DNA of 64,000 bases from Candidatus Cloacimonadales bacterium (GCA_963674825.1 OY771587.1:2176001-2240000), one strand, 5' to 3'. Counted from the stretch's first letter, positions 1-64,000 are shown. Notes: generated by a model not told the origin, from the letters alone. Numbers and translations: made by a program.

Positions 1-2
1 TC

Positions 3-1307
3 ATCCAGAAATCGCTCGATAAAAACCGGCTCGATCCCGACGAGGTCGCCTGCCTCATCGGTGCGGAAGACCCCGACCTGATCCACGAGATCCAGGAAGG
101 TGCACACGAGCTCAAGGAACGCATCTACGGCAACCGTATCGTCCTCTTTGCACCGCTCTATATCGGCAACGACTGTATCAACGACTGCGTCTATTGCGGT
201 TTTCGGGTCTCCAACACGGAGGCCGACCGCAACACCCTCACCATGCAGCAGCTTGAAGCCGAGGTTCGTTCACTGGTCACTAAAGGCCACAAGCGCTTGA
301 TCCTGGTTTATGGCGAACACCCCCGTTACGATGCCCAGTTCATCCATGACACCGTGAAGAAAGTCTATGCCACCAAAGAGGGTAAAGGCGAGATCAGGCG
401 CGTCAATATCAACGCCGCTCCGTTGGACGTGGAAGGCTACAAGCTCGTCAAGGAAGCCGGGATCGGCACCTACCAGATATTCCAGGAAACTTACCATCTT
501 CCTACCTATAAAAAGATGCATCCAAGCGGACCCAAAAGCGACTTCCTCTGGCGTCTCTATGGACTCGATCGCGCTATGGAAGGCGGCATCGACGACCTCG
601 GTATCGGTGCGCTTATGGGACTCTACGACTGGCGTTTCGAGGTTATGGGACTCCTTTATCACACCATCCATCTCGAAGATCGCTTCAATATCGGGCCGCA
701 TACCATCTCCTTCCCGCGTATCGAACTGGCTAACAACACCGATTTCACCAAAGCACCGCCATACGCCGTGACCGACGACGCCTTCAAGAAGCTTGTCGCC
801 ATCATCCGGCTGGCAGTTCCGTACACCGGTATGATCCTCACCGCGCGTGAGCCGGTCGAGATCCGCAACGAAGTGCTGCGCTACGGCGTTTCCCAGATCG
901 ACGCAGGTTCCAGCATCGGCATCGGCGATTATGCCGCCAAGGACGCCGGATCGTTCCGCAAGAGTCAGTTTGCCCTGATGGATAACCGCACGCTGGACGA
1001 AGTGATCGGCGAGCTCGCGCACAGCGGCTATATCCCGTCTTTCTGCACCGCGTGCTACAGGCTTGGCAGGACCGGCGAGCACTTCATGGAATTCGCCATC
1101 CCGGGATTCGTGAAGCGCTATTGCACACCAAACGCTATGCTTACGTTCCTCGAATACATCGAGGACTACGCATCGGGAAGCACCAAGGAAGCAGGTCTGT
1201 CGCTGCTGGACGACGAACTGACCAAGGTTGCCGACGAAGGCACGAAATCTGAGATTCTCAAACGTATGGGACGCGTTCGCGATGGCGAGCGTGACCTCTA
1301 CTTCTAA
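3..1307 (+). CDS. hydG: [FeFe]-hydrogenase H-cluster radical SAM maturase HydG (5' truncated by window edge)
   Basis: Frame is open from position 3, upstream of the ORF-track start at 243, and reads ...RIVLFAPLYIGNDCINDCVYCGF (radical SAM CxxxCxxC). C-terminal SFCTACYR...RYCTPN is the auxiliary cluster CxxC-x22-C motif; ends GERDLYF; adjacent to hydE/hydF. Confidence 0.95.
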   Translation: MQKSLDKNRLDPDEVACLIGAEDPDLIHEIQEGAHELKERIYGNRIVLFAPLYIGNDCINDCVYCGFRVSNTEADRNTLTMQQLEAEVRSLVTKGHKRLILVYGEHPRYDAQFIHDTVKKVYATKEGKGEIRRVNINAAPLDVEGYKLVKEAGIGTYQIFQETYHLPTYKKMHPSGPKSDFLWRLYGLDRAMEGGIDDLGIGALMGLYDWRFEVMGLLYHTIHLEDRFNIGPHTISFPRIELANNTDFTKAPPYAVTDDAFKKLVAIIRLAVPYTGMILTAREPVEIRNEVLRYGVSQIDAGSSIGIGDYAAKDAGSFRKSQFALMDNRTLDEVIGELAHSGYIPSFCTACYRLGRTGEHFMEFAIPGFVKRYCTPNAMLTFLEYIEDYASGSTKEAGLSLLDDELTKVADEGTKSEILKRMGRVRDGERDLYF

Positions 1308-1321
1308 TCGAGGAGCGGCTT

Positions 1322-2686
1322 TTGACCAAAGATTATCGTGTTGAACGCGACGCGTTGGGCGAGATGAAGATATCGTCGGACAAGCTCTACGGCGTCCATA
1401 CTGCTCGTGCGCAGGAGAATTTTCCTATCTCGAGTCTGAGAAATCATCCGCTCTTCATCCGGTCAATGGCTGAGGTGAAGATGGCGTGCGCCATCGCCAA
1501 CACCGAGTTGGAATATCTGGATAAGAAAAAAGGTATGGCTATCCAGAACGCCTGCCGTGAAATTGCGGAAGGAAATCATATGGAGCAGTTTACGCTTGAT
1601 GCCCTGCAAGGCGGTGCAGGCACCTCGACCAACATGAATATGAATGAGGTGATCGCGCGGCTTGCGGGAGAGGATGTCCACCCGCTGCACGATGTGAACA
1701 TGCACCAGTCGACAAACGATGTCTATCCCACCGCTGTGATGGTGACGCTGCTGAAGCAATTGCGCGCGCTTGAGACAGATGTGGCGAAGCTGCAGGACAC
1801 CTTTCAGGCGAAGGAACAGCAATTCCACGATATCGTCAAGCTGGGCAGGACACAGCTTCAAGACGCCGTCCCCATGACTCTCGGGCAGGAGTTCAGTGCT
1901 TATGCGGAAGCAATCACGAGAGACAGGTGGAGAATCTTCAAGTGCCGTGAGCGCATCAAGGTGATCAACCTGGGCGGTACCGCGATCGGGACCGGCCTGG
2001 GAGCGCCACGCAACTATATTTTCAAGACGACCGAAGTGCTGCGGCGCATCACCGGGCTGAACATCGCGCGTGGTGAAAACCTCGTCGATGCCACGCAGAA
2101 CCTGGACGCGATTGCAGAGGTTTCAGGTATCATGAAGGCTTATGCAGTGAACCTCTTCAAGATCGCCAGCGATTTACGGCTGCTTGCCAGCGGACCGCAC
2201 GGAGGCCTGGCCGAGATCAAGCTTCCTCCCATGCAGGCGGGAAGCAGCATTATGCCGGGGAAGGTCAATCCGGTGATCCCGGAAGCGGTGTCGCAGGCTG
2301 CGCTCAAGATCATGGCGAACGATTCGCTCGTTACCCACGCGACCAGCCTCGGGCAACTTGAGCTGAACCAGTTTTATCCGCTGATCGCTTATACCATGAT
2401 GGAATCGCTGGAAATCCTGCAAAACACCTCGCGCATCTTCCGCGAACGTTGCGTGGAAGGGATCGAGGCGAATGAATATTCGTGCCGCGAAAACCTGATG
2501 AGAAGTCCGCTTATCGCGACGGTGCTGGTTCCGCGACTGGGCTATCACAAGGTTGAAGCGCTGATAAAAGAAGCTGCGGAGAAGGGCGTATCCGTGCTCG
2601 ATCACATCAGCGAGGCCGAGGCGATACCCATGGACGAACTGAAAGACCTTCTGGCGCCAAAAAATATGTACAAACTGGGCTATTGA
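1322..2686 (+). CDS. aspA: Aspartate ammonia-lyase (fumarase/aspartase superfamily)
   Basis: GSSIMPGKVNP signature, GGAGTSTNMN, QSTNDVYPT, GRTQLQDAVP; TTG start after GAGGAG. Confidence 0.88.
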   Translation: MTKDYRVERDALGEMKISSDKLYGVHTARAQENFPISSLRNHPLFIRSMAEVKMACAIANTELEYLDKKKGMAIQNACREIAEGNHMEQFTLDALQGGAGTSTNMNMNEVIARLAGEDVHPLHDVNMHQSTNDVYPTAVMVTLLKQLRALETDVAKLQDTFQAKEQQFHDIVKLGRTQLQDAVPMTLGQEFSAYAEAITRDRWRIFKCRERIKVINLGGTAIGTGLGAPRNYIFKTTEVLRRITGLNIARGENLVDATQNLDAIAEVSGIMKAYAVNLFKIASDLRLLASGPHGGLAEIKLPPMQAGSSIMPGKVNPVIPEAVSQAALKIMANDSLVTHATSLGQLELNQFYPLIAYTMMESLEILQNTSRIFRERCVEGIEANEYSCRENLMRSPLIATVLVPRLGYHKVEALIKEAAEKGVSVLDHISEAEAIPMDELKDLLAPKNMYKLGY

Positions 2687-2720
2687 AGACCAGATCAACA
2701 ATATCCGGAGTAAAATCGAT

Positions 2721-3776
2721 ATGATAGATTTCAAGAATCTGAATCGCGACAACCTGGTGGAGCTTTTAACGACCGAGGATGAAAAGCTGCTCGAGCAGAT
2801 GTTCCAGGAAGCCTATCGGGTCAAGCTCGAGAACGTGGGTAACGTGGTCTATTTCCGCGGAATCATCGAGTTCAGCAACATCTGCACCAAGGACTGCTTC
2901 TATTGCGGTATTCGCAAGAGCAACGGCAAGGTGGAGCGCTATATGATGGGTGAGGACGAGATCCTCGAAATGGCGAAGTGGACCTACGAAGCCAACTACG
3001 GCAGCCTTGTTCTCCAGAGCGGTGAACGCAGCGACGAGCAGTTTGTGACGTTCATCGAGCGCATCCTGAAGAAGGTGAAGCAGAACTGGAACCTGGGCAT
3101 AACGCTTTCGCTCGGCGAGCAAACCGAAGAGACTTTCCAACGCTGGTTTGACGCGGGTGCGCATCGCTATCTGTTGCGCATCGAGACCTCCAACCCTGAG
3201 CTGTACAAGACGCTGCACCCGGCGGATCATATGCACGACATGAGGCTGGAGAGTCTCGCCAGTCTGCGCAGGATTGGCTATCAGGTGGGTACCGGCGTTA
3301 TGATCGGCCTTCCCGGGCAGACAGCCGAAGATCTCGCCAACGATATTCTTTTCTTCAAGGAGAAGGACATCGATATGATCGGCATGGGGCCGTACGTGGT
3401 GCACCACGACACCCCGCTGGCTGAGAAGATGCCCGACTTCAACAAGGAGCGTCAGCTCGATCTGGCCTTACGCATGATCGCCCTGACGCGCATCCACCTC
3501 AAGGATGTGAATATCGCCTCCACGACCGCCCTTCAAGCTCTCGACGCAAAAGGCCGGGAATACGGTCTGCGTGCCGGTGCGAACATTATCATGCCGGTTA
3601 TCACCGATACCAAATACCGTAAGCAATACCTGCTCTACGAAGACAAGCCTTGCGTCGATGAAAACGCCAGTATGTGCCGGTCGTGCCTGGAAGGGCGCAT
3701 CCAGTCGGTTGGCGAGTCGATCAGTTATGGTGAATGGGGCGATTCACCGCATTTCAAGAGGAGGAACAATGGCTAA
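2721..3776 (+). CDS. hydE: [FeFe]-hydrogenase maturase HydE (radical SAM)
   Basis: RGIIEFSNICTKDCFYCG, YLLRIETS, GANIIMP, YxLY, C-terminal CVDENASMCRSC. Confidence 0.93.
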   Translation: MIDFKNLNRDNLVELLTTEDEKLLEQMFQEAYRVKLENVGNVVYFRGIIEFSNICTKDCFYCGIRKSNGKVERYMMGEDEILEMAKWTYEANYGSLVLQSGERSDEQFVTFIERILKKVKQNWNLGITLSLGEQTEETFQRWFDAGAHRYLLRIETSNPELYKTLHPADHMHDMRLESLASLRRIGYQVGTGVMIGLPGQTAEDLANDILFFKEKDIDMIGMGPYVVHHDTPLAEKMPDFNKERQLDLALRMIALTRIHLKDVNIASTTALQALDAKGREYGLRAGANIIMPVITDTKYRKQYLLYEDKPCVDENASMCRSCLEGRIQSVGESISYGEWGDSPHFKRRNNG

Positions 3777-4968
3777 GGCACCGCGTGGAGAGAGACTCAT
3801 TATCGCGATCGTGGGTCGGCGTAACGCGGGTAAATCCTCGCTGATCAACGCTCTTACCGGACAGGATATCGCCATCGTTTCCGATACCGCAGGAACTACC
3901 ACCGATCCCGTCGCCAAACCATACGAACTTCTTCCGATCGGGCCGGTGACGATCTATGATACCGCTGGCATCGACGACGTGGGCGAACTGGGCGAAAAGC
4001 GCGTCAAATCGACCCGCCGTATCCTCTTCCGCAGCGATATCGCAATCGTTGTCGTCGACCACGAGGGAATCGACAATCGGGTCAAGGCGATTATCGACGA
4101 GATTCAGGAGCTGAAGATTCCGTTCGTGGTGGCATTCAACAAGATCGATCTGGGTGACGTAAAGCCGGAGGACATCGCGTACTGCGAATCGCAAGGGATC
4201 CCATGGAAAGGTGTATCCAGCGTTAACGACGATGGCGTGACCGAACTCAAAGAGATGATGGCTACCATCGTTCCGGGCGAATACCTGGACGAGAAGGTAC
4301 TTATCGGTGATCTCATCCGTGCTGGCGACCTGGTCGTTCTAGTGACGCCCATTGACCTCGCAGCGCCCAAGGGGCGCTTGATTCTGCCGCAAGTGCAGGT
4401 TTTACGTGAAATCCTCGATAACGACGCTATCGGTGTGATCGTGAAGGAACGAGAGCTGGAAGATGCGCTCCGCAAGCTGAATCGGGAGCCCGACCTGGTC
4501 GTGACTGATTCACAGGTGATTCTCAAGGCATCCGGCGATGTTACGCCTGATATCCCGCTGACCACCTTCTCCACCGTCTTCGCGCGCTACAAGGGCGATC
4601 TGGATGTGTTCGTGGATGGCGCGAAGAAGATCGACGACCTCAGGGACGGCGACAAGGTGCTCATCGCGGAAGCGTGCTCGCATCACGTGCAGTCGGACGA
4701 TATAGGCCGGGTGAAGATCCCGCGCTGGCTGCGGCAATACACAGGAAAGGATCTGGATATCGAGGTTGTGGCAGGTCACGATTTTCCCGAGGATCTGGAA
4801 AAATACGCGCTGGTGATCCATTGCGGCGGCTGCATGATGAATCGCATGGAGATGATGCGACGGCTGCGCGAATGCACAAGACGGCACGTCGATGTCACCA
4901 ACTACGGTGTAGCCATCTCGAAGCTGCATGGTGTCCTTGATCGCGTTGTAGAACCGTTTTATTCTTAG
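3769..4968 (+). CDS. hydF: [FeFe]-hydrogenase maturation GTPase HydF
   Basis: GRRNAGKS P-loop, DTAG, NKID, AAPKGRLILPQVQ, EACSHH and HCGGCM FeS ligands. ATG 3769 follows GAGGAGG and overlaps the hydE end by 8 nt. Confidence 0.95.
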   Translation: MAKAPRGERLIIAIVGRRNAGKSSLINALTGQDIAIVSDTAGTTTDPVAKPYELLPIGPVTIYDTAGIDDVGELGEKRVKSTRRILFRSDIAIVVVDHEGIDNRVKAIIDEIQELKIPFVVAFNKIDLGDVKPEDIAYCESQGIPWKGVSSVNDDGVTELKEMMATIVPGEYLDEKVLIGDLIRAGDLVVLVTPIDLAAPKGRLILPQVQVLREILDNDAIGVIVKERELEDALRKLNREPDLVVTDSQVILKASGDVTPDIPLTTFSTVFARYKGDLDVFVDGAKKIDDLRDGDKVLIAEACSHHVQSDDIGRVKIPRWLRQYTGKDLDIEVVAGHDFPEDLEKYALVIHCGGCMMNRMEMMRRLRECTRRHVDVTNYGVAISKLHGVLDRVVEPFYS

Positions 4969-4980
4969 ATTTCCAATGTA

Positions 4981-5011
4981 GGGGCAGGTTGTGGGTCTGC
5001 CCCCGTTTTTT
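4981..5011 (+). terminator. Rho-independent terminator of hyd operon (REP-like hairpin)
   Basis: GGGGCAG...CTGCCCC stem followed by T-run; preceded by GTAG at 4978. Confidence 0.7.
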
Positions 5012-5206
5012 GCAATGTGTTTCCACGTAGCAGAACAAAGATCATGAAATTTTAACTCACTGAAAATCCTGCATTCTATTCAAAAATCGGAGAAACGAAC
5101 GGTTTCAATTTTTTTTGAAACAACCTTTGACATTTCTGGAGAATTGGGGCATTTTGTGCATAAGAAAGAAGAACTTAAATATTTGCGATCACAACAGGAG
5201 GATACT

Positions 5207-7411
5207 ATGAAAAAGGCCGTGATTTTATTCTTATTCGTCACGTTGATCCAGCTGATCTTTGCAGCTTGGAGCGATGACGCCACTCTCAATAACGCCGTGT
5301 GTACGCTCAATGGAGAACAGGCGATCCCCAAGACCGCGGTCTGTGAGGACGGAACGTTCTATATCGCATGGTTTTCCAACGATAGCGGAAACTACGATGT
5401 CCGCGCGCAATACTACGATTACGACGGAAATGAACAGTGGGACACAGACGGACTATTGATCAGCGATAATGAACAGATGACCTGGCTTACGCAGTGGGAT
5501 ATTTGTTGCGATCCTGCCGGTAACTTGATTCTTTCGTTCCAGGACATTCGTTACAATACCAACCCTGACATTTTTGTTTACAAAATTGCTCCTGATGGCT
5601 CTTTCCTCTGGGGCGATGATGGCATCGCAATCACGAACGACGATGTTTCAAATATGGTAGCTACCTGTACCGCAACAACCGAAAACAACGTTATCGTAGC
5701 CTGGATGACCGAAGACGGTGTCGGTGTTCAGGCGCTTTCTCCCGATGGTGATATCGTCGCAGATCCATATATGGAGCTTGTCGATACCGAAATTACATAC
5801 AGTCATCCGCAGCTTGTTCCTGTTGAAAACGATTGTTTCATCATGAAATACTTCAAGGACTCTGGCCCGACGTGGTCGCCCACACGTCATGTATATGCCA
5901 TGAAATACAACAGCAGCCTCGAAGAACAATGGGATAACGAATGTGTTATCTCGACTCAGGGCGGAATCAGCGCTTGGACACAGCGCTTCTCGATATCGCC
6001 TGACGAAAACGGTGGCTTTGGCATCTGCTGGCACGAAGACCGTGACGGCGACAACATGAGTAATGTCTATGCACAGTGGGTGCTTAGTGATGGCACCACT
6101 GTCTATCCTGACGGCGGCGTTCTCGCTTCCACAAACGAATATACCCAGGGATTTTACTCGTTTGTTGTAGTGGATCCGGTAGAAGAAGTGTTGACTGTGT
6201 TCTGGAACGAGATGGACGGCGACCAAAATAACCGCGGGCTTTCCGGCCAGAAATTCGATCAGGTCGGGCATCGACTTTGGACAGATGCCGGCCAGACGCT
6301 CATCGCAATGGGTGGCGACAATCCATATCCTTTTGGCGCACAGCCGGCTATCACAGATGCCATGACACAGAATTCCATCCTGTTCTATACGATCAATGCC
6401 GGCGCAAACACGGACTATATCATGGCGATGTGTGTCGATGCAGATGGCGAGCAGGTCTGGATGGATGAATCGGTCTATATCTGCGAAACAGCGAACGACG
6501 TGGTGCATCCTGTCGTATCGAATCCCAACAACCAGTATGTCTTCGCAACGTGGGAAGACAGCCGCAACGGTTCAGCCGACATCTACGCGCAGAACATCTC
6601 ATTCGATGGTGAGCTTGGTCCTGTTGAAGCATCGTCTGGTATCTCTGGTGAGGTTACGCTCGATGGCGGTAGTGGCGCGCTTGAGGATGTGGTGATCACC
6701 ATTGGCGAGATCACTTACAACCCAAACCAGGCTGGCTTCTACTTTGCTCAACTCGATGCAGGAACCTACACGATCGATTTTGAGCTGGAAGGGTATGAAT
6801 CAGCTACACTGGAAGATGTTGTGGTAAACGAAGGTGAGGTCACTATTGACCAGAACGTTACGCTTATGTACATAGAACCAAGTGGAGTCTCCGGATCAAT
6901 CTCTCTCGAAGGTGGTCCTGGTGATGTCTCTGAAGTGGCGATTACGATTGGTGACGATGTTTATCATCCGGATGTTGCTGGATACTACTACATCCTGCTC
7001 GATCCGGGAACATATACGATCCATTACTCTCTGGAACTCTTTGAAACCGTAACACTGGAAGATGTGGTTGTGACTGAGGGTGAGATCAACGATGGGATCG
7101 ATGTTACGCTGGAATTTATCCAGGCTGCGAACAACGAAGACATGATCCCGGCAGAACTTGAAGTAGGTGTATATCCGAACCCGTTCAATCCGATGACCAA
7201 TATCAAGTGGTCGATCCCCGAGCCGGGCGATGTTCAGATTGAGGTTTACGATATCAAGGGTAGAAAGGTTGTCACCACGATCCAGCACAATCAGCCTGCG
7301 GGTGAAGGCTCGTATAGCCTCAATGCCGAAGGATTCGGCAGCGGTATCTATTTCATCAGAGTAAATGCACTTGGGAACAGCATCGTGCGTAAGGCTGTTC
7401 TCTTAAAATAA
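5207..7411 (+). CDS. Secreted protein: repeat-rich N-terminal region, two carboxypeptidase-regulatory-like Ig domains, C-terminal FlgD-Ig/T9SS-like domain
   Basis: Signal peptide MKKAVILFLF...; repeated W.D.R...DIY/DIF motifs; two SG.SG.(V/I).L.GG...GTYTI repeats; YPNPFNP...YDIKGRKV...SGIYF...KAVLLK tail; AGGAGG RBS. Confidence 0.8.
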   Translation: MKKAVILFLFVTLIQLIFAAWSDDATLNNAVCTLNGEQAIPKTAVCEDGTFYIAWFSNDSGNYDVRAQYYDYDGNEQWDTDGLLISDNEQMTWLTQWDICCDPAGNLILSFQDIRYNTNPDIFVYKIAPDGSFLWGDDGIAITNDDVSNMVATCTATTENNVIVAWMTEDGVGVQALSPDGDIVADPYMELVDTEITYSHPQLVPVENDCFIMKYFKDSGPTWSPTRHVYAMKYNSSLEEQWDNECVISTQGGISAWTQRFSISPDENGGFGICWHEDRDGDNMSNVYAQWVLSDGTTVYPDGGVLASTNEYTQGFYSFVVVDPVEEVLTVFWNEMDGDQNNRGLSGQKFDQVGHRLWTDAGQTLIAMGGDNPYPFGAQPAITDAMTQNSILFYTINAGANTDYIMAMCVDADGEQVWMDESVYICETANDVVHPVVSNPNNQYVFATWEDSRNGSADIYAQNISFDGELGPVEASSGISGEVTLDGGSGALEDVVITIGEITYNPNQAGFYFAQLDAGTYTIDFELEGYESATLEDVVVNEGEVTIDQNVTLMYIEPSGVSGSISLEGGPGDVSEVAITIGDDVYHPDVAGYYYILLDPGTYTIHYSLELFETVTLEDVVVTEGEINDGIDVTLEFIQAANNEDMIPAELEVGVYPNPFNPMTNIKWSIPEPGDVQIEVYDIKGRKVVTTIQHNQPAGEGSYSLNAEGFGSGIYFIRVNALGNSIVRKAVLLK

Positions 7412-7432
7412 CCCGACCCTCCTCTAATGATG

Positions 7433-7465
7433 GCCGCCGGTGAATTGATCATCGGCGGTTTTTTT
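7433..7465 (+). terminator. Rho-independent terminator
   Basis: GCCGCCGGTGA/TCATCGGCGGT stem plus T7. Confidence 0.75.
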
Positions 7466-7486
7466 AATCTAAATTTCGATGTAGGA

Positions 7487-7513
7487 TTAGCACTCACCAG
7501 GAATGATTGCTAA
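7487..7513. promoter_or_regulatory. CIRCE element (HrcA operator)
   Basis: TTAGCACTC-N9-GATTGCTAA, one mismatch from TTAGCACTC-N9-GAGTGCTAA, directly upstream of hsp20. Confidence 0.9.
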
Positions 7514-7520
7514 TTTGTGT

Positions 7521-7550
7521 TTGACAACTCACATTTCCCGATTATATTAT
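7521..7550 (+). promoter_or_regulatory. Sigma70-type promoter of hsp20
   Basis: TTGACA at 7521-7526; TATATT/TATTAT 16-18 nt downstream. Confidence 0.65.
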
Positions 7551-7635
7551 CCTTTGAAAAATGATCAAGCGTCGCTGTGAAAGCAGAAGACGTAACTTGA
7601 TCGGTCATCGAAAACAGACAATAAGGAGGTTAATC

Positions 7636-8064
7636 ATGAAACTGGTACCCTGGAAAAAGCAGGAAAGCGAAGTTCCGATGATGTCCTTGTTTGACGATTT
7701 CGTTGATCGGTTTTTCGAAATGCCGAAACGAAACCTGAACGCAATGATGTCGATGGATGTTATCGAGAACGAAAACGATTACAAGATTGTAGCTGATCTT
7801 CCCGGAATGAAGAAGGAAGACGTGAAGATTTCCACCGGAAACGGACAACTGGTTATCGAAGCGCATCGGGAAGAAAAGAGCGAGAAGAAGGAGAAGGGCA
7901 ACGTGGTATACTCCGAACGCTATTCGGGAAGCTACTGCCGCACGATTCCCATTCCGGGCGACATCGATCCGTCAATGATCAAAGCAAAGATGAACGATGG
8001 AACGCTTGAGCTGATTATCCCCAAGGGAGAGAGCTCTGTTCGCAAAGAAATCACGATCGAATAA
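7636..8064 (+). CDS. Small heat-shock protein, Hsp20/alpha-crystallin family
   Basis: DVIENENDYKIVADLPG, ERYSGSYCRTIPIP, AKMNDGTLELIIPK; AAGGAGGT RBS; CIRCE upstream. Confidence 0.93.
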   Translation: MKLVPWKKQESEVPMMSLFDDFVDRFFEMPKRNLNAMMSMDVIENENDYKIVADLPGMKKEDVKISTGNGQLVIEAHREEKSEKKEKGNVVYSERYSGSYCRTIPIPGDIDPSMIKAKMNDGTLELIIPKGESSVRKEITIE

Positions 8065-8079
8065 CCTGCAGAAATAACG

Positions 8080-8113
8080 AAAACCGCCGGGTGACATTCA
8101 TCCGGCGGTTTTT
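8080..8113. terminator. Bidirectional terminator between convergent genes
   Basis: AAAACCGCCGG...CCGGCGGTTTTT. Confidence 0.8.
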
Positions 8114-8128
8114 CATTTCGTGTGAAAA

Positions 8129-8653
8129 TCAATCGTTATAGAAGCCGCAACCGATGAACATCTCCATCTCGCCGGGACGCTCGATAAAGGCACGCTTCGG
8201 TTTGATTTCGCCGGTTCCGGGATAGGGCCAAAGGTAGCTGATCCAGCCGGATCCTTTTTCTTTGGCGATATTGACCATTTCGGCGATCATCTTCACGCCG
8301 TCGGCATCCTCTTTGTCGATCAGATTCTTTCCGATCAATTCGGGGGATGCTTCATGCGCGATGACGGTTCCATCCAGATTATAGACGAAAAGGTAGTATT
8401 CACCTTCCACAAACTGGCCCTTGATGTCGTCGAATTGTGCGAAGACAGCCTGACGGCCTTCTTCGGTAGTGCCTTGTTCCAGCATCAACGCGACAGCTTT
8501 CTCGACAAGCGCCATGACGGCGGTATCGCGTGCTGAAAGCGTATCGGGTTTAGCGATTTCTTCTTGTTTGGGCTCGGCCTGCTGTTTTTGCGCTTGTGTA
8601 CAGGCACCCAGAAGAAGCAAAATGGACAGAAAAACGATTAAATACTTCATCAT
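8129..8653 (-). CDS. Stand-alone single Cache-domain lipoprotein
   Basis: Lipobox LLGAC; YLFVYNLDGTVIAH, GKNLIDKEDADG, GSGWISYLWP, KPKRAF, IGCGFY. Confidence 0.85.
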   Translation of the reverse strand: MMKYLIVFLSILLLLGACTQAQKQQAEPKQEEIAKPDTLSARDTAVMALVEKAVALMLEQGTTEEGRQAVFAQFDDIKGQFVEGEYYLFVYNLDGTVIAHEASPELIGKNLIDKEDADGVKMIAEMVNIAKEKGSGWISYLWPYPGTGEIKPKRAFIERPGEMEMFIGCGFYND

Positions 8654-8805
8654 AACTCCTTTTTCGTGTCGTATGCAAATATTCTATGCTAATAATGACT
8701 ATTCACGCTTTCGGTTGTCAACGTCTTTGTTTTGCGTCGAAATTTCTTGACGTTCTCTTTCGTATCAACCAGCAATAGAATCAATGAGCAATCCTGGAGG
8801 TTACG

Positions 8806-9882
8806 ATGCAAAAACACTTGATATTTCTTATTCTACTCTCACTGATCCTTATGCCGCTGATGGCAAAAAGCTACGCCGAATGGCAGACCAGCATGGGCAG
8901 CTTCCGCTGTATTCTGCACGAGGATCTTGTACCTATTACTGCAAATAATTTCATCGATCTGGCTCGTGCGAATTTTTATGATGGACTAATCTTCCACCGC
9001 GTGATCGAGGATTTCGTCATTCAAGATGGATGCCCTAACGGTAACGGAACCGGTGGTCCTGGCTATTCGATCCCGGATGAATTCTGCGAAGAGCTTCGGC
9101 ATGACGGTCCTGGCGTTCTCGCGATGGCTAACGCCGGCCCCAACACCGGCGGCTCGCAGTATTACATCACACTTGCGGCAACGCCATGGCTGGACGATAG
9201 CTATTCAATCTTCGGCAATGTGATCACGGGACTTGATACCGTGATGGCAATCGGATCCGTTGAGACCAACAGCAACGATAAGCCGCTCGTCGATGTCGTC
9301 ATCGACAGCATCCGCATCTTCGATTTCCAGATCAACGGTATTTATCCAGAGGAATCCGTTCTCACCTATCCAGAGAACACAGCGCTGTACTTCATGGTTC
9401 TGGCAACCGGATATGAACTGACACCGATTTACGAATGGACGATCAATGGCGAGTATGTCGGAAACAGCTTCAGCCTGAACCATACTTTCACCGAAGGTGG
9501 GGAGTACGAGGTTGTATGCACAGTCTCCGATGGCACATACGCAGTCGACACAAACTGGCAGATCACAATTGAATCCATCGCGAATGACGACGAGACGGTA
9601 ACGCCGGCAGCGCAAGCATTCCAGATTGTTCCGAATCCGTTCAATCCCGAGACATCCGTGGCGTTCAATATGGAAGAACCCGGTCAGGTGCGGATCGACA
9701 TATACAACACCCGCGGTCAGAAGGTGCGCAGCCTGGTTGACGGCAGAATGGAACGCGGTCAGCAGAATGTCCTTTGGAATGGCCGTGACGATCGCAATCA
9801 ACCGGTGACTTCCGGAGTTTATATGATTCAGCTGGTACGTGATGGGCAGTCGTCTGTGCGTAAAGCTCTGATGCTGAAATAA
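8806..9882 (+). CDS. Secreted cyclophilin-type peptidyl-prolyl isomerase with Ig/PKD-like and FlgD-Ig/T9SS-like C-terminal domains
   Basis: FYDGLIFHRVIEDFVIQDG, AMANAGPNTGGSQYYIT; signal peptide; PNPFNP...YNTRGQKV...KALMLK tail. Confidence 0.9.
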   Translation: MQKHLIFLILLSLILMPLMAKSYAEWQTSMGSFRCILHEDLVPITANNFIDLARANFYDGLIFHRVIEDFVIQDGCPNGNGTGGPGYSIPDEFCEELRHDGPGVLAMANAGPNTGGSQYYITLAATPWLDDSYSIFGNVITGLDTVMAIGSVETNSNDKPLVDVVIDSIRIFDFQINGIYPEESVLTYPENTALYFMVLATGYELTPIYEWTINGEYVGNSFSLNHTFTEGGEYEVVCTVSDGTYAVDTNWQITIESIANDDETVTPAAQAFQIVPNPFNPETSVAFNMEEPGQVRIDIYNTRGQKVRSLVDGRMERGQQNVLWNGRDDRNQPVTSGVYMIQLVRDGQSSVRKALMLK

Positions 9883-9902
9883 TCCTGATAAATATCATTG
9901 AT

Positions 9903-9929
9903 GGCAGGCAGCACCGCCTGCCTTTTTTT
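9903..9929 (+). terminator. Rho-independent terminator
   Basis: GGCAGGC-AGCACC-GCCTGCC plus T7. Confidence 0.75.
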
Positions 9930-11496
9930 AAAGCTTTTCCAGTTCGTCAAACTCGAACATCATGGTTGTGTCAGTGTAATTTATCATATTGATATCACCC
10001 TGATTACGGTATTTTTGCAGAATACCTTCGATGCGGTGGACGGCATTTTCAATGCGCTGAAAGTATTTGGCCTTTTGTATATCTTCCAGATTGAGGCGGC
10101 TTTTCAACAGCTCCAAATTGCCATGAATGATCATTAGCGGCTGATTCAACTCGTGGTTAGCCGTTACGGCCATGGCCATGATGGAGCTCTTGCGTTCCAG
10201 GATACGAATGGCGTCCTGTGACTGCTTCAGTTTGTCGTACGCCTGTTGCAGTTCGAGGTTCATCTTCTCCAGATCTTCAGTCCGTGCGCGATAGAATTCG
10301 GCCTCCTGGACTTTCTTCTCCATGTCGTAACGCACCTGCATGTCGGCAAGGCTCGACGCGAGGTCTTCTGAGAACTTTTTCTCCTGGAATTCTTGGATTT
10401 TCATCAGGATTTCGGCTTGCTTCTTATAGTCCTTCTGGATCTTGTAGAGACTTGAAAAGCTTTTATATACAATGATGTAGAATTCATTCTGGTCGATATC
10501 CCTTGCCAACGCGAGCGCTTTATTGAGCCATCCGGTTGCTTCCTCGACTCTATCGGTGACCATGGCTAACGAGCCCATCGCATCATATCCGCGTAACAAC
10601 CATTCGCGGTAGTCTTTTTGCTTTGCGAGATCGATCGCTTTCAAGATATCGATTTCTGAATTTGCGTAGTCCTGGACGTCGTGATACAACAATCCTCGAT
10701 TGAGGTAAGCCACGGTCAGTTGGTTGCCACGAGTTGGGATGGTTTTCAGGGTTTCGATGCTCTCGTTGATCAGTCTCATGGACTCTTTGAAATCATCGAA
10801 AGACTTGTATACCGTGCTGAGATTGATCTTGATACCGGCAGCAGCGCCCTGATCGTTCAACTCCTCGGAAATTTCGAGTGCGCGTAGGCCATATTCCTTT
10901 GTCTTATGGTAGTCTTTCATGCCCATGTATGCCAGTTGGATGTTCCAACAGGCATTTCGTATCGTATGAGCATCGTCGATTTCTTCGCCTAATGCGAGTT
11001 GTTGAAAATACAATGACAGAGCTTGATTGAGATTCCCGATTCTACCCTGGCAGTTTGCAAGATTGTTCAGCAGGGATGCGATGAGTTCTTTATCTTCGAG
11101 ACGATTCGCTGATTCGAGCCCCTTCTGGAGGACTTCGATTTCATCGGTAAAATATTGCGTGCGGCAATATATCCAGCTAAGCGCCATGGCCGATTTTGCA
11201 ATCAGCTCATCGTCCTGTTCCGCCTCGGCAATCTTCATCGACTGTATGTGCAGGTTCAGCATCTTCTGCAAGTCTTGCTGATGCACATAGTAAAGTCTCC
11301 CGAGCTGCGGGATCAATTCTCGCTGCTCTGCGGTTAGGTCGGATTCAATCGCGAGTTCCCAGGCTTCCTCGAAGAGTTCGATAGCTGCTACAGGATTCTC
11401 TTCTGCTTGTAATATACCGCCGTCGATCAATTGACGAACTCGAGAATCGGAATTGTTCCCGGCTTCATGGTTGTTTTCCATGTTTCTCCCGTGCAT
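9928..11496 (-). CDS. TPR-repeat protein with coiled coil and C-terminal HisKA (DHp) domain, no HATPase domain
   Basis: Multiple TPR-like helix pairs (e.g. ASLLNNLANCQGRIGNLNQALSLY); H-box AVTANHELNQPL; protein ends about 75 aa later. Start may be ATG at 11481. Confidence 0.8.
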   Translation of the reverse strand: MHGRNMENNHEAGNNSDSRVRQLIDGGILQAEENPVAAIELFEEAWELAIESDLTAEQRELIPQLGRLYYVHQQDLQKMLNLHIQSMKIAEAEQDDELIAKSAMALSWIYCRTQYFTDEIEVLQKGLESANRLEDKELIASLLNNLANCQGRIGNLNQALSLYFQQLALGEEIDDAHTIRNACWNIQLAYMGMKDYHKTKEYGLRALEISEELNDQGAAAGIKINLSTVYKSFDDFKESMRLINESIETLKTIPTRGNQLTVAYLNRGLLYHDVQDYANSEIDILKAIDLAKQKDYREWLLRGYDAMGSLAMVTDRVEEATGWLNKALALARDIDQNEFYIIVYKSFSSLYKIQKDYKKQAEILMKIQEFQEKKFSEDLASSLADMQVRYDMEKKVQEAEFYRARTEDLEKMNLELQQAYDKLKQSQDAIRILERKSSIMAMAVTANHELNQPLMIIHGNLELLKSRLNLEDIQKAKYFQRIENAVHRIEGILQKYRNQGDINMINYTDTTMMFEFDELEKL

Positions 11497-11689
11497 TGGA
11501 TTTACTCGAAGCTGCCCACATTGAGGTTTTGTACCTCTGCAAAAAATTCACAAACAATAATGTAATCGTAAAAACAAGCTTGTCCAGAGATTCCACAGCA
11601 AGGCATTAAAAAAATGTCGGGAAAAATGCATTGACATATGAACCACTTTGGCGTTTAGCGCTTCTCTATCAGACAATACTGGAGGAATT

Positions 11690-12931
11690 ATGGCGGAACT
11701 CGAATTCGGGCGCATCTCAAGCGCCGAAGCAATGGAACTGGAAGAACGCTATGGCGCTCACAACTACCATCCACTGCCCGTTGTCATCGCAAAGGGCGAA
11801 GGTGCTTGCGTGTGGGATCCGGAAGGAAATAAATACTATGACTTCCTTTCGGCTTATTCCGCGGTCAACCAGGGCCACTGTCATCCGAAGATTATCGACG
11901 CTCTCGTTGAACAGGCTAAAGTGCTGACCCTGACATCCCGTGCTTTCTTCAACAATCGTCTCGGCGAATACGAAAAATTCGTGACCGAGTTTTTCGGCTT
12001 TGATATGGTACTTCCCATGAACACCGGCGTGGAAGCGGTTGAAACCGCGATGAAGCTCAGCCGCAAATGGGGCTATGTCAAGAAGGGTATTCCTGAGAAC
12101 AAGGCAAAGATCATCTTCTGCGAAGAGAACTTCCACGGTAGAACTCTCGCGGTCATCTCGGCCTCTACAGACCCGGACGCTTACGGCGGATTCGGACCCT
12201 ACATGCCGGGAATCGTGAAGATACCTTATAACAATCCTGAAGCGCTCGAGAATGTCCTGAAAGAGATCGGTGACGAAGTCTGCGCATTCATCGTGGAACC
12301 TATCCAGGGTGAAGCTGGCGTTAACGTTCCGGACGAAGGATATCTCAAGAAATGCTACAACATCTGTAAAGCCTACAACGTCCTTTTCGTTTCAGACGAA
12401 GTACAGACTGGTATCGCACGTACCGGTAAGCTCCTCGCGAGCGACTGGGAAGAAGTAAAGCCCGACATTCTTGTGCTGGGTAAGGCTATCTCCGGTGGTG
12501 TTCTTCCTGTTTCGGCCGTACTGGCAAACAAGGACATCATGCTGGTCATTAAGCCGGGTGAGCATGGCTCTACCTACGGCGGATTCCCGCTGGCATGCGT
12601 TGTGGCAAAAGCTGCGCTGGAAGTGGTTCGTGACGAAAAGCTCACCGAAAGAGCACAGGAATTGGGCGAATATCTTCGCGCTGAACTGCGTAAGATCGAC
12701 AACCCGATGCTCAAGGTAGTCCGCGGTAAGGGTCTGCTGAATGCGATCATCGTGGAACCGAAAGATGGCGTGGAAGCTTGGGACGTCTGCCTCAAGCTCA
12801 AAGAAAAAGGCCTGCTCTGCAAGCCGACCCACCGTCACATCATCCGTCTCGCACCGCCGTTAGTTATCTCCAAAGAGCAGCTCGACGAATGCGTGCAGAT
12901 TATCAAGGGCGTCTTTGACGAACTGAGTTAA
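11690..12931 (+). CDS. rocD: Ornithine--oxo-acid aminotransferase
   Basis: [54 protein letters not shown] (PLP lysine); GGAGG RBS before ATG 11690. Confidence 0.95.
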
Positions 12932-12954
12932 ATAATACGAATTAGGCTACTCAT

Positions 12955-12986
12955 AGCTCCTGTTGCTAACGCAGCGGGAGCTTTTT
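12955..12986 (+). terminator. Rho-independent terminator of rocD
   Basis: AGCTCCTGTTGC/GCAGCGGGAGCT stem plus T-run. Confidence 0.75.
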
Positions 12987-13001
12987 CACTTATTGAAAGC
13001 T

Positions 13002-14774
13002 TCATCTCACCAGCAGAAGCTTTTGGGCTTGCGTTCTGCCGGCGTATTTGGCCATGCAGAAGTAAACGCCAGAAGCTACGGGCTGGTTTCTATCGTCCGT
13101 ACCGTTCCAGGTAATTGGCTGGTTTCGTTGTGCATCGAAGGTGTCGTTATATAATGCGCGAACGCGTTGTCCCTTAACGTTATAGATTACCAATTCCACG
13201 TTACCGGGATTCGCGATGGAAAGGCTGATTGATGAGCCTGGCCTGTATGGGTTCATCATTGAAATGGTTATGCCATGATCGGGATTGGTGATCTCCAGCG
13301 GAGCATCCCAAGGATTCTGATTCTCGTAGCAGCCGATATCAATCCGGTCGTTCACGATGCGATCGAACCCTGCCAGATCAAGCGGCGTCGATTCATAATG
13401 ATCGATGTTTGGTGTTCCGCTGTCGATGGCGATTGATCCCGCAATAATGTTGTATGGATATTCGCTGCTGGAATCGAACAGCGGGTCGCCGACGATGATA
13501 TTCTCATGCTCGATGTCATCGGGTACGATAGCTGTTCCGCCGACACCGTTGATGCCATCCTGAAGAAGGCAGTAATAGAAGCTGGGCTTGCCTGTGGTTT
13601 CGTTTTCCTGATAGTAAAAGCAATCGTCAGACGCAGTATTTCCCCAGATCAGACTGTTGTAGAAATAAGAGGTAGTTCGTTCGGAGTAATAAACACCTCC
13701 CAGAAGGGCTTCGTTATCTGCAAAGGTACAACTGAAGAACGAAATTGTATTGGTCGCCTCACCGAAGAAAACACCACCGTAGCTGGCTTCATTGCCGGCG
13801 AAAAGACAGTTTACGATACTGTGATTGCTATTGATATAATGGATATAGACACAGCCGCCCTTTCCAGCGCTGTTCTGGAGGAATTCACAGGATTCGATGC
13901 TGTACGAACCCCATAAAACCTGAATACAGCCGCCTTGGTAGCCATAATTGTCTTCAAATCGGCAACCTGAGAAATCTGTTTCACAGAAATCCAGGCTGAC
14001 GGCTCCACCGTTTAAATCGGAGCTATTGCCGATGAAATCGCAGTTATCAAATTGAAGGACGCAATTCAGTGCCAACACTCCTCCCCCCGCACCTGGTGCA
14101 ATGTTCGACTGGAGTTGGCAATTGCTGATCGTTACGAGATCCCAGCACTCGCTGAGGAGTACTCCGGCACCTTCGAGCGCATCGTTGTTGGCGATACGGC
14201 AGTTATCCAGGCTCAGCGATGAGAGCTCAACGTAGATCGCTCCGCCGTCCAGTTCGGTTTCATTGCCGGTGAATACGCAGTTTGTAATCTCGCAATCGCT
14301 GAGGAGCACGCTGAGCCCTCCTCCGCAATATGCGTTATTACCTGAGAAGCGGCAGTTATCGAGACTAAGATAGCTCGTGTCGCGCGCGAGGATAGCTCCG
14401 CCGATATAATAGTAAGGATCGTTGAAACCATTGACGTTCTCGAATACGCAATAGGAGAAAGTTCCTGATGCGCCTATCATCCGAATGCCGTTCCAGCCAT
14501 CCGCCGATTGTGATACAAACCGGATCGAGTCCTGCGGTTCTCCGGTGGCTGTAATGAATCCTTCGGACGTGAAGGACGTGTTTTCATTGAAGATTACGTA
14601 CGTTCCGGGCTCAATGGTAAGATGAGCGCCGCGATCGAGATTGATATTGCCAACGACGAAAACGGTATCTGCCTGCCAGACGTTGTTATTGCCGAGTGGT
14701 CCGCTAACTTCGATACTTTCCGAAAACAACATGACGGTAATTGCAATCAGGATTATGGTTATTATCTGTTTCAT
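13002..14774 (-). CDS. Secreted right-handed parallel beta-helix protein (Pmp-like GGAI/FxxN repeats) with FlgD-Ig/T9SS-like tail
   Basis: Repeated NC.F.GN.A..GG motifs; SIAIDSG...DLAG..RI...IDIGCYE; YNVKGQRV...SGVYF...KLLLVR. Confidence 0.8.
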   Translation of the reverse strand: MKQIITIILIAITVMLFSESIEVSGPLGNNNVWQADTVFVVGNINLDRGAHLTIEPGTYVIFNENTSFTSEGFITATGEPQDSIRFVSQSADGWNGIRMIGASGTFSYCVFENVNGFNDPYYYIGGAILARDTSYLSLDNCRFSGNNAYCGGGLSVLLSDCEITNCVFTGNETELDGGAIYVELSSLSLDNCRIANNDALEGAGVLLSECWDLVTISNCQLQSNIAPGAGGGVLALNCVLQFDNCDFIGNSSDLNGGAVSLDFCETDFSGCRFEDNYGYQGGCIQVLWGSYSIESCEFLQNSAGKGGCVYIHYINSNHSIVNCLFAGNEASYGGVFFGEATNTISFFSCTFADNEALLGGVYYSERTTSYFYNSLIWGNTASDDCFYYQENETTGKPSFYYCLLQDGINGVGGTAIVPDDIEHENIIVGDPLFDSSSEYPYNIIAGSIAIDSGTPNIDHYESTPLDLAGFDRIVNDRIDIGCYENQNPWDAPLEITNPDHGITISMMNPYRPGSSISLSIANPGNVELVIYNVKGQRVRALYNDTFDAQRNQPITWNGTDDRNQPVASGVYFCMAKYAGRTQAQKLLLVR

Positions 14775-16741
14775 TTTACGTACACCGCCTTCATGAGATT
14801 CTGCTGGTTCTTGCCGTCAATTGCCTTGATCAGGTAAACTCCGCTTGCCATGTGGCTCATATCGTAAATCCAATGATCTGTATTAAGGTGATCTTCTTTC
14901 ACGATGCGTTGTCCACGGATGTTGTATATCCCTACGCTTTCAATCGAAATATCTCGGTTGTTAATCTTCACATGCAGGTTTGAACCGGACAGATAGCTGT
15001 TGATCGCAGAGGTGACTGGTTGATCAAGTTCGTTGTTGGATGCGTATTCGAATTCGAGTGTACTATACGTATGAGGATGAAACCTGGGGATGCTCTGGTG
15101 ATCGCTCAGCAGTTGCGTCTCGAAATCGTCGATAATTGTTGAGCTTCCATTATAGAACGTATACCGGATATGGTCAGCTTCCTGAACAATCTGCGTGACA
15201 TATACCGAATCGACAGCACGCATACGATCGAACATGTGTTCAGTGGGCACCACCCAAAGTCCTTTATTCTGCTGGAAATCGTCAATCATTTCCAGACATG
15301 CTTCAACATCGTCTCGAACGATCCAGCGGTTGTTTGCTTCATCGTGGTAAAGAAAACCTTCCCGTATGCTGTTGTCACCGATGAAGAAATGGGTATATGG
15401 CTGCATGAAGCCGTTCACATCGAGCAGATAGCTGAGATTCGAGTAGCTCACGTTGTGGAAGAAATCGAATATTGGCCATCGCTTATAAAGCCAGAATTCG
15501 CAACGCAGCCGCTCATAGTACCATATTGGGCGTTCTGTTTCGATCGCGTAAAGTCTATGAGGAAGCTGCTTGGGATCTTCATAACCGTTGATCTGCGGAT
15601 CATAGTTACTATTACCCACCCAGGCATAATCGATGTTTGCATCGCGAAGAATATCCATGACATAGAATTCGGATTCGGGATCCCACCCTTCTCGACAGAT
15701 TGTTTCGGGATTAAGTGCCCAGGAATGATCGATCCACATGCGGATATCATACTGTGCAAGCTCGTTGTGAAGTCCTTCTTCGAGGGCCTGCATATCATCG
15801 GTTTCCGGGCTGAACGTATGGAGGCCTATCGTGCTTCCGGATTCCTTGATATCCATCCAGAGATCGCCGATGGTGTCGTAATCGCAACCGAATATGGTAT
15901 GGCAGAGCGTGATATTATTCGGGATTAGCCCCCTGGTACCATAAATATCATCCGTTTCGTCGGAAGACCCCCAAAACATTGCCCTGGTGAAGCTGCGATA
16001 TTGTGAATCAGCGTCGTTCGTGATCGCGAGCGCGGCTTTCTTTCCTTCAGGATAAGGATTGAGGTAGGGCATCAATGGCTTCGACTCTGTAATGATGAAC
16101 TGGTAATCGAGCGTTTCGCCTGCCTGCATTGGACGCCAGCCTTTTCGGTGCCCCCAATAGGTTGTAAAGTTTGCCCAATGATGGTACGAATGATAGAAAT
16201 AGAGCGCATCCTCGTAGTACATTTCGATTCCGGGTGTGTCATCGATGTTTGATGCGATGATGCCGAGATGTCCGTCTGAAAACTGGAAATCGATATTCCG
16301 CTGCATATAAGGCAGGATTTCACGATTCTGGGAGGCGTCGTCGTACATGATTGCTTTCGCGCCATCCAGAGAAGTGTAGTTTTGATCGAATATCGGCTTC
16401 AGTCCGAGGTTCCACATGTCCAGGTCTGCCAGAGCAGTAACATGTACCTGCACTTTGTGCCAGTCATTCATGAGATATCCGTCCATATCCACCTCGATTG
16501 TGTATTCATAACCGGCAGATACATAGAATATCCTGACAATGTTCCCGTCCTGTTCCCATCCATTCAGAACGAACTGTTCGTAGTAATAGTGAGTGGGATC
16601 GATATTTCCCTTCAGAATGGGTGTAAGGCTGAATGAGACGGCTTCAGTACGAAAAGTGTTATTGAAAGAGTTATACTCCAGAGAGAAAATATGCCCAAGA
16701 CAACAAATTAATATCATTAACCAGATTATATTCTTTTTCAT
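14771..16741 (-). CDS. Secreted protein with possible NodB/polysaccharide-deacetylase-like domain and T9SS-like tail
   Basis: Signal peptide; AALAITNDAD, TIGLHT, WIDH, YTHF motifs; YNIRGQRI...SGVYLI tail; ATGA overlap with the next gene. Confidence 0.6.
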   Translation of the reverse strand: MKKNIIWLMILICCLGHIFSLEYNSFNNTFRTEAVSFSLTPILKGNIDPTHYYYEQFVLNGWEQDGNIVRIFYVSAGYEYTIEVDMDGYLMNDWHKVQVHVTALADLDMWNLGLKPIFDQNYTSLDGAKAIMYDDASQNREILPYMQRNIDFQFSDGHLGIIASNIDDTPGIEMYYEDALYFYHSYHHWANFTTYWGHRKGWRPMQAGETLDYQFIITESKPLMPYLNPYPEGKKAALAITNDADSQYRSFTRAMFWGSSDETDDIYGTRGLIPNNITLCHTIFGCDYDTIGDLWMDIKESGSTIGLHTFSPETDDMQALEEGLHNELAQYDIRMWIDHSWALNPETICREGWDPESEFYVMDILRDANIDYAWVGNSNYDPQINGYEDPKQLPHRLYAIETERPIWYYERLRCEFWLYKRWPIFDFFHNVSYSNLSYLLDVNGFMQPYTHFFIGDNSIREGFLYHDEANNRWIVRDDVEACLEMIDDFQQNKGLWVVPTEHMFDRMRAVDSVYVTQIVQEADHIRYTFYNGSSTIIDDFETQLLSDHQSIPRFHPHTYSTLEFEYASNNELDQPVTSAINSYLSGSNLHVKINNRDISIESVGIYNIRGQRIVKEDHLNTDHWIYDMSHMASGVYLIKAIDGKNQQNLMKAVYVK

Positions 16742-17013
16742 GCCCACCTATCCTCCGAACAAAAAATTAGTAATCCATAAATCGTCTGTCAAGAACAATC
16801 TGAGACATTTTTTGCCTGTAGAAAGGAATAATTTGACATTAGGATTCATTTCCGTGAAATTTTCATAGAGAGAAAATGGAATCATGCAATTGCAAATGCC
16901 CGGAAACTCAATCTGGCGTATAAAATGTGGTGACGGAATTGCCTGCCCAGGCTCATGAAATCGATTTTACATACAGGTATGATTACTGGAATCACGAATT
17001 CCGGAGGAACTGG

Positions 17014-19398
17014 ATGAAATTGAGGCCTAAGCTTACTTTTACGTATATTCTAATCGTACTGTTTTCCATTTCGGTCATGGTTGTTCTCGGAACGGCTATC
17101 ATCGACCAGATCATGCATCAGATGATGCAGGAAACCCTTAAGCTACGCTTAACGCAGGTGATGGACCGGCTGCAAGATTACCATGCCATCCTGGAAGAGA
17201 CCGGTCTGAGCGAGATGGAGGGATTTCGCCAGCAGGCTGAAAATGAGGCAATCTACGGACTAAGCAACTATCGCTTCGGAGAGACCGGCATGCTACATAT
17301 CGTCAATATCGATCTCGATGTGGTTGTACCTCAGGACTTCAAGGCAAGCAAGAACTTCGATCCGAATTTCTTTCGGCGATTGATCTCGGAGAAATCAGGG
17401 CTTGTGGAGAGTCATGGACATCTGGGAACCGATCGCTTTACCATGTACGATACGTTTGAGCCATGGCACTGGCTGGTGATGATTTCTATCGAACGCAGCG
17501 AAATGTACCAGCACAAATATACGTACCTTTATCGCGTGATGCTAATCGCATTCCTGCTTCTTGTAATGACTTATTTCATTGCACGAACACTTTCTCGCAG
17601 GATCACCAGGCGAATTTACTACTTGCTTGGGTCAGTAAACGAGGTGGCGAAGGGGAATCTGGATGTCACGATCGAATCTGCGCCATGCGAGGATGAAATC
17701 TGTACCTTGCAGACAGGTATCGCTCAGATGCTTGATCAGATTACTCAACGGACGAAAGATCGCGAAAAAGCCGAGGATGCGCTGAAAGAATCGGAACGTC
17801 GACTATCTGATATCATCAATTTCCTTCCCGACCCCACGTTCGTTATTGACCTCGATCACCGCGTTATCTCCTGGAATCGCGCTATGGAAGAAATCAGCGG
17901 TATCCCGGCTGAGGATATGCTTGGGCTCTCACATTACGAATATGCACTCCCATTCTATAAAGAGAAGCGCCCAATTCTGATCGATTTGGTTCTGCGTCCT
18001 CGCGAAGATGTACACAAACAGTACAAGAATGCTTTCTGGCAGGGCAATACTCTGGTCGCCGAGACGGAAACCTACCTGAAAGGAAGCGATCAGGCAACCT
18101 ATATGATCGGCGCAGCCTGTGCGCTATATGACTCTAACGGCAGACTCGTTGGCGCTATTGAATCGATCAAGGATATCTCGCAGCGTAAGCAGATCGAAGA
18201 AGAAAAAGAGAAGCTTTCTCTCCAGCTCCAACGCTCACAAAAGATGGAGGCGATCGGTACGCTGGCCGGTGGTCTGGCCCATGATTTTAATAATGTGTTG
18301 GGCGGCATTAAAGGAACCGTGTCTTTACTGAAATACAACATGGAGAATGGCGAAAACACACCCGAGAAGTTCGAAGAACTCCTGAAACTGATCGATCATG
18401 CATCCGACCGGGCTGTGGATATGGTGGAACAGCTTTTGATGCTTTCGAAGAGGCAGAAGCTGTCGCTTGTGCCGGTCGATCTGAATAAAGCGCTGGAAAA
18501 CATCATCAAGATCTGTCACAACACGTTCGATAAATCGATTGATATCGATGTGCAGTATTACCGTAAACCGGCCATGACCATGGCGGATCCCACCCAGATC
18601 GAGCAAGTACTGCTGAACCTCGCGGTCAATGCGTCGCATGCGATGACACTCATGCGCGATAGGAAAGACGCCTATGGCGGTTCGTTCTATGTCAGTATCG
18701 GGAAGCAATATCTGGATAAGTACTTCACCTATTCTCACCCAAGCTGCAAGGAAGGCGAGTACTGGATCATCCGTGTGAAAGATACCGGTATCGGCATGGA
18801 TTCCTATACGCTCGCGAAGATCTTCGATCCCTTCTTCACGACCAAAGATCAGCAATATGGAACCGGTCTCGGTATGGCTATGGTGTACAATATTGTCTCG
18901 AACCATAAGGGATTTGTGGACGTCTATTCGGAAGTCGGTGTGGGGTCAACGTTCCTGATCTATTTGCCGGTACACATCGAGGAATCGGAAACCATCAAAA
19001 TACCCACCAAAAAGGCCGTGCTGTCCAGCGGTACCGAGACGGTCATGGTGGTCGATGACGAAGAGATTATGCGCAGTATCGCGCAGAGTATGTTGAAAGA
19101 GACGGGTTACACGGTAGTCTTGGCTGCCAGCGGCATAGAAGCGCTCGAAATTTACAGAGAGAAGCAAGACGAGATCGATATCATTGTTCTGGATATGGCG
19201 ATGCCAAAGATGTCCGGGAAGGAAACCTACATCGAGCTGAAGAAGATTAATCCAGATGTCAAAGTACTTCTCGCGTCGGGTTTCCGGCAGGATCAGCGAG
19301 TACAGGAAGCGCTGGATATGGGAATCAACGGTTTCCTGCAAAAGCCGTATGTCATCAGCGACCTTACCAACATGATCCGTGGTATCTTAGAGAGCTGA
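17014..19398 (+). CDS. Hybrid sensor histidine kinase (Cache-HAMP-PAS-HisKA-HATPase-REC)
   Basis: Two TMs; LAGGLAHDFNN H-box, EQVLLNLAVNA, DTGIGM, DPFFTTK, GTGLG; receiver VVDDE...LDMAMP...KP; GGAGG before ATG 17014. Confidence 0.93.
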   Translation: MKLRPKLTFTYILIVLFSISVMVVLGTAIIDQIMHQMMQETLKLRLTQVMDRLQDYHAILEETGLSEMEGFRQQAENEAIYGLSNYRFGETGMLHIVNIDLDVVVPQDFKASKNFDPNFFRRLISEKSGLVESHGHLGTDRFTMYDTFEPWHWLVMISIERSEMYQHKYTYLYRVMLIAFLLLVMTYFIARTLSRRITRRIYYLLGSVNEVAKGNLDVTIESAPCEDEICTLQTGIAQMLDQITQRTKDREKAEDALKESERRLSDIINFLPDPTFVIDLDHRVISWNRAMEEISGIPAEDMLGLSHYEYALPFYKEKRPILIDLVLRPREDVHKQYKNAFWQGNTLVAETETYLKGSDQATYMIGAACALYDSNGRLVGAIESIKDISQRKQIEEEKEKLSLQLQRSQKMEAIGTLAGGLAHDFNNVLGGIKGTVSLLKYNMENGENTPEKFEELLKLIDHASDRAVDMVEQLLMLSKRQKLSLVPVDLNKALENIIKICHNTFDKSIDIDVQYYRKPAMTMADPTQIEQVLLNLAVNASHAMTLMRDRKDAYGGSFYVSIGKQYLDKYFTYSHPSCKEGEYWIIRVKDTGIGMDSYTLAKIFDPFFTTKDQQYGTGLGMAMVYNIVSNHKGFVDVYSEVGVGSTFLIYLPVHIEESETIKIPTKKAVLSSGTETVMVVDDEEIMRSIAQSMLKETGYTVVLAASGIEALEIYREKQDEIDIIVLDMAMPKMSGKETYIELKKINPDVKVLLASGFRQDQRVQEALDMGINGFLQKPYVISDLTNMIRGILES

Positions 19399-20274
19399 TC
19401 GAACACGCTGAATCAGGATTCCGCCAACGATAAACAGCAGGCCGACAATCGTCGAGAAGTGGATCGCCTCGCCAAGCACGAGATTGATTACAATCAAGGA
19501 GATGAAGGGCGTGACATAAATCAGGTTCGCGATCCGCGCGGTGTGCTTTGCTGTGCTGAGCGCTTTGAGCCATACCACGAATGTCAGGCCCATCTCGAAA
19601 AGCCCGATATAGACATCTCCCGCAAGACCTTGCCAGCCCGGTAACGTCAATCCTCCGACGATCAGATGGTAGATGAGGATGAAGATCGTTCCGAATACGA
19701 AATTGAGGAAGAGCTTCAGCGTCTCGTCGCGATGGTCACGCAGATTGAAAATCCAGAACAGCGCCCATAGCAGCGAAGATCCCACCGCCAGCGACACGCC
19801 CGTGACATTACTGAAGTGCATCGAAGCAAGATTACCTTTCACCGCGATGAAAAGCACGCCGAAGAAGCTCAGTACCACGCCCACCAGGTCCATCGCCGAA
19901 ACTTTCTTCTTCAGCAGCGGAATGGAAAGCAGCACCATCACGACGCCCCATGTGTAATTCAAAACCTGGGCTTCCTGTGCCTGAAGAAGATTGTAGGCCT
20001 TGAAAAGAACGAGATAGTATGCGAATGGATTGAGCAGCCCGAGTGTCATGGAACGCATAATATCGCCGCGCGATTGAGATCTCAAGAGGTGCAGCTTTTT
20101 CTGAGCGATCAGGATAACGAACAGGACGATCGTCGATGTCAGCGACGAATAGAAGAGCATTACCGACGGTGCCTGGTAGTTCAGCGAAAGCTTGAACGCC
20201 GATGAAACCGTTGACCAGAGTGCGATAGCGACCAGGCCGTAGAAATATGCGTTGTTCCGCCACGAACCTTTCAT
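19387..20274 (-). CDS. DMT/EamA family transporter
   Basis: About 10 hydrophobic helices in two repeats; AQVLNYTW, VLGE; GGAGAAAGA before ATG 20274. Confidence 0.88.
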   Translation of the reverse strand: MKGSWRNNAYFYGLVAIALWSTVSSAFKLSLNYQAPSVMLFYSSLTSTIVLFVILIAQKKLHLLRSQSRGDIMRSMTLGLLNPFAYYLVLFKAYNLLQAQEAQVLNYTWGVVMVLLSIPLLKKKVSAMDLVGVVLSFFGVLFIAVKGNLASMHFSNVTGVSLAVGSSLLWALFWIFNLRDHRDETLKLFLNFVFGTIFILIYHLIVGGLTLPGWQGLAGDVYIGLFEMGLTFVVWLKALSTAKHTARIANLIYVTPFISLIVINLVLGEAIHFSTIVGLLFIVGGILIQRVRSAL

Positions 20275-20442
20275 TCTTTCTCCGTGTTCTCGATACTGTG
20301 AATCGATAGCGCGTAGCCGTCCGGTTCTGTAAAGAGAAAACTGAGGATACCCGGTCTTTTTCGATGCCGCAATATTCGGTATAATTAAACTTGACGCATA
20401 GTAAGAATTGGATAGATCCTCGAACATCGTCAGGAGGGTACC

Positions 20443-22062
20443 ATGCGATACCTTTGTATAGCCATCTTACTCACTATTAACGTTCTTTTAATTGCCAACA
20501 ACCAGCTCGATATTGTATGGCAGCAACACGGTGAACAAGCAAACGACAATTTTGGCATGAATGTCGTAGCTCTTGATTTCAACGGTGACAATATTGACGA
20601 TCTGGCTGTGACAGCTTACCGTTACTATCTTGATGCGGAACATACCAATCAAAGAGGCAGGCTATACATATATTTTGGCTCTGATGATGGATTAGCTGAT
20701 TCAGCAGATATTACTATTTCGACTCCTGTCGATACAAGTAAAGCATACATTGATTCATGGATATTCTTAGAGAACCTTGGCGACATGAACGGTGACAATT
20801 GCGATGATTTGGGATATCGTCATGCCTATGGAACATACGATGGGGGTTATCATTACTATAACTTCATTGGCATAATGCTCGGCAGCACCATAAACGACAC
20901 GATCCAGGATTATACATTCGATGCAAGTACATCAAGCTGCGAAATTCATTCACTCGGCGACATCAACGGCGACGGGTACGACGACGCGGGTGTAACGGAA
21001 GAAAAAAGCAACCATCTCACCTACTCGATCATCTACGGTGGCAGCTTCGAGAAGGTGGTGTTTGTTGACAGCATCTATACGCATAATGGACGTGGATTCC
21101 GAGGACTTGGTGACGTGAACAATGACGGCTACGATGATTTCAGCTATTATTACGAGGGGGATTATGTTGATAATACCGATGGAACCAATACGTACTATCA
21201 CTATGATCGCTTCTTCTGGGGCGGAACCATACAGGACACGATCCCGGATGCATCGCTCGATTATGAAAGACGTACATATGGTACTTCAAATTGGTATGAG
21301 CTTACACCTGCAGGCGACTGGGATGGAGATGGATATGACGATTTTGCATTCACCTATTATGATATCGACGAAGAATTCACTGCCCTTGGTACCCGTTTGT
21401 GGCGAGGCGGTGAAACGATCGATTGGGATCGATATACGTATATTGAGACATACAATTTTTTCAGACCAGCAGTAGGAGATATTAACGGAGACCAGAAGAT
21501 TGACTACGTTGATACTTATCCAACGGAATATGGGGGATGCCTTTATTTCTATCTCGGTAATCAAAACGGAACAAAGGATTATGATGAATTCGATGGGCAT
21601 TATGGTTATGGTCCCAGCGCTGTCGGAGATTTCAATAATGATGGATTCGATGACATTGCTGTGGGGGCTTGGGGGCAGAACTGGGATAATCCAAACAACT
21701 ATGGCGATGTCTATGTCTATGGCGGCCATGCCGGATTAGTTGAACAAGATCCGACACCGATTGACGACGAGACCGTGCCACCTCCGGATATCACGTTCAA
21801 TGCCTACCCCAATCCGTTCAATCCGGAGGTGTCGTTCGAGATCAAGACGGATACCGAATATCATGATTTGACGATAGAAATCTATAATATACGAGGGCAA
21901 AAGGTGGAAACCCTCTTCACCCCCCTGATAAGGGGGGACAAAGGGGGGTTATCTTCAACCATCACCTGGAATGCCGGAAATCATGCGAGCGGGGTCTACT
22001 TCTGTAAGCTAAGGATGGACGGACATGTCATCCAGACGAAGAAGGTTACGTTGATGAAATAG
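20443..22062 (+). CDS. Secreted FG-GAP (integrin-alpha-like) repeat protein with FlgD-Ig/T9SS-like tail
   Basis: Seven GD(F/I/M/V/W)NGDG.DD-type repeats; AYPNPFNP...YNIRGQKV...SGVYF...KKVTLMK. Confidence 0.88.
   Translation: MRYLCIAILLTINVLLIANNQLDIVWQQHGEQANDNFGMNVVALDFNGDNIDDLAVTAYRYYLDAEHTNQRGRLYIYFGSDDGLADSADITISTPVDTSKAYIDSWIFLENLGDMNGDNCDDLGYRHAYGTYDGGYHYYNFIGIMLGSTINDTIQDYTFDASTSSCEIHSLGDINGDGYDDAGVTEEKSNHLTYSIIYGGSFEKVVFVDSIYTHNGRGFRGLGDVNNDGYDDFSYYYEGDYVDNTDGTNTYYHYDRFFWGGTIQDTIPDASLDYERRTYGTSNWYELTPAGDWDGDGYDDFAFTYYDIDEEFTALGTRLWRGGETIDWDRYTYIETYNFFRPAVGDINGDQKIDYVDTYPTEYGGCLYFYLGNQNGTKDYDEFDGHYGYGPSAVGDFNNDGFDDIAVGAWGQNWDNPNNYGDVYVYGGHAGLVEQDPTPIDDETVPPPDITFNAYPNPFNPEVSFEIKTDTEYHDLTIEIYNIRGQKVETLFTPLIRGDKGGLSSTITWNAGNHASGVYFCKLRMDGHVIQTKKVTLMK
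21909..21950. repeat. REP-like palindrome inside coding sequence
   Basis: CCCCCCT-GATA-AGGGGGG perfect hairpin followed by ACAAAGGGGGGTT; translated in frame as TPLIRGDKGGL. Confidence 0.6.
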
Positions 22063-22165
22063 TGCATTAAATCATCAGATCATCACAATCACTTCGTGAT
22101 TACTTAGCATGTCATACTGTTATTCTGTGTCACCCTGAGCTTCTCGAAGCACGACACGGCTGTAG

Positions 22166-22196
22166 AAAAAGAAAGGCAGGCCCGTTGACCTGCCCT
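22166..22196 (-). terminator. Rho-independent terminator (minus strand)
   Basis: Plus-strand A-run followed by GGCAGG...CCTGCC, just downstream of the minus-strand gene ending at 22214. Confidence 0.6.
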
Positions 22197-22213
22197 AAGA
22201 AGAATTGGAATAA

Positions 22214-25200
22214 CTATTTAACTGCCCTGACAACATAGAACAAGCGTTCGCCGTTGTATGGCAGGAAGCAGCTTGTATCAACCGCGTTTTGCACGAAGTT
22301 GGTGAATTCGCCTTCCGGATCGATATCGGAGTAGATATTGTAGCTGGTCGCGCCTTCAACGGGCTGCCAGTTCAGGAGATAACCGCTATCGACCTCCTCT
22401 ATGACCAACCAGGACGGTGCTGCCGGAGCCGGATTTTCTTCCTGATAGAGTTCCATGATCTCCGCCTCGAGCAGCGCTCGGTTGTACATACGAATATCGT
22501 CGATATCACCGTCGAAATAGCGTCCACCAGGCTGCCAGCGAGCGATGTTGAGCTGGGGATTGACGTAGTTGATTTCATCGGTCGATGCCACGAGCTGGTC
22601 TTGCATGACCCCGTTTATGTATGTGGAGAGAACATTTCCCGATTTCATGCATACGACATGTGTCCACTCGTTAAAAGGCAGATCGAAATATGCAGAACCC
22701 TGCGGAGCTGTTCCAAGATGGTATCGTCCATCGCTCTCGTTGAACTGCACCACCCAATTGACGGTGTCAGTGTGATTATTGTCGATGATGGCGGTGTAGA
22801 AATAATTGATCTGATCCTGATTGACCCAGAAAGAAAGGGTGAAATCGTCGTATGTGAACCAGCTTCCGCAGGTCATGTAGTCGTCGATACCATCGAAGTT
22901 GTAGCAACCGCCTGCGTTTCCGAAGCGATCGATTCCCTCTGCTGGATTACCGAATGGCGTGGCATTGTGGTAATTACCGCTATAGTCCAGCGCGTCGCCA
23001 TTGAATGGATACCAGGCGACCAGCCCTTCGCTGGTGTCGGTGTCGGCCACGTGGATGTCTCGGGAAAGTCCTTCGCCGGTCATGCAGTTGTAGGTTCCTT
23101 TGCGGATATCGGACATGCCGACGTCCCATGTCAGGATGGATGTCAATTCCCCGCTGAACGCTGGATTCTCGGATGTAATGCCGACATTATCCACGTACCA
23201 CTGGAAGGGGCCTGTCAGGATTTCCGAGAAGAATCGAACGGTCCCGGAGATGGGGTTACCGCTCTGCAAGACGATCCACTGCTCTTCGTTGCCTTTGACA
23301 TCGACACGGTTGTTTGTCCACGTACCGTTTTGGGTGGCATCTCCAAACAGATTGACGTACAGCCAGTATCCGCCAGGGTTGTTACGGATGATCCCATTGT
23401 TGATAATATCTCCAAAGAAATCTACCTCGCAAGTGTTCCAGGAGAAGTTTTGCAGCGTTCCGTTTAGCACTACATCTCCCATGAAATCGACATTGCTGTC
23501 GGCTACCTGAATGATCCCGTCCAGGTTTACATCCATTAAATCGAGGTTCTGGATATAAGCGTTACCGGACATGGAGAGGTTTGCGCCGTTGGTTTCGATT
23601 ACTCCTTCCATCATGTGACCGCCATTGAGCGTCAAAGTGCTGCCATTCAGCATATTGAATGTGCAATTGTTAAGGTCGATGGTTGTGTTGATGAACTGAA
23701 CGCTCGAATCGAGATAGATATCGATTGGAATCGCAGGACCGTGGAAGTAAGTGATCCCCAGAGTGCCTTCATTGCTGCATGTGATGTGTTGATCCGTCGA
23801 TCCCTGCATATAGAAGTTAAAGGGAGCGATAGGGCCGTTGTTCTCGAAGTCGCCGTAGAGATTGATATTGAGATTGTAACCCAAGGGGCTGCTCTCGATG
23901 GTTCCGTTGTTGATCAGATTATTGTGAAACCAGACTGCATAGGAATTGTTGGATAGATTTCGCAGAATACCGTGGTTCACCAGATCCCCATAGAAATGGA
24001 CATTGCCATCGGAAATCAGCGTAGTTCCGTCGAGCTGTGCGTCGTACAAGTTGAGCGCTTTAATACGGGTGTTGCTCTCGCAGTATATCATTGCTTCGTC
24101 TGCTTCGATAGTTCCATCATAGAGCTGGCAATTGGTGAGAGACAGGGTATCGCCGTTTCCCAGAAAAAGCGAATTACCGTTGAGATCGATCTGAGAATTG
24201 ATGAACGAGATATCGCCGACGAAATTGATTGATCCACCACTGGTGTTACCGTGGAATATGTAGGCCGTGAAGGGGTCTCCGCCCGGTGCGGACAGTTCCT
24301 GTTCACTGGATGTCATATACCAGTTGTAGATATTCCAGGTACCGTTATTTTCGATATTTCCGGCGATATTGAGATTCAGGTAGTATCCGGCAGGGCTGTT
24401 GCGAATCGTTCCGTTATTGATAAAGTCTCCATCGATATTGAGTGTGTAACTATTGTTCGAGAAGTTCTGCAGAATACCGTCGTTGATTACGGACGTCATA
24501 AGGGTGACATTATTACCGTATATCTGTGTTGTGCCAGTGAGATAGATCGTATCAATGGTTAGGGCTTCGAACCGACATGTATTTTCTGAGTTGATTGTGG
24601 CCTGGTTACCGGTGACCACTGACTCGGATAAGATGCAGTGATCGAGGTCCAGGGTGTTTCCATATTGCAATTCGAGGTAGCAGCCATTCAAGTCGATATC
24701 GGTGTTTATGAAGGAGATATCGGTATCGAACGTCAAGGTCGCGTCGCTCGAAGTGCCATAAAAGTAGTCAATTGCAAAGGGAGTACCGTCTTCAGAGCCA
24801 ATGTGCTGATCGAGACCCATGAGATAGATACGATAAAGATCGACATTGCCGAAGTTGTTGAAGTCGCTGTAAAGGTATAATGTCAGGTAGCTTCCGAGTG
24901 GGTTGTTCCTGAGTGTTCCCTCGTTAATGAGTGTTCCGTGGAAGTTGACCGAATAGGAACTTCCAGAATGATTTCGGATATCGCCGTAGTTGAAGATATC
25001 ACCATACAGATCGACGTTGTTGGCGAAATTGATTACGCCGTACAGGTGGCCGTCGGTGATGCTGCTGTTTTGAATATATCCCGAAGATGTCATGGTCAGG
25101 TTGTTGTAATCCAGATGCAGGTCGATCTCTTTTACATATAAAGCGTTTTCAATACTGATATTGTATGCTGTCATATACAGCGAGTGATTGTTGAAGTCAA

Positions 25201-25699
25201 ACGAGCTGTTCTGGAAATTGAGATCGGATTGCGCAATGACATCTCCGGCGGTCTTGTCATTATAGATGTAGCTGGAAGTAACCGGTTGTGTCATGGTTAC
25301 GTTCTGCGTGTTACAGCCGGTAAAATAGAGCTGATAGATCGAAAAGACACCGTTGTTCTCGAGGTTCCCGTGGAGATTGATGTTGAACAGGTATCCGCCG
25401 GGGTTATTCTGCAGTGTTCCGTTATTAACGAGATTGCCAGTGATGGTCAGTGTATACGAGTAGTTATAGTTAGTCAGACTTCCGCCGGCGTCAATGGCCA
25501 AATCCGCGCAGGTTCGGTTGTCTGCTGTTACGGGGCCGGTGATTACCACGTTATCGGTGCTTGCTGGGACAATATTGCCGACCCAAGTCGCCTCATTTCC
25601 CCAGAATCCGCCAGTTGGCTGCGAGTAGATGGTTTCAGCGTAAAGAAATCCTGTTAGAATGGGTAATAGCAAGTATGCGAAAGATAATGCTTTTCTCAC
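22214..25699 (-). CDS. Large secreted protein: five long beta-rich repeats, LamG/ConA-like domain, C-terminal FN3-like domain
   Basis: Signal peptide; five copies of G..(R/Q/E)(N/S).P.G.; GLVAWYPFNG...DRFGN...FTLSFW...WTHVV...FDGDIDDIRMYNRAL; GTG start after AAGGAG. Confidence 0.8.
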   Translation of the reverse strand: MRKALSFAYLLLPILTGFLYAETIYSQPTGGFWGNEATWVGNIVPASTDNVVITGPVTADNRTCADLAIDAGGSLTNYNYSYTLTITGNLVNNGTLQNNPGGYLFNINLHGNLENNGVFSIYQLYFTGCNTQNVTMTQPVTSSYIYNDKTAGDVIAQSDLNFQNSSFDFNNHSLYMTAYNISIENALYVKEIDLHLDYNNLTMTSSGYIQNSSITDGHLYGVINFANNVDLYGDIFNYGDIRNHSGSSYSVNFHGTLINEGTLRNNPLGSYLTLYLYSDFNNFGNVDLYRIYLMGLDQHIGSEDGTPFAIDYFYGTSSDATLTFDTDISFINTDIDLNGCYLELQYGNTLDLDHCILSESVVTGNQATINSENTCRFEALTIDTIYLTGTTQIYGNNVTLMTSVINDGILQNFSNNSYTLNIDGDFINNGTIRNSPAGYYLNLNIAGNIENNGTWNIYNWYMTSSEQELSAPGGDPFTAYIFHGNTSGGSINFVGDISFINSQIDLNGNSLFLGNGDTLSLTNCQLYDGTIEADEAMIYCESNTRIKALNLYDAQLDGTTLISDGNVHFYGDLVNHGILRNLSNNSYAVWFHNNLINNGTIESSPLGYNLNINLYGDFENNGPIAPFNFYMQGSTDQHITCSNEGTLGITYFHGPAIPIDIYLDSSVQFINTTIDLNNCTFNMLNGSTLTLNGGHMMEGVIETNGANLSMSGNAYIQNLDLMDVNLDGIIQVADSNVDFMGDVVLNGTLQNFSWNTCEVDFFGDIINNGIIRNNPGGYWLYVNLFGDATQNGTWTNNRVDVKGNEEQWIVLQSGNPISGTVRFFSEILTGPFQWYVDNVGITSENPAFSGELTSILTWDVGMSDIRKGTYNCMTGEGLSRDIHVADTDTSEGLVAWYPFNGDALDYSGNYHNATPFGNPAEGIDRFGNAGGCYNFDGIDDYMTCGSWFTYDDFTLSFWVNQDQINYFYTAIIDNNHTDTVNWVVQFNESDGRYHLGTAPQGSAYFDLPFNEWTHVVCMKSGNVLSTYINGVMQDQLVASTDEINYVNPQLNIARWQPGGRYFDGDIDDIRMYNRALLEAEIMELYQEENPAPAAPSWLVIEEVDSGYLLNWQPVEGATSYNIYSDIDPEGEFTNFVQNAVDTSCFLPYNGERLFYVVRAVK

Positions 25700-25839
25700 A
25701 TGTGCTCCTTATTTTCATCCTCTCGAAGTGAATGTGTAGTTATGTGCAATTATTGACGAGAAAACGTGTATGTCAAAACAATTTAGCGAATTTATAAGAT
25801 ACGGTGAAGTCGTTAAAGCCTAGAAACAAGAAAAATTGG

Positions 25840-25868
25840 TTGACAAACGAGTGTGTATGGATGATATT
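25840..25868 (+). promoter_or_regulatory. Putative sigma70 promoter of feoB
   Basis: TTGACA 25840-25845, 17 nt spacer, GATATT overlapping the operator. Confidence 0.55.
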
Positions 25869-25893
25869 GAGAATGATAATCATTCTCAATATC
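25863..25893. promoter_or_regulatory. Fur-type iron-responsive operator
   Basis: Perfect 15-1-15 inverted repeat GATATTGAGAATGAT-A-ATCATTCTCAATATC; core GAGAATGATAATCATTCTC matches the Fur box GATAATGATAATCATTATC at 17/19; immediately upstream of feoB. Confidence 0.88.
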
Positions 25894-25904
25894 GAGGAGT
25901 CGGA

Positions 25905-28160
25905 ATGGAGCATGTAACCATCGCGCTGGCCGGAAACCCGAATTCGGGTAAGACAACGCTATTCAACGCACTTACGGGCGCAAAGCAGCGCATCGGGAAC
26001 TGGCCGGGTGTTACGGTTGAGCACAAGGAAGGCTCCTACCAGGAAGACGGTATTCGCATTGATGTGATCGATCTACCGGGAATTTATTCTTTCTCGGCTT
26101 GGTCAGTTGACGAAAAAGTTTCTCGCGAATATATCCTCTATCAGAAGCCGGACGTTGTGGTGAACATCATCGACGCCTCTAATCTGGAGCGAAACCTCTA
26201 CCTGACCACTCAGTTGCTGGAAATCAAGGCACCGGTTGTTGTAGCGCTTAACATGCTCGACGTGGTGCAGAAACAGAAAATTCGCATTGAGATCGATCAT
26301 CTCGAGCAGCATCTCGGCTGCCCGGTGGTGCCGATGGTGGCCAGCCGGAAAGAGGGTCTGGATGCGCTGAAACAGAAGATCCTGGAGATTGCGAAGAGCC
26401 GACAGATTTCACCTACGCGTGTAGCATACGATTCAGTTGTTGAATCAGCCCTTGGCGATCTGGAAAAACAGGTCGAGCCTGTCGCGCAGGAGCAGAAAGT
26501 CAATCCTCGCTGGCTGGCGATCAAGCTTCTGGAGAGGGATCCGATCGCGAAGGAGATCACGGAAGGAAGATTTGACCAGAACACCGAGCAACACGCAGCG
26601 AAGATTGAAAAGCATGTGGGCGACAGCATCGAGATCGTTATCGCGGATGGCCGTTACGGATTCATTCATGGCTTGGTAAAAGATGTTACTCACCGCGACT
26701 TCGAGTTCAGAAAGACAGTTTCGGACAGCATCGACCGCGTGATTCTTAACCGCATTCTGGGTATCCCGATTTTTCTGGCGGTGATGTATCTCCTCTTTTT
26801 CATGACCATTAACCTGGGCAATCCGTTTATCTACTTCTTCGACCGGTTGTTTGGAGCGATTTTCGTCGACGGCTTCGCTACTGTATTGGAATCGTTCGGC
26901 ACGCCTGCATGGCTGACGATGTTCTTGGCAAAAGGGCTCGGAGAAGGCATCCGCGTGGTGTCCACCTTCATACCGCCCATCTTCTTCATTTTCCTGTTCC
27001 TTTCGTTCCTGGAAGACTCCGGCTACATGGCGCGCGCGGCGTTTGTGATGGATCGTTTCATGCGTGTGATCGGGCTGCCCGGTAAGGCCTTCATCCCCAT
27101 GTTGATCGGCTTTGGTTGTAACGTCCCCGCCATCATGGCGACCCGTACACTGGAAAACCACCGCGACCGTATTCTTACAGTTCTGGTCAACCCGCTGATG
27201 TCCTGTGGCGCACGCATTCCGGTTTATGTGCTGTTCGCGACCATCTTCTTCCCGCAGCACGGCGGAACGCTGATTTTCGGCCTCTATATGACCGGCATTC
27301 TGCTGGCGATTATCTCCGGTCTCCTCTTCAAACGCACGTTACTTCGCGGCGAGACCTCTACTTTCGTGATGGAGCTGCCGCCGTATCATATCCCCACATT
27401 CAACGGGGTCATGCTGCACACCTGGATTAGGCTCAAGTCGTTTATATTCCGCGCCGGGCGTCTGATTATGATCTTCATTATTCTGCTCAGCATCCTCGGT
27501 TCACTGGGAACGGATGGCAAGCTAAAGGGCGAGTTTTCGGAAGACTCGGTTCTTACCGCGATCGGGAAGTTCATCGCGCCGGTGTTCCGTCCCATGGGAG
27601 TACAAAAGGACAACTGGGAAGCAGCTGTTGGCTTGTTTACGGGTATCTTCTCCAAGGAAGCGGTAGTGGGTACGCTTAACGCGCTCTACGCTCGAGTTGA
27701 TAGCGGCCAGGAAGGAGCCGGATTCGATTTCTGGGGAGAAGTGGGGACGTCGTTTCGCCAGCTTCCAGTGGATCTCTACGACGCGCTTCGCTCATTCACC
27801 GATCCTCTGGGAATCTCCTCCGAGCTGAAAGAATCAAAAGCAGATGAATCGCTGGGAGAGGTCTTTAGGCAGAAGTTCCCCGATCCGATGTCGGTGATCG
27901 CGTATCTTCTGTTTATTCTGATTTATACGCCCTGTATCGCAGCCATTGCCGCGACCTATCGCGAGACGAACGCCGGATGGGCAATCTTTTCGGTGGTGTA
28001 TCTGACCGGTCTGGCCTGGATTATCGCAACGTTGTTCTATCAGGTCTCCAGCTTTGCCATGCATCCGGGGACGTCGGCTATCTGGATCGGAAGCCTGGTC
28101 GCTGTGCTGGTGGGATTTTACGTGGCACTCAAGTTATGGAGAGCCCCCGAAGCCATATGA
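25905..28160 (+). CDS. feoB: Ferrous iron transporter FeoB
   Basis: GNPNSGKT, GNWPGVTVE, DLPGIYS, LEDSGYMARAAF, GFGCNVP, MELPPY, YTPC; GAGGAG before ATG 25905. Confidence 0.97.
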   Translation: MEHVTIALAGNPNSGKTTLFNALTGAKQRIGNWPGVTVEHKEGSYQEDGIRIDVIDLPGIYSFSAWSVDEKVSREYILYQKPDVVVNIIDASNLERNLYLTTQLLEIKAPVVVALNMLDVVQKQKIRIEIDHLEQHLGCPVVPMVASRKEGLDALKQKILEIAKSRQISPTRVAYDSVVESALGDLEKQVEPVAQEQKVNPRWLAIKLLERDPIAKEITEGRFDQNTEQHAAKIEKHVGDSIEIVIADGRYGFIHGLVKDVTHRDFEFRKTVSDSIDRVILNRILGIPIFLAVMYLLFFMTINLGNPFIYFFDRLFGAIFVDGFATVLESFGTPAWLTMFLAKGLGEGIRVVSTFIPPIFFIFLFLSFLEDSGYMARAAFVMDRFMRVIGLPGKAFIPMLIGFGCNVPAIMATRTLENHRDRILTVLVNPLMSCGARIPVYVLFATIFFPQHGGTLIFGLYMTGILLAIISGLLFKRTLLRGETSTFVMELPPYHIPTFNGVMLHTWIRLKSFIFRAGRLIMIFIILLSILGSLGTDGKLKGEFSEDSVLTAIGKFIAPVFRPMGVQKDNWEAAVGLFTGIFSKEAVVGTLNALYARVDSGQEGAGFDFWGEVGTSFRQLPVDLYDALRSFTDPLGISSELKESKADESLGEVFRQKFPDPMSVIAYLLFILIYTPCIAAIAATYRETNAGWAIFSVVYLTGLAWIIATLFYQVSSFAMHPGTSAIWIGSLVAVLVGFYVALKLWRAPEAI

Positions 28161-28396
28161 CCCTTTGATACGATTCGCTACGCGGGGTGGCTCAGTCTAC
28201 GAGTCTTACTTCCGAGAGTCCGAACTTGCGCGTAGCTATGCGTGGTCATTTGAATGTTAGATGATTTTTTCAGATCGAGGCTGCATTCTCCATTACATTC
28301 ATATTCTTCAGTTCACCCGGAGATTTTCCTTTACACGCATGCACAGTTACCTATTTTAATACCGAAAATCAATAGAAGTCGATACAGGAGGAAGCT

Positions 28397-31300
28397 ATGA
28401 GTCAACAGGGCTACTATCATTATCCGGATGTCAGAAAGAATTTTATTGTGTTCGTCAGCGAGGACGATATCTGGCGCGTACCACTTCGTGGAGGCATTGC
28501 TCGACGCCTGACCGCGAATTTTTCAACAGTGGTGAAACCGAAGATATCCCCCAACGGACGTCATATCGTATTCACAGCCTATGAAGAGGGCCATACCGAG
28601 CTTTACCTGATGGACGCGAAGGGTGGAGAACCAACTCGTCTGACATATTTCGGAGCCTACTTATGGCCGCTTGGATGGACGCCGGATTCGAAGGAAATCC
28701 TGTTTGTCAGCAATTTCAATCAGGCTTTCGAAAGCAGTATCTACAAGATTGGCCTCAAGGGTGGTGAACCTGAGTTGGTGAAAGTTGGCTACGCCAGCGA
28801 CATAAGCAACGGCGAAAAGGGAGTCGTGATTGGCCGTCATACGCGTGACGCAGCACGCTGGAAACGCTATAGAGGCGGCACGGCAGGCGAATTCTGGATC
28901 GATCTAGAAGGCAATGGCGATTTCAAGCCGTTCCTCAAGGATATCTCGAATAAAACCAATCCAATGTGGATCGGCGACCGCATTTATTTTCTGTCCGACC
29001 ATGAAGGGATTTCTAATATCTACTCGGTTACTCCGAAAGGTAAGGACATCAAGCGCCATACCGATCAGCGCGAGTTCTTCGCGCGCAATGCCAGCACAGA
29101 TGGTAAAAATATTGTCTATCAGGCTGGTGGAGACCTCTTTATCTACGATATCGAGGCCGATACGGAGACGAAACTCAAGATCGAGTACCACAGCAGCCGC
29201 ACGCAGGTGCAGCGCAAGTATGTGAGCGCAAGCCGCTATCTGCAGTACTTCGATCTGAGCAAGGAAGGCACTCACATGGTTACCGTCGTGCGAGGTAAGG
29301 TGCAGTCGTTTGCCAACTGGTCCGGCCCGGTGCGTCGCTGGGGTGAGAACTGGCAGGCACGCTACCGGATGCCGAGATGGCTGAACGATGGTAAGCGCTT
29401 CGTGGTAGTTTCCGACGAACTGGATGGCGAGGACAGGCTCCTCGTCGTCGATACGGAGAAGGGCAAAGAAAAGCTTCTGGATAAGCTCAACCTGGGGCGT
29501 ATCCATGGTATCAGTACCGCACCCAAGGGTGAACTGATCATGGTGACCAATCATCGCAACGAGATGATCAAGGTGGATGTCAAAGCTGAGACGGCGGATG
29601 TGCTCGACTGCAGCGATTTCGTCCGTATTGATTTGGGATCATGGAGTCCGGACGCACGGTGGTTCTCATACTCGTATTTCAATACACAGCAGACAGCGTT
29701 GATCCGTATTATCGAGGTCGAGACCGGCGAAATCCACGATGTATCCAATCCATTACGGTATGATTATGATCCCGCATTTTCACCGGATGGCCGCTATCTT
29801 TATTTTCTTGGACATCGCGAGTTCATTCCGATTTACGACTCCGTGCAATTCGAGCTGAGTTTCATGAAATCGACGAAAATCCTGTGCATTCCACTTCAAA
29901 AAGAGACGCCATCGCCATTCGTTCCTGTCCCGCATGGACCGGGAATACCGGATACGAAAAGTGGCAAAAACGGCAAGAACGGAAAAGATAAGAAGGACGA
30001 CGAGCTCAAGGTCGAGATTGATTTCGACGGTATCACCGAAAGAACGGTTGCATGTCCGTTAGCGCCGGGCGAATACGGTATTCTTAACGTGCTCGATAAA
30101 AAACTCATCTTTGAGGAAGCTCCGCGAGATGGCCTGCCGATAGATTACAGCAGTAATAATGACGGTAAATCGAGATACATGTTGAAGGTGTACGATCTGG
30201 AGAAATTGCAGGAAGATACAATTCTTACCGGTCTCGACGACTATTGTATTTCCCTTGATAGCAAGGGTATGGCCGTGCATATGGATGGCGAGCTGATCGT
30301 TCTCAAGCCAGGTGACAAGCCCAATACAAAAGCTAAGAATCCTTATTCGGTAGAAGGCGGCAAGATTGATATGAATCGCATACGTACGCTGATTTCGCCT
30401 TACGAAGAATGGCATCAGATGTACCGCGAAGCCTGGTTGCTTCAGCGCGAGCATTTTTGGACGCCGAATATGAGCGGTGTCGATTGGAATCTCATCTACA
30501 ACCGCTATCTTCCACTTCTTGAGCGCATCGGATCCCGTCACGAGTTCTCTGACATCGTCTGGGAGATGCAGGGAGAATTGGGGACGTCACACTGCTATGA
30601 GTTCGGTGGTGATTACCGCAAGGTTCCGCGTTATTACATCGGCAAGCTGGGCTGTACTTACAAGCTTGCACCTTCGGGACGATACTATCTGATCGATACG
30701 ATTATCCGCTCCGGTTCGAACACGGCGAACGAAGCTTCTCCGCTGGTTCAGCCGGGCGTGAATGTCGAAGAAGGCGATCAACTTCTGGCTATCAACGGCA
30801 TGAAGGTCGATCGCAATCGATCCCCGCGCGAATGCCTCCTCAACCTGGGCGGACAGGAAGTAACCCTAACCGTCCGCAAGCCGGGAGAACGCAAGACGCG
30901 CGATGTGGTCGTCAAAACTATGATGAACCAAAACAGCTTGTTCTATCGTGCGTGGGTCGAGAGCAATCGTCGCTATGTGCATGAGAAGAGTGGTGGCAAG
31001 GTCGGATACGTGCATGTGCCGGATATGGGTACGGACGGATTCTCCGAGTTCCACAGACTTTTCCTCACCGAAAGCCGGTTTGACGCGCTACTCGTCGATG
31101 TGCGCTACAATGGTGGTGGACACGTTTCGCCGCTTCTGCTCGAGAAGATCAAGCGCACGCCAAACGCATGGGTCGCGACGCGTTGGTCGAAACAACCGGA
31201 GGCCTATCCGGACTGCGCTGTCGCAGGTCCGAAGTGTGCCCTGACAAACGAATACGCCGGCTCCGATGGCGATATCTTCAGCCATTCGTTCAAGATGATG

Positions 31301-31624
31301 GGAATCGGAAAGTTGCTTGGCAAGCGCACCTGGGGTGGTGTGGTTGGAATCAACAGCCAATACTCGCTTGCTGATGGCGCTGTAACGACACAGCCCGAAT
31401 ATTCGTTCTGGTTTAAGGACGTCGGTTGGGGCGTGGAAAACTACGGTACCGACCCCGATATCGAGATCGATATCAAGCCGCAGGATTATGTCGCAGGAAA
31501 GGACCCGCAACTGGATGGCGCGATCGAACATTTATTGGACGAGATGAAGAAGAATCCAGTATTCCGTCCACAGCTCGACAAGCGTCCCGATCTGTCGTTA
31601 CCCAAGATTCCACCAAGAAAATAA
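28397..31624 (+). CDS. Tricorn protease homolog (S41B)
   Basis: N-terminal PD40 propellers, WKRYRGG, GELGTSH, PDZ, DVRYNGGG, AGSDGD (catalytic Ser), GKRTWGG, ENYGTDPD. Confidence 0.93.
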   Translation: MSQQGYYHYPDVRKNFIVFVSEDDIWRVPLRGGIARRLTANFSTVVKPKISPNGRHIVFTAYEEGHTELYLMDAKGGEPTRLTYFGAYLWPLGWTPDSKEILFVSNFNQAFESSIYKIGLKGGEPELVKVGYASDISNGEKGVVIGRHTRDAARWKRYRGGTAGEFWIDLEGNGDFKPFLKDISNKTNPMWIGDRIYFLSDHEGISNIYSVTPKGKDIKRHTDQREFFARNASTDGKNIVYQAGGDLFIYDIEADTETKLKIEYHSSRTQVQRKYVSASRYLQYFDLSKEGTHMVTVVRGKVQSFANWSGPVRRWGENWQARYRMPRWLNDGKRFVVVSDELDGEDRLLVVDTEKGKEKLLDKLNLGRIHGISTAPKGELIMVTNHRNEMIKVDVKAETADVLDCSDFVRIDLGSWSPDARWFSYSYFNTQQTALIRIIEVETGEIHDVSNPLRYDYDPAFSPDGRYLYFLGHREFIPIYDSVQFELSFMKSTKILCIPLQKETPSPFVPVPHGPGIPDTKSGKNGKNGKDKKDDELKVEIDFDGITERTVACPLAPGEYGILNVLDKKLIFEEAPRDGLPIDYSSNNDGKSRYMLKVYDLEKLQEDTILTGLDDYCISLDSKGMAVHMDGELIVLKPGDKPNTKAKNPYSVEGGKIDMNRIRTLISPYEEWHQMYREAWLLQREHFWTPNMSGVDWNLIYNRYLPLLERIGSRHEFSDIVWEMQGELGTSHCYEFGGDYRKVPRYYIGKLGCTYKLAPSGRYYLIDTIIRSGSNTANEASPLVQPGVNVEEGDQLLAINGMKVDRNRSPRECLLNLGGQEVTLTVRKPGERKTRDVVVKTMMNQNSLFYRAWVESNRRYVHEKSGGKVGYVHVPDMGTDGFSEFHRLFLTESRFDALLVDVRYNGGGHVSPLLLEKIKRTPNAWVATRWSKQPEAYPDCAVAGPKCALTNEYAGSDGDIFSHSFKMMGIGKLLGKRTWGGVVGINSQYSLADGAVTTQPEYSFWFKDVGWGVENYGTDPDIEIDIKPQDYVAGKDPQLDGAIEHLLDEMKKNPVFRPQLDKRPDLSLPKIPPRK

Positions 31625-31642
31625 ACTATACGGAGGAATACA

Positions 31643-32392
31643 ATGTATAAACTCGTACTTTTGCGTCATGGCGAAAGTGTATGGAACAAAGAGAACCGTT
31701 TCACCGGATGGACCGATGTCGATCTTTCGGAGAAGGGCCTAACCGAAGCACACGCTGCCGGTAAGCTGCTCCGCGAAGAGGGCTTTGCCTTCGATATCGC
31801 TTACACGTCGGTTCTCAAACGGGCGATTCGCACCCTGTGGATCACGCTGGACGAAATGGATCTGATGTGGATCCCGGTGATCCGCAACTGGCGGCTGAAC
31901 GAGCGTCATTATGGCGACTTGCAGGGCTACAACAAAGCCGAGATGGCTGCGAAGGTCGGTGACGACCAGGTGCTTGTCTGGCGGCGCAGCTACGATATTC
32001 CACCACCAGAGCTCACGCCGGACGATCCGCGTTACCCTGGTAAGGATCCGCGCTATGCAAGCCTTCCAGATCACGAGCTGCCTAAGACGGAGAGCCTCAA
32101 GCTTACGGTCGATCGTATGTTGCCATACTGGCACGAGGTGATCTCGAAATCGATCCTGGATGGTAAAAATGTGCTGGTCGCCGCGCACGGAAACAGCCTG
32201 CGCGCCCTGGTCAAGTACCTCGATAATATCCCGGATGACGAAATCGTGAAGCTCAATATCCCCACCGGAATTCCTTTGGTGTATGAGCTGGACGAAGACC
32301 TCAAACCAATCAAACATTATTATCTGGGTGACCAGGAAGCGATCAAAGCGGCTCAGCAGGCCGTTGCAAACCAGGGAAAAGCCAAGAAATAA
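31643..32392 (+). CDS. gpmA: 2,3-bisphosphoglycerate-dependent phosphoglycerate mutase
   Basis: [37 protein letters not shown]. Confidence 0.97.
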
Positions 32393-32412
32393 TTGAATTG
32401 CGAATAAACATT

Positions 32413-32440
32413 GGGCAGGCAGTTATGTCTGCCTTTTTTT
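32413..32440 (+). terminator. Rho-independent terminator
   Basis: GGGCAGGCA...TGTCTGCC plus T-run. Confidence 0.75.
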
Positions 32441-32652
32441 ATAGAGAAACCTCTGTTATGGATGGCATTCACCCGCATTTTCGCCCGATTGCTCCCTCTG
32501 CGTAGATATAGTACACCTTCCTGTCTACCGGACATGAGAAAAAAGGTGTACAACACTACGCTACCGGTCGCAATCAAACAAATCTGCTGGGTGAAGCATC
32601 CTTTTGCCAAGCTGGAGCTTGGCGCTCCAATCGGACGCTTGGGATTTGATTT

Positions 32653-33213
32653 CTACTTCACTATTTCGATCGCGACAAAATCGGTCTTGCGCCAGGCTGC
32701 GAGAAAATCTGGCATCTTGATGCGTTGTGGGTATGCTCTACCCGTATGCGCGATGATGGTGCTGGTCTGTGATGAATAGCCGATCACGAGGACGTAATGC
32801 TTGTCTGGTTTCTCGCCTGTAATCGCGCGAGCAATCGGCCCGAAAGGATTGGGATCATCGGTTTCGATCATGCAGATAAGCGGGATGCTAATGTCGATGT
32901 GGTGTAGAAGATCGTCTTTGGAACTGCGATAGATTCGGGAGTCAAAACCCCTGGATTTGGCGAAAGCGAGTATATCCAGAGTCAGCGTCCCTTCGATCGC
33001 GTCGCGATGTGTTGCAGCTTCGATGGAATCAGGATTGACGGCATCGCCATAGTAGTTCAAGAGCGATGCGAGCGTAGCCGGACCGCAATTGCTGCCTGTC
33101 TGCTCATAGACAGGTATGCCTGGAAGGAAAACCTCATCACCGCGAGGCTGGAATTTACCTGCGGAGCATGCAACGAGGATCGCTGTCAGCAGAACAGACA
33201 GCAGGTGTTTCAT
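32653..33213 (-). CDS. C39-like cysteine peptidase lipoprotein (PA2778-like)
   Basis: Lipobox LVAC; Q....CGPATLA (catalytic Cys); HYVLVIGY (His); F..AW. Confidence 0.8.
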   Translation of the reverse strand: MKHLLSVLLTAILVACSAGKFQPRGDEVFLPGIPVYEQTGSNCGPATLASLLNYYGDAVNPDSIEAATHRDAIEGTLTLDILAFAKSRGFDSRIYRSSKDDLLHHIDISIPLICMIETDDPNPFGPIARAITGEKPDKHYVLVIGYSSQTSTIIAHTGRAYPQRIKMPDFLAAWRKTDFVAIEIVK

Positions 33214-33551
33214 TCCGTGTCGGTTTCTTCAGCGAGCAGAAGCGTTGCCGCAACGGCTCCCGCGATAAGGCCGGCGATAATGAAAGTGACGACGAACTTC
33301 CCGCGCAATCCGGCGGAATCGATCAATCCCTGGTCTTGCGCCAGTTGGATGGCCTCTTCGTCGCTTAGCTTGCAGACCAGATCCTTTGCTTCATCAGCAG
33401 TCAGACCTTTCTCCAAAAGCGCTTCCTGCAATGCTTCACGTGCGTTGGTAACCGGTTGTGTATCTGCTTGTGAATTCGAGATACCATACAGTGAACCGCG
33501 CACCAGAAGCAGGAGCGTCAGGAAAATCAGGATGTGCGAGCGTCGGATCAT
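33210..33551 (-). CDS. Small secreted protein, PA2779-like, with C-terminal hydrophobic segment
   Basis: Signal peptide; GLTADEAKDLVCKLSDEEAIQLA...IDSAG followed by a TM-like tail; ATGA overlap with the peptidase. Confidence 0.7.
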   Translation of the reverse strand: MIRRSHILIFLTLLLLVRGSLYGISNSQADTQPVTNAREALQEALLEKGLTADEAKDLVCKLSDEEAIQLAQDQGLIDSAGLRGKFVVTFIIAGLIAGAVAATLLLAEETDTE

Positions 33552-33886
33552 CAGCTATTCGCGTCCACGATAAGCCAGGCGATGATGCCAAGAGTCAGGG
33601 TCCAGACCGCGACCTGCGTCCACATTCTCTTGCTTCTGCGGCTGCCGGCGCTGTCGATCTGTCCCAGATCGGAAGCTATGACGCTCAGTTGGCTGTCGTC
33701 GATGCTTTCGAGAAGCTGCGTGATCTCTTCGTCGGTAAGCTGTTTATCTTCCAGCGCGCCGCGTACAACCATTTCGTTCTGGGTGCGCTCAAGTGTTTTC
33801 GGGCCTTCGACCTTCGACGGCTCGGCAAAGACCATTCCCGTCGCAAGGAGCATGATGATCAGTAGTGCAATGGTAAGTCGCTTCAT
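33551..33886 (-). CDS. Small secreted protein, PA2779-like paralog
   Basis: Signal peptide; LTDEEITQLLESIDDSQLSVIA...IDSAG followed by a TM-like tail; TGATG overlap. Confidence 0.7.
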   Translation of the reverse strand: MKRLTIALLIIMLLATGMVFAEPSKVEGPKTLERTQNEMVVRGALEDKQLTDEEITQLLESIDDSQLSVIASDLGQIDSAGSRRSKRMWTQVAVWTLTLGIIAWLIVDANS

Positions 33887-33948
33887 ATTGCTCTCCAGTA
33901 ATTTTTCACGAAAATCGGCGTGCGAACGTTATTTGTCCAGCGATTTTT

Positions 33949-34809
33949 CTACCACTCGTAATCGGGATCGTACATGATGTCGCCGTAGCCCCATTGAGAT
34001 TGATTTCCATTTGTATCGAGGATACGGTAGAAGATACGGTAGAGACCGGGAACAAGTGAATAATCTCCCGCATTGAACTCGATCGATGATTTCCCCGAGA
34101 GAACATCATCTGATAAAACTAAGAAATCATCTCCGGTGGCATTGTAAAGAACTACGTCGGCAGTGAATCCTTGCTTGATATTGTATAGAAATTCTCCCTT
34201 TCCATCGAATGGATTTGCGAAAAATCTAAATGCGTTTGTGTCGAGATCCGACAGATTCTCCGGACTGACTATAATTGACAGTGGGCCAGCAACGTGGACT
34301 ACATCATTGTTGCGAACCATTTTAACAAAATAGAAGGACGTGGCATCAACGTATGGATAATAGTCATAATACTTATAATCCATGTGGTTCGGAGTATTCG
34401 TCGCTGGGATAATCTCAAGATTAACATTCTCTGTTATAATATAATCAGGGTCTATACTTCTGAGACAGTAAAATCCCATGACATCTGTTTCAGTTTCTGT
34501 TGTCCATTCGATGCAAACGATTTCGAAACCGATGTCGGTAACTTTCAGTGAGGGAATCCAGTAATCGTTGAGTGTGTTTTTCGAAGTTCGATACGAATAG
34601 ACTTGCCAGTCGCGCGTATCGACGTCTCCGATCTCACCTTCATCCGAAATAATCGTGTATCCATCGAAATCACCTGCAAATACTTCATAGTCCAGTCCAT
34701 TGATTGCGAACCATTCACTGCCAGATTCCGTACTGGAATCACAACCGGTGAACAGCAATGCAACCGCGAAGAATGTCACAATAATTATTAGGCTTGAAAT
34801 CTTGTTCAA
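33949..34809 (-). CDS. Hypothetical lipoprotein with Ig/FN3-like modules
   Basis: Lipobox FTGC; probable TTG start at 34809 after AAGGAAGG (track start 34860). Confidence 0.6.
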   Translation of the reverse strand: MNKISSLIIIVTFFAVALLFTGCDSSTESGSEWFAINGLDYEVFAGDFDGYTIISDEGEIGDVDTRDWQVYSYRTSKNTLNDYWIPSLKVTDIGFEIVCIEWTTETETDVMGFYCLRSIDPDYIITENVNLEIIPATNTPNHMDYKYYDYYPYVDATSFYFVKMVRNNDVVHVAGPLSIIVSPENLSDLDTNAFRFFANPFDGKGEFLYNIKQGFTADVVLYNATGDDFLVLSDDVLSGKSSIEFNAGDYSLVPGLYRIFYRILDTNGNQSQWGYGDIMYDPDYEW

Positions 34810-35078
34810 TTTCCCTTCCTTTTTGGCACAAAAACGTGAATACGATTTCAGTTTCGTCAATCAGTTTTTCGATGTTGGGGATATCAAAGTGATATGAATG
34901 TACGTGGAATGATATGAAAGCAACGTCACTGTTCGATAGAAAGAATTGCGGATGGGAGTGCTCGCGTTACTCGTGTATGCATTAGCTCGGAAAAGTGATG
35001 GCTTTCAGCACGTTAGAATTTTCTGGCACAAAAAGTGTAACCATGGACAAGTAAATCCATTTTATGGTGTGAAAGCGT

Positions 35079-35627
35079 ATGAAACTGGAAGAAGAAATCA
35101 TCAGGGATGCCCGAAAGGACATTAAGTGCTTCGATGCACTGTACAGCGAATATTATCCGCTCATTGACCGGTTTGTATTCCATAGAGTGAGTGATACCCA
35201 GACCCGGCACGAGATCGTGTCGGACGTGTTTTACACTGCAATGAACAAGCTGAGTATGTTCCGCTGGTTTGGTAAGGGATCGTTCCAGGCCTGGCTGATA
35301 CGGATTGCCATGAACGAAGTGAATGGCTACTATCGGAGGTCGAAGCGGAACACAAGAATCAGGGAGAAGCTGCAATGGGAGTCGGACGTCCACATGGGGG
35401 ATATGGAGGACGAGAACGACAATTTTGATTACGGCGTGATCCGCAGCGCCATGCAGCAGCTTCCGCTGAAGGACCAGAACCTTCTGAGCCTTCGATTCTT
35501 CAACAAGATGAAGCATAAAGAGATTGCGGAAGTTTTCAAAACGACAGAAGGAGCTATCAAGGTTAGGCAGCATCGCGCACTGACCAGGCTCCGGGAGATT
35601 GTCGAGGGGGATAACAATGGATTTTGA
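35079..35627 (+). CDS. ECF RNA polymerase sigma factor
   Basis: Region 2 (EIVSDVF, FQAWLIRIAMN) and region 4 (LSLRFF...EIAEVF...IKVRQHRALTRL). Confidence 0.9.
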   Translation: MKLEEEIIRDARKDIKCFDALYSEYYPLIDRFVFHRVSDTQTRHEIVSDVFYTAMNKLSMFRWFGKGSFQAWLIRIAMNEVNGYYRRSKRNTRIREKLQWESDVHMGDMEDENDNFDYGVIRSAMQQLPLKDQNLLSLRFFNKMKHKEIAEVFKTTEGAIKVRQHRALTRLREIVEGDNNGF

Positions 35628-36084
35628 AAGCAGACTGAACCATATGAACGTGCCAGGTCCAGAAAACGACGGGCACGAGACCAGATTGCGAACCGCTCTG
35701 AAAGAACGTTACTTTGGAGCCGAGAAAAAATACCAATACCGTTTTCGCCTATCGGTGGGATTTGCCTCAGTGCTTCTTGTGATACTGTTCGTTTTTATCT
35801 GGAATCCCGAGCTTGCCATTCGGGCCAACCAGATCGCCTTCCAGGGTGACGTTACGGAGCGGTTCGATCCCTCTTCCGAGATTGCGGACGAAGAATTCGT
35901 CGATTACACCTCGCTGTACAATCCGGAGATTTATCCGATGTTTCACAACGAGGAATACGAAGAGGAAAAAGCATACGTGATACGGAAATACAATTCGCCT
36001 GCGAAAGGCGAGCTGATGATCGTTTCCGAATTTGACCCGGTTGAGACGCTACCTGTCGGGAAAAACCTTCCCGGCAGTATATAG
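35617..36084 (+). CDS. Putative single-pass anti-sigma factor
   Basis: Overlaps the sigma gene end; short N-terminal helix (HETRLRTAL), one TM, acidic ectodomain. Confidence 0.65.
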   Translation: MDFESRLNHMNVPGPENDGHETRLRTALKERYFGAEKKYQYRFRLSVGFASVLLVILFVFIWNPELAIRANQIAFQGDVTERFDPSSEIADEEFVDYTSLYNPEIYPMFHNEEYEEEKAYVIRKYNSPAKGELMIVSEFDPVETLPVGKNLPGSI

Positions 36085-36111
36085 AACGATATTTTGTACA
36101 GGAGGTTAAAA

Positions 36112-37365
36112 ATGAAAAGATTCATGCTGTTACTGCTGATCCTTGCGATTGCGGGATTTGCATCACTTTCTGCGAAGCCCTTCATGGGGGTTTTCACCAG
36201 TACACTCGATGACGACGATTACGAGGACCTCGGCCTCAAAGATTACTACGGTATCCTTATCGAAGAGGTCATCGATGATACTCCCGCTGACAAAGCCGGA
36301 TTTGAAGACGGCGATGTTCTGCTCAAGATCGAAGGTGACAAGATCTACACCAGCGACCAGCTGACCAAGATGCTTTCGTCAATGGATCCCGGCAAGAAGG
36401 TCAAATGCACGGTTCTGCGTGACAAGAAAGAAATGACACTCAAGCTCGAAATCGGTGAACGCAGCGATTATACCGCCAAGAAACCCTTTATCGGAATCAA
36501 TATGAGCAACCTTAAGGCTTCTACACTCGAGAAGAAGGGTGTGACTGAAGGCTACGGCATTCTGCTCACCGGTATTGTGGACGATTCGGCTGCTGACAAG
36601 GCCGGACTGAAGAAAGGCGACGTGCTGCTTCAAATCGGTGACGACAAGATTTATACAACGGATCAACTCGGTAAGATCGTCGATCGGATGAAGATTGGCC
36701 AGAAGTCAAAGTTTGTCGTTTCGCGTGAAGGCGAACGCAAGACGGTTGATGTAACCATTGGAGAAAAAGAGCTTGGATTCAGCCGCAAGAACTCGTGGTT
36801 CAATAATATTCCTAATTCGATCAAGATCATCAAGGACATGAAGAAACACCCCAACGCGATTGGGTTCACGCTCAAATCGATCAATGCAGGCAAAGAAAAC
36901 AAGGGAAACCAGAAGGTTGTTATCAGCCGTATCGAGAAGGATTCACCTGCAGACAAGATCGGACTCAAGGTAGATGACGAGATCATCATGGTAGAAGGAA
37001 AAAGCGTCAGCGAAATCGACGATATCTTCGATATCATCGACGACAAGAAGGTTGGGGACAAGATCGAAGTGAAAGTCCTTCGCGATGGCAAGGAACAGAC
37101 CTTCAAGCCCGAATTGATGAAGCGTTCGGATATCTACGACGAAGAAATCAATATCCTCTACAATGACGGTGAACTTGTCATCGAAAAAAATGGTGAGCGG
37201 CTTGAACTCAACAGTGAAGAATACCTCAAGCAAATCCAAGGTCTTCAGGGCCTTGAGCAGCTAGAAAAGCTTGAAAAACTCGAGAAGCTTCAAGAACTTG
37301 AAGATCTGGACATCGACTTCGATTTCGACTTCGATTTCGATGTGGCAGGCTCAGGGGAAATCTGA
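36112..37365 (+). CDS. Secreted triple-PDZ-domain protein without a protease domain
   Basis: Signal peptide; three (P/A)ADK.G...D units; low-complexity LEKLEKLEK/DFDFDFDFD tail; AGGAGGT RBS. Confidence 0.85.
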   Translation: MKRFMLLLLILAIAGFASLSAKPFMGVFTSTLDDDDYEDLGLKDYYGILIEEVIDDTPADKAGFEDGDVLLKIEGDKIYTSDQLTKMLSSMDPGKKVKCTVLRDKKEMTLKLEIGERSDYTAKKPFIGINMSNLKASTLEKKGVTEGYGILLTGIVDDSAADKAGLKKGDVLLQIGDDKIYTTDQLGKIVDRMKIGQKSKFVVSREGERKTVDVTIGEKELGFSRKNSWFNNIPNSIKIIKDMKKHPNAIGFTLKSINAGKENKGNQKVVISRIEKDSPADKIGLKVDDEIIMVEGKSVSEIDDIFDIIDDKKVGDKIEVKVLRDGKEQTFKPELMKRSDIYDEEINILYNDGELVIEKNGERLELNSEEYLKQIQGLQGLEQLEKLEKLEKLQELEDLDIDFDFDFDFDVAGSGEI

Positions 37366-37427
37366 TCTAAAAAAATCCGTCTCGCATTGACGGATCAATA
37401 AATCCTCCCTCTCCTAATGCATATCCT

Positions 37428-37500
37428 ACAAATTAGCCGGCTCCCCGCCGGCTTTTTTGCATCCCCTCAAACAAATTAGCCGGCTCCCCGCCGGTTTTTT
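37428..37500 (+). repeat. Tandem duplicated terminator hairpin
   Basis: Exact 24-nt repeat ACAAATTAGCCGGCTCCCCGCCGG at 37428 and 37471, each followed by a T-run. Confidence 0.85.
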
Positions 37501-37987
37501 ATTCTACTCTGATTCCGATTTCCATCACGCCCGATCGTATCGCGATGTCTGTTCCGATACCATCCAGCTTCTTTTTTGCTTCGGCAGGCATGTCGCTGAT
37601 GGAACGAATCCACCGGTCGGTGAGGTTGAGCGACAGCACGCCGTTGTTCATCTGCATATCCAGGCCGAACCGGCCGATCAGGTACGATATCGCCTTCTGG
37701 ATGATCATGTTGACGTTCAGGATTCTGGCCTTTATCACCATCCTGCGACTGCTAACCTCGATTGCCTCGACCGCGATCTGAGGCTTGATCTCGATCTGCC
37801 CGACGATCGGCGCTTTCATCGACGCGGACAGCTCAAGATAGCCGTCTCGGGATACGATGGACGATACGGGGATGTCTATATCCCGCTTGTATGCCTGCAA
37901 TAGACGGGCGAGTTGCGCGTCGGTCAGCTTCAGGGTGAAATGCCCGGACAGCCCGGGTAGCAAGTTCATCAATGTTTCGCGATCCAT
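37499..37987 (-). CDS. Hypothetical protein
   Basis: AGGAGA RBS before ATG 37987; about 162 aa with amphipathic beta strands; no recognised motif. Confidence 0.6.
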   Translation of the reverse strand: MDRETLMNLLPGLSGHFTLKLTDAQLARLLQAYKRDIDIPVSSIVSRDGYLELSASMKAPIVGQIEIKPQIAVEAIEVSSRRMVIKARILNVNMIIQKAISYLIGRFGLDMQMNNGVLSLNLTDRWIRSISDMPAEAKKKLDGIGTDIAIRSGVMEIGIRVE

Positions 37988-38119
37988 ATTGGTTCTCCTC
38001 TGAGTCCAGAAGCAATCTTTCGCGCGGCGCGTCAAATTTCTTCTGATTTTTTCAGAAACTTCCGAACCATTTTGACAGAATTCTGTTTATCTGGCGGATA
38101 TTGTTTCGAAGGAGAGATT

Positions 38120-39343
38120 ATGAAACCCAAGCGCGAAGAAGAATGGCAACAGGACATCGTTGAGATCATTCCGAGGTTGAGGAACTGGATCCACCGCTAC
38201 ACCGGGAACAAAGAGGACACTGACGAAGTCTTGCAGCAAACACTCATCAAAGCCTTGCAAAGCCTGGTCGACTTCAGCGAGCCGTTCAACCTTCAATCGT
38301 GGCTGATGACCATCGCACGCAACCAGAGCTTCGACTATCTGAAGGAGCGCGGAAGGTTGGTTTACACCAGCTCGTTTGTCCTTGAACGGAATTTCAACGT
38401 AGATGAGATGAACGATCCGGCAGTGGTCGAATCGATGGGGAATCTACCTTTAAGAGATCAATATCTTCTTTTCATGAAATACTTTACGCATCAGAAGGTT
38501 TCGGAGATCAGCAAGCTTTTAAAGATTCCCGAAGGCTCGATCAAACGGCAATTGCACGATGCACGAAACCGATTGAAAAAGGAGATAACCATGCCACAGA
38601 AAGGTAAGTATATTGCACCTGAAATCAAGATAGAAACGGTGAATAATCCACCGGAAAGAATGGTTCAGCGCACCGGCTACGGCCTCTTCATGGGTTCACC
38701 TGTGAAAGGCATTGGTGACGTTGAGAAGATAGCAGGTTACGAACATCCCGGAAGAATTCATGTATTTGAAGCAGACAGCATCGTGACGCGACAAGCTGAA
38801 ATTCTCGGAAAGCAGGTGTGGGAAGTACACAACACGTACGACAAACGAGAAGGAGAAGCCGAACGATTTCTATACTATACGATAGAAGACGACACGATCG
38901 CAATGCCGTTTCGGGTGTTCCATTTCGGCGATCCTGACAAGATCAGAATCGATATCGATCAGAATGAACTGGTACAGCCGATGAATCTTACGATAACAGC
39001 GCCATCAACCGAGATCAGCGAGAAGGAAATTATTGAACGCGATATTGTCAATCTCACTATCGGAGAAAAAGTGTATGAAAATTGCATTCGCGTTCGAACC
39101 AGTGAGGACGACTTCCATGGCCGGAATTACACCGAGAGTTTCATCGACACGGAAGGTCGTGAGGTTCTGCACAAGACGTACATCTCCGAGGGCTGGAAGA
39201 TGGGTGGATTTGTTACCTGGGAGAAATGGAAGGATGCTCCTGAACTCGAATTCCATGGCGAGAAATTCCGCCTGTGGTTCGAGTTTGTGCTCCTCGGCAC
39301 CCGTAAGGCAACCGAAGAGGAGCTACCACGAAAACGCGGTTGA
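38120..39343 (+). CDS. ECF sigma factor with ~250-aa C-terminal extension
   Basis: DTDEVLQQT, WLMTIARN, EISKLLKIPEGSIKRQLHDARNRL, then a long soluble extension; AAGGAG RBS. Confidence 0.85.
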   Translation: MKPKREEEWQQDIVEIIPRLRNWIHRYTGNKEDTDEVLQQTLIKALQSLVDFSEPFNLQSWLMTIARNQSFDYLKERGRLVYTSSFVLERNFNVDEMNDPAVVESMGNLPLRDQYLLFMKYFTHQKVSEISKLLKIPEGSIKRQLHDARNRLKKEITMPQKGKYIAPEIKIETVNNPPERMVQRTGYGLFMGSPVKGIGDVEKIAGYEHPGRIHVFEADSIVTRQAEILGKQVWEVHNTYDKREGEAERFLYYTIEDDTIAMPFRVFHFGDPDKIRIDIDQNELVQPMNLTITAPSTEISEKEIIERDIVNLTIGEKVYENCIRVRTSEDDFHGRNYTESFIDTEGREVLHKTYISEGWKMGGFVTWEKWKDAPELEFHGEKFRLWFEFVLLGTRKATEEELPRKRG

Positions 39344-39361
39344 AATAGGTTTTTTTATTCT

Positions 39362-39430
39362 GTAGGGGCAGGTCACTGTGCCTGCCCTCCTTAAGACAGA
39401 AAAAAGGCAACCACAGTGGGTTGCCCCTAC
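39362..39430. repeat. Inverted pair of GTAG-type REP hairpins (REPIN-like)
   Basis: GTAGGGGCAGGTCACTGTGCCTGCCC...AGGCAACCACAGTGGGTTGCCCCTAC; 9-bp terminal inverted repeats; each half is a hairpin. Confidence 0.8.
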
Positions 39431-39472
39431 GGGTGAACAAAGGTCATTGCTGGATAGTGGTATATTATTAGG

Positions 39473-40624
39473 CTACAGCACTATCCAGTCCTGCATCGCG
39501 GGGGACATGGAGTAGTCCGAGAAATTCAGCTCCTGTCCGACCTCGTAAACCAACTGGAAGGTATGGTCGCCGTCGGTGCGATTTGAATTGGAGATAACGG
39601 TGATGACCGTACCGCTGGGGACGTGGTACCACATCTCAGCCGCGTAACCGGGTGTACCGCCATTGTGGCCCATCAGGTTCATGTCCATGTGATAGCCGCA
39701 GCCATAGCCGTATTCGAAGGGGATATCTTCACCGAGCGGAAACCAGCTCTGCATGATCTCCATCGATTCCGAGCTCAGGATTTGTCCACCGAACAGTGCT
39801 CGTGCGAACCGACCCAGATTGTTCGCGGTTCCGACGAGGCAACCGGCGCTCCAGAACTGCGTCGGATTCCAGGTGGTGAGGTCGTCGAGAATCCCGTCGT
39901 CGTCGATATCGACGTAGCCGTGCGCAAATTCGTCTGGCGCAGTGTCCACGGTGATATCAGTCAGGCCAAACGGATCCAGGATGCGTGTCTTGAGCATGTT
40001 CGCGTAGGTGTTGCCGGTTATTTCTTCTATGATCAGACCGAGCAGAACATAGTTTGTGTTGGAATATTCCCACCAGGTTCCCGGCTGCATCTGGTCGGGA
40101 TCGGTGAGCTCGATGGCGTAGGCAATCTGCTCTTCGGGCGTGAAGATATGCTCGGGATCCTCGAGCATCTGCGTGATCATCATGTCGCCGTCGTTGGCGT
40201 AGTCCAGCAAGCCGCTGGTCATATTGAGCAGGTTTTCGACGGTGATGAGGCTGTCGTGCGGGACTGTGATATCCGGCAGATATTCATCCAGCGTGCTGTC
40301 GAAATCGAGCAGGCCGTCTTCGTGCAGCAGCAGGCAAAGGGTTGCGGTAAAGGTTTTTGTTGTGCTGCCCATGCGAAGCCGGTTTTGCGGATGCATTTCT
40401 TCGCCGGTATCCAGATTTGCCATACCGGCTGCGAGATCCCAGGTGCCGTAGGTTGGCGAATCGACGTAGAGTACGAATCCGGGATGAACATCGGTGACGG
40501 CGTCGTTGAGGATTGTCGGGATGTTAGTGCCGGGCGGGATTTTATCTTCATCATCGGATGTGGCGCAGCTTACGAGGAATAGGGCTAAGAGAATCGAAAG
40601 AGCGATCGATACACTGTACTTCAT
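39473..40624 (-). CDS. Serine hydrolase lipoprotein (beta-lactamase/D-Ala-D-Ala carboxypeptidase family)
   Basis: Lipobox LVSC; GSTTK (SxxK), LLNMTSG, YSN, GHNGG. Confidence 0.9.
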   Translation of the reverse strand: MKYSVSIALSILLALFLVSCATSDDEDKIPPGTNIPTILNDAVTDVHPGFVLYVDSPTYGTWDLAAGMANLDTGEEMHPQNRLRMGSTTKTFTATLCLLLHEDGLLDFDSTLDEYLPDITVPHDSLITVENLLNMTSGLLDYANDGDMMITQMLEDPEHIFTPEEQIAYAIELTDPDQMQPGTWWEYSNTNYVLLGLIIEEITGNTYANMLKTRILDPFGLTDITVDTAPDEFAHGYVDIDDDGILDDLTTWNPTQFWSAGCLVGTANNLGRFARALFGGQILSSESMEIMQSWFPLGEDIPFEYGYGCGYHMDMNLMGHNGGTPGYAAEMWYHVPSGTVITVISNSNRTDGDHTFQLVYEVGQELNFSDYSMSPAMQDWIVL

Positions 40625-40693
40625 GGAACCTCCGGGACAAGTTTGTCTACGATAGAGTAATGGACAGTGCACCGATCGTCAAGTTGCTTGTTG

Positions 40694-41260
40694 CTACACC
40701 TGCTTCTGGAGCACGATCGAGAAGCTGAGTTTTACATCAGGGTGATCCACGATTTTGAAGCCGATGCGCTTTGCCTCGTCGAGCGTGCGGGTGAATTCCT
40801 GTTTGTCGATATGCTGCCGGGGCTCCGCCAGGAAGAGGTGTCCCCCAGGTTTGAGCGCTTGATGTAGCATGGCGAGCGTACGTTTGTAGTCAGGCGTTTC
40901 ATGCAGCATCCAGAAAGCCAATGCGAAATCTGCATTCTCGACATCGCCGATGTTGAATGGACTGCATTGTACTGGTGTGATGCGGCTATCGAGGCCTTTT
41001 CTACGGGCACGCTTCAGCATGCGATCCAGCATTCCCTGCTGCATGTCGATCGAGAAAACCTGTCCTTCATATCCAACCATTTTGGCCATACCGATGCTCA
41101 TGAATCCCATGCCGCAACCCAGATCAAGCGCTTTCATGCCAGGTTTCAGATATTTGCCGTAAAGCTTTTCGGGCTGGTGAAACAATCCACGAAGCGGATT
41201 GTCGAATAAATACGCCATCCAAACGGGGCAGACTCGGCTTGTGTCATTCTTCATTGTCAT
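40694..41260 (-). CDS. Class I SAM-dependent methyltransferase
   Basis: LDLGCGMG, LHE, LKPGG; N-terminal VCP motif. Confidence 0.88.
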   Translation of the reverse strand: MTMKNDTSRVCPVWMAYLFDNPLRGLFHQPEKLYGKYLKPGMKALDLGCGMGFMSIGMAKMVGYEGQVFSIDMQQGMLDRMLKRARRKGLDSRITPVQCSPFNIGDVENADFALAFWMLHETPDYKRTLAMLHQALKPGGHLFLAEPRQHIDKQEFTRTLDEAKRIGFKIVDHPDVKLSFSIVLQKQV

Positions 41261-41326
41261 TATATTCTCCCAATAGGTTTCTTTATTAATGAACATAGTT
41301 CCCTTTTGTTCTTAAAAAAAATGGCG

Positions 41327-41941
41327 CTACTCCATTTTAGCGCCAAGCATTCCAGACCACCCGTGTATCACGAAGCTCATGATCTGTCGACCACTTTCCA
41401 AAGCCTTATCGACAGGTAGTTTATAACGTACTGAATCCATGATAAAATGCACCCACATTGCCCCAATGTAATGTGTCAGGTATTCTGAAGGCCTCTCTGC
41501 CTGAATACCGTATTTTTCCCGGACGGCTTCCACTGATAGCTGCATGATTCGGGCAAACCAGCGAGTCACCTCTTCAGGCAGATCGGAAAGCGAAGAGCCT
41601 TCGGAGTGATAAAGTAGCAGATCGAACATATCGCGATGCGCATAGACGTATTGAATGGGCTTATCCATCAATCGCATATGGTATTCCATATCATGGTGTT
41701 CTGGCCCTTTTTCCACGGTCTCAATGAATTTCTGCCCCAAACGAAGGTTTTCCAGGATTTCGGCAAATATCTCGCAGAACAGCGCGTCTTTGTCCGGGAA
41801 ATAATTGTAAATATTGCTGAGTGTGACATCGGCATCAAAAGCGATGGCTCTCATCGACGCTTTACGGAATCCTCTTTTCATGAATTCCTTGCGTGCGCTT
41901 TCAACGATTGCGTTACGAATATGTTCTTTTTGAATCTGCAT
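41327..41941 (-). CDS. TetR/AcrR family transcriptional regulator
   Basis: F..RGFRKASMRAIA...VTLSNIYNYFPDKDALF helix-turn-helix. Confidence 0.92.
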   Translation of the reverse strand: MQIQKEHIRNAIVESARKEFMKRGFRKASMRAIAFDADVTLSNIYNYFPDKDALFCEIFAEILENLRLGQKFIETVEKGPEHHDMEYHMRLMDKPIQYVYAHRDMFDLLLYHSEGSSLSDLPEEVTRWFARIMQLSVEAVREKYGIQAERPSEYLTHYIGAMWVHFIMDSVRYKLPVDKALESGRQIMSFVIHGWSGMLGAKME

Positions 41942-42437
41942 AGAAATCTCCTTATCAGAACAGCGATCACTTTTATATCCGCCTGTATGGCTGTCAAGAA
42001 AAAAGAACGCCGATCATGTATGTTTTCTTGCGCCCAGTATACATCGTGCGCTTAACACCGATTTTTATTTACTTTAGGCTGATGGTTTTTAAACGGCTAG
42101 AAATCCTGCGTGCTGCACTCTGACTGCTGTAAATACCTTATTGTGCTCCGAATTGATATGTGATTGTTCAGGCAACAGAGCGAAATCACGAAAAACATTT
42201 GACAAGCAGGCTGATTGGCTGAAAAAGTGAAGTCTTGATATCCTGATAAAAAATAATCAGTTAGATGGAGGTTCTCATTTGGAGTCAGCTGTCCCTAATA
42301 TCGTACGACTCATAAATATAGATGATCATATGACATATCACACGATACGCTTCAACCGCATGAACGACTCCATGATATCCAATATTACAGCAATACAAAT
42401 CAATACACATAGCATAGATAACACAGAAGGAGAATGA

Positions 42438-45400
42438 GTGATGATTGTACGACGGTTCTTATCCGGCTTGTTTCTATCAGCACTCCTGATTCTGGTCTGC
42501 GTTCCGCTTGCAGCACAAGACATGACAGTAAAAAGTCTTGTGGTGGAGGACGTACCGGACGATGATGGTACGGGGTTGCAGATTAGTTGGGAGCCGCTTC
42601 CCAAAGAAGCGCGAATAATTGAGTACAGGGTATATCGTGGCGTAAGCAGCGATTCGCTGTTTTTTATCGGACGTATCCCTGTAAATCCGAAAACAGGTGT
42701 GGCTTCAGATCGTATGTATTTTTACGACAAGAGCTACAACTACTTTCTTGACGTTCGGGCGTCGGGCAAGCTGAAAAAAGAAAAGCAGCAGCCAGAAGAC
42801 AGCCCGCTCTACCAAGAGCTGCCCAAGGACCTTGCGGTTACCGGTCCCATGCTTAAGCATTACCGCATCCTGGGTGTGATCCCCAAGAAGGAATTCTATT
42901 ACCACACGACCAAAGTCGAGCGGGAAGTTCCTGATGAGGAAGATGGAACCGCAGACGCGGAAGAAGAAGGCGATGAAGAAGACGACGGTCCCGACGTGGA
43001 AACCTACGCCGGCCTGGAAATCCGCCAGCTCTCCATGTACAAGAAACTGATCCCGGATCATGATTACTACTACACGGTTCTGGCCGTGAATAAAACCGGT
43101 AAGTTTCTGCCTTACTGCGAACCGCAGAAAGGAGCCCCCCGCAACAACGCGCCGGAAAAGACCAAAGAATTTTATTCGGTGTATGTCAGCGACCTGAACC
43201 GCTTGCAGTTCGAGTGGTCACTTCCGCTGAACAATGAGGACATCCGTACGCACAACGTGTACATGATGCACAAGGACGATCTGCCTCAGTTTGAACAGTA
43301 CGTGAAGCAGATCAAGCAGGAAGAGATGAATCTTCTGGCGAGCAAGATCGACACCAGCGCAGTGATTCCTCCCATCGAGAATCCGGTGGATAATCCTGCG
43401 ACACTGATCTTTACCCGCCCGACTGCTTATCCTTACACTTCCGTCAAGACCTGCCTGGTCGATATCGAGGCTAACGAAGACGGAACCATGCACATCTACG
43501 ACGAAGATAACGGTATCGATGTGCCGTTCGATCCCGCGATGGTTGGCGACTACCTGTTCGTTTTCTCGTTGATCGAATATCCTGACGAAAACTATCCGGG
43601 CTACGAGACATTCTCCGAACCCATCCTGACAAAGACCATTACCGATAGCGATCTGCCGGAACTTCCCGCGATTACCGTTGAGGACAAAGAGAACGACAAG
43701 GGCGATTACAACACCATTTACTGGGGTAAACCGATTGTAAATCTTTCCAAAGCCGTTATCCTCAAGGAACAACGCGAAGAAGATGAAGAAGGTAACCTTA
43801 TCCACTCGAACATCGAGAAATTACTGGTAAACTATGAAATGCAGACGAACAAGCATTACAAGGTTTATAGCATCTACTTCGATGTCTTCGACAAGGACGG
43901 CAACCTGATCGACACGGTAAACGAGTTCTATCAGGACAACAAGATCAAAATCTCATCGTCCAATGGCTACAACCTGAAAGACGGCGTGAGCCTTGCAATC
44001 CGGTTCCATACCGATCACGACGATGAATTGGGTGAGGGCTACACGCTTTCACAGGATCTTTACTTCAACGATATTTCTCGTTCGATGGAACCGGGTGACC
44101 TGATGCATGGCGACGAGATCGTGGACGATTACTACTACATGATCACCAAGCAACCGGCTTCTTCTTCGAATTTCCGCGAAGCAAAGAAACTTACCGGCTT
44201 CATGCGTCAGCTCGACGATACCATTAACTACGAACGCAGCATCTTCAAGGGCGTATCCGAATACGATCTCGAAAAGAACATGCTTCTGGTAAGCCCTCCG
44301 ATGTCCGTTCGCTATGATTATGAAAACGATACTTCGATCAGTATCCCGATTTACGGATCAGTACTCGAAGAAAATATGGAAGACTATCAGGAAACCGTGG
44401 ATGAATACACAGCGAAACGCGATTCGGCTGCGACAGAGCAAGATAAAGAACGATATCAGATGTTTATCGATCACTACTCGGCTCAGCTGAACAATGAAGA
44501 CCTCAAGAAAGCGAGAGGATTCAAAAGCGATAAAAACCGCAATAAATTCATCGCCGGTATCCGCGAACACGCAGCCCGTAATTTCAAGTACAGGATGATC
44601 AAGTCTGACGGACAGGCAGCGTTCAGAATGTCTGAAGTGTATCAGGACGCCAACGGAAACGAGCGTTTCTTCCCGGTTCCAAACTGGTTCGATACATCCA
44701 AATGGGCTATGTTGATCGCGACGGTTATCTTCGGCTTCATGGTGTTCTACATGATTAGCAGAGCACGTAAGGGGCACGATTTCTACCTCAGACCGATCGC
44801 TGGTATCGAGGAAATCGATAACGCGATTGGCCGTGCGACCGAAATGGGACGTCCCATTCTGTTCGTCCCGAGTATGTCGGGTATCTCCGACGTGGCGACA
44901 CTGGCAGCGCTTTCCATTCTTGGAAAGGTTGCCAAGAAAGCGGCTGAATACGATACGAAGCTGATCGTACCATGCCGTGACTACATCGTCATGCCGATCG
45001 CACAGGAAATTGTGAAGGAAGCGCACTACGAGGCAGGTCGTCCGGATACCTTCGATAAAGGAAGCGTATTTTTCCTGACCACCTCTCAGTTCGCGTATGT
45101 CGCTGGTGTTAACGGTATCATGATTCGCGAAAGAACCGCGACGAACTTCTATCTCGGAATGTTCTACGCAGAGTCGCTTATCATGACCGAAACCGGTAGC
45201 AATACAGGTGCGATTCAGATCGCGGGAACTGACGCTGTTACGCAGATTCCGTTCTTCATTACCACCTGTGACTACACCCTGATCGGTGAAGAATTATATG
45301 CGGCCGCGGCTTACCTTGCCCGTGAGCCCCTGATGATGGGAACCTTGAAGGCTCAGGACTACGCCAAGTTCATTATTCTGGCGCTGGTCATCATCGGTAC

Positions 45401-45455
45401 GGCGCTTTCGTCGTCCCACCTGACCTTCTTCATCAGAGCGTTCCCGGATAAATAG
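42438..45455 (+). CDS. Membrane protein A1: signal peptide, ~730-aa FN3-like ectodomain, TM, DUF6754-like domain, C-terminal TM
   Basis: DVPDDDG...ISW...YRVYRG; TM followed by RARKG; RPIAG...AIGRATEMGRP...QIAGTDAVTQIPFFITTCDYTLIGEELYAA. Family name is from memory. Confidence 0.75.
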   Translation: MMIVRRFLSGLFLSALLILVCVPLAAQDMTVKSLVVEDVPDDDGTGLQISWEPLPKEARIIEYRVYRGVSSDSLFFIGRIPVNPKTGVASDRMYFYDKSYNYFLDVRASGKLKKEKQQPEDSPLYQELPKDLAVTGPMLKHYRILGVIPKKEFYYHTTKVEREVPDEEDGTADAEEEGDEEDDGPDVETYAGLEIRQLSMYKKLIPDHDYYYTVLAVNKTGKFLPYCEPQKGAPRNNAPEKTKEFYSVYVSDLNRLQFEWSLPLNNEDIRTHNVYMMHKDDLPQFEQYVKQIKQEEMNLLASKIDTSAVIPPIENPVDNPATLIFTRPTAYPYTSVKTCLVDIEANEDGTMHIYDEDNGIDVPFDPAMVGDYLFVFSLIEYPDENYPGYETFSEPILTKTITDSDLPELPAITVEDKENDKGDYNTIYWGKPIVNLSKAVILKEQREEDEEGNLIHSNIEKLLVNYEMQTNKHYKVYSIYFDVFDKDGNLIDTVNEFYQDNKIKISSSNGYNLKDGVSLAIRFHTDHDDELGEGYTLSQDLYFNDISRSMEPGDLMHGDEIVDDYYYMITKQPASSSNFREAKKLTGFMRQLDDTINYERSIFKGVSEYDLEKNMLLVSPPMSVRYDYENDTSISIPIYGSVLEENMEDYQETVDEYTAKRDSAATEQDKERYQMFIDHYSAQLNNEDLKKARGFKSDKNRNKFIAGIREHAARNFKYRMIKSDGQAAFRMSEVYQDANGNERFFPVPNWFDTSKWAMLIATVIFGFMVFYMISRARKGHDFYLRPIAGIEEIDNAIGRATEMGRPILFVPSMSGISDVATLAALSILGKVAKKAAEYDTKLIVPCRDYIVMPIAQEIVKEAHYEAGRPDTFDKGSVFFLTTSQFAYVAGVNGIMIRERTATNFYLGMFYAESLIMTETGSNTGAIQIAGTDAVTQIPFFITTCDYTLIGEELYAAAAYLAREPLMMGTLKAQDYAKFIILALVIIGTALSSSHLTFFIRAFPDK

Positions 45456-45465
45456 AGGAGGACAG

Positions 45466-46092
45466 ATGAAACGAACCATTCCATTGTTGATCGTGATCAT
45501 ATTGGGTTTTACCTTTGTGGCACAGGTCTTCATTCCTCATAAGATATCCCAGGATTTCTACTTCGAGTGGTACCTGGTATGGACCAAGGCGATGTCGCCG
45601 TTTCTTGTGCTCCTCGGTGTGATGAGTCTTTTTATGATTCATGGAACCAAGATTCAAAGAAGAGCACATGACTGGCAATACAGTATATTCGTGTTTGTGG
45701 GCCTGATCGGTACGGCTGCTGCCGGCTTCATCTGGGGTCGTCAGGACGGTACACCTTACATGTGGATATTCGAGAATATCCAGATGCCGCTCGGTGCGAC
45801 CATGTTCTCGCTGCTGGCGTTTTATATCGCGTCAGCTGCTTACAAGGCGTTCCGTGCACGTTCTATCGAAGCTACCGTGCTTCTGATTGCCGCTATCATC
45901 GTGATGCTGGGTCGTATCCCGCTGGGTGCCGCGCTCAAGATCGGTATCCCCGAGACCACAACCTGGATCCTCAACGTCCCCAACCTTGCTGCAAAACGCG
46001 GAATCGCGCTTGGCGTTGGTCTGGGCATGGTGGCGACTTCATTGAAAATCATACTCGGAATCGAACGCACCTATCTGGGTGGCGGTGATTGA
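45466..46092 (+). CDS. Uncharacterised polytopic membrane protein B
   Basis: About 6 hydrophobic helices; ATMFSLLAFYIASAAYKAFR, AKRGI, IILGIER; GAGGAGG RBS. Confidence 0.8.
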   Translation: MKRTIPLLIVIILGFTFVAQVFIPHKISQDFYFEWYLVWTKAMSPFLVLLGVMSLFMIHGTKIQRRAHDWQYSIFVFVGLIGTAAAGFIWGRQDGTPYMWIFENIQMPLGATMFSLLAFYIASAAYKAFRARSIEATVLLIAAIIVMLGRIPLGAALKIGIPETTTWILNVPNLAAKRGIALGVGLGMVATSLKIILGIERTYLGGGD

Positions 46093-46105
46093 TAAGGAGC
46101 GAACC

Positions 46106-47434
46106 ATGAATTTCTTCGATAAACTGCAAAACCTCGACAGGCGATACATCTATATCGTGGTCGCCCTCGCGATTATCATTCCCTTCCTGATTCCGTTCAA
46201 CCAGCGGACCTACACGACCGAGCCGGTCGAGAACATCTACCAGCTCATCGACTCGTACGCCGGTACCGTCAACGAAGACGGAGAAAAGGAATTCCAGGAA
46301 AAGGCTATCCTGATGGTGTTCTCGCACGATGCTGGTACAATGCCCGAGCTCTTCCCGATGGAAATCTCCGTGCTGCGTCACTGTTTCCTGCGCCACGTGC
46401 GTGTGTTCACCCTTTGTTTCACGCCGGTCGCTTCTCCGCTGATGGACTATGCGATTACCACCGTGAAGGAAGAATTCCCGAACATCAAATCAGGTGAAGA
46501 TTACATCAACTTCGGCTACAAACCCGCCGCTCTTTATATGCCGATCGTTCTCGGTATGGGCGATAACATCGCCAAGGCTGTGGAAACGGACGCTGAAGGC
46601 CGTAACATCGAAAACCTCGATGCGATGAAAAACATCACCAACTACAATGAGATGAACTTCATCATCGAATTCTCCGCCTCGACTGCAGGCGTTACCTGGT
46701 ACACATTTGCCCGTGCACGTTTCGGCGCGAAAGTGGGCGCAGGTATCACCGCCGTTATGGCTGCCGACCAGTACCCCTACATCCAGTCGGGTCAGCTTGT
46801 CGGTATCCTGGGTGGTCTCAAGGGCGCTGCCGAGTATGAAGAGCTCGTCGATGTCTTCGCCAATCACAAGCTGGAAGCCAACGGCAAGAACCTGATCAAG
46901 GATCACGACGGCTACCTGATTAAAGTGAAAAAAGCTCAGAATATGGGCCCGACCGAAGACAAGACCTTCGACGAAATCGGCATGTGCATCTACGAGCGTA
47001 AAGACGGATTCCATATCAAAGACGAAAACGGAAACCTGATCAACGCTGAAGACGCACGTCGTATCCGCGACAAAGGCAATAACCTTGTGAAAGTCAATGA
47101 CACGAACCTTATCAAGAACAGCGAAGGCTTCTATATCACCTCTACAATGAAAGAGAAGATCGAAGCCGGAAACGAGAAGCAGATCGGTCGTTTTGACCGC
47201 TACGTACACCTCGGTGACGAGATGTTGCCGGATGGACGTCGGTTCAGTAAGGAAATCGTCAAAGATGGAGAAGAAGGGATCACCATCACCGGCGAAAGCG
47301 TTCTTTATAAATTCAAGATGGCGCGTATCGGCATGAATGCCCAGACCGTTGCCCACCTTATGATCATTTTGTTCATTATCCTGGGTAACATCGGCTTCTT
47401 CCTGCAGAAACGCCGCGAGAAACTTGGTAAGTAG
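46106..47434 (+). CDS. Uncharacterised membrane protein C (N- and C-terminal TM flanking an alpha/beta domain)
   Basis: DRRYIY then TM; YPYIQSGQLVGILGGLKGAAEYE; C-terminal TM then KRREK; AAGGAG before ATG 46106. Confidence 0.8.
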   Translation: MNFFDKLQNLDRRYIYIVVALAIIIPFLIPFNQRTYTTEPVENIYQLIDSYAGTVNEDGEKEFQEKAILMVFSHDAGTMPELFPMEISVLRHCFLRHVRVFTLCFTPVASPLMDYAITTVKEEFPNIKSGEDYINFGYKPAALYMPIVLGMGDNIAKAVETDAEGRNIENLDAMKNITNYNEMNFIIEFSASTAGVTWYTFARARFGAKVGAGITAVMAADQYPYIQSGQLVGILGGLKGAAEYEELVDVFANHKLEANGKNLIKDHDGYLIKVKKAQNMGPTEDKTFDEIGMCIYERKDGFHIKDENGNLINAEDARRIRDKGNNLVKVNDTNLIKNSEGFYITSTMKEKIEAGNEKQIGRFDRYVHLGDEMLPDGRRFSKEIVKDGEEGITITGESVLYKFKMARIGMNAQTVAHLMIILFIILGNIGFFLQKRREKLGK

Positions 47435-47445
47435 GGGAGGAAGAT

Positions 47446-48045
47446 ATGTTTGAAGTTGTAAGTAACACAGTAGCGGCTCTTTTGACGTTATCGATCTTCT
47501 CGTTCCTGTATAAGGACAATCCCTTCTACCGGTTCGCAGAGCATCTGTTTGTCGGCGTATCGATGGGTTATGCAATTCCGCTGATCTACGATTCAGTGTT
47601 CATTCCCTACGTTTATACGCCCATTTTCCTTCAGCACAAATACATCATTCTGATCCCGACGCTGTTGGGTCTTCTTTATCTGACCCGTTTCAGCAGAAAC
47701 CTCAGCTGGCTCTCACGCTATCCGATGGTCATTTTCATGTGTTCCACCGGTATGTACGTGCCGCTTTCGATGAACGCGCAGGTTCTTGTTCAGATGCGTA
47801 GCGCAATGCTTCCCATCGACAACATCAACACCGCGCTGATCTTCATCGGAACGGTCACCATCCTTATGTACTTCTACTTCTCGAAGTCACATCAGGGCTG
47901 GTATGGCAGAGTGTCCAAGATAGGTGTCTGGTACATGATGATCGGCTTCGGCGCTTCCTTCGGCTACACTGTGATGGCGCGTATCTCGCTCCTGATCGGT
48001 CGTATTCAGTTCCTGATGGGAGACTGGCTGGGTCTGATAAAATAG
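47446..48045 (+). CDS. Uncharacterised polytopic membrane protein D
   Basis: SFLYKDNPFYRFAEHLFVG, YFYFS, MIGFGASFGYTVMARISLLIGR; GGGGAGG RBS. Confidence 0.8.
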   Translation: MFEVVSNTVAALLTLSIFSFLYKDNPFYRFAEHLFVGVSMGYAIPLIYDSVFIPYVYTPIFLQHKYIILIPTLLGLLYLTRFSRNLSWLSRYPMVIFMCSTGMYVPLSMNAQVLVQMRSAMLPIDNINTALIFIGTVTILMYFYFSKSHQGWYGRVSKIGVWYMMIGFGASFGYTVMARISLLIGRIQFLMGDWLGLIK

Positions 48046-48070
48046 CGGTTCTACCGCATACGATTTCAAT

Positions 48071-48096
48071 CGGAGTGTTCCTGCGGGAACACTCCG
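48071..48096. other. Intergenic stem-loop without U-tract
   Basis: Perfect 11-bp stem CGGAGTGTTCC-TGCG-GGAACACTCCG. Confidence 0.6.
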
Positions 48097-48132
48097 TTAT
48101 TCGTATCATACCGGAAATGAGGTTGTAACGAG

Positions 48133-50940
48133 GTGAAAATGAGAAGAATCTACCTGCTATTGATCTGCCTGATCGCGGTTCAGTTTCTTTCCGCCGATAT
48201 GTCGGAATATCAGGTTCAGGATCTGCAAGTATCCGACATTCCCAATGACGATGGCTCAGGCCTTATGCTGAGCTGGAACCCCCTTCCCAAAGAAAAGCGT
48301 ATCATCGAGTACCGTATTTATCGCGGTATCTCGCCAGACAGCCTCTTCCTGCTGGGCAGTATCGAAGTGAACGCGAAAACCGGTGTCAGCGGCGATAAGA
48401 TGTATTTCTACGATCGCGGATTCCTCGATTTCGTTTCCATTTATTCTCCCGCTTCAATGAAGCCCGATACGCAGCTCGAATCACCGTACTATCGCCCGAT
48501 TCCACGCGATATAAACGTTTACGGTCCAATGCTGGAGCACTTTTATATTTTGGGTGTGATTATCAACGATGAGTTTTACTACCGTGCCCAGAAGATCGAA
48601 ACGGATGACGGTGTCTCTGCCGGATTGAATCTGTATCAGTTCGACGGACTCTACGCGACAGTGCTTCCCGGAGAAACATATTACTACGCGATCGGCGTGG
48701 TGGACAAAGCCGGCAGGCACTATCAGCCATGCCCGGTTGCGAGCGGTTCGCCCGAGGATAACTACCCGGAGAAGCTGCATCGGTTCGACCCTGTCTATGT
48801 GAGCGATCTGAATCGTCTGCAATTCGAGTGGGACCTGCCGGTTTTCAAGGACGATATCCACTACCACAGCATCTATATGCTCGAAGAGAGCCAACTGGAA
48901 CAGTTCGACAAGTTCACTGAGGCGATCGGTGATACAACACAAACCGTCGAAAATCCGGCACAGCTTGTATTCAGACGCCAGACTGCATTTCCTTACGAGT
49001 CTATGGATATCGCGGAAGTCGAGGTAAAAGACGGCCGTATCGTGGATGAAAAGCATGATATCGATGTGCAGTACGATCCGCAGAAGAAGTACTTCTTCGC
49101 AATCTCGCTGGTTGACTATTACGATCGTGAGACGTTCTCCGATCCCAAACCGCTGGATGTGATTACATCGGAAGATTTACCGAAACTGCCTCCATTTGAG
49201 ATTCGCGATATGCCCAACGACAAGGGTGAATACAATGAATTGTTGTATGCGAAGCCCCTTGTGATGATCTCAGGAGCATCCTACAAAGGCGATAATCAAG
49301 TTGTGCTCAATTACGAAATTAACCTGAACGACGACTATCGTATCAACAACATCTTCTTTGACGTGTACGATCATGAGGGTAATCCTCTGGGTCATATCAA
49401 TGAATTTTACCAGGACAACATCGTGTATGTCGATGTCCCCGACCATGAAACCGTGGAAAAGGGCCTAACTGTAAGGATGAGCCTAAAAACCGGTAAGACT
49501 CCGGTGCCGGAAGATTACATCCTTTCTCAGGACGTCTTCTACAGTTCTGATATCAAAGACTTCCAGATATCACCTCTGAAGATCGGCAACGAGGTTGTGC
49601 AGAATTTTCAGTACAAACTTTATAAGCGCAGCCCGTCAGAGGCCGTGTATCGCACGGCGAAGAAGCTGAGCCCTTACCAGCGTTTCCATGACGACAACAT
49701 TCCGTACGAAACATCCATCTTCAAGCTGGTCAACCAGTTTGATGCCGCGAAGGGACTGCTGCTGGTATCACCAAGCGTGACGGTCTATTTCGATCGCGAG
49801 AAAGAGATGCCCGTTGAGACGAGCATTTTCGGTGATGAAGTCGCGAACTCGATTGAGGAATGGACCAAGGAAGCCGATGCTTATGCCGATTCCGCTGCTA
49901 CAGCGGCAACGGACGAGGAAAAAGCCTATTACGAAGAGGCTGAGAAATACTACCGCGGCATGATCAGCACGCAGCAGGATGATCCGTATATCAGTAAGGC
50001 AAACCAGATCAAGAGCAATCGTAAGCGCATGAAATACCTGTCGGATGAACGCCACAGGATGAAACGCAGCTTCGAATACCAGTTCTGCAAGAGCGACGGT
50101 AGAGGGCGCTTTACGCTCTCCGAACCTTACGCGCATGATGGCGAGACCTTCTTTTTCCCGAAATCGGAGTGGTTCGACACCAGCAAAATTCCTATGCTGA
50201 TCTCGACGCTGCTGTTCGGATTCTTCGTATGGTTGTTCATTATGCTGGCACGGCGTGGGCGCGATTTCTACATTCGCCCAATCGCCGGACTTTCCGAAAT
50301 CGATAACGCGATCGGACGCGCCACAGAGATGGGAAGACCGATGCTATTCGTACCGGGACTCTCATCCATCGACGACGTCGCAACCCTGGCTGGTCTGTCC
50401 ATCCTCGGGCACGTTTCTCGTAAGGCGGCCGAATACGACAGCCGGATCCTCGTGCCTGTGTGCGACTACATCGTATTGCCGGTTGCGCAGGAGATCGTCA
50501 AGGAAGCGTATTTCGAGGCCGGACGTCCCGATGCTTACAACCGTGGCGATGTATTCTTCATCGCGGAACGTCAGTTTGCATACGTCGCTGGTGTGAATGG
50601 TATTATGCTGCGTGAGCGTACCGCGACTAACTTCTTTATGGGTATGTTCTTCGCGGAAGCGCTGATCATGACTGAAACGGGTAACGCAGCAGGTTGCGTG
50701 CAGATCGCCGGAACCGACGCCGTGACCCAGATCCCGTTCTTCATCACCACTTGCGACTACACACTGATTGGTGAGGAACTCTACGCTGCGTCTGCATACC
50801 TTTCCAAGGAACCGCTGACGCTCGGAACTCTCAAGGCACAGGATGCCGCCAAGTTCCTGATCATTCTCTTCACGATCGTAGGAACCATCCTGTCTACATT
50901 CCACCTTACATTCCTCATCAACGCTTTCCCAAGCCAATAA
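48133..50940 (+). CDS. Membrane protein A2, full-length paralog of A1
   Basis: Same architecture and motifs (DIPNDDG, LNRLQFEW, NEFYQDN, KSDG, AIGRATEMGRP, QIPFFITTCDYTLIGEELYAA). Start may be ATG 48139. Confidence 0.75.
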   Translation: MKMRRIYLLLICLIAVQFLSADMSEYQVQDLQVSDIPNDDGSGLMLSWNPLPKEKRIIEYRIYRGISPDSLFLLGSIEVNAKTGVSGDKMYFYDRGFLDFVSIYSPASMKPDTQLESPYYRPIPRDINVYGPMLEHFYILGVIINDEFYYRAQKIETDDGVSAGLNLYQFDGLYATVLPGETYYYAIGVVDKAGRHYQPCPVASGSPEDNYPEKLHRFDPVYVSDLNRLQFEWDLPVFKDDIHYHSIYMLEESQLEQFDKFTEAIGDTTQTVENPAQLVFRRQTAFPYESMDIAEVEVKDGRIVDEKHDIDVQYDPQKKYFFAISLVDYYDRETFSDPKPLDVITSEDLPKLPPFEIRDMPNDKGEYNELLYAKPLVMISGASYKGDNQVVLNYEINLNDDYRINNIFFDVYDHEGNPLGHINEFYQDNIVYVDVPDHETVEKGLTVRMSLKTGKTPVPEDYILSQDVFYSSDIKDFQISPLKIGNEVVQNFQYKLYKRSPSEAVYRTAKKLSPYQRFHDDNIPYETSIFKLVNQFDAAKGLLLVSPSVTVYFDREKEMPVETSIFGDEVANSIEEWTKEADAYADSAATAATDEEKAYYEEAEKYYRGMISTQQDDPYISKANQIKSNRKRMKYLSDERHRMKRSFEYQFCKSDGRGRFTLSEPYAHDGETFFFPKSEWFDTSKIPMLISTLLFGFFVWLFIMLARRGRDFYIRPIAGLSEIDNAIGRATEMGRPMLFVPGLSSIDDVATLAGLSILGHVSRKAAEYDSRILVPVCDYIVLPVAQEIVKEAYFEAGRPDAYNRGDVFFIAERQFAYVAGVNGIMLRERTATNFFMGMFFAEALIMTETGNAAGCVQIAGTDAVTQIPFFITTCDYTLIGEELYAASAYLSKEPLTLGTLKAQDAAKFLIILFTIVGTILSTFHLTFLINAFPSQ

Positions 50941-50955
50941 CGAAAACAATAGAAG

Positions 50956-50984
50956 AGGGCAGGTTGAACACCTGCCCTTTTTTT
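50956..50984 (+). terminator. Rho-independent terminator closing the five-gene operon
   Basis: AGGGCAGGT-TGAAC-ACCTGCCCT plus T-run. Confidence 0.8.
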
Positions 50985-51068
50985 ATGCTCGATGAATTGA
51001 TCTCAAGAAAAACTTGCGTGATTCGTATCGTTGTCTATTCTTAGATCAGAACTTTCTGGAGAGTATCT

Positions 51069-52094
51069 ATGGGCCATAAACGCGTTACGCTGAAAAAGAA
51101 AAGAAAGATTAAGCGAAGCTTCGTGGATCTTTTTCTTTTCAGCCTCTTTCTATTCATAGGCGTTATTGCCGCTTCAGCATTTTTCACACTATATACCAAT
51201 GATCCGGTAAGCTATTATAGTCGGGATATAGGGAAGATGCAGGAAGAAGAAGTACCCGGAAGATACTGGCTCCGTTGGCTTTACAATGCTCCAGTAGGTA
51301 AGCTTTCACTCAAGGCGATGGTATCAAGGAAGTTCGTTTCCGATTGGTATGGTAAAATGATGGATAAACCTTCCAGCGCGAAGAAAATCCAGGAATTTAT
51401 CTCACAACTCGATATCGATATGACGCCATTCCCACGAAAAGCGAGTGAATACAAGAGCTTCAATGATTTCTTCACCCGTCGTATCGACATGCAATATCGG
51501 CCTGTTGCCAAAGGTATAAATGTGGTTACATCGCCAGCTGACGGTAAGGTACTCGGATTTTCCAATATCACAACAGACCGTAAATTCCCAATCAAGGGCT
51601 TCGATCATGATCTGGCATCATTACTTGATAACCCGACACTGGCTGCACAATACGAAAACGGTTCCATGCTGATCTTTCGCCTTACTCCCGCAGATTACCA
51701 CCGATTCCATTTCCCCATTGATGGCACTCCAGGTGAGACCCGAAAGATTGATGGTAAATACTACTCGGTTTCACCGTTGGCACTTGCTAAAATGGCACGA
51801 ACATTCAGCGAAAACAAGCGCGAATATTGCTTGATCCAGAGCGAGCGTTACGGACAGGTGGTCATGATGGAAGTTGGGTCCACGCTAACGGGCGGAATTC
51901 ACCAGGACTACGTTCCCGGAAAGCCCGTGGCTAAAGGTGAAGAAAAGGGTTACTTCTTCTTCGGTGGCTCGACCGTCATCCTGTTGTTCGAACCGGGAAA
52001 GATTACGATCGATGCCGATATTCGTGAATGGTCGGAGCTGCGCATCGAAACATCTGTCAGAATGGGACAGCGCATAGCAGTGCTGAGAAGATAA
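51069..52094 (+). CDS. psd: Phosphatidylserine decarboxylase proenzyme
   Basis: FNDFFTR, SPADG, RL.P.DYHRFHFP, ENKR, GYFFFGGSTV (autocleavage GS). Confidence 0.92.
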   Translation: MGHKRVTLKKKRKIKRSFVDLFLFSLFLFIGVIAASAFFTLYTNDPVSYYSRDIGKMQEEEVPGRYWLRWLYNAPVGKLSLKAMVSRKFVSDWYGKMMDKPSSAKKIQEFISQLDIDMTPFPRKASEYKSFNDFFTRRIDMQYRPVAKGINVVTSPADGKVLGFSNITTDRKFPIKGFDHDLASLLDNPTLAAQYENGSMLIFRLTPADYHRFHFPIDGTPGETRKIDGKYYSVSPLALAKMARTFSENKREYCLIQSERYGQVVMMEVGSTLTGGIHQDYVPGKPVAKGEEKGYFFFGGSTVILLFEPGKITIDADIREWSELRIETSVRMGQRIAVLRR

Positions 52095-52132
52095 TCTGTT
52101 TACAGCTATTTTCTAACGAACGACTAACCTGT

Positions 52133-52333
52133 CTATAACAATTGAGTTACAATATATAATATTGCGGATATAAATGCGATTAACAGTATAAGTCCCAACG
52201 CTTTCCCGAATACTTGAGTAAAATGCTCCGTATTCATGGAGAACGGTCTGTTCTGGTACATGTCCGACGAATGTTTACTATGCCTGCGATGCTTGCTTTT
52301 GTGACGTTTTTTCTTAACGATAACTTTTTCCAT
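52133..52333 (-). CDS. Small protein with basic/His-rich N-terminus and C-terminal TM
   Basis: GAGGGG RBS; KKKRHKSKHRRHSKH; hydrophobic tail. Confidence 0.55.
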   Translation of the reverse strand: MEKVIVKKKRHKSKHRRHSKHSSDMYQNRPFSMNTEHFTQVFGKALGLILLIAFISAILYIVTQLL

Positions 52334-52595
52334 GTATTCCCCTCATATTACAATAATCTAAAAATACGAAGGTTTATTGCAAGATATAAATCCTATTCAG
52401 ATTATGTATTACGCATTTTTCTTACAATCTAGCGCGAATCTTGCTATTGAACGCGGAGGTCCTGTAGGTTTTTGGAGCAAAATCCGGAATCTTCAGGCGT
52501 CCGCACCCCATCATCCTTTATCCATGAAATCGACATTCAGAAGATGACTTCAGGAGACCAGAGGAAAAGGCAGGCGCAGGGATCGGCCTTTGAAG

Positions 52596-52625
52596 AAAAA
52601 ACCCGGACTATGTAGGTCCGGGTTT
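52596..52625 (-). terminator. Rho-independent terminator of C10 peptidase gene
   Basis: AAAAAACCCGGAC...GTCCGGGTTT. Confidence 0.75.
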
Positions 52626-52647
52626 GGATAGTATTCGATTGCTCCGA

Positions 52648-55600
52648 CTATTTCAGAAGGATCATTTTCTTGGTAGCTGTGTACCGTCCTGCTTTCATCT
52701 TGTAGAAGTAGATGCCACTTCCTACAGGTTTACCGTCATTGTCTTCACCGGTCCATCGTACATTGTGGTTGCCGATCTCGCGATGTTCGTTGAGCAGAGT
52801 CTTGACCAACTGTCCTTTGAGGTTGAAAACCTCGATGGTGACATCGGCTGCTTTTTCCAGCGAGAAGTCAATTTGGGTCACCGGATTAAACGGATTCGGA
52901 TGATTTCCCATCAACATGGTCGTGACACCAGGAACGTCGTTCTGGTCGTTGTCTACAACGGTCGCCATATTGGACATTCCGGACTCAAAATTACCTTCGT
53001 AAACAGCGGTGATGAAGTATTGATACACGCCACCAGGAACGTTATAGTCAATATAACCTGTGATGCCAGGATTATTCTGTGTATCGATGATGATGTAGTC
53101 GCGATAGATATTGTAGCGAATGATCTCGGGTCGGTTGCGGTCTGTGCGGGTGTTTGGCATGGCTGCGGAAAGGCGTGCGATTCCATCGTTTTTCAGCGAT
53201 CGATCGCTTGTTGCGAAGCGCGGCTCGCCAAGTGAACGCACTGGAGAGCTGACGAAGACATCGTCGAGTTTCAGCCAGTACATGTCGGTCACTTCATTAT
53301 GCACGAATGCGATATAGACGGTTTCACCCGCGTAATCACTCAGATCGAGATAAACCTGATGCCAGTTATCGTTCTGGAGTGTCTCTTCATAGATCAGCTC
53401 AGTGAAATCAATCATCTGGCTGCTGGAAGTTGAGAGACGGACTTCCAGGTGCTCCGCTGGCCAGGAAGCGTCCTGTGCCGAGATATAGAAAGCCATATAA
53501 GCGTTATCGTAAAGGTTAACAGCGGGTGTGACCAGCCAGTTATTGGGCGTGAGCGCGCCAATTTCGTTGATGTACGACGCCGAAGCCATGCAGAAGTCTC
53601 CCGAATTGGGTGTGAAGCCGTTCGGCGCGATTTCCCAGCATATTTCGTCACCATCTGCGTCATAGACCTGCCAGTTGGCTGGAAGATACCCATCTTCGAA
53701 ACCTTCTTCGATGAAATCGACAGCTTCAACATCGCCACCGTTGGGAGCATCCCAGTCAAGGTGGACATCGTCGCCTATGATGTTGTAGGTCAGATTTACT
53801 GGTGCAGGGTAGTTTCCGGAGATGAGAACTGTAGCTGTATTGGAAGGGATCGATTCGTCGCTTCCGTTGTAAACAGCGGTTACCCAGTAGGTGAATTCAC
53901 CGTCTTCAAGGCCTTCGTCGGTCCATGTAAGGGTATTGGTACCGTTGATTTGCTGAACGACATTCCCATCACGATAGATTTTATATCCGGTGAGGTCGCG
54001 ATCAGTACGGGTAGCACCTTGAGAAAGAATGCGTCCGTAACTGGCGTAACCAACGATGTTCCAGTTGTAGTCGAGGCTGGGATATTCCGTTGCAAGGGAA
54101 GTCCAGCCACCAAGATTAATGAGGTCGCCTTTCCAAAGCACAGCAGGGCCTTCCGCACAACCAGCGGGATGATCACCCTGTGTATCGCAGTTGTAGCCGA
54201 ACCACAGTTCTTCAGAAGAATCGATCGTCACAGGGTCGTCGAGTACGACGGTGTTCCATGTGTTGATGACGACATTGGTGACTTCCTGCTCGGCGACGAG
54301 GTCGCCGTCTGAAGCACTAGAGCCGTTACAGCTTCCGCCAGTCCACACTTTGATTGTGTAATCACAATCTTCGTAGCGTGGGAAAAAGGAGACTTCGGTG
54401 AGTGAGAGTCCATTGAAGGATGCCAGATCGTCAGTATCGAAGCGGATAGCGACATCAAAATCCGCAGCTGCATTAGTTCCGATACCATTGTAATTGATTC
54501 CATCATCCCAGCGCAGTTCGCCCGGTTCGCCGGTGGGCGCTTGCCAGGTGAGTTCAACATCCACATCGTTGACAACAGTAGCCGTGAGGTTGGTTGGTGG
54601 GTCGCCGTCAGAAGGTCCATCGGAAGGTTCGATTCCAATCAGCGCTTCCTGATCATCGGTGAAATCGTAGTATCCAGGGCTGAGGTCGTTCAGATAATAA
54701 TAACCATTGTAGCTTCCGCTCCAGCCGAAGTTGAAGTGGAAATAGGATGATCCCTGATAACCATCCAGAACGAATGCGTGACCGTAATCGCCGTATCCAG
54801 CATAAAACACTGGATGACCATCATCGAGTTCGCTGATCATGAGGTTGTTCCAGACCGCATCTGAATAGCTATCTTTGTGAACCAGTTGGATGCTGTTTTG
54901 GTAACCGAAGTATGTGGGAAAAGCATACTGGGTGTCGAGTGAGTTCGAACCAGAGCCATCAGGACTGTAGTCCATATCGACAGCAACGCCGCAATGGAAA
55001 AGAAGCTCTGCGATGTCTGAGTCGTAGGATGAGATCGAGTTGGGCATGCTGCTCCAGTTGTAGGTAGTGCTGCCAAAATCTGCGGATATCGTGCCGTAAT
55101 CGGGGTGATTGTAGGAGTGGGTTCCGGTTCCTGTTTCCGGGTGCTGCCAATAGCGCATAATCTGCCCCATGGTGGTTGCACCGCAACCAGCATACACGTG
55201 TCCGCCAGGACCGCTCGCGTCGTTGGGACAGTCACCGTTATAAGGATAGTCCTGATTCCAGATCGTGGTAACCAGCGGTGATACATCGCGCGTGAACTCG
55301 AAGTTGGAGAAGTTGTTCGAAAGCATCTGCTCCCAGATCGCGATCGTCTCCTCATTTCCGGTATTCGCGGCACGGATCGCTTCGATTTGTTTGATGTACA
55401 TGTCTGACAACCATTTAGCGCCGGGCTGATTAGCATCTTGTGGTGCGGAGTCAGTTGTCGAGTATGCGAGAACTGGATAGGACGCGTCGTCGGCTGCGAC
55501 TATTACGAATCCGCCTTCAGCGTAATTGAACACATATACTGCCGGATTTTGTGCATCGGGGCTGGAGAATGCATTGCTCAGAGAATAATTGGTGTGTCCA

Positions 55601-55716
55601 CTGCGATTTATATACCAGTTATTGGCAAGTTCGCGAGCGGTCTGCATGGTTACCGGTTCCGCAAGAAGCGTTACGAATAACGACAGCAGAATCAGCATAG
55701 GTACCATCTTTTTCAT
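52648..55716 (-). CDS. C10 family (streptopain/SpeB-like) cysteine peptidase with propeptide, FN3, cleaved-adhesin-like and FlgD-Ig/T9SS-like domains
   Basis: GFVIVAADD propeptide; WNQ..PYN, AGCGAT (Cys), GHAFVLDG (His), HFNFGWSG; LTPNNWLVTP; NHPNPFNP tail. Confidence 0.92.
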   Translation of the reverse strand: MKKMVPMLILLSLFVTLLAEPVTMQTARELANNWYINRSGHTNYSLSNAFSSPDAQNPAVYVFNYAEGGFVIVAADDASYPVLAYSTTDSAPQDANQPGAKWLSDMYIKQIEAIRAANTGNEETIAIWEQMLSNNFSNFEFTRDVSPLVTTIWNQDYPYNGDCPNDASGPGGHVYAGCGATTMGQIMRYWQHPETGTGTHSYNHPDYGTISADFGSTTYNWSSMPNSISSYDSDIAELLFHCGVAVDMDYSPDGSGSNSLDTQYAFPTYFGYQNSIQLVHKDSYSDAVWNNLMISELDDGHPVFYAGYGDYGHAFVLDGYQGSSYFHFNFGWSGSYNGYYYLNDLSPGYYDFTDDQEALIGIEPSDGPSDGDPPTNLTATVVNDVDVELTWQAPTGEPGELRWDDGINYNGIGTNAAADFDVAIRFDTDDLASFNGLSLTEVSFFPRYEDCDYTIKVWTGGSCNGSSASDGDLVAEQEVTNVVINTWNTVVLDDPVTIDSSEELWFGYNCDTQGDHPAGCAEGPAVLWKGDLINLGGWTSLATEYPSLDYNWNIVGYASYGRILSQGATRTDRDLTGYKIYRDGNVVQQINGTNTLTWTDEGLEDGEFTYWVTAVYNGSDESIPSNTATVLISGNYPAPVNLTYNIIGDDVHLDWDAPNGGDVEAVDFIEEGFEDGYLPANWQVYDADGDEICWEIAPNGFTPNSGDFCMASASYINEIGALTPNNWLVTPAVNLYDNAYMAFYISAQDASWPAEHLEVRLSTSSSQMIDFTELIYEETLQNDNWHQVYLDLSDYAGETVYIAFVHNEVTDMYWLKLDDVFVSSPVRSLGEPRFATSDRSLKNDGIARLSAAMPNTRTDRNRPEIIRYNIYRDYIIIDTQNNPGITGYIDYNVPGGVYQYFITAVYEGNFESGMSNMATVVDNDQNDVPGVTTMLMGNHPNPFNPVTQIDFSLEKAADVTIEVFNLKGQLVKTLLNEHREIGNHNVRWTGEDNDGKPVGSGIYFYKMKAGRYTATKKMILLK

Positions 55717-55950
55717 ACAGTTAACTCCTTATTTATTATTTATATGAATCTTTAAGTTCAATGTCTGTAATAATGACATGCATGGATCATTCCGTCAATC
55801 AAAAAAGTTTGAATAATAGGTCGGAAAACGAAATATTGAGGAAGATTCGTTTTTTTTGGGGAGAGGATTCCTTGGCGAGAGTGTCGATCCCGTTATTTGC
55901 GCCTTGCATAGCTGATGATAGATTATATACCATAGCTTCGACCGATATAG

Positions 55951-55982
55951 AAAAACCGCTCCCGAATATGTTCCGGGAGCGG
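55951..55982 (-). terminator. Rho-independent terminator of C25 gene
   Basis: AAAAACCGCTCCCG...CGGGAGCGG. Confidence 0.75.
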
Positions 55983-56007
55983 CGTATATTGTATTAGCAG
56001 GTATTTA

Positions 56008-59000
56008 TTACTTCAGAAGAAGCATCTTGCGTACAGATGTGTAATCTCCCGCTTCGAGCTTGTAGAAGTAGACACCGGAAGAAACACTCTTTCCTGCGTC
56101 GTTCTTACCAAGCCAGCGAACCGAGTGCGGACCTGCTTTCAGTTTATCGTTAACCAGCGTGCGAACCCGTTGTCCCTTGATGTTGTAAACAACAAGCACT
56201 GCCTTCTCGTCATTGGCAAGCGAGAAGCGGATCGTTGTTTCAGGATTGAAGGGATTGGGGAAGTTGCTGCCGAGATTGTTTACGTACACCGGCACATCAC
56301 CATTGTTGACGCCATGCGGGAACCAGTCAACAGAGGATACGTGATTGGTTGTATCGCTAACGCCTGTAGCATATACGGCTTGCACATAGTACTGATGATC
56401 GCGTGTGGTGTCGATCACTTCAGAGTAGGTCATTTCTTCAGTTGATGCGAGCTCGATGAACGATCCAGTAGCGATCTGACGGTAGATATTGAAATGCAGG
56501 AAGTCAACGCGTTCATCCCTCTGTTCTCCACGATCCTCATCGGTGTTGTATTCCCAGTCGAGGACGATGGTGTCGTCTTCCATGACATAGGAGAGGTCGT
56601 ATGGCGGTGTGAAGTAGCTGAGGTTGAAGTCGTAGTCTTCGAGTGCATCGCCGAATTCCAGATCAAGATCGTTATAGGATGCCGATTCGAAGAAATAGCA
56701 TGCTCCTGTGAGTTCTTCGTAGGGTGACGGCGAGACATAAACCATGTAAAATCCGGTTGTGTCCGGATGCACCGCGAAATCCCCAATCGATACAGTCGCG
56801 GTCTCTGGCCCGATTAATTCGTTATCAAGTGTGACGACACCGGATATCGACGCGGAATTGCCAAGAATCGCGTTCAAGACGATGTCATCGATGAACCAGT
56901 AGTTGATATTGAACGAATTACCCGAGAGGTACCAGCCGAACTGAATATTGGTTGTGTTGACCATTTCCATCGGAATATCTACGTTAATCGTTTCAGGAGG
57001 TATGCTACCGGAGGGTGTAACTTCCCAAATAGTGGTCCAGTTATATGAATCGGATCTCATAGCTAGCCCGAGACTGTACTCGCTACCGCTATAGTCGTTC
57101 AGGCTGTGTTTGAACTGGATTGAAACGTTGGTTGCGCCAATCAGATTCATCGAATGTGTGGTCAGGTGGGAAATCCCATTGAAAGAGGGAGACCAATTGA
57201 GTTTGGCCTCAGGAGCGGTACCACCTGCATTATTAGAATTAGATGAGGTCCAGTTCTCAGAATGTTCGTCAATTGACCAACCTTCCGGGAGCCATGTGCT
57301 GAAATCTTCTTCCAGGATTTCCGGTGCCAGTCCTGAACCGATCGCCAGGTTAAACTGCACGGCATCCATGTTGTCTGCCGTTACATCGAGATCAAATGGA
57401 ATGACCGTTTCGGATGGCGTTGCACTGGATATATCGATCGTATAAGAGACCTGGATTGCCGAACCAGCTTTGATCGTGCCGTAACTCTGTTCCGGAGTAA
57501 GAATGTCAGCGTACCCACTATTGGTACTCATTGCACCAAAGACATTGAGAGCATCGATTTCGCTCGGATTTTCGATCATGATGGCGAAAACAATCGTCTC
57601 ACCAGCGTCGGCGTTACCGTTGCCATTGCCTTCGGAATCGTTAAGAAGACACAGCGAGACATTCAATTGCGGTTTGCGTACTATCCTCGAGAAATCGTAT
57701 GACCATACGTAACCGGTACAATCGATATCGAGCGTGAAAGCCATTACGTGATCTGCTGGTGCATCGGGGCTTAGGCTGAGTGAGAAATAGGTATCACCGT
57801 AAGCGCTATATCCACCTTCAATATCCGGAAAGAAAGAACCGGTTGACGTGATGTCAACATATGGATCGCTGGAAGAGAGGGTGGCATGAACATTTGTCGC
57901 GTCGCCCTGTCCTACGTTGTTCAGGAGGATGCCGAAGTTAACGGTCTCACCAGGCTCGATAATCCCGTTGCCGTTTGTCTCAGCCATGAGAATATCACCC
58001 ATCGTGAGGTAGGGGTTCTCGAGGCTGAGCGGAACTCCGGTAAACAGGATTGCCGTTCCATTGCTGAGCGGCATGGCTGCTGTCGGGTATTCATTATCAT
58101 AGGAGTATTGCAGACCAAGCAGGCCTGTTCCGTCTTCCAAGCCGATCGTACAATAGTTACCCTGGCTTCCACCGTTTGAATTGTTACCATCGACATTGTT
58201 GAATGTATGATACTGGATCTTGATCTCACCGTTACCGGAATTCGTTGGGTAAAACGCTGGATCGAAAAGAATAACCTCGAAGGTTTCTGTTGAGTAATCA
58301 GCGGAGTTTCGGCAGTTTGACCATTCGATAACAAAGTAATTCTCTGTAACGTCATAATATGTGAAGATACTGCCATCACCGGTTTGAAGATCATCCCAGA
58401 AAGCGGCGATCATCGGATTGGGACCCATTGGGCCAGGAATCGGGAAGTTGCGGAACGTGACCTGTTCGGTTTCTCCCATGGTGATCCAGCCATTTGAGCT
58501 GATGGTAATCTGGTCGTAGAGTTCGCCGTAGAAGCGGAAGGTAAACGGGAGGTTCACGGTAGCGATTCCATCGACACTTTCGCCTTCAGGTGTGTCATCG
58601 TTAATCCCGGTATTGGTGCCTTGGCCGCCAAGCGAAGGATTGATCTCTATCCAATCGTAAACGGGCGCTTGGTAATAGCCCGTATCGCCACTATCGTAGC
58701 ACATATAGCCATAGGTATCCGGTCCGAGCGGATCGGTCTCTGTTACGATGCCGATCGGGATATCGAAGGTCTCGTATTCACTATATCCAGCTTCATTATA
58801 GAAGTGAATCTGAACCGGCAATGTCATGCCGGTGACCACCGTTGATAACGCGGTCACGACAAATCCGTCCGTGTTGCATGAAGCTGAATGGTTTACAGTG
58901 ATGTCTCCGAAATATGCCGCGGAATCCCCGATTTCGAGCTTACTGCTGAGCGCTGTGAGTGTAGCGTAAACATCGTCGAGATCGTTCCCGCCGTTATTCT

Positions 59001-61425
59001 TGACAGTCACGTAGAATGAGGATGTTTCACCCGGATCAAGAGCACCGTTACCGCCATCGGATACGGTCATGCCAGTCACATCCAGGTCAACACCACGGAT
59101 CGGGATCCAGAACTTCACATCGCCCTGATTCGGGATGCTGAGCGTGAATTCCACGTCGTGGAAATCGGGGCAGTCGGGATGAATGTAGAAACCGAAGTCA
59201 TCCTGGCATTCTGCCGTACCACCAACGCTAATGGTACCGAAATCTTCCTCGTCATCGGTGATGTCGATATAAGGGTCATCAGTCGAGAGCGTAGCGGTGA
59301 GGTCATTGTAAGCGGAGGTTCCGTAATTCTTGAGGTTTAGGATGAGCTCGACGGTTTCTCCGGGATTAGGATCGCCATCGTCATTACCGATCGATTCTCC
59401 ATTCGAATCGTCGTCGATATCGGTGCCGAACACCGCGATACCACCAGAAGTCTGAACGTTGAATGTGGTCAGAATAGGCAGGTAATCGGGTTTGGTGATG
59501 GTCAGGTTGACATTGCCTGTGACAGAACCGTCGAACATGAGCGTAACGTGGCCGTTCTCATCGGTGTATTCGCTGGTACAGATCGTTTCGTCGGATACAC
59601 GAGCGGTTACCCAAACGCCTTCGAGCGGTTGCGAGAAAGCATCGACTACGTCAACGTCAAGATAGCCCTGGCCTTTCGGAATTTCTGTGTCATACTCGGC
59701 AGTCATCTCGATAGGCATTCCGGCCCAGATGTCGCAAGACGGATCGCCCATGAGGTTACACCAGTGGATGAACACCTGGGTCTGCGTCCAGTTTGCATTC
59801 TGGTAGGTTTGATACATGTGCATCTCACCGCGAACCAGCGCTTCACCCATAGTTCTCATACCGTCTTCGTAGATACCGGCCCAGGTACCGCCAGAGAGGG
59901 TGTTGTTAAACTGCGTGTGGGTTCCAAGCGTTGCCATACCGATGGATGTGATCGCACCGGTTGGGGCGTTGGATGTTCCTGCACGGATAAACAACTCGGT
60001 TCGTGATGTACCTGCGAATGTGCCGGTACCACAGGTGTTGATTACTGTATTGACCAGTCTATTGTAGTTGGTCAGTGAACTGATATGGCTATCGCTGTAA
60101 CCGCTCATGCCTGCGTAGCCGCGATAATTGAACATCACGGTTCCGGCATTCATGGCGTTGTTCATCATGTTCGGTGATGGATCACCGCTGTATAGTTCTG
60201 TGAATGTGAAGTCAGGATGATTATTAAGAATCATCTCTTTGATATTCACGTTGGTGATTTCGCATGAAAGACCTGAAGGCGAAGTGTCGCCCACGAGCAG
60301 GCCCTTCTCGTAGAATTCGGGTTCGTCCATATAGACTTCCCGTTCGTAGATGTTGATCTTGGAAAGATACACCATCATATCATTGATGTTGCTGATTGAG
60401 ATACGACCGATAAACATTTCGGGAAGATAGTCGTTTCCGGCAAGAAGTGTGAATGGGTAGTCACCCTCACCGCCGTATCCACTCAGGTTTTCGGTCCAGG
60501 TGGGAATGTTGAACGTTCCGCCTACGTCGCCGACCAGAACGCAATATTCGGGAGGATATTCCGAGTCCTCATAAACATCCTGGAGGTAATTCTTGATTAA
60601 ATTGGTGGAAGTTCCCGTCTCGGCGGTCGAGGCCAGTGTGACCTTGAATCCCTTATTCCGCTTCCAATCAACAAAGCTATTGATGTATGGCTCAAGAGTA
60701 GAGTTATTGGGATAGACGACAATGATGCTGCGTTTCTGATATTCGGGGTTCTCATCGCGGATCGCTTCGTAGTTAGGGATCATTGCCTGATAGGTTTTCT
60801 CGAAGCTGCGTGAGAGTTTGCGATTGGTGAGAATTTCATTTTCGCCGTTTCCGCCTTCGTTGCGGACATTCAGCTCAACGCGCTTGAACACATGAAGCTC
60901 ACGAGTCTGCGGATTATATTGCATCGGGTTGACGGTTACGGAAGCGACACGGATATCACGCATGATCATCGGTTCGCTGATCTCTACAGATGGCAGATTC
61001 CATTGTTTGCGGCCTTCGTAAAAACCGCGTTCGATGGTGAAATCGGGTTCCGAACCATCCAGACGAATTTCCTGAGCTGGGTAAATGTCCATATCCTGAT
61101 AGACCTGCTCTTCCAGAACAGTCATATCGAGAGAGACATTGCCAGTATTCGGGATCGCGACAAAGGTACTATAGGTCGGGAGTTCGGGGTAGCCGGTTTT
61201 CATGGTATACCCGGTTGATTCCAGATTAAATCGCTGGTATGTTTTTCCGGAAATGGTGACCTGTTTGATTTCGATATCAGGTAAGTTGAATTCGAGCGTC
61301 GTACCAGTGGAGTTGGTCTCAGCTGCTTCAAACGTGATGTCGGATCTGCTTCCGTCGATCTTGCTTGGGACCGCGTAAACAATTGCCGCAATCATGATAA
61401 ATAGGAAAAAGAGGTTCTTCTTCAT
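56008..61425 (-). CDS. C25 (gingipain) family protein with propeptide, multiple Ig domains and FlgD-Ig/T9SS-like tail
   Basis: GYPELP, MRDIRV, P.QYNP propeptide; WKRNKG, LVGD, IGRIS, TCGTG, NLMGDPS; repeated N.NG..(N/D/E)PGE units; SNFPNPFNP tail; GGAG before ATG 61425. Confidence 0.88.
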   Translation of the reverse strand: MKKNLFFLFIMIAAIVYAVPSKIDGSRSDITFEAAETNSTGTTLEFNLPDIEIKQVTISGKTYQRFNLESTGYTMKTGYPELPTYSTFVAIPNTGNVSLDMTVLEEQVYQDMDIYPAQEIRLDGSEPDFTIERGFYEGRKQWNLPSVEISEPMIMRDIRVASVTVNPMQYNPQTRELHVFKRVELNVRNEGGNGENEILTNRKLSRSFEKTYQAMIPNYEAIRDENPEYQKRSIIVVYPNNSTLEPYINSFVDWKRNKGFKVTLASTAETGTSTNLIKNYLQDVYEDSEYPPEYCVLVGDVGGTFNIPTWTENLSGYGGEGDYPFTLLAGNDYLPEMFIGRISISNINDMMVYLSKINIYEREVYMDEPEFYEKGLLVGDTSPSGLSCEITNVNIKEMILNNHPDFTFTELYSGDPSPNMMNNAMNAGTVMFNYRGYAGMSGYSDSHISSLTNYNRLVNTVINTCGTGTFAGTSRTELFIRAGTSNAPTGAITSIGMATLGTHTQFNNTLSGGTWAGIYEDGMRTMGEALVRGEMHMYQTYQNANWTQTQVFIHWCNLMGDPSCDIWAGMPIEMTAEYDTEIPKGQGYLDVDVVDAFSQPLEGVWVTARVSDETICTSEYTDENGHVTLMFDGSVTGNVNLTITKPDYLPILTTFNVQTSGGIAVFGTDIDDDSNGESIGNDDGDPNPGETVELILNLKNYGTSAYNDLTATLSTDDPYIDITDDEEDFGTISVGGTAECQDDFGFYIHPDCPDFHDVEFTLSIPNQGDVKFWIPIRGVDLDVTGMTVSDGGNGALDPGETSSFYVTVKNNGGNDLDDVYATLTALSSKLEIGDSAAYFGDITVNHSASCNTDGFVVTALSTVVTGMTLPVQIHFYNEAGYSEYETFDIPIGIVTETDPLGPDTYGYMCYDSGDTGYYQAPVYDWIEINPSLGGQGTNTGINDDTPEGESVDGIATVNLPFTFRFYGELYDQITISSNGWITMGETEQVTFRNFPIPGPMGPNPMIAAFWDDLQTGDGSIFTYYDVTENYFVIEWSNCRNSADYSTETFEVILFDPAFYPTNSGNGEIKIQYHTFNNVDGNNSNGGSQGNYCTIGLEDGTGLLGLQYSYDNEYPTAAMPLSNGTAILFTGVPLSLENPYLTMGDILMAETNGNGIIEPGETVNFGILLNNVGQGDATNVHATLSSSDPYVDITSTGSFFPDIEGGYSAYGDTYFSLSLSPDAPADHVMAFTLDIDCTGYVWSYDFSRIVRKPQLNVSLCLLNDSEGNGNGNADAGETIVFAIMIENPSEIDALNVFGAMSTNSGYADILTPEQSYGTIKAGSAIQVSYTIDISSATPSETVIPFDLDVTADNMDAVQFNLAIGSGLAPEILEEDFSTWLPEGWSIDEHSENWTSSNSNNAGGTAPEAKLNWSPSFNGISHLTTHSMNLIGATNVSIQFKHSLNDYSGSEYSLGLAMRSDSYNWTTIWEVTPSGSIPPETINVDIPMEMVNTTNIQFGWYLSGNSFNINYWFIDDIVLNAILGNSASISGVVTLDNELIGPETATVSIGDFAVHPDTTGFYMVYVSPSPYEELTGACYFFESASYNDLDLEFGDALEDYDFNLSYFTPPYDLSYVMEDDTIVLDWEYNTDEDRGEQRDERVDFLHFNIYRQIATGSFIELASTEEMTYSEVIDTTRDHQYYVQAVYATGVSDTTNHVSSVDWFPHGVNNGDVPVYVNNLGSNFPNPFNPETTIRFSLANDEKAVLVVYNIKGQRVRTLVNDKLKAGPHSVRWLGKNDAGKSVSSGVYFYKLEAGDYTSVRKMLLLK

Positions 61426-61454
61426 ATTTCCTGCTCCAGGTTCAAGGTGTAAGG

Positions 61455-62528
61455 TCATTCAGCCATGTCCAGTATAACAACTCCATTGTCTCTGGATACG
61501 ACATAGATCAAGCCGTCATAGACGGTTACTTCACGGCAGTAGCCGATTTCGGATGAGTATACGCGCTGAACGAGTTCAGGCGTTGAGGGATCAGTAACGT
61601 CAAAAATAAAGAGGCCGCCGCCGCCCATCGCCACAAACATGTAGTTGTCCATGACATCGACAGAATAGCCGTAACCATAGGACGGATTGTAGCCGGCATC
61701 TTCAAGCAGGGTTGGGTTGGTCGGATCGGAGATGTCGATCACCTGAACACCGTCCTGACGAACTGCGATATAGGCGTAGTTGCCGTTGAGTACGACATCC
61801 AGCGCTTCGCCGGATGTATCGCACCAACCGACTATCTCGAGAGTCGTGCGGCTGAGAATATAGAGTCCGAGTTGCTCGGATGTGATGTAGATATAGTTAT
61901 CGTCCATGGTGAAGTTGTTGGCATCGCCTTCAATGGTGGCTCTTATCGAACCTCTCCAGTAATAGGTGTCCGGGTACAGCGGATAATCAACGTCGATAAA
62001 GCCGTACACAAGATCGGCGTCCTGCGTCCAGAGCACTGCGATTTCGCTGTCCATTGCACCGCCAACCATTGAGTTCGGGATATCCTTCGGGTTTTCCATC
62101 ACGTAGAGGGTGCTGATTCCAAGCGTTCCACCAAGAATTGTCGTGAGGTAAACCAGAGAATCTGGATTCGCCACATCAATCACGAAGATCTCATCGGAAT
62201 TGACAGTATTGTAGAGGAACAGCGCATCGCGGTTCTCGAGATATTGAACCAGTTTTGTGCGCTGAAGACTGTTGTTGTCCAGGTAGTTCTGGCCGGCAAC
62301 TCTTTCGTAGGTCGAACGATCGTACATGGTAAATCCGTTACGATCTTCAGCGACGCAGATGGTGTTCTCGGTTATACTAATGCTTTTAGGATCACCAACG
62401 GCGGGAATGGAGCGAACAATCTGAAAAATGGATTCCTGAGTGTCCGGTGATATCGGATCTTTCTTCTCAGCGCATGACACAATCATTATAATTGCGATGG
62501 CTATCAGGATAAGGCGTTTAATGAACAT
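61455..62528 (-). CDS. LVIVD-repeat lipoprotein
   Basis: Lipobox IVSC; GNYAYIA...GVQVIDISDPTNP, GLFIFDVTDPSTP. Confidence 0.85.
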   Translation of the reverse strand: MFIKRLILIAIAIIMIVSCAEKKDPISPDTQESIFQIVRSIPAVGDPKSISITENTICVAEDRNGFTMYDRSTYERVAGQNYLDNNSLQRTKLVQYLENRDALFLYNTVNSDEIFVIDVANPDSLVYLTTILGGTLGISTLYVMENPKDIPNSMVGGAMDSEIAVLWTQDADLVYGFIDVDYPLYPDTYYWRGSIRATIEGDANNFTMDDNYIYITSEQLGLYILSRTTLEIVGWCDTSGEALDVVLNGNYAYIAVRQDGVQVIDISDPTNPTLLEDAGYNPSYGYGYSVDVMDNYMFVAMGGGGLFIFDVTDPSTPELVQRVYSSEIGYCREVTVYDGLIYVVSRDNGVVILDMAE

Positions 62529-62701
62529 TATAGTCCTCCAGAATGACTTTTTTCTTTGAATATGATGCAAGAAATATTCCGAAATGCAGATTATGGGGAT
62601 TCACGTGGCAAGAAAAAAATGCGATTGGACTATAAGAAAATTCTGCTTGCCATAACGACCATTCAGAAAGATGATATACCAAAATGAAAAAGGAGTGAAC
62701 C

Positions 62702-63127
62702 ATGGAATCCAGAGAAATCGGATTGCATCACATCTTGCGTCTCGATCCGGGCGAAGAGATTGTGTCGTCGATTATCGCTTACTGCGAATGGCATTCAATC
62801 AATCTGGGAACCGTATCAGCTATTGGCGCTGTCAATGAAGTCAAAATCGGATTGTTCGATCCCTCGACGAAGACCTATTCTGCGCAGTTACTCAAAGGTA
62901 ACTTCGAGATTATCGCTCTTTCGGGAAGTGTCACTACGAAGGAAGAACGAGTATATCTTCATCTCCATATCGGTGTGGGCGACGAAGAACATAAAATGTA
63001 TGGTGGTCATCTTGAGAAGGGGATCGTAAGTGCTACTTGCGAGATTTTTATTCACGCCATAGAAGGCGAAGTCGATCGTGCATTCAATGATAATATCGGA
63101 CTGAATCTTCTCGAATTCAAGGATTAG
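62702..63127 (+). CDS. PPC domain (DUF296) protein
   Basis: LRLDPGEEI, AIGA, FEIIALSG, HLHI, GGHL, TCEI. Confidence 0.9.
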   Translation: MESREIGLHHILRLDPGEEIVSSIIAYCEWHSINLGTVSAIGAVNEVKIGLFDPSTKTYSAQLLKGNFEIIALSGSVTTKEERVYLHLHIGVGDEEHKMYGGHLEKGIVSATCEIFIHAIEGEVDRAFNDNIGLNLLEFKD

Positions 63128-63135
63128 GAGCTATC

Positions 63136-63330
63136 ATGAAAAAGCATTGGAAAGAATATCTTATCGGATTCCTTGCCGCATGTCTGCTGTTTACACTTCT
63201 GGGTAGCGGTCAGGCCGGAAACACCGGAAAATATCAGGTTTCGGCAACCAACACCAAGCAATATCCAGCATATATAATCATCGATACCGAAACGGGAGAA
63301 GTGGTCAAGACCGGGTATTTCGGTAATTAA
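63136..63330 (+). CDS. Small exported hypothetical protein
   Basis: AGGAG RBS; N-terminal hydrophobic segment; GKYQ...IDTETG. Confidence 0.6.
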   Translation: MKKHWKEYLIGFLAACLLFTLLGSGQAGNTGKYQVSATNTKQYPAYIIIDTETGEVVKTGYFGN

Positions 63331-63333
63331 TCA

Positions 63334-64000
63334 GTGATTCGCATTGCTGTTCGTAACCTGATCGAGTTCGTTCTGCGGTCGGGTGATTACCGGTACGAGT
63401 TCACCGCGCCGTCCCGGCCCGTGGAGGGAACGAAGGGACATCGACGCGTTCAGAAGTCGCGACCGGAAAACTATCGTAGCGAAGTCGCCGTGTCTCGTGT
63501 ATTTCGCAAAGGCGACCTGGAGATCGAAGTTCAGGGTCGTATCGACGGGATCTACGACGAGGTGCAAGGCCCGGTCATCGACGAGATCAAGACTACCTAT
63601 GGAGAGCTTCCGGACGAGGGATACTCGCTCCACTGGGCACAAGCGAAGTTTTATGCCTGGATAATAATGCTGGAGCATAATCTCGACACCATCGATGTCC
63701 AGCTCACTTACCTGCAACTCGACACCAACCAGACGCTCGAGATACGAAGAACGTTCACGCGAGAAAAGCTTGATACCTTCTGTAACGCAATTCTGGAATC
63801 CTATACTTCTTGGGCGAAGCTGCGTAGCGATTGGGAGATCACGAAGCTTGATTCCGCTGTCGCGCTCGAATTTCCTTTCGATACGTATCGCGAAGGGCAG
63901 CGCGATCTCGCGGTTGGCGTCTGGCGCGCGATAGACGCGGGAAGACGGCTTTACGTACAGGCTCCCACCGGCATCGGCAAGACCATGGGGACCATCTTCC
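63334..64000 (+). CDS. PD-(D/E)XK nuclease-DinG/XPD-family helicase fusion (3' truncated by window edge)
   Basis: Absent from the ORF track. Manual translation from GTG 63334: MIRIAVRNLIEFVLRSGD...G...H...GRIDG...IDEIKT...HWAQAKFY...FPFDTYREGQ...QAPTGIGKT (Q motif plus Walker A). Confidence 0.9.
   Translation, partial: MIRIAVRNLIEFVLRSGDYRYEFTAPSRPVEGTKGHRRVQKSRPENYRSEVAVSRVFRKGDLEIEVQGRIDGIYDEVQGPVIDEIKTTYGELPDEGYSLHWAQAKFYAWIIMLEHNLDTIDVQLTYLQLDTNQTLEIRRTFTREKLDTFCNAILESYTSWAKLRSDWEITKLDSAVALEFPFDTYREGQRDLAVGVWRAIDAGRRLYVQAPTGIGKTMGTIF

Follow-up and report, generated by a model that had tools for sequence, protein, structure and literature searches.

Positions 42,438 to 50,984 of the window analysed here, by which we mean the whole stretch of 64,000 nucleotides from the genome of a Candidatus Cloacimonadales bacterium, hold five consecutive genes for membrane proteins, two of which share a domain that Pfam lists as DUF6754. 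Such a block raises three questions: which of its genes constitute a conserved system, what might energise that system, and what might it do in the cell?

A conserved four-gene unit and an optional fifth gene

The block consists of five intact open reading frames on one strand, in the order A1-B-C-D-A2, with a hairpin at each of two points:

42438..45455, plus strand: A1, 1005 aa (an alternative ATG start at 42441 is possible)
45466..46092, plus strand: B, 208 aa
46106..47434, plus strand: C, 442 aa
47446..48045, plus strand: D, 199 aa
48071..48096, plus strand: D/A2 hairpin, terminator-like, with an 11-bp perfect stem and an imperfect U tail (spacer z -3.70)
48133..50940, plus strand: A2, 935 aa (an alternative ATG start at 48139 is possible)
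about 50951..50986, plus strand: closing hairpin, intrinsic-terminator-like with a T run (z -5.95, 0/200 shuffles equally stable)

As a preliminary description of this DNA had noted, the co-oriented genes are separated by short gaps (10, 13, 11 and 87 nt), a ribosome-binding site of the AGGAG/GAGG type lies ahead of all five starts, and each of the five products carries the hydrophobic segments of a membrane protein. The terminator that it placed at the end of the block is present too, but it is not the only one, given the second hairpin in the D/A2 spacer. Elsewhere, too, the long-A loci that were folded have a hairpin behind D, with or without A2.

Gene order in other genomes distinguishes the first four genes from the fifth. 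From the bacterium's own phylum, which by the labels of its homologs is Cloacimonadota, we picked 20 loci that encode a long A; A-B-C-D is complete in 19 of these, the 20th being cut by a contig end, and A2 follows in 11 of the 19 complete loci. For other genomes we used 78 loci, taken from the best 80 of 621 matches; they represent WOR-3, Zixibacteria, Poribacteria, Fermentibacteria, Nitrospirota and other phyla. Counting only A genes that have room after them, B, C and D come next in 85 of 89 cases (for another 22 there was no such room), and 19 of these 78 loci from the best 80 matches have two or more B genes, one case being a split gene. The expectation that the genes co-occur across genomes is thus borne out for A-B-C-D. 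Moreover, 37 long A proteins were placed in a quick tree, drawn with midpoint rooting and no bootstrap; the 24 first-position genes, window A1 among them, fall into a single clade (SH-aLRT 99) that excludes all 13 genes of the A2 position. Because the two positions separate in this way, A2 is best regarded as an old paralog that is absent from several lineages. Judged from gene order and this tree, the conserved unit is A-B-C-D, and A2 is an old optional paralog behind a hairpin. The preliminary description had proposed an obligate multi-subunit membrane complex of five genes: a conserved multi-subunit unit stands, its order being kept over many phyla and its members occasionally fused (C-D, B-C), but with A2 in 11 of 19 loci the five genes do not form that unit.

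The genome carries a second A-B-C-D operon with a short A of 367 aa (G000:C1:162039-158765). Directly upstream of the short-A operon, a gene for a 265-aa lipoprotein-like product with no Pfam match is seen in 18 of 30 loci (L002-L031; e.g. L006:2697-3491); it is possibly a lineage-specific binding protein.

Architecture of the membrane subunits

Both A proteins are full members of DUF6754 (PF20539), matching it at E-values of 8e-117 (A1, residues 748-999) and 2e-117 (A2, residues 677-930), with 389 and 391 bits against a cut-off of 27 and the whole model covered. The domain assignment of the preliminary description is therefore right, but its size of about 200 aa is not, as the domain spans about 255 aa with both flanking TM helices included. 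A1 is laid out as an N-terminal signal-like segment, an extracytoplasmic region of about 720 aa, a TM helix, a cytoplasmic alpha/beta domain and a second TM helix, the last three parts being DUF6754. The literature searched describes neither a function nor partners for this domain. Mean column identity is 60% in the DUF6754 part of A, as against 33% in B, 27% in D and 26% in C, the sets being differently sampled. Hence the proposed division into a B/C/D core and A receptors is not upheld: by sequence conservation A is itself a core subunit, and its DUF6754 part is the best conserved piece of the system.

In contrast to this part, the outer region of A varies. The window A proteins carry a 660-720-aa fibronectin-III (FN3) ectodomain, whereas most A proteins of other phyla have 290-500 aa in total, and a PQQ-type propeller also occurs on A. 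A2 is 46-48% identical to A1, and its ectodomain is modelled as tandem FN3 sandwiches with inserts plus a helical hairpin. The A ectodomain matches FN3 structures with Foldseek E-values down to 1e-9 (Z 11.1, rmsd 2.1 over 92 residues), and fold searches returned this FN3 chain and no recognised ligand-binding fold. The DUF6754 part of the A2 model is poor (residues 817-875 at pLDDT below 50), and FN3 matches filled the fold lists.

For B, C and D there was no Pfam match near cut-off, and NCBIfam gave no real match for any of A1, B, C, D and A2. C belongs to a large family (4665 clusters at 50% identity, E <= 0.001), of which 122 homologs scanned for known families gave a best E-value of 0.011. 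It is predicted to consist of a TM helix, an extracytoplasmic Rossmann-like alpha/beta domain and a TM helix, with an additional insertion of about 155 aa ahead of the last helix in window C. An AlphaFold2 model of a paralog (P0008, pLDDT 96.9) has the same three parts. Fold searches with this model gave generic matches (1kjn, Z 10.2, rmsd 3.5, 140 aligned), and Foldseek found none at E <= 0.001. B is a six-TM protein, predicted N-in/C-in, and D is a six-TM protein with a possible seventh hydrophobic stretch, predicted N-out. Solved-structure sequence searches with A, B, C, D and S (a cytoplasmic partner introduced below) yielded nothing below E 0.03.

Positive-inside counts on alignments of 77-122 sequences place the soluble part of DUF6754 inside and the C domain outside, with B N-in and D N-out. 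This predicted topology agrees with two natural C-D fusions, which have an extra linker TM between the halves, with one natural B-C fusion lacking an extra TM (a single record, possibly an artefact), and with C-like inserts in the TM3-TM4 loop of B. That outer loop accepts large insertions in relatives: among the 120 best long B relatives, 119 carry one there, a C-like domain being found in two of these and in L066. FG-GAP repeats also occur in B. C-like domains also occur as extra modules in the A ectodomain or the B outer loop at L214 (G132), L066/L212, P0483 and P0484. Conserved polar residues lie in or beside the TM helices of C (H251/N262), B (S123) and D (T14/S19/T175/R186), and N25, E32, T175 and R179 are invariant in D. 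By eye, helices and strands succeed one another in the same way in the A domain and in C, and this order of elements suggests an inverted duplication with A paired to C and B to D; HHalign probabilities for both pairs are 1-3%, which is not significant, and the best global A-C alignment paired terminal helices only. A complex prediction with the L001 paralogs A(DUF6754)+B+C+D scored 0.75, as did a control with C replaced, two partner-replaced controls scoring 0.00; we give this prediction no weight.

A predicted actin-fold ATPase and its partner inherited with the membrane genes

Among the 78 loci from the best 80 of 621 matches, three cytoplasmic proteins recur as neighbours: M (about 600 aa, PF13941, MutL/GlmL) in 5, S (375 aa) in 6 and E (125 aa) in 6. 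A search based on S reverses the perspective. Within 8 kb in 80 metagenome loci it finds M in 54, E in 38, A in 27, B and C in 26 each and D in 24, usually in the order E-M-S-A-B-C-D; many of the remaining loci are short contigs or belong to lineages with the two halves apart. The present genome has its halves apart, with two sets of cytoplasmic genes about 0.4 and 1.4 Mb from the window operon, respectively:

G000:C1:2637281-2633829: E-M-S
C1:3654186-3657257: fused M-S gene (with its TetR gene, C1:3653524-3657257)

In two genomes of the same family (L035, L047), a TetR gene and a fused M-S gene lie directly upstream of the long-A operon, the fusions being 44% and 49% identical to the one in this genome, which suggests that the M-S fusion, far away though it is here, may serve the window operon. 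The divergent TetR gene at 41330-41941 in the window was considered as the TetR accompanying the fusion and rejected (25% over 126 aa, where the other TetR reaches 44%). The fused M-S protein (L131:7187-10258) and its L035 ortholog start with a short CxxC...CxxC segment. A small membrane gene, F, with no family match, often precedes E-M-S (11 of 80 S loci, as well as L064:1164-1703), and in several loci it comes after glycine-cleavage P genes.

M matches PF13941 at an E-value of 2.6e-127, and both copies in this genome keep DxGSTTTK, DIGGATTD and GxGG motifs, which we take to be the phosphate-1, phosphate-2 and adenosine motifs of the ASKHA (actin/Hsp70) fold. On these motifs, M is a candidate non-Walker ATPase, a long member of the GlmL/MutL family. 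The preliminary description had covered the five membrane genes; the candidate energiser of the system, an ASKHA-type ATPase with its partner S, is encoded elsewhere.

Databases name M 'glutamate mutase L', so one might take it for a true GlmL that reactivates a B12-dependent mutase, with A-B-C-D handling cobalamin or being an accidental neighbour. A figure legend describes MutL/GlmL as a chaperone that reactivates glutamate mutase (PMC4682846), and M shares the ASKHA core and motifs of GlmL/MutL and the Or-4 accessory ATPases (PF13941, NF040745, NF040744, TIGR01319). However, M has 600-635 aa against about 450-460 in those models and falls below all three NCBIfam cut-offs (NF040745, 218 of 475 bits; TIGR01319, 158 of 204; NF040744, 202 of 600); its scores for GlmL, where 475 bits is the cut-off, are 218 and 182 bits. 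Its companions are S, E and a membrane cassette, where a GlmL would have a mutase, and no mutase gene was recognised among the recurrent neighbours. Glutamate mutase E (PF06368) was not found in four of five M-carrying genomes tested, including this 99.6% complete one; it was found in G265. We therefore consider a true GlmL most improbable.

S is built of barrel-sandwich repeats, a central alpha/beta domain and a KOW-like end, and it has relatives named as KOW-domain proteins. Its N-terminus matches barrel-sandwich segments of RnfC/NqrA (E 4e-5 to 2e-4), which, together with six-TM subunits B and D of opposite predicted orientation, could point to an ion-translocating or redox complex distantly akin to Rnf/Nqr, with S in the place of RnfC/NqrA and B/D in that of the inverted RnfA/E pair. 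The S matches cover only 50-90 residues, however, and score about 21 bits where the cut-offs are 246-345. A-D have no Rnf/Nqr family match, the B and D consensus sequences have no conserved cysteines, and the system lacks flavin and Fe-S subunits as well as full-length RnfC/NqrA or RnfA/D/E/G-type subunits, all of which makes such a complex very unlikely.

The distribution of DUF6754 and S links the two halves across genomes. In 547 genomes from five phylum samples the two agree in 544 (315 with both, 229 with neither), the 3 discordant ones being drafts; since genomes within a phylum are related, these are not 547 independent tests. The patchy phyla are the most telling: the same 19 of 121 genomes carry both in the phylum of G124, S immediately preceding A in 18 of the 19, and the same 29 of 149 in that of G123. 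In the phylum of G121 the same 4 of 5 genomes have both. The phylum of G122 has DUF6754 in 151/151 and S in 149/151, mostly with 4-6 DUF6754 matches per genome against one S. The sample of 121 genomes from the bacterium's own phylum comprises 114 with both, one with S only and 6 with neither; these last (G002, G005, G008, G017, G023, G064) belong to one reduced genus with closed genomes of 1.5-1.6 Mb. All 10 additional genomes with the cassette contained S as well (in two of them it had been noticed nearby before they were chosen), and DUF6754 was absent from all 14 control genomes. We thus regard functional coupling of A-B-C-D to M/S as very probable.

A possible importer with a shared energiser

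That the coupled system performs transport we hold about half as firmly as the coupling itself. Our main reading, to which we give a probability of about 0.45, is an ATP-driven solute importer of a new type. Gene content, gene order, co-occurrence, the ATPase motifs and the predicted folds of C and the A ectodomain are its basis, and from these we infer the topology, physical assembly, docking, ATP use, transport and a substrate. A-B-C-D would be the inner-membrane module of a seven-component system, E-M-S-A-B-C-D, in which S is a fixed partner of the ATPase M. B and D, in opposite orientations, would form the membrane pathway, while catching or gating the substrate may be the task of the outer domains of A and C, plus the B inserts. 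On the cytoplasmic side, the DUF6754 domain of A would dock M/S, whose ATP cycle could then drive a conformational change of the membrane module. A single M/S module would serve several paralogous membrane cassettes, and A2 would be an alternative A for the same B-C-D. An importer with a shared energiser fits best because it accounts for a conserved cytoplasmic domain on a polytopic module, a co-inherited ATPase pair, variable outer domains and the presence of several cassettes for each ATPase.

Group II ECF transporters and MsmK-type shared ATPases likewise use one cytoplasmic energiser for several paralogous membrane units, and with 4-6 DUF6754 matches per S they provide a working analogy. 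In contrast to these, the ATPase here would be of the actin fold and not ABC, and A-D, E, M and S gave no match to an ABC ATPase, EcfT, EcfA, S-component or permease family. One B relative (P0529) has the NCBI label 'ECF transporter S component'. By such family searches, the system is a member of none of the known transporter families tested, and the view of these proteins as uncharacterised stands, with no confident full-length match to a characterised complex in Pfam, NCBIfam or structure sequence searches. To our knowledge, no solute transporter driven by an ASKHA-fold ATPase has been described. Somewhat more tentatively than the importer itself, we suggest that E-M-S-A-B-C-D may represent a new class of primary active transporter. 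Its motor would be an ATPase of the actin/Hsp70 fold where others have an ABC, P-type or F-type one, A/B and C/D would be two halves of opposite orientation, up to six cassettes would share one ATPase module, and the machinery would be near-core in several little-studied phyla.

As to the substrate, the recurrent neighbours in the 78 loci (best 80 of 621 matches) include no transporter or substrate-binding gene, and no metabolic gene in more than 6. Peptide or amino-acid uptake had been argued from the peptidases of the window. The tricorn, C10 and C25 peptidases are real, but they are not conserved neighbours of the cassette. The full operon is found in Nitrospira as well. For Ca. Nitrospira inopinata, NCBI records CUQ67816-CUQ67820 are C, B, A, S and M, and as this organism is a chemolithoautotroph, peptide uptake becomes somewhat less likely.

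Near-universal retention in two phyla (151/151 and 114/121 genomes) is as compatible with a housekeeping role in the envelope as with uptake, and an envelope-biogenesis or export platform is the alternative that this brings in. M would then resemble PilM, GspL, FtsA or MreB, which are actin-fold proteins at inner-membrane platforms, and A-B-C-D would move or place lipid, glycan or protein, with A extending its FN3 stalk as far as the wall or outer membrane. The long FN3 ectodomains suit such a role, as do outer domains free to vary from a PQQ-type propeller on A to FG-GAP repeats in B, and in a few loci (L149, L163, L175) Tol-Pal-like genes, read from their sequence starts, come after S. PilM-PilN-PilO-PilP and GspL-GspM resemble the present system in tying an actin-fold cytoplasmic protein to inner-membrane proteins with outer domains, but differ in lacking any sequence match to it and any counterpart of polytopic B and D. 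Moreover, no pilin, pilus, secretin or polysaccharide gene recurs near the cassettes, the system is patchy in two other phyla (19/121 and 29/149), and several paralogous cassettes per ATPase module would be more typical of substrate-specific units. We judge such a platform rather unlikely.

The receptor-like build of A, with its FN3 ectodomain, TM and cytoplasmic alpha/beta domain, and the optional second A with a diverged ectodomain could also befit a transmembrane sensor, in which A is the receptor, B-C-D are co-receptors and M is a nucleotide switch, not a motor. The C model even resembles RCK/TrkA regulatory domains weakly (3l4b, Z 9.3, rmsd 3.5, 129 aligned), but this score is tied with unrelated Rossmann enzymes, many other rows standing at Z 8-9. 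The C domain is predicted to lie outside, unlike RCK domains, and the recurrent neighbours of the cassette include no kinase, sigma factor or response regulator, so that a sensor is distinctly improbable.

Whichever function applies, A-B-C-D is a real conserved membrane module of an ATPase-linked system that is apparently undescribed. Our literature search, from which subscription journals were mostly absent, found no paper with DUF6754, PF20539, PF13941, TIGR01319 or IPR046642, and no paper or experiment on any subunit or on the system. Yet its seven genes co-occur almost perfectly and have been retained by nearly all sampled genomes of two phyla, and the filing of M as 'glutamate mutase L' misleads metabolic reconstruction. 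Subunits are recorded for two cultured bacteria, Ca. Nitrospira inopinata and Calycomorphotria hydatis (a C-D fusion in NCBI records), which makes the question testable.

Other genes in the window

Three further groups of genes were observed. At 243-4965, hydrogenase-maturation-type genes (a BATS-domain protein and HydF) flank a lyase of the fumarase/aspartase family. T9SS-like or FlgD-like domains form the C-terminal ends of large secreted peptidases (C10 and C25) and of one more protein, encoded at 52651-61458 and 5144-7408. Finally, the stretch 35599-39340 encodes a triple-PDZ protein and a small membrane protein in the vicinity of an ECF-type sigma factor whose C-terminal extension is long.
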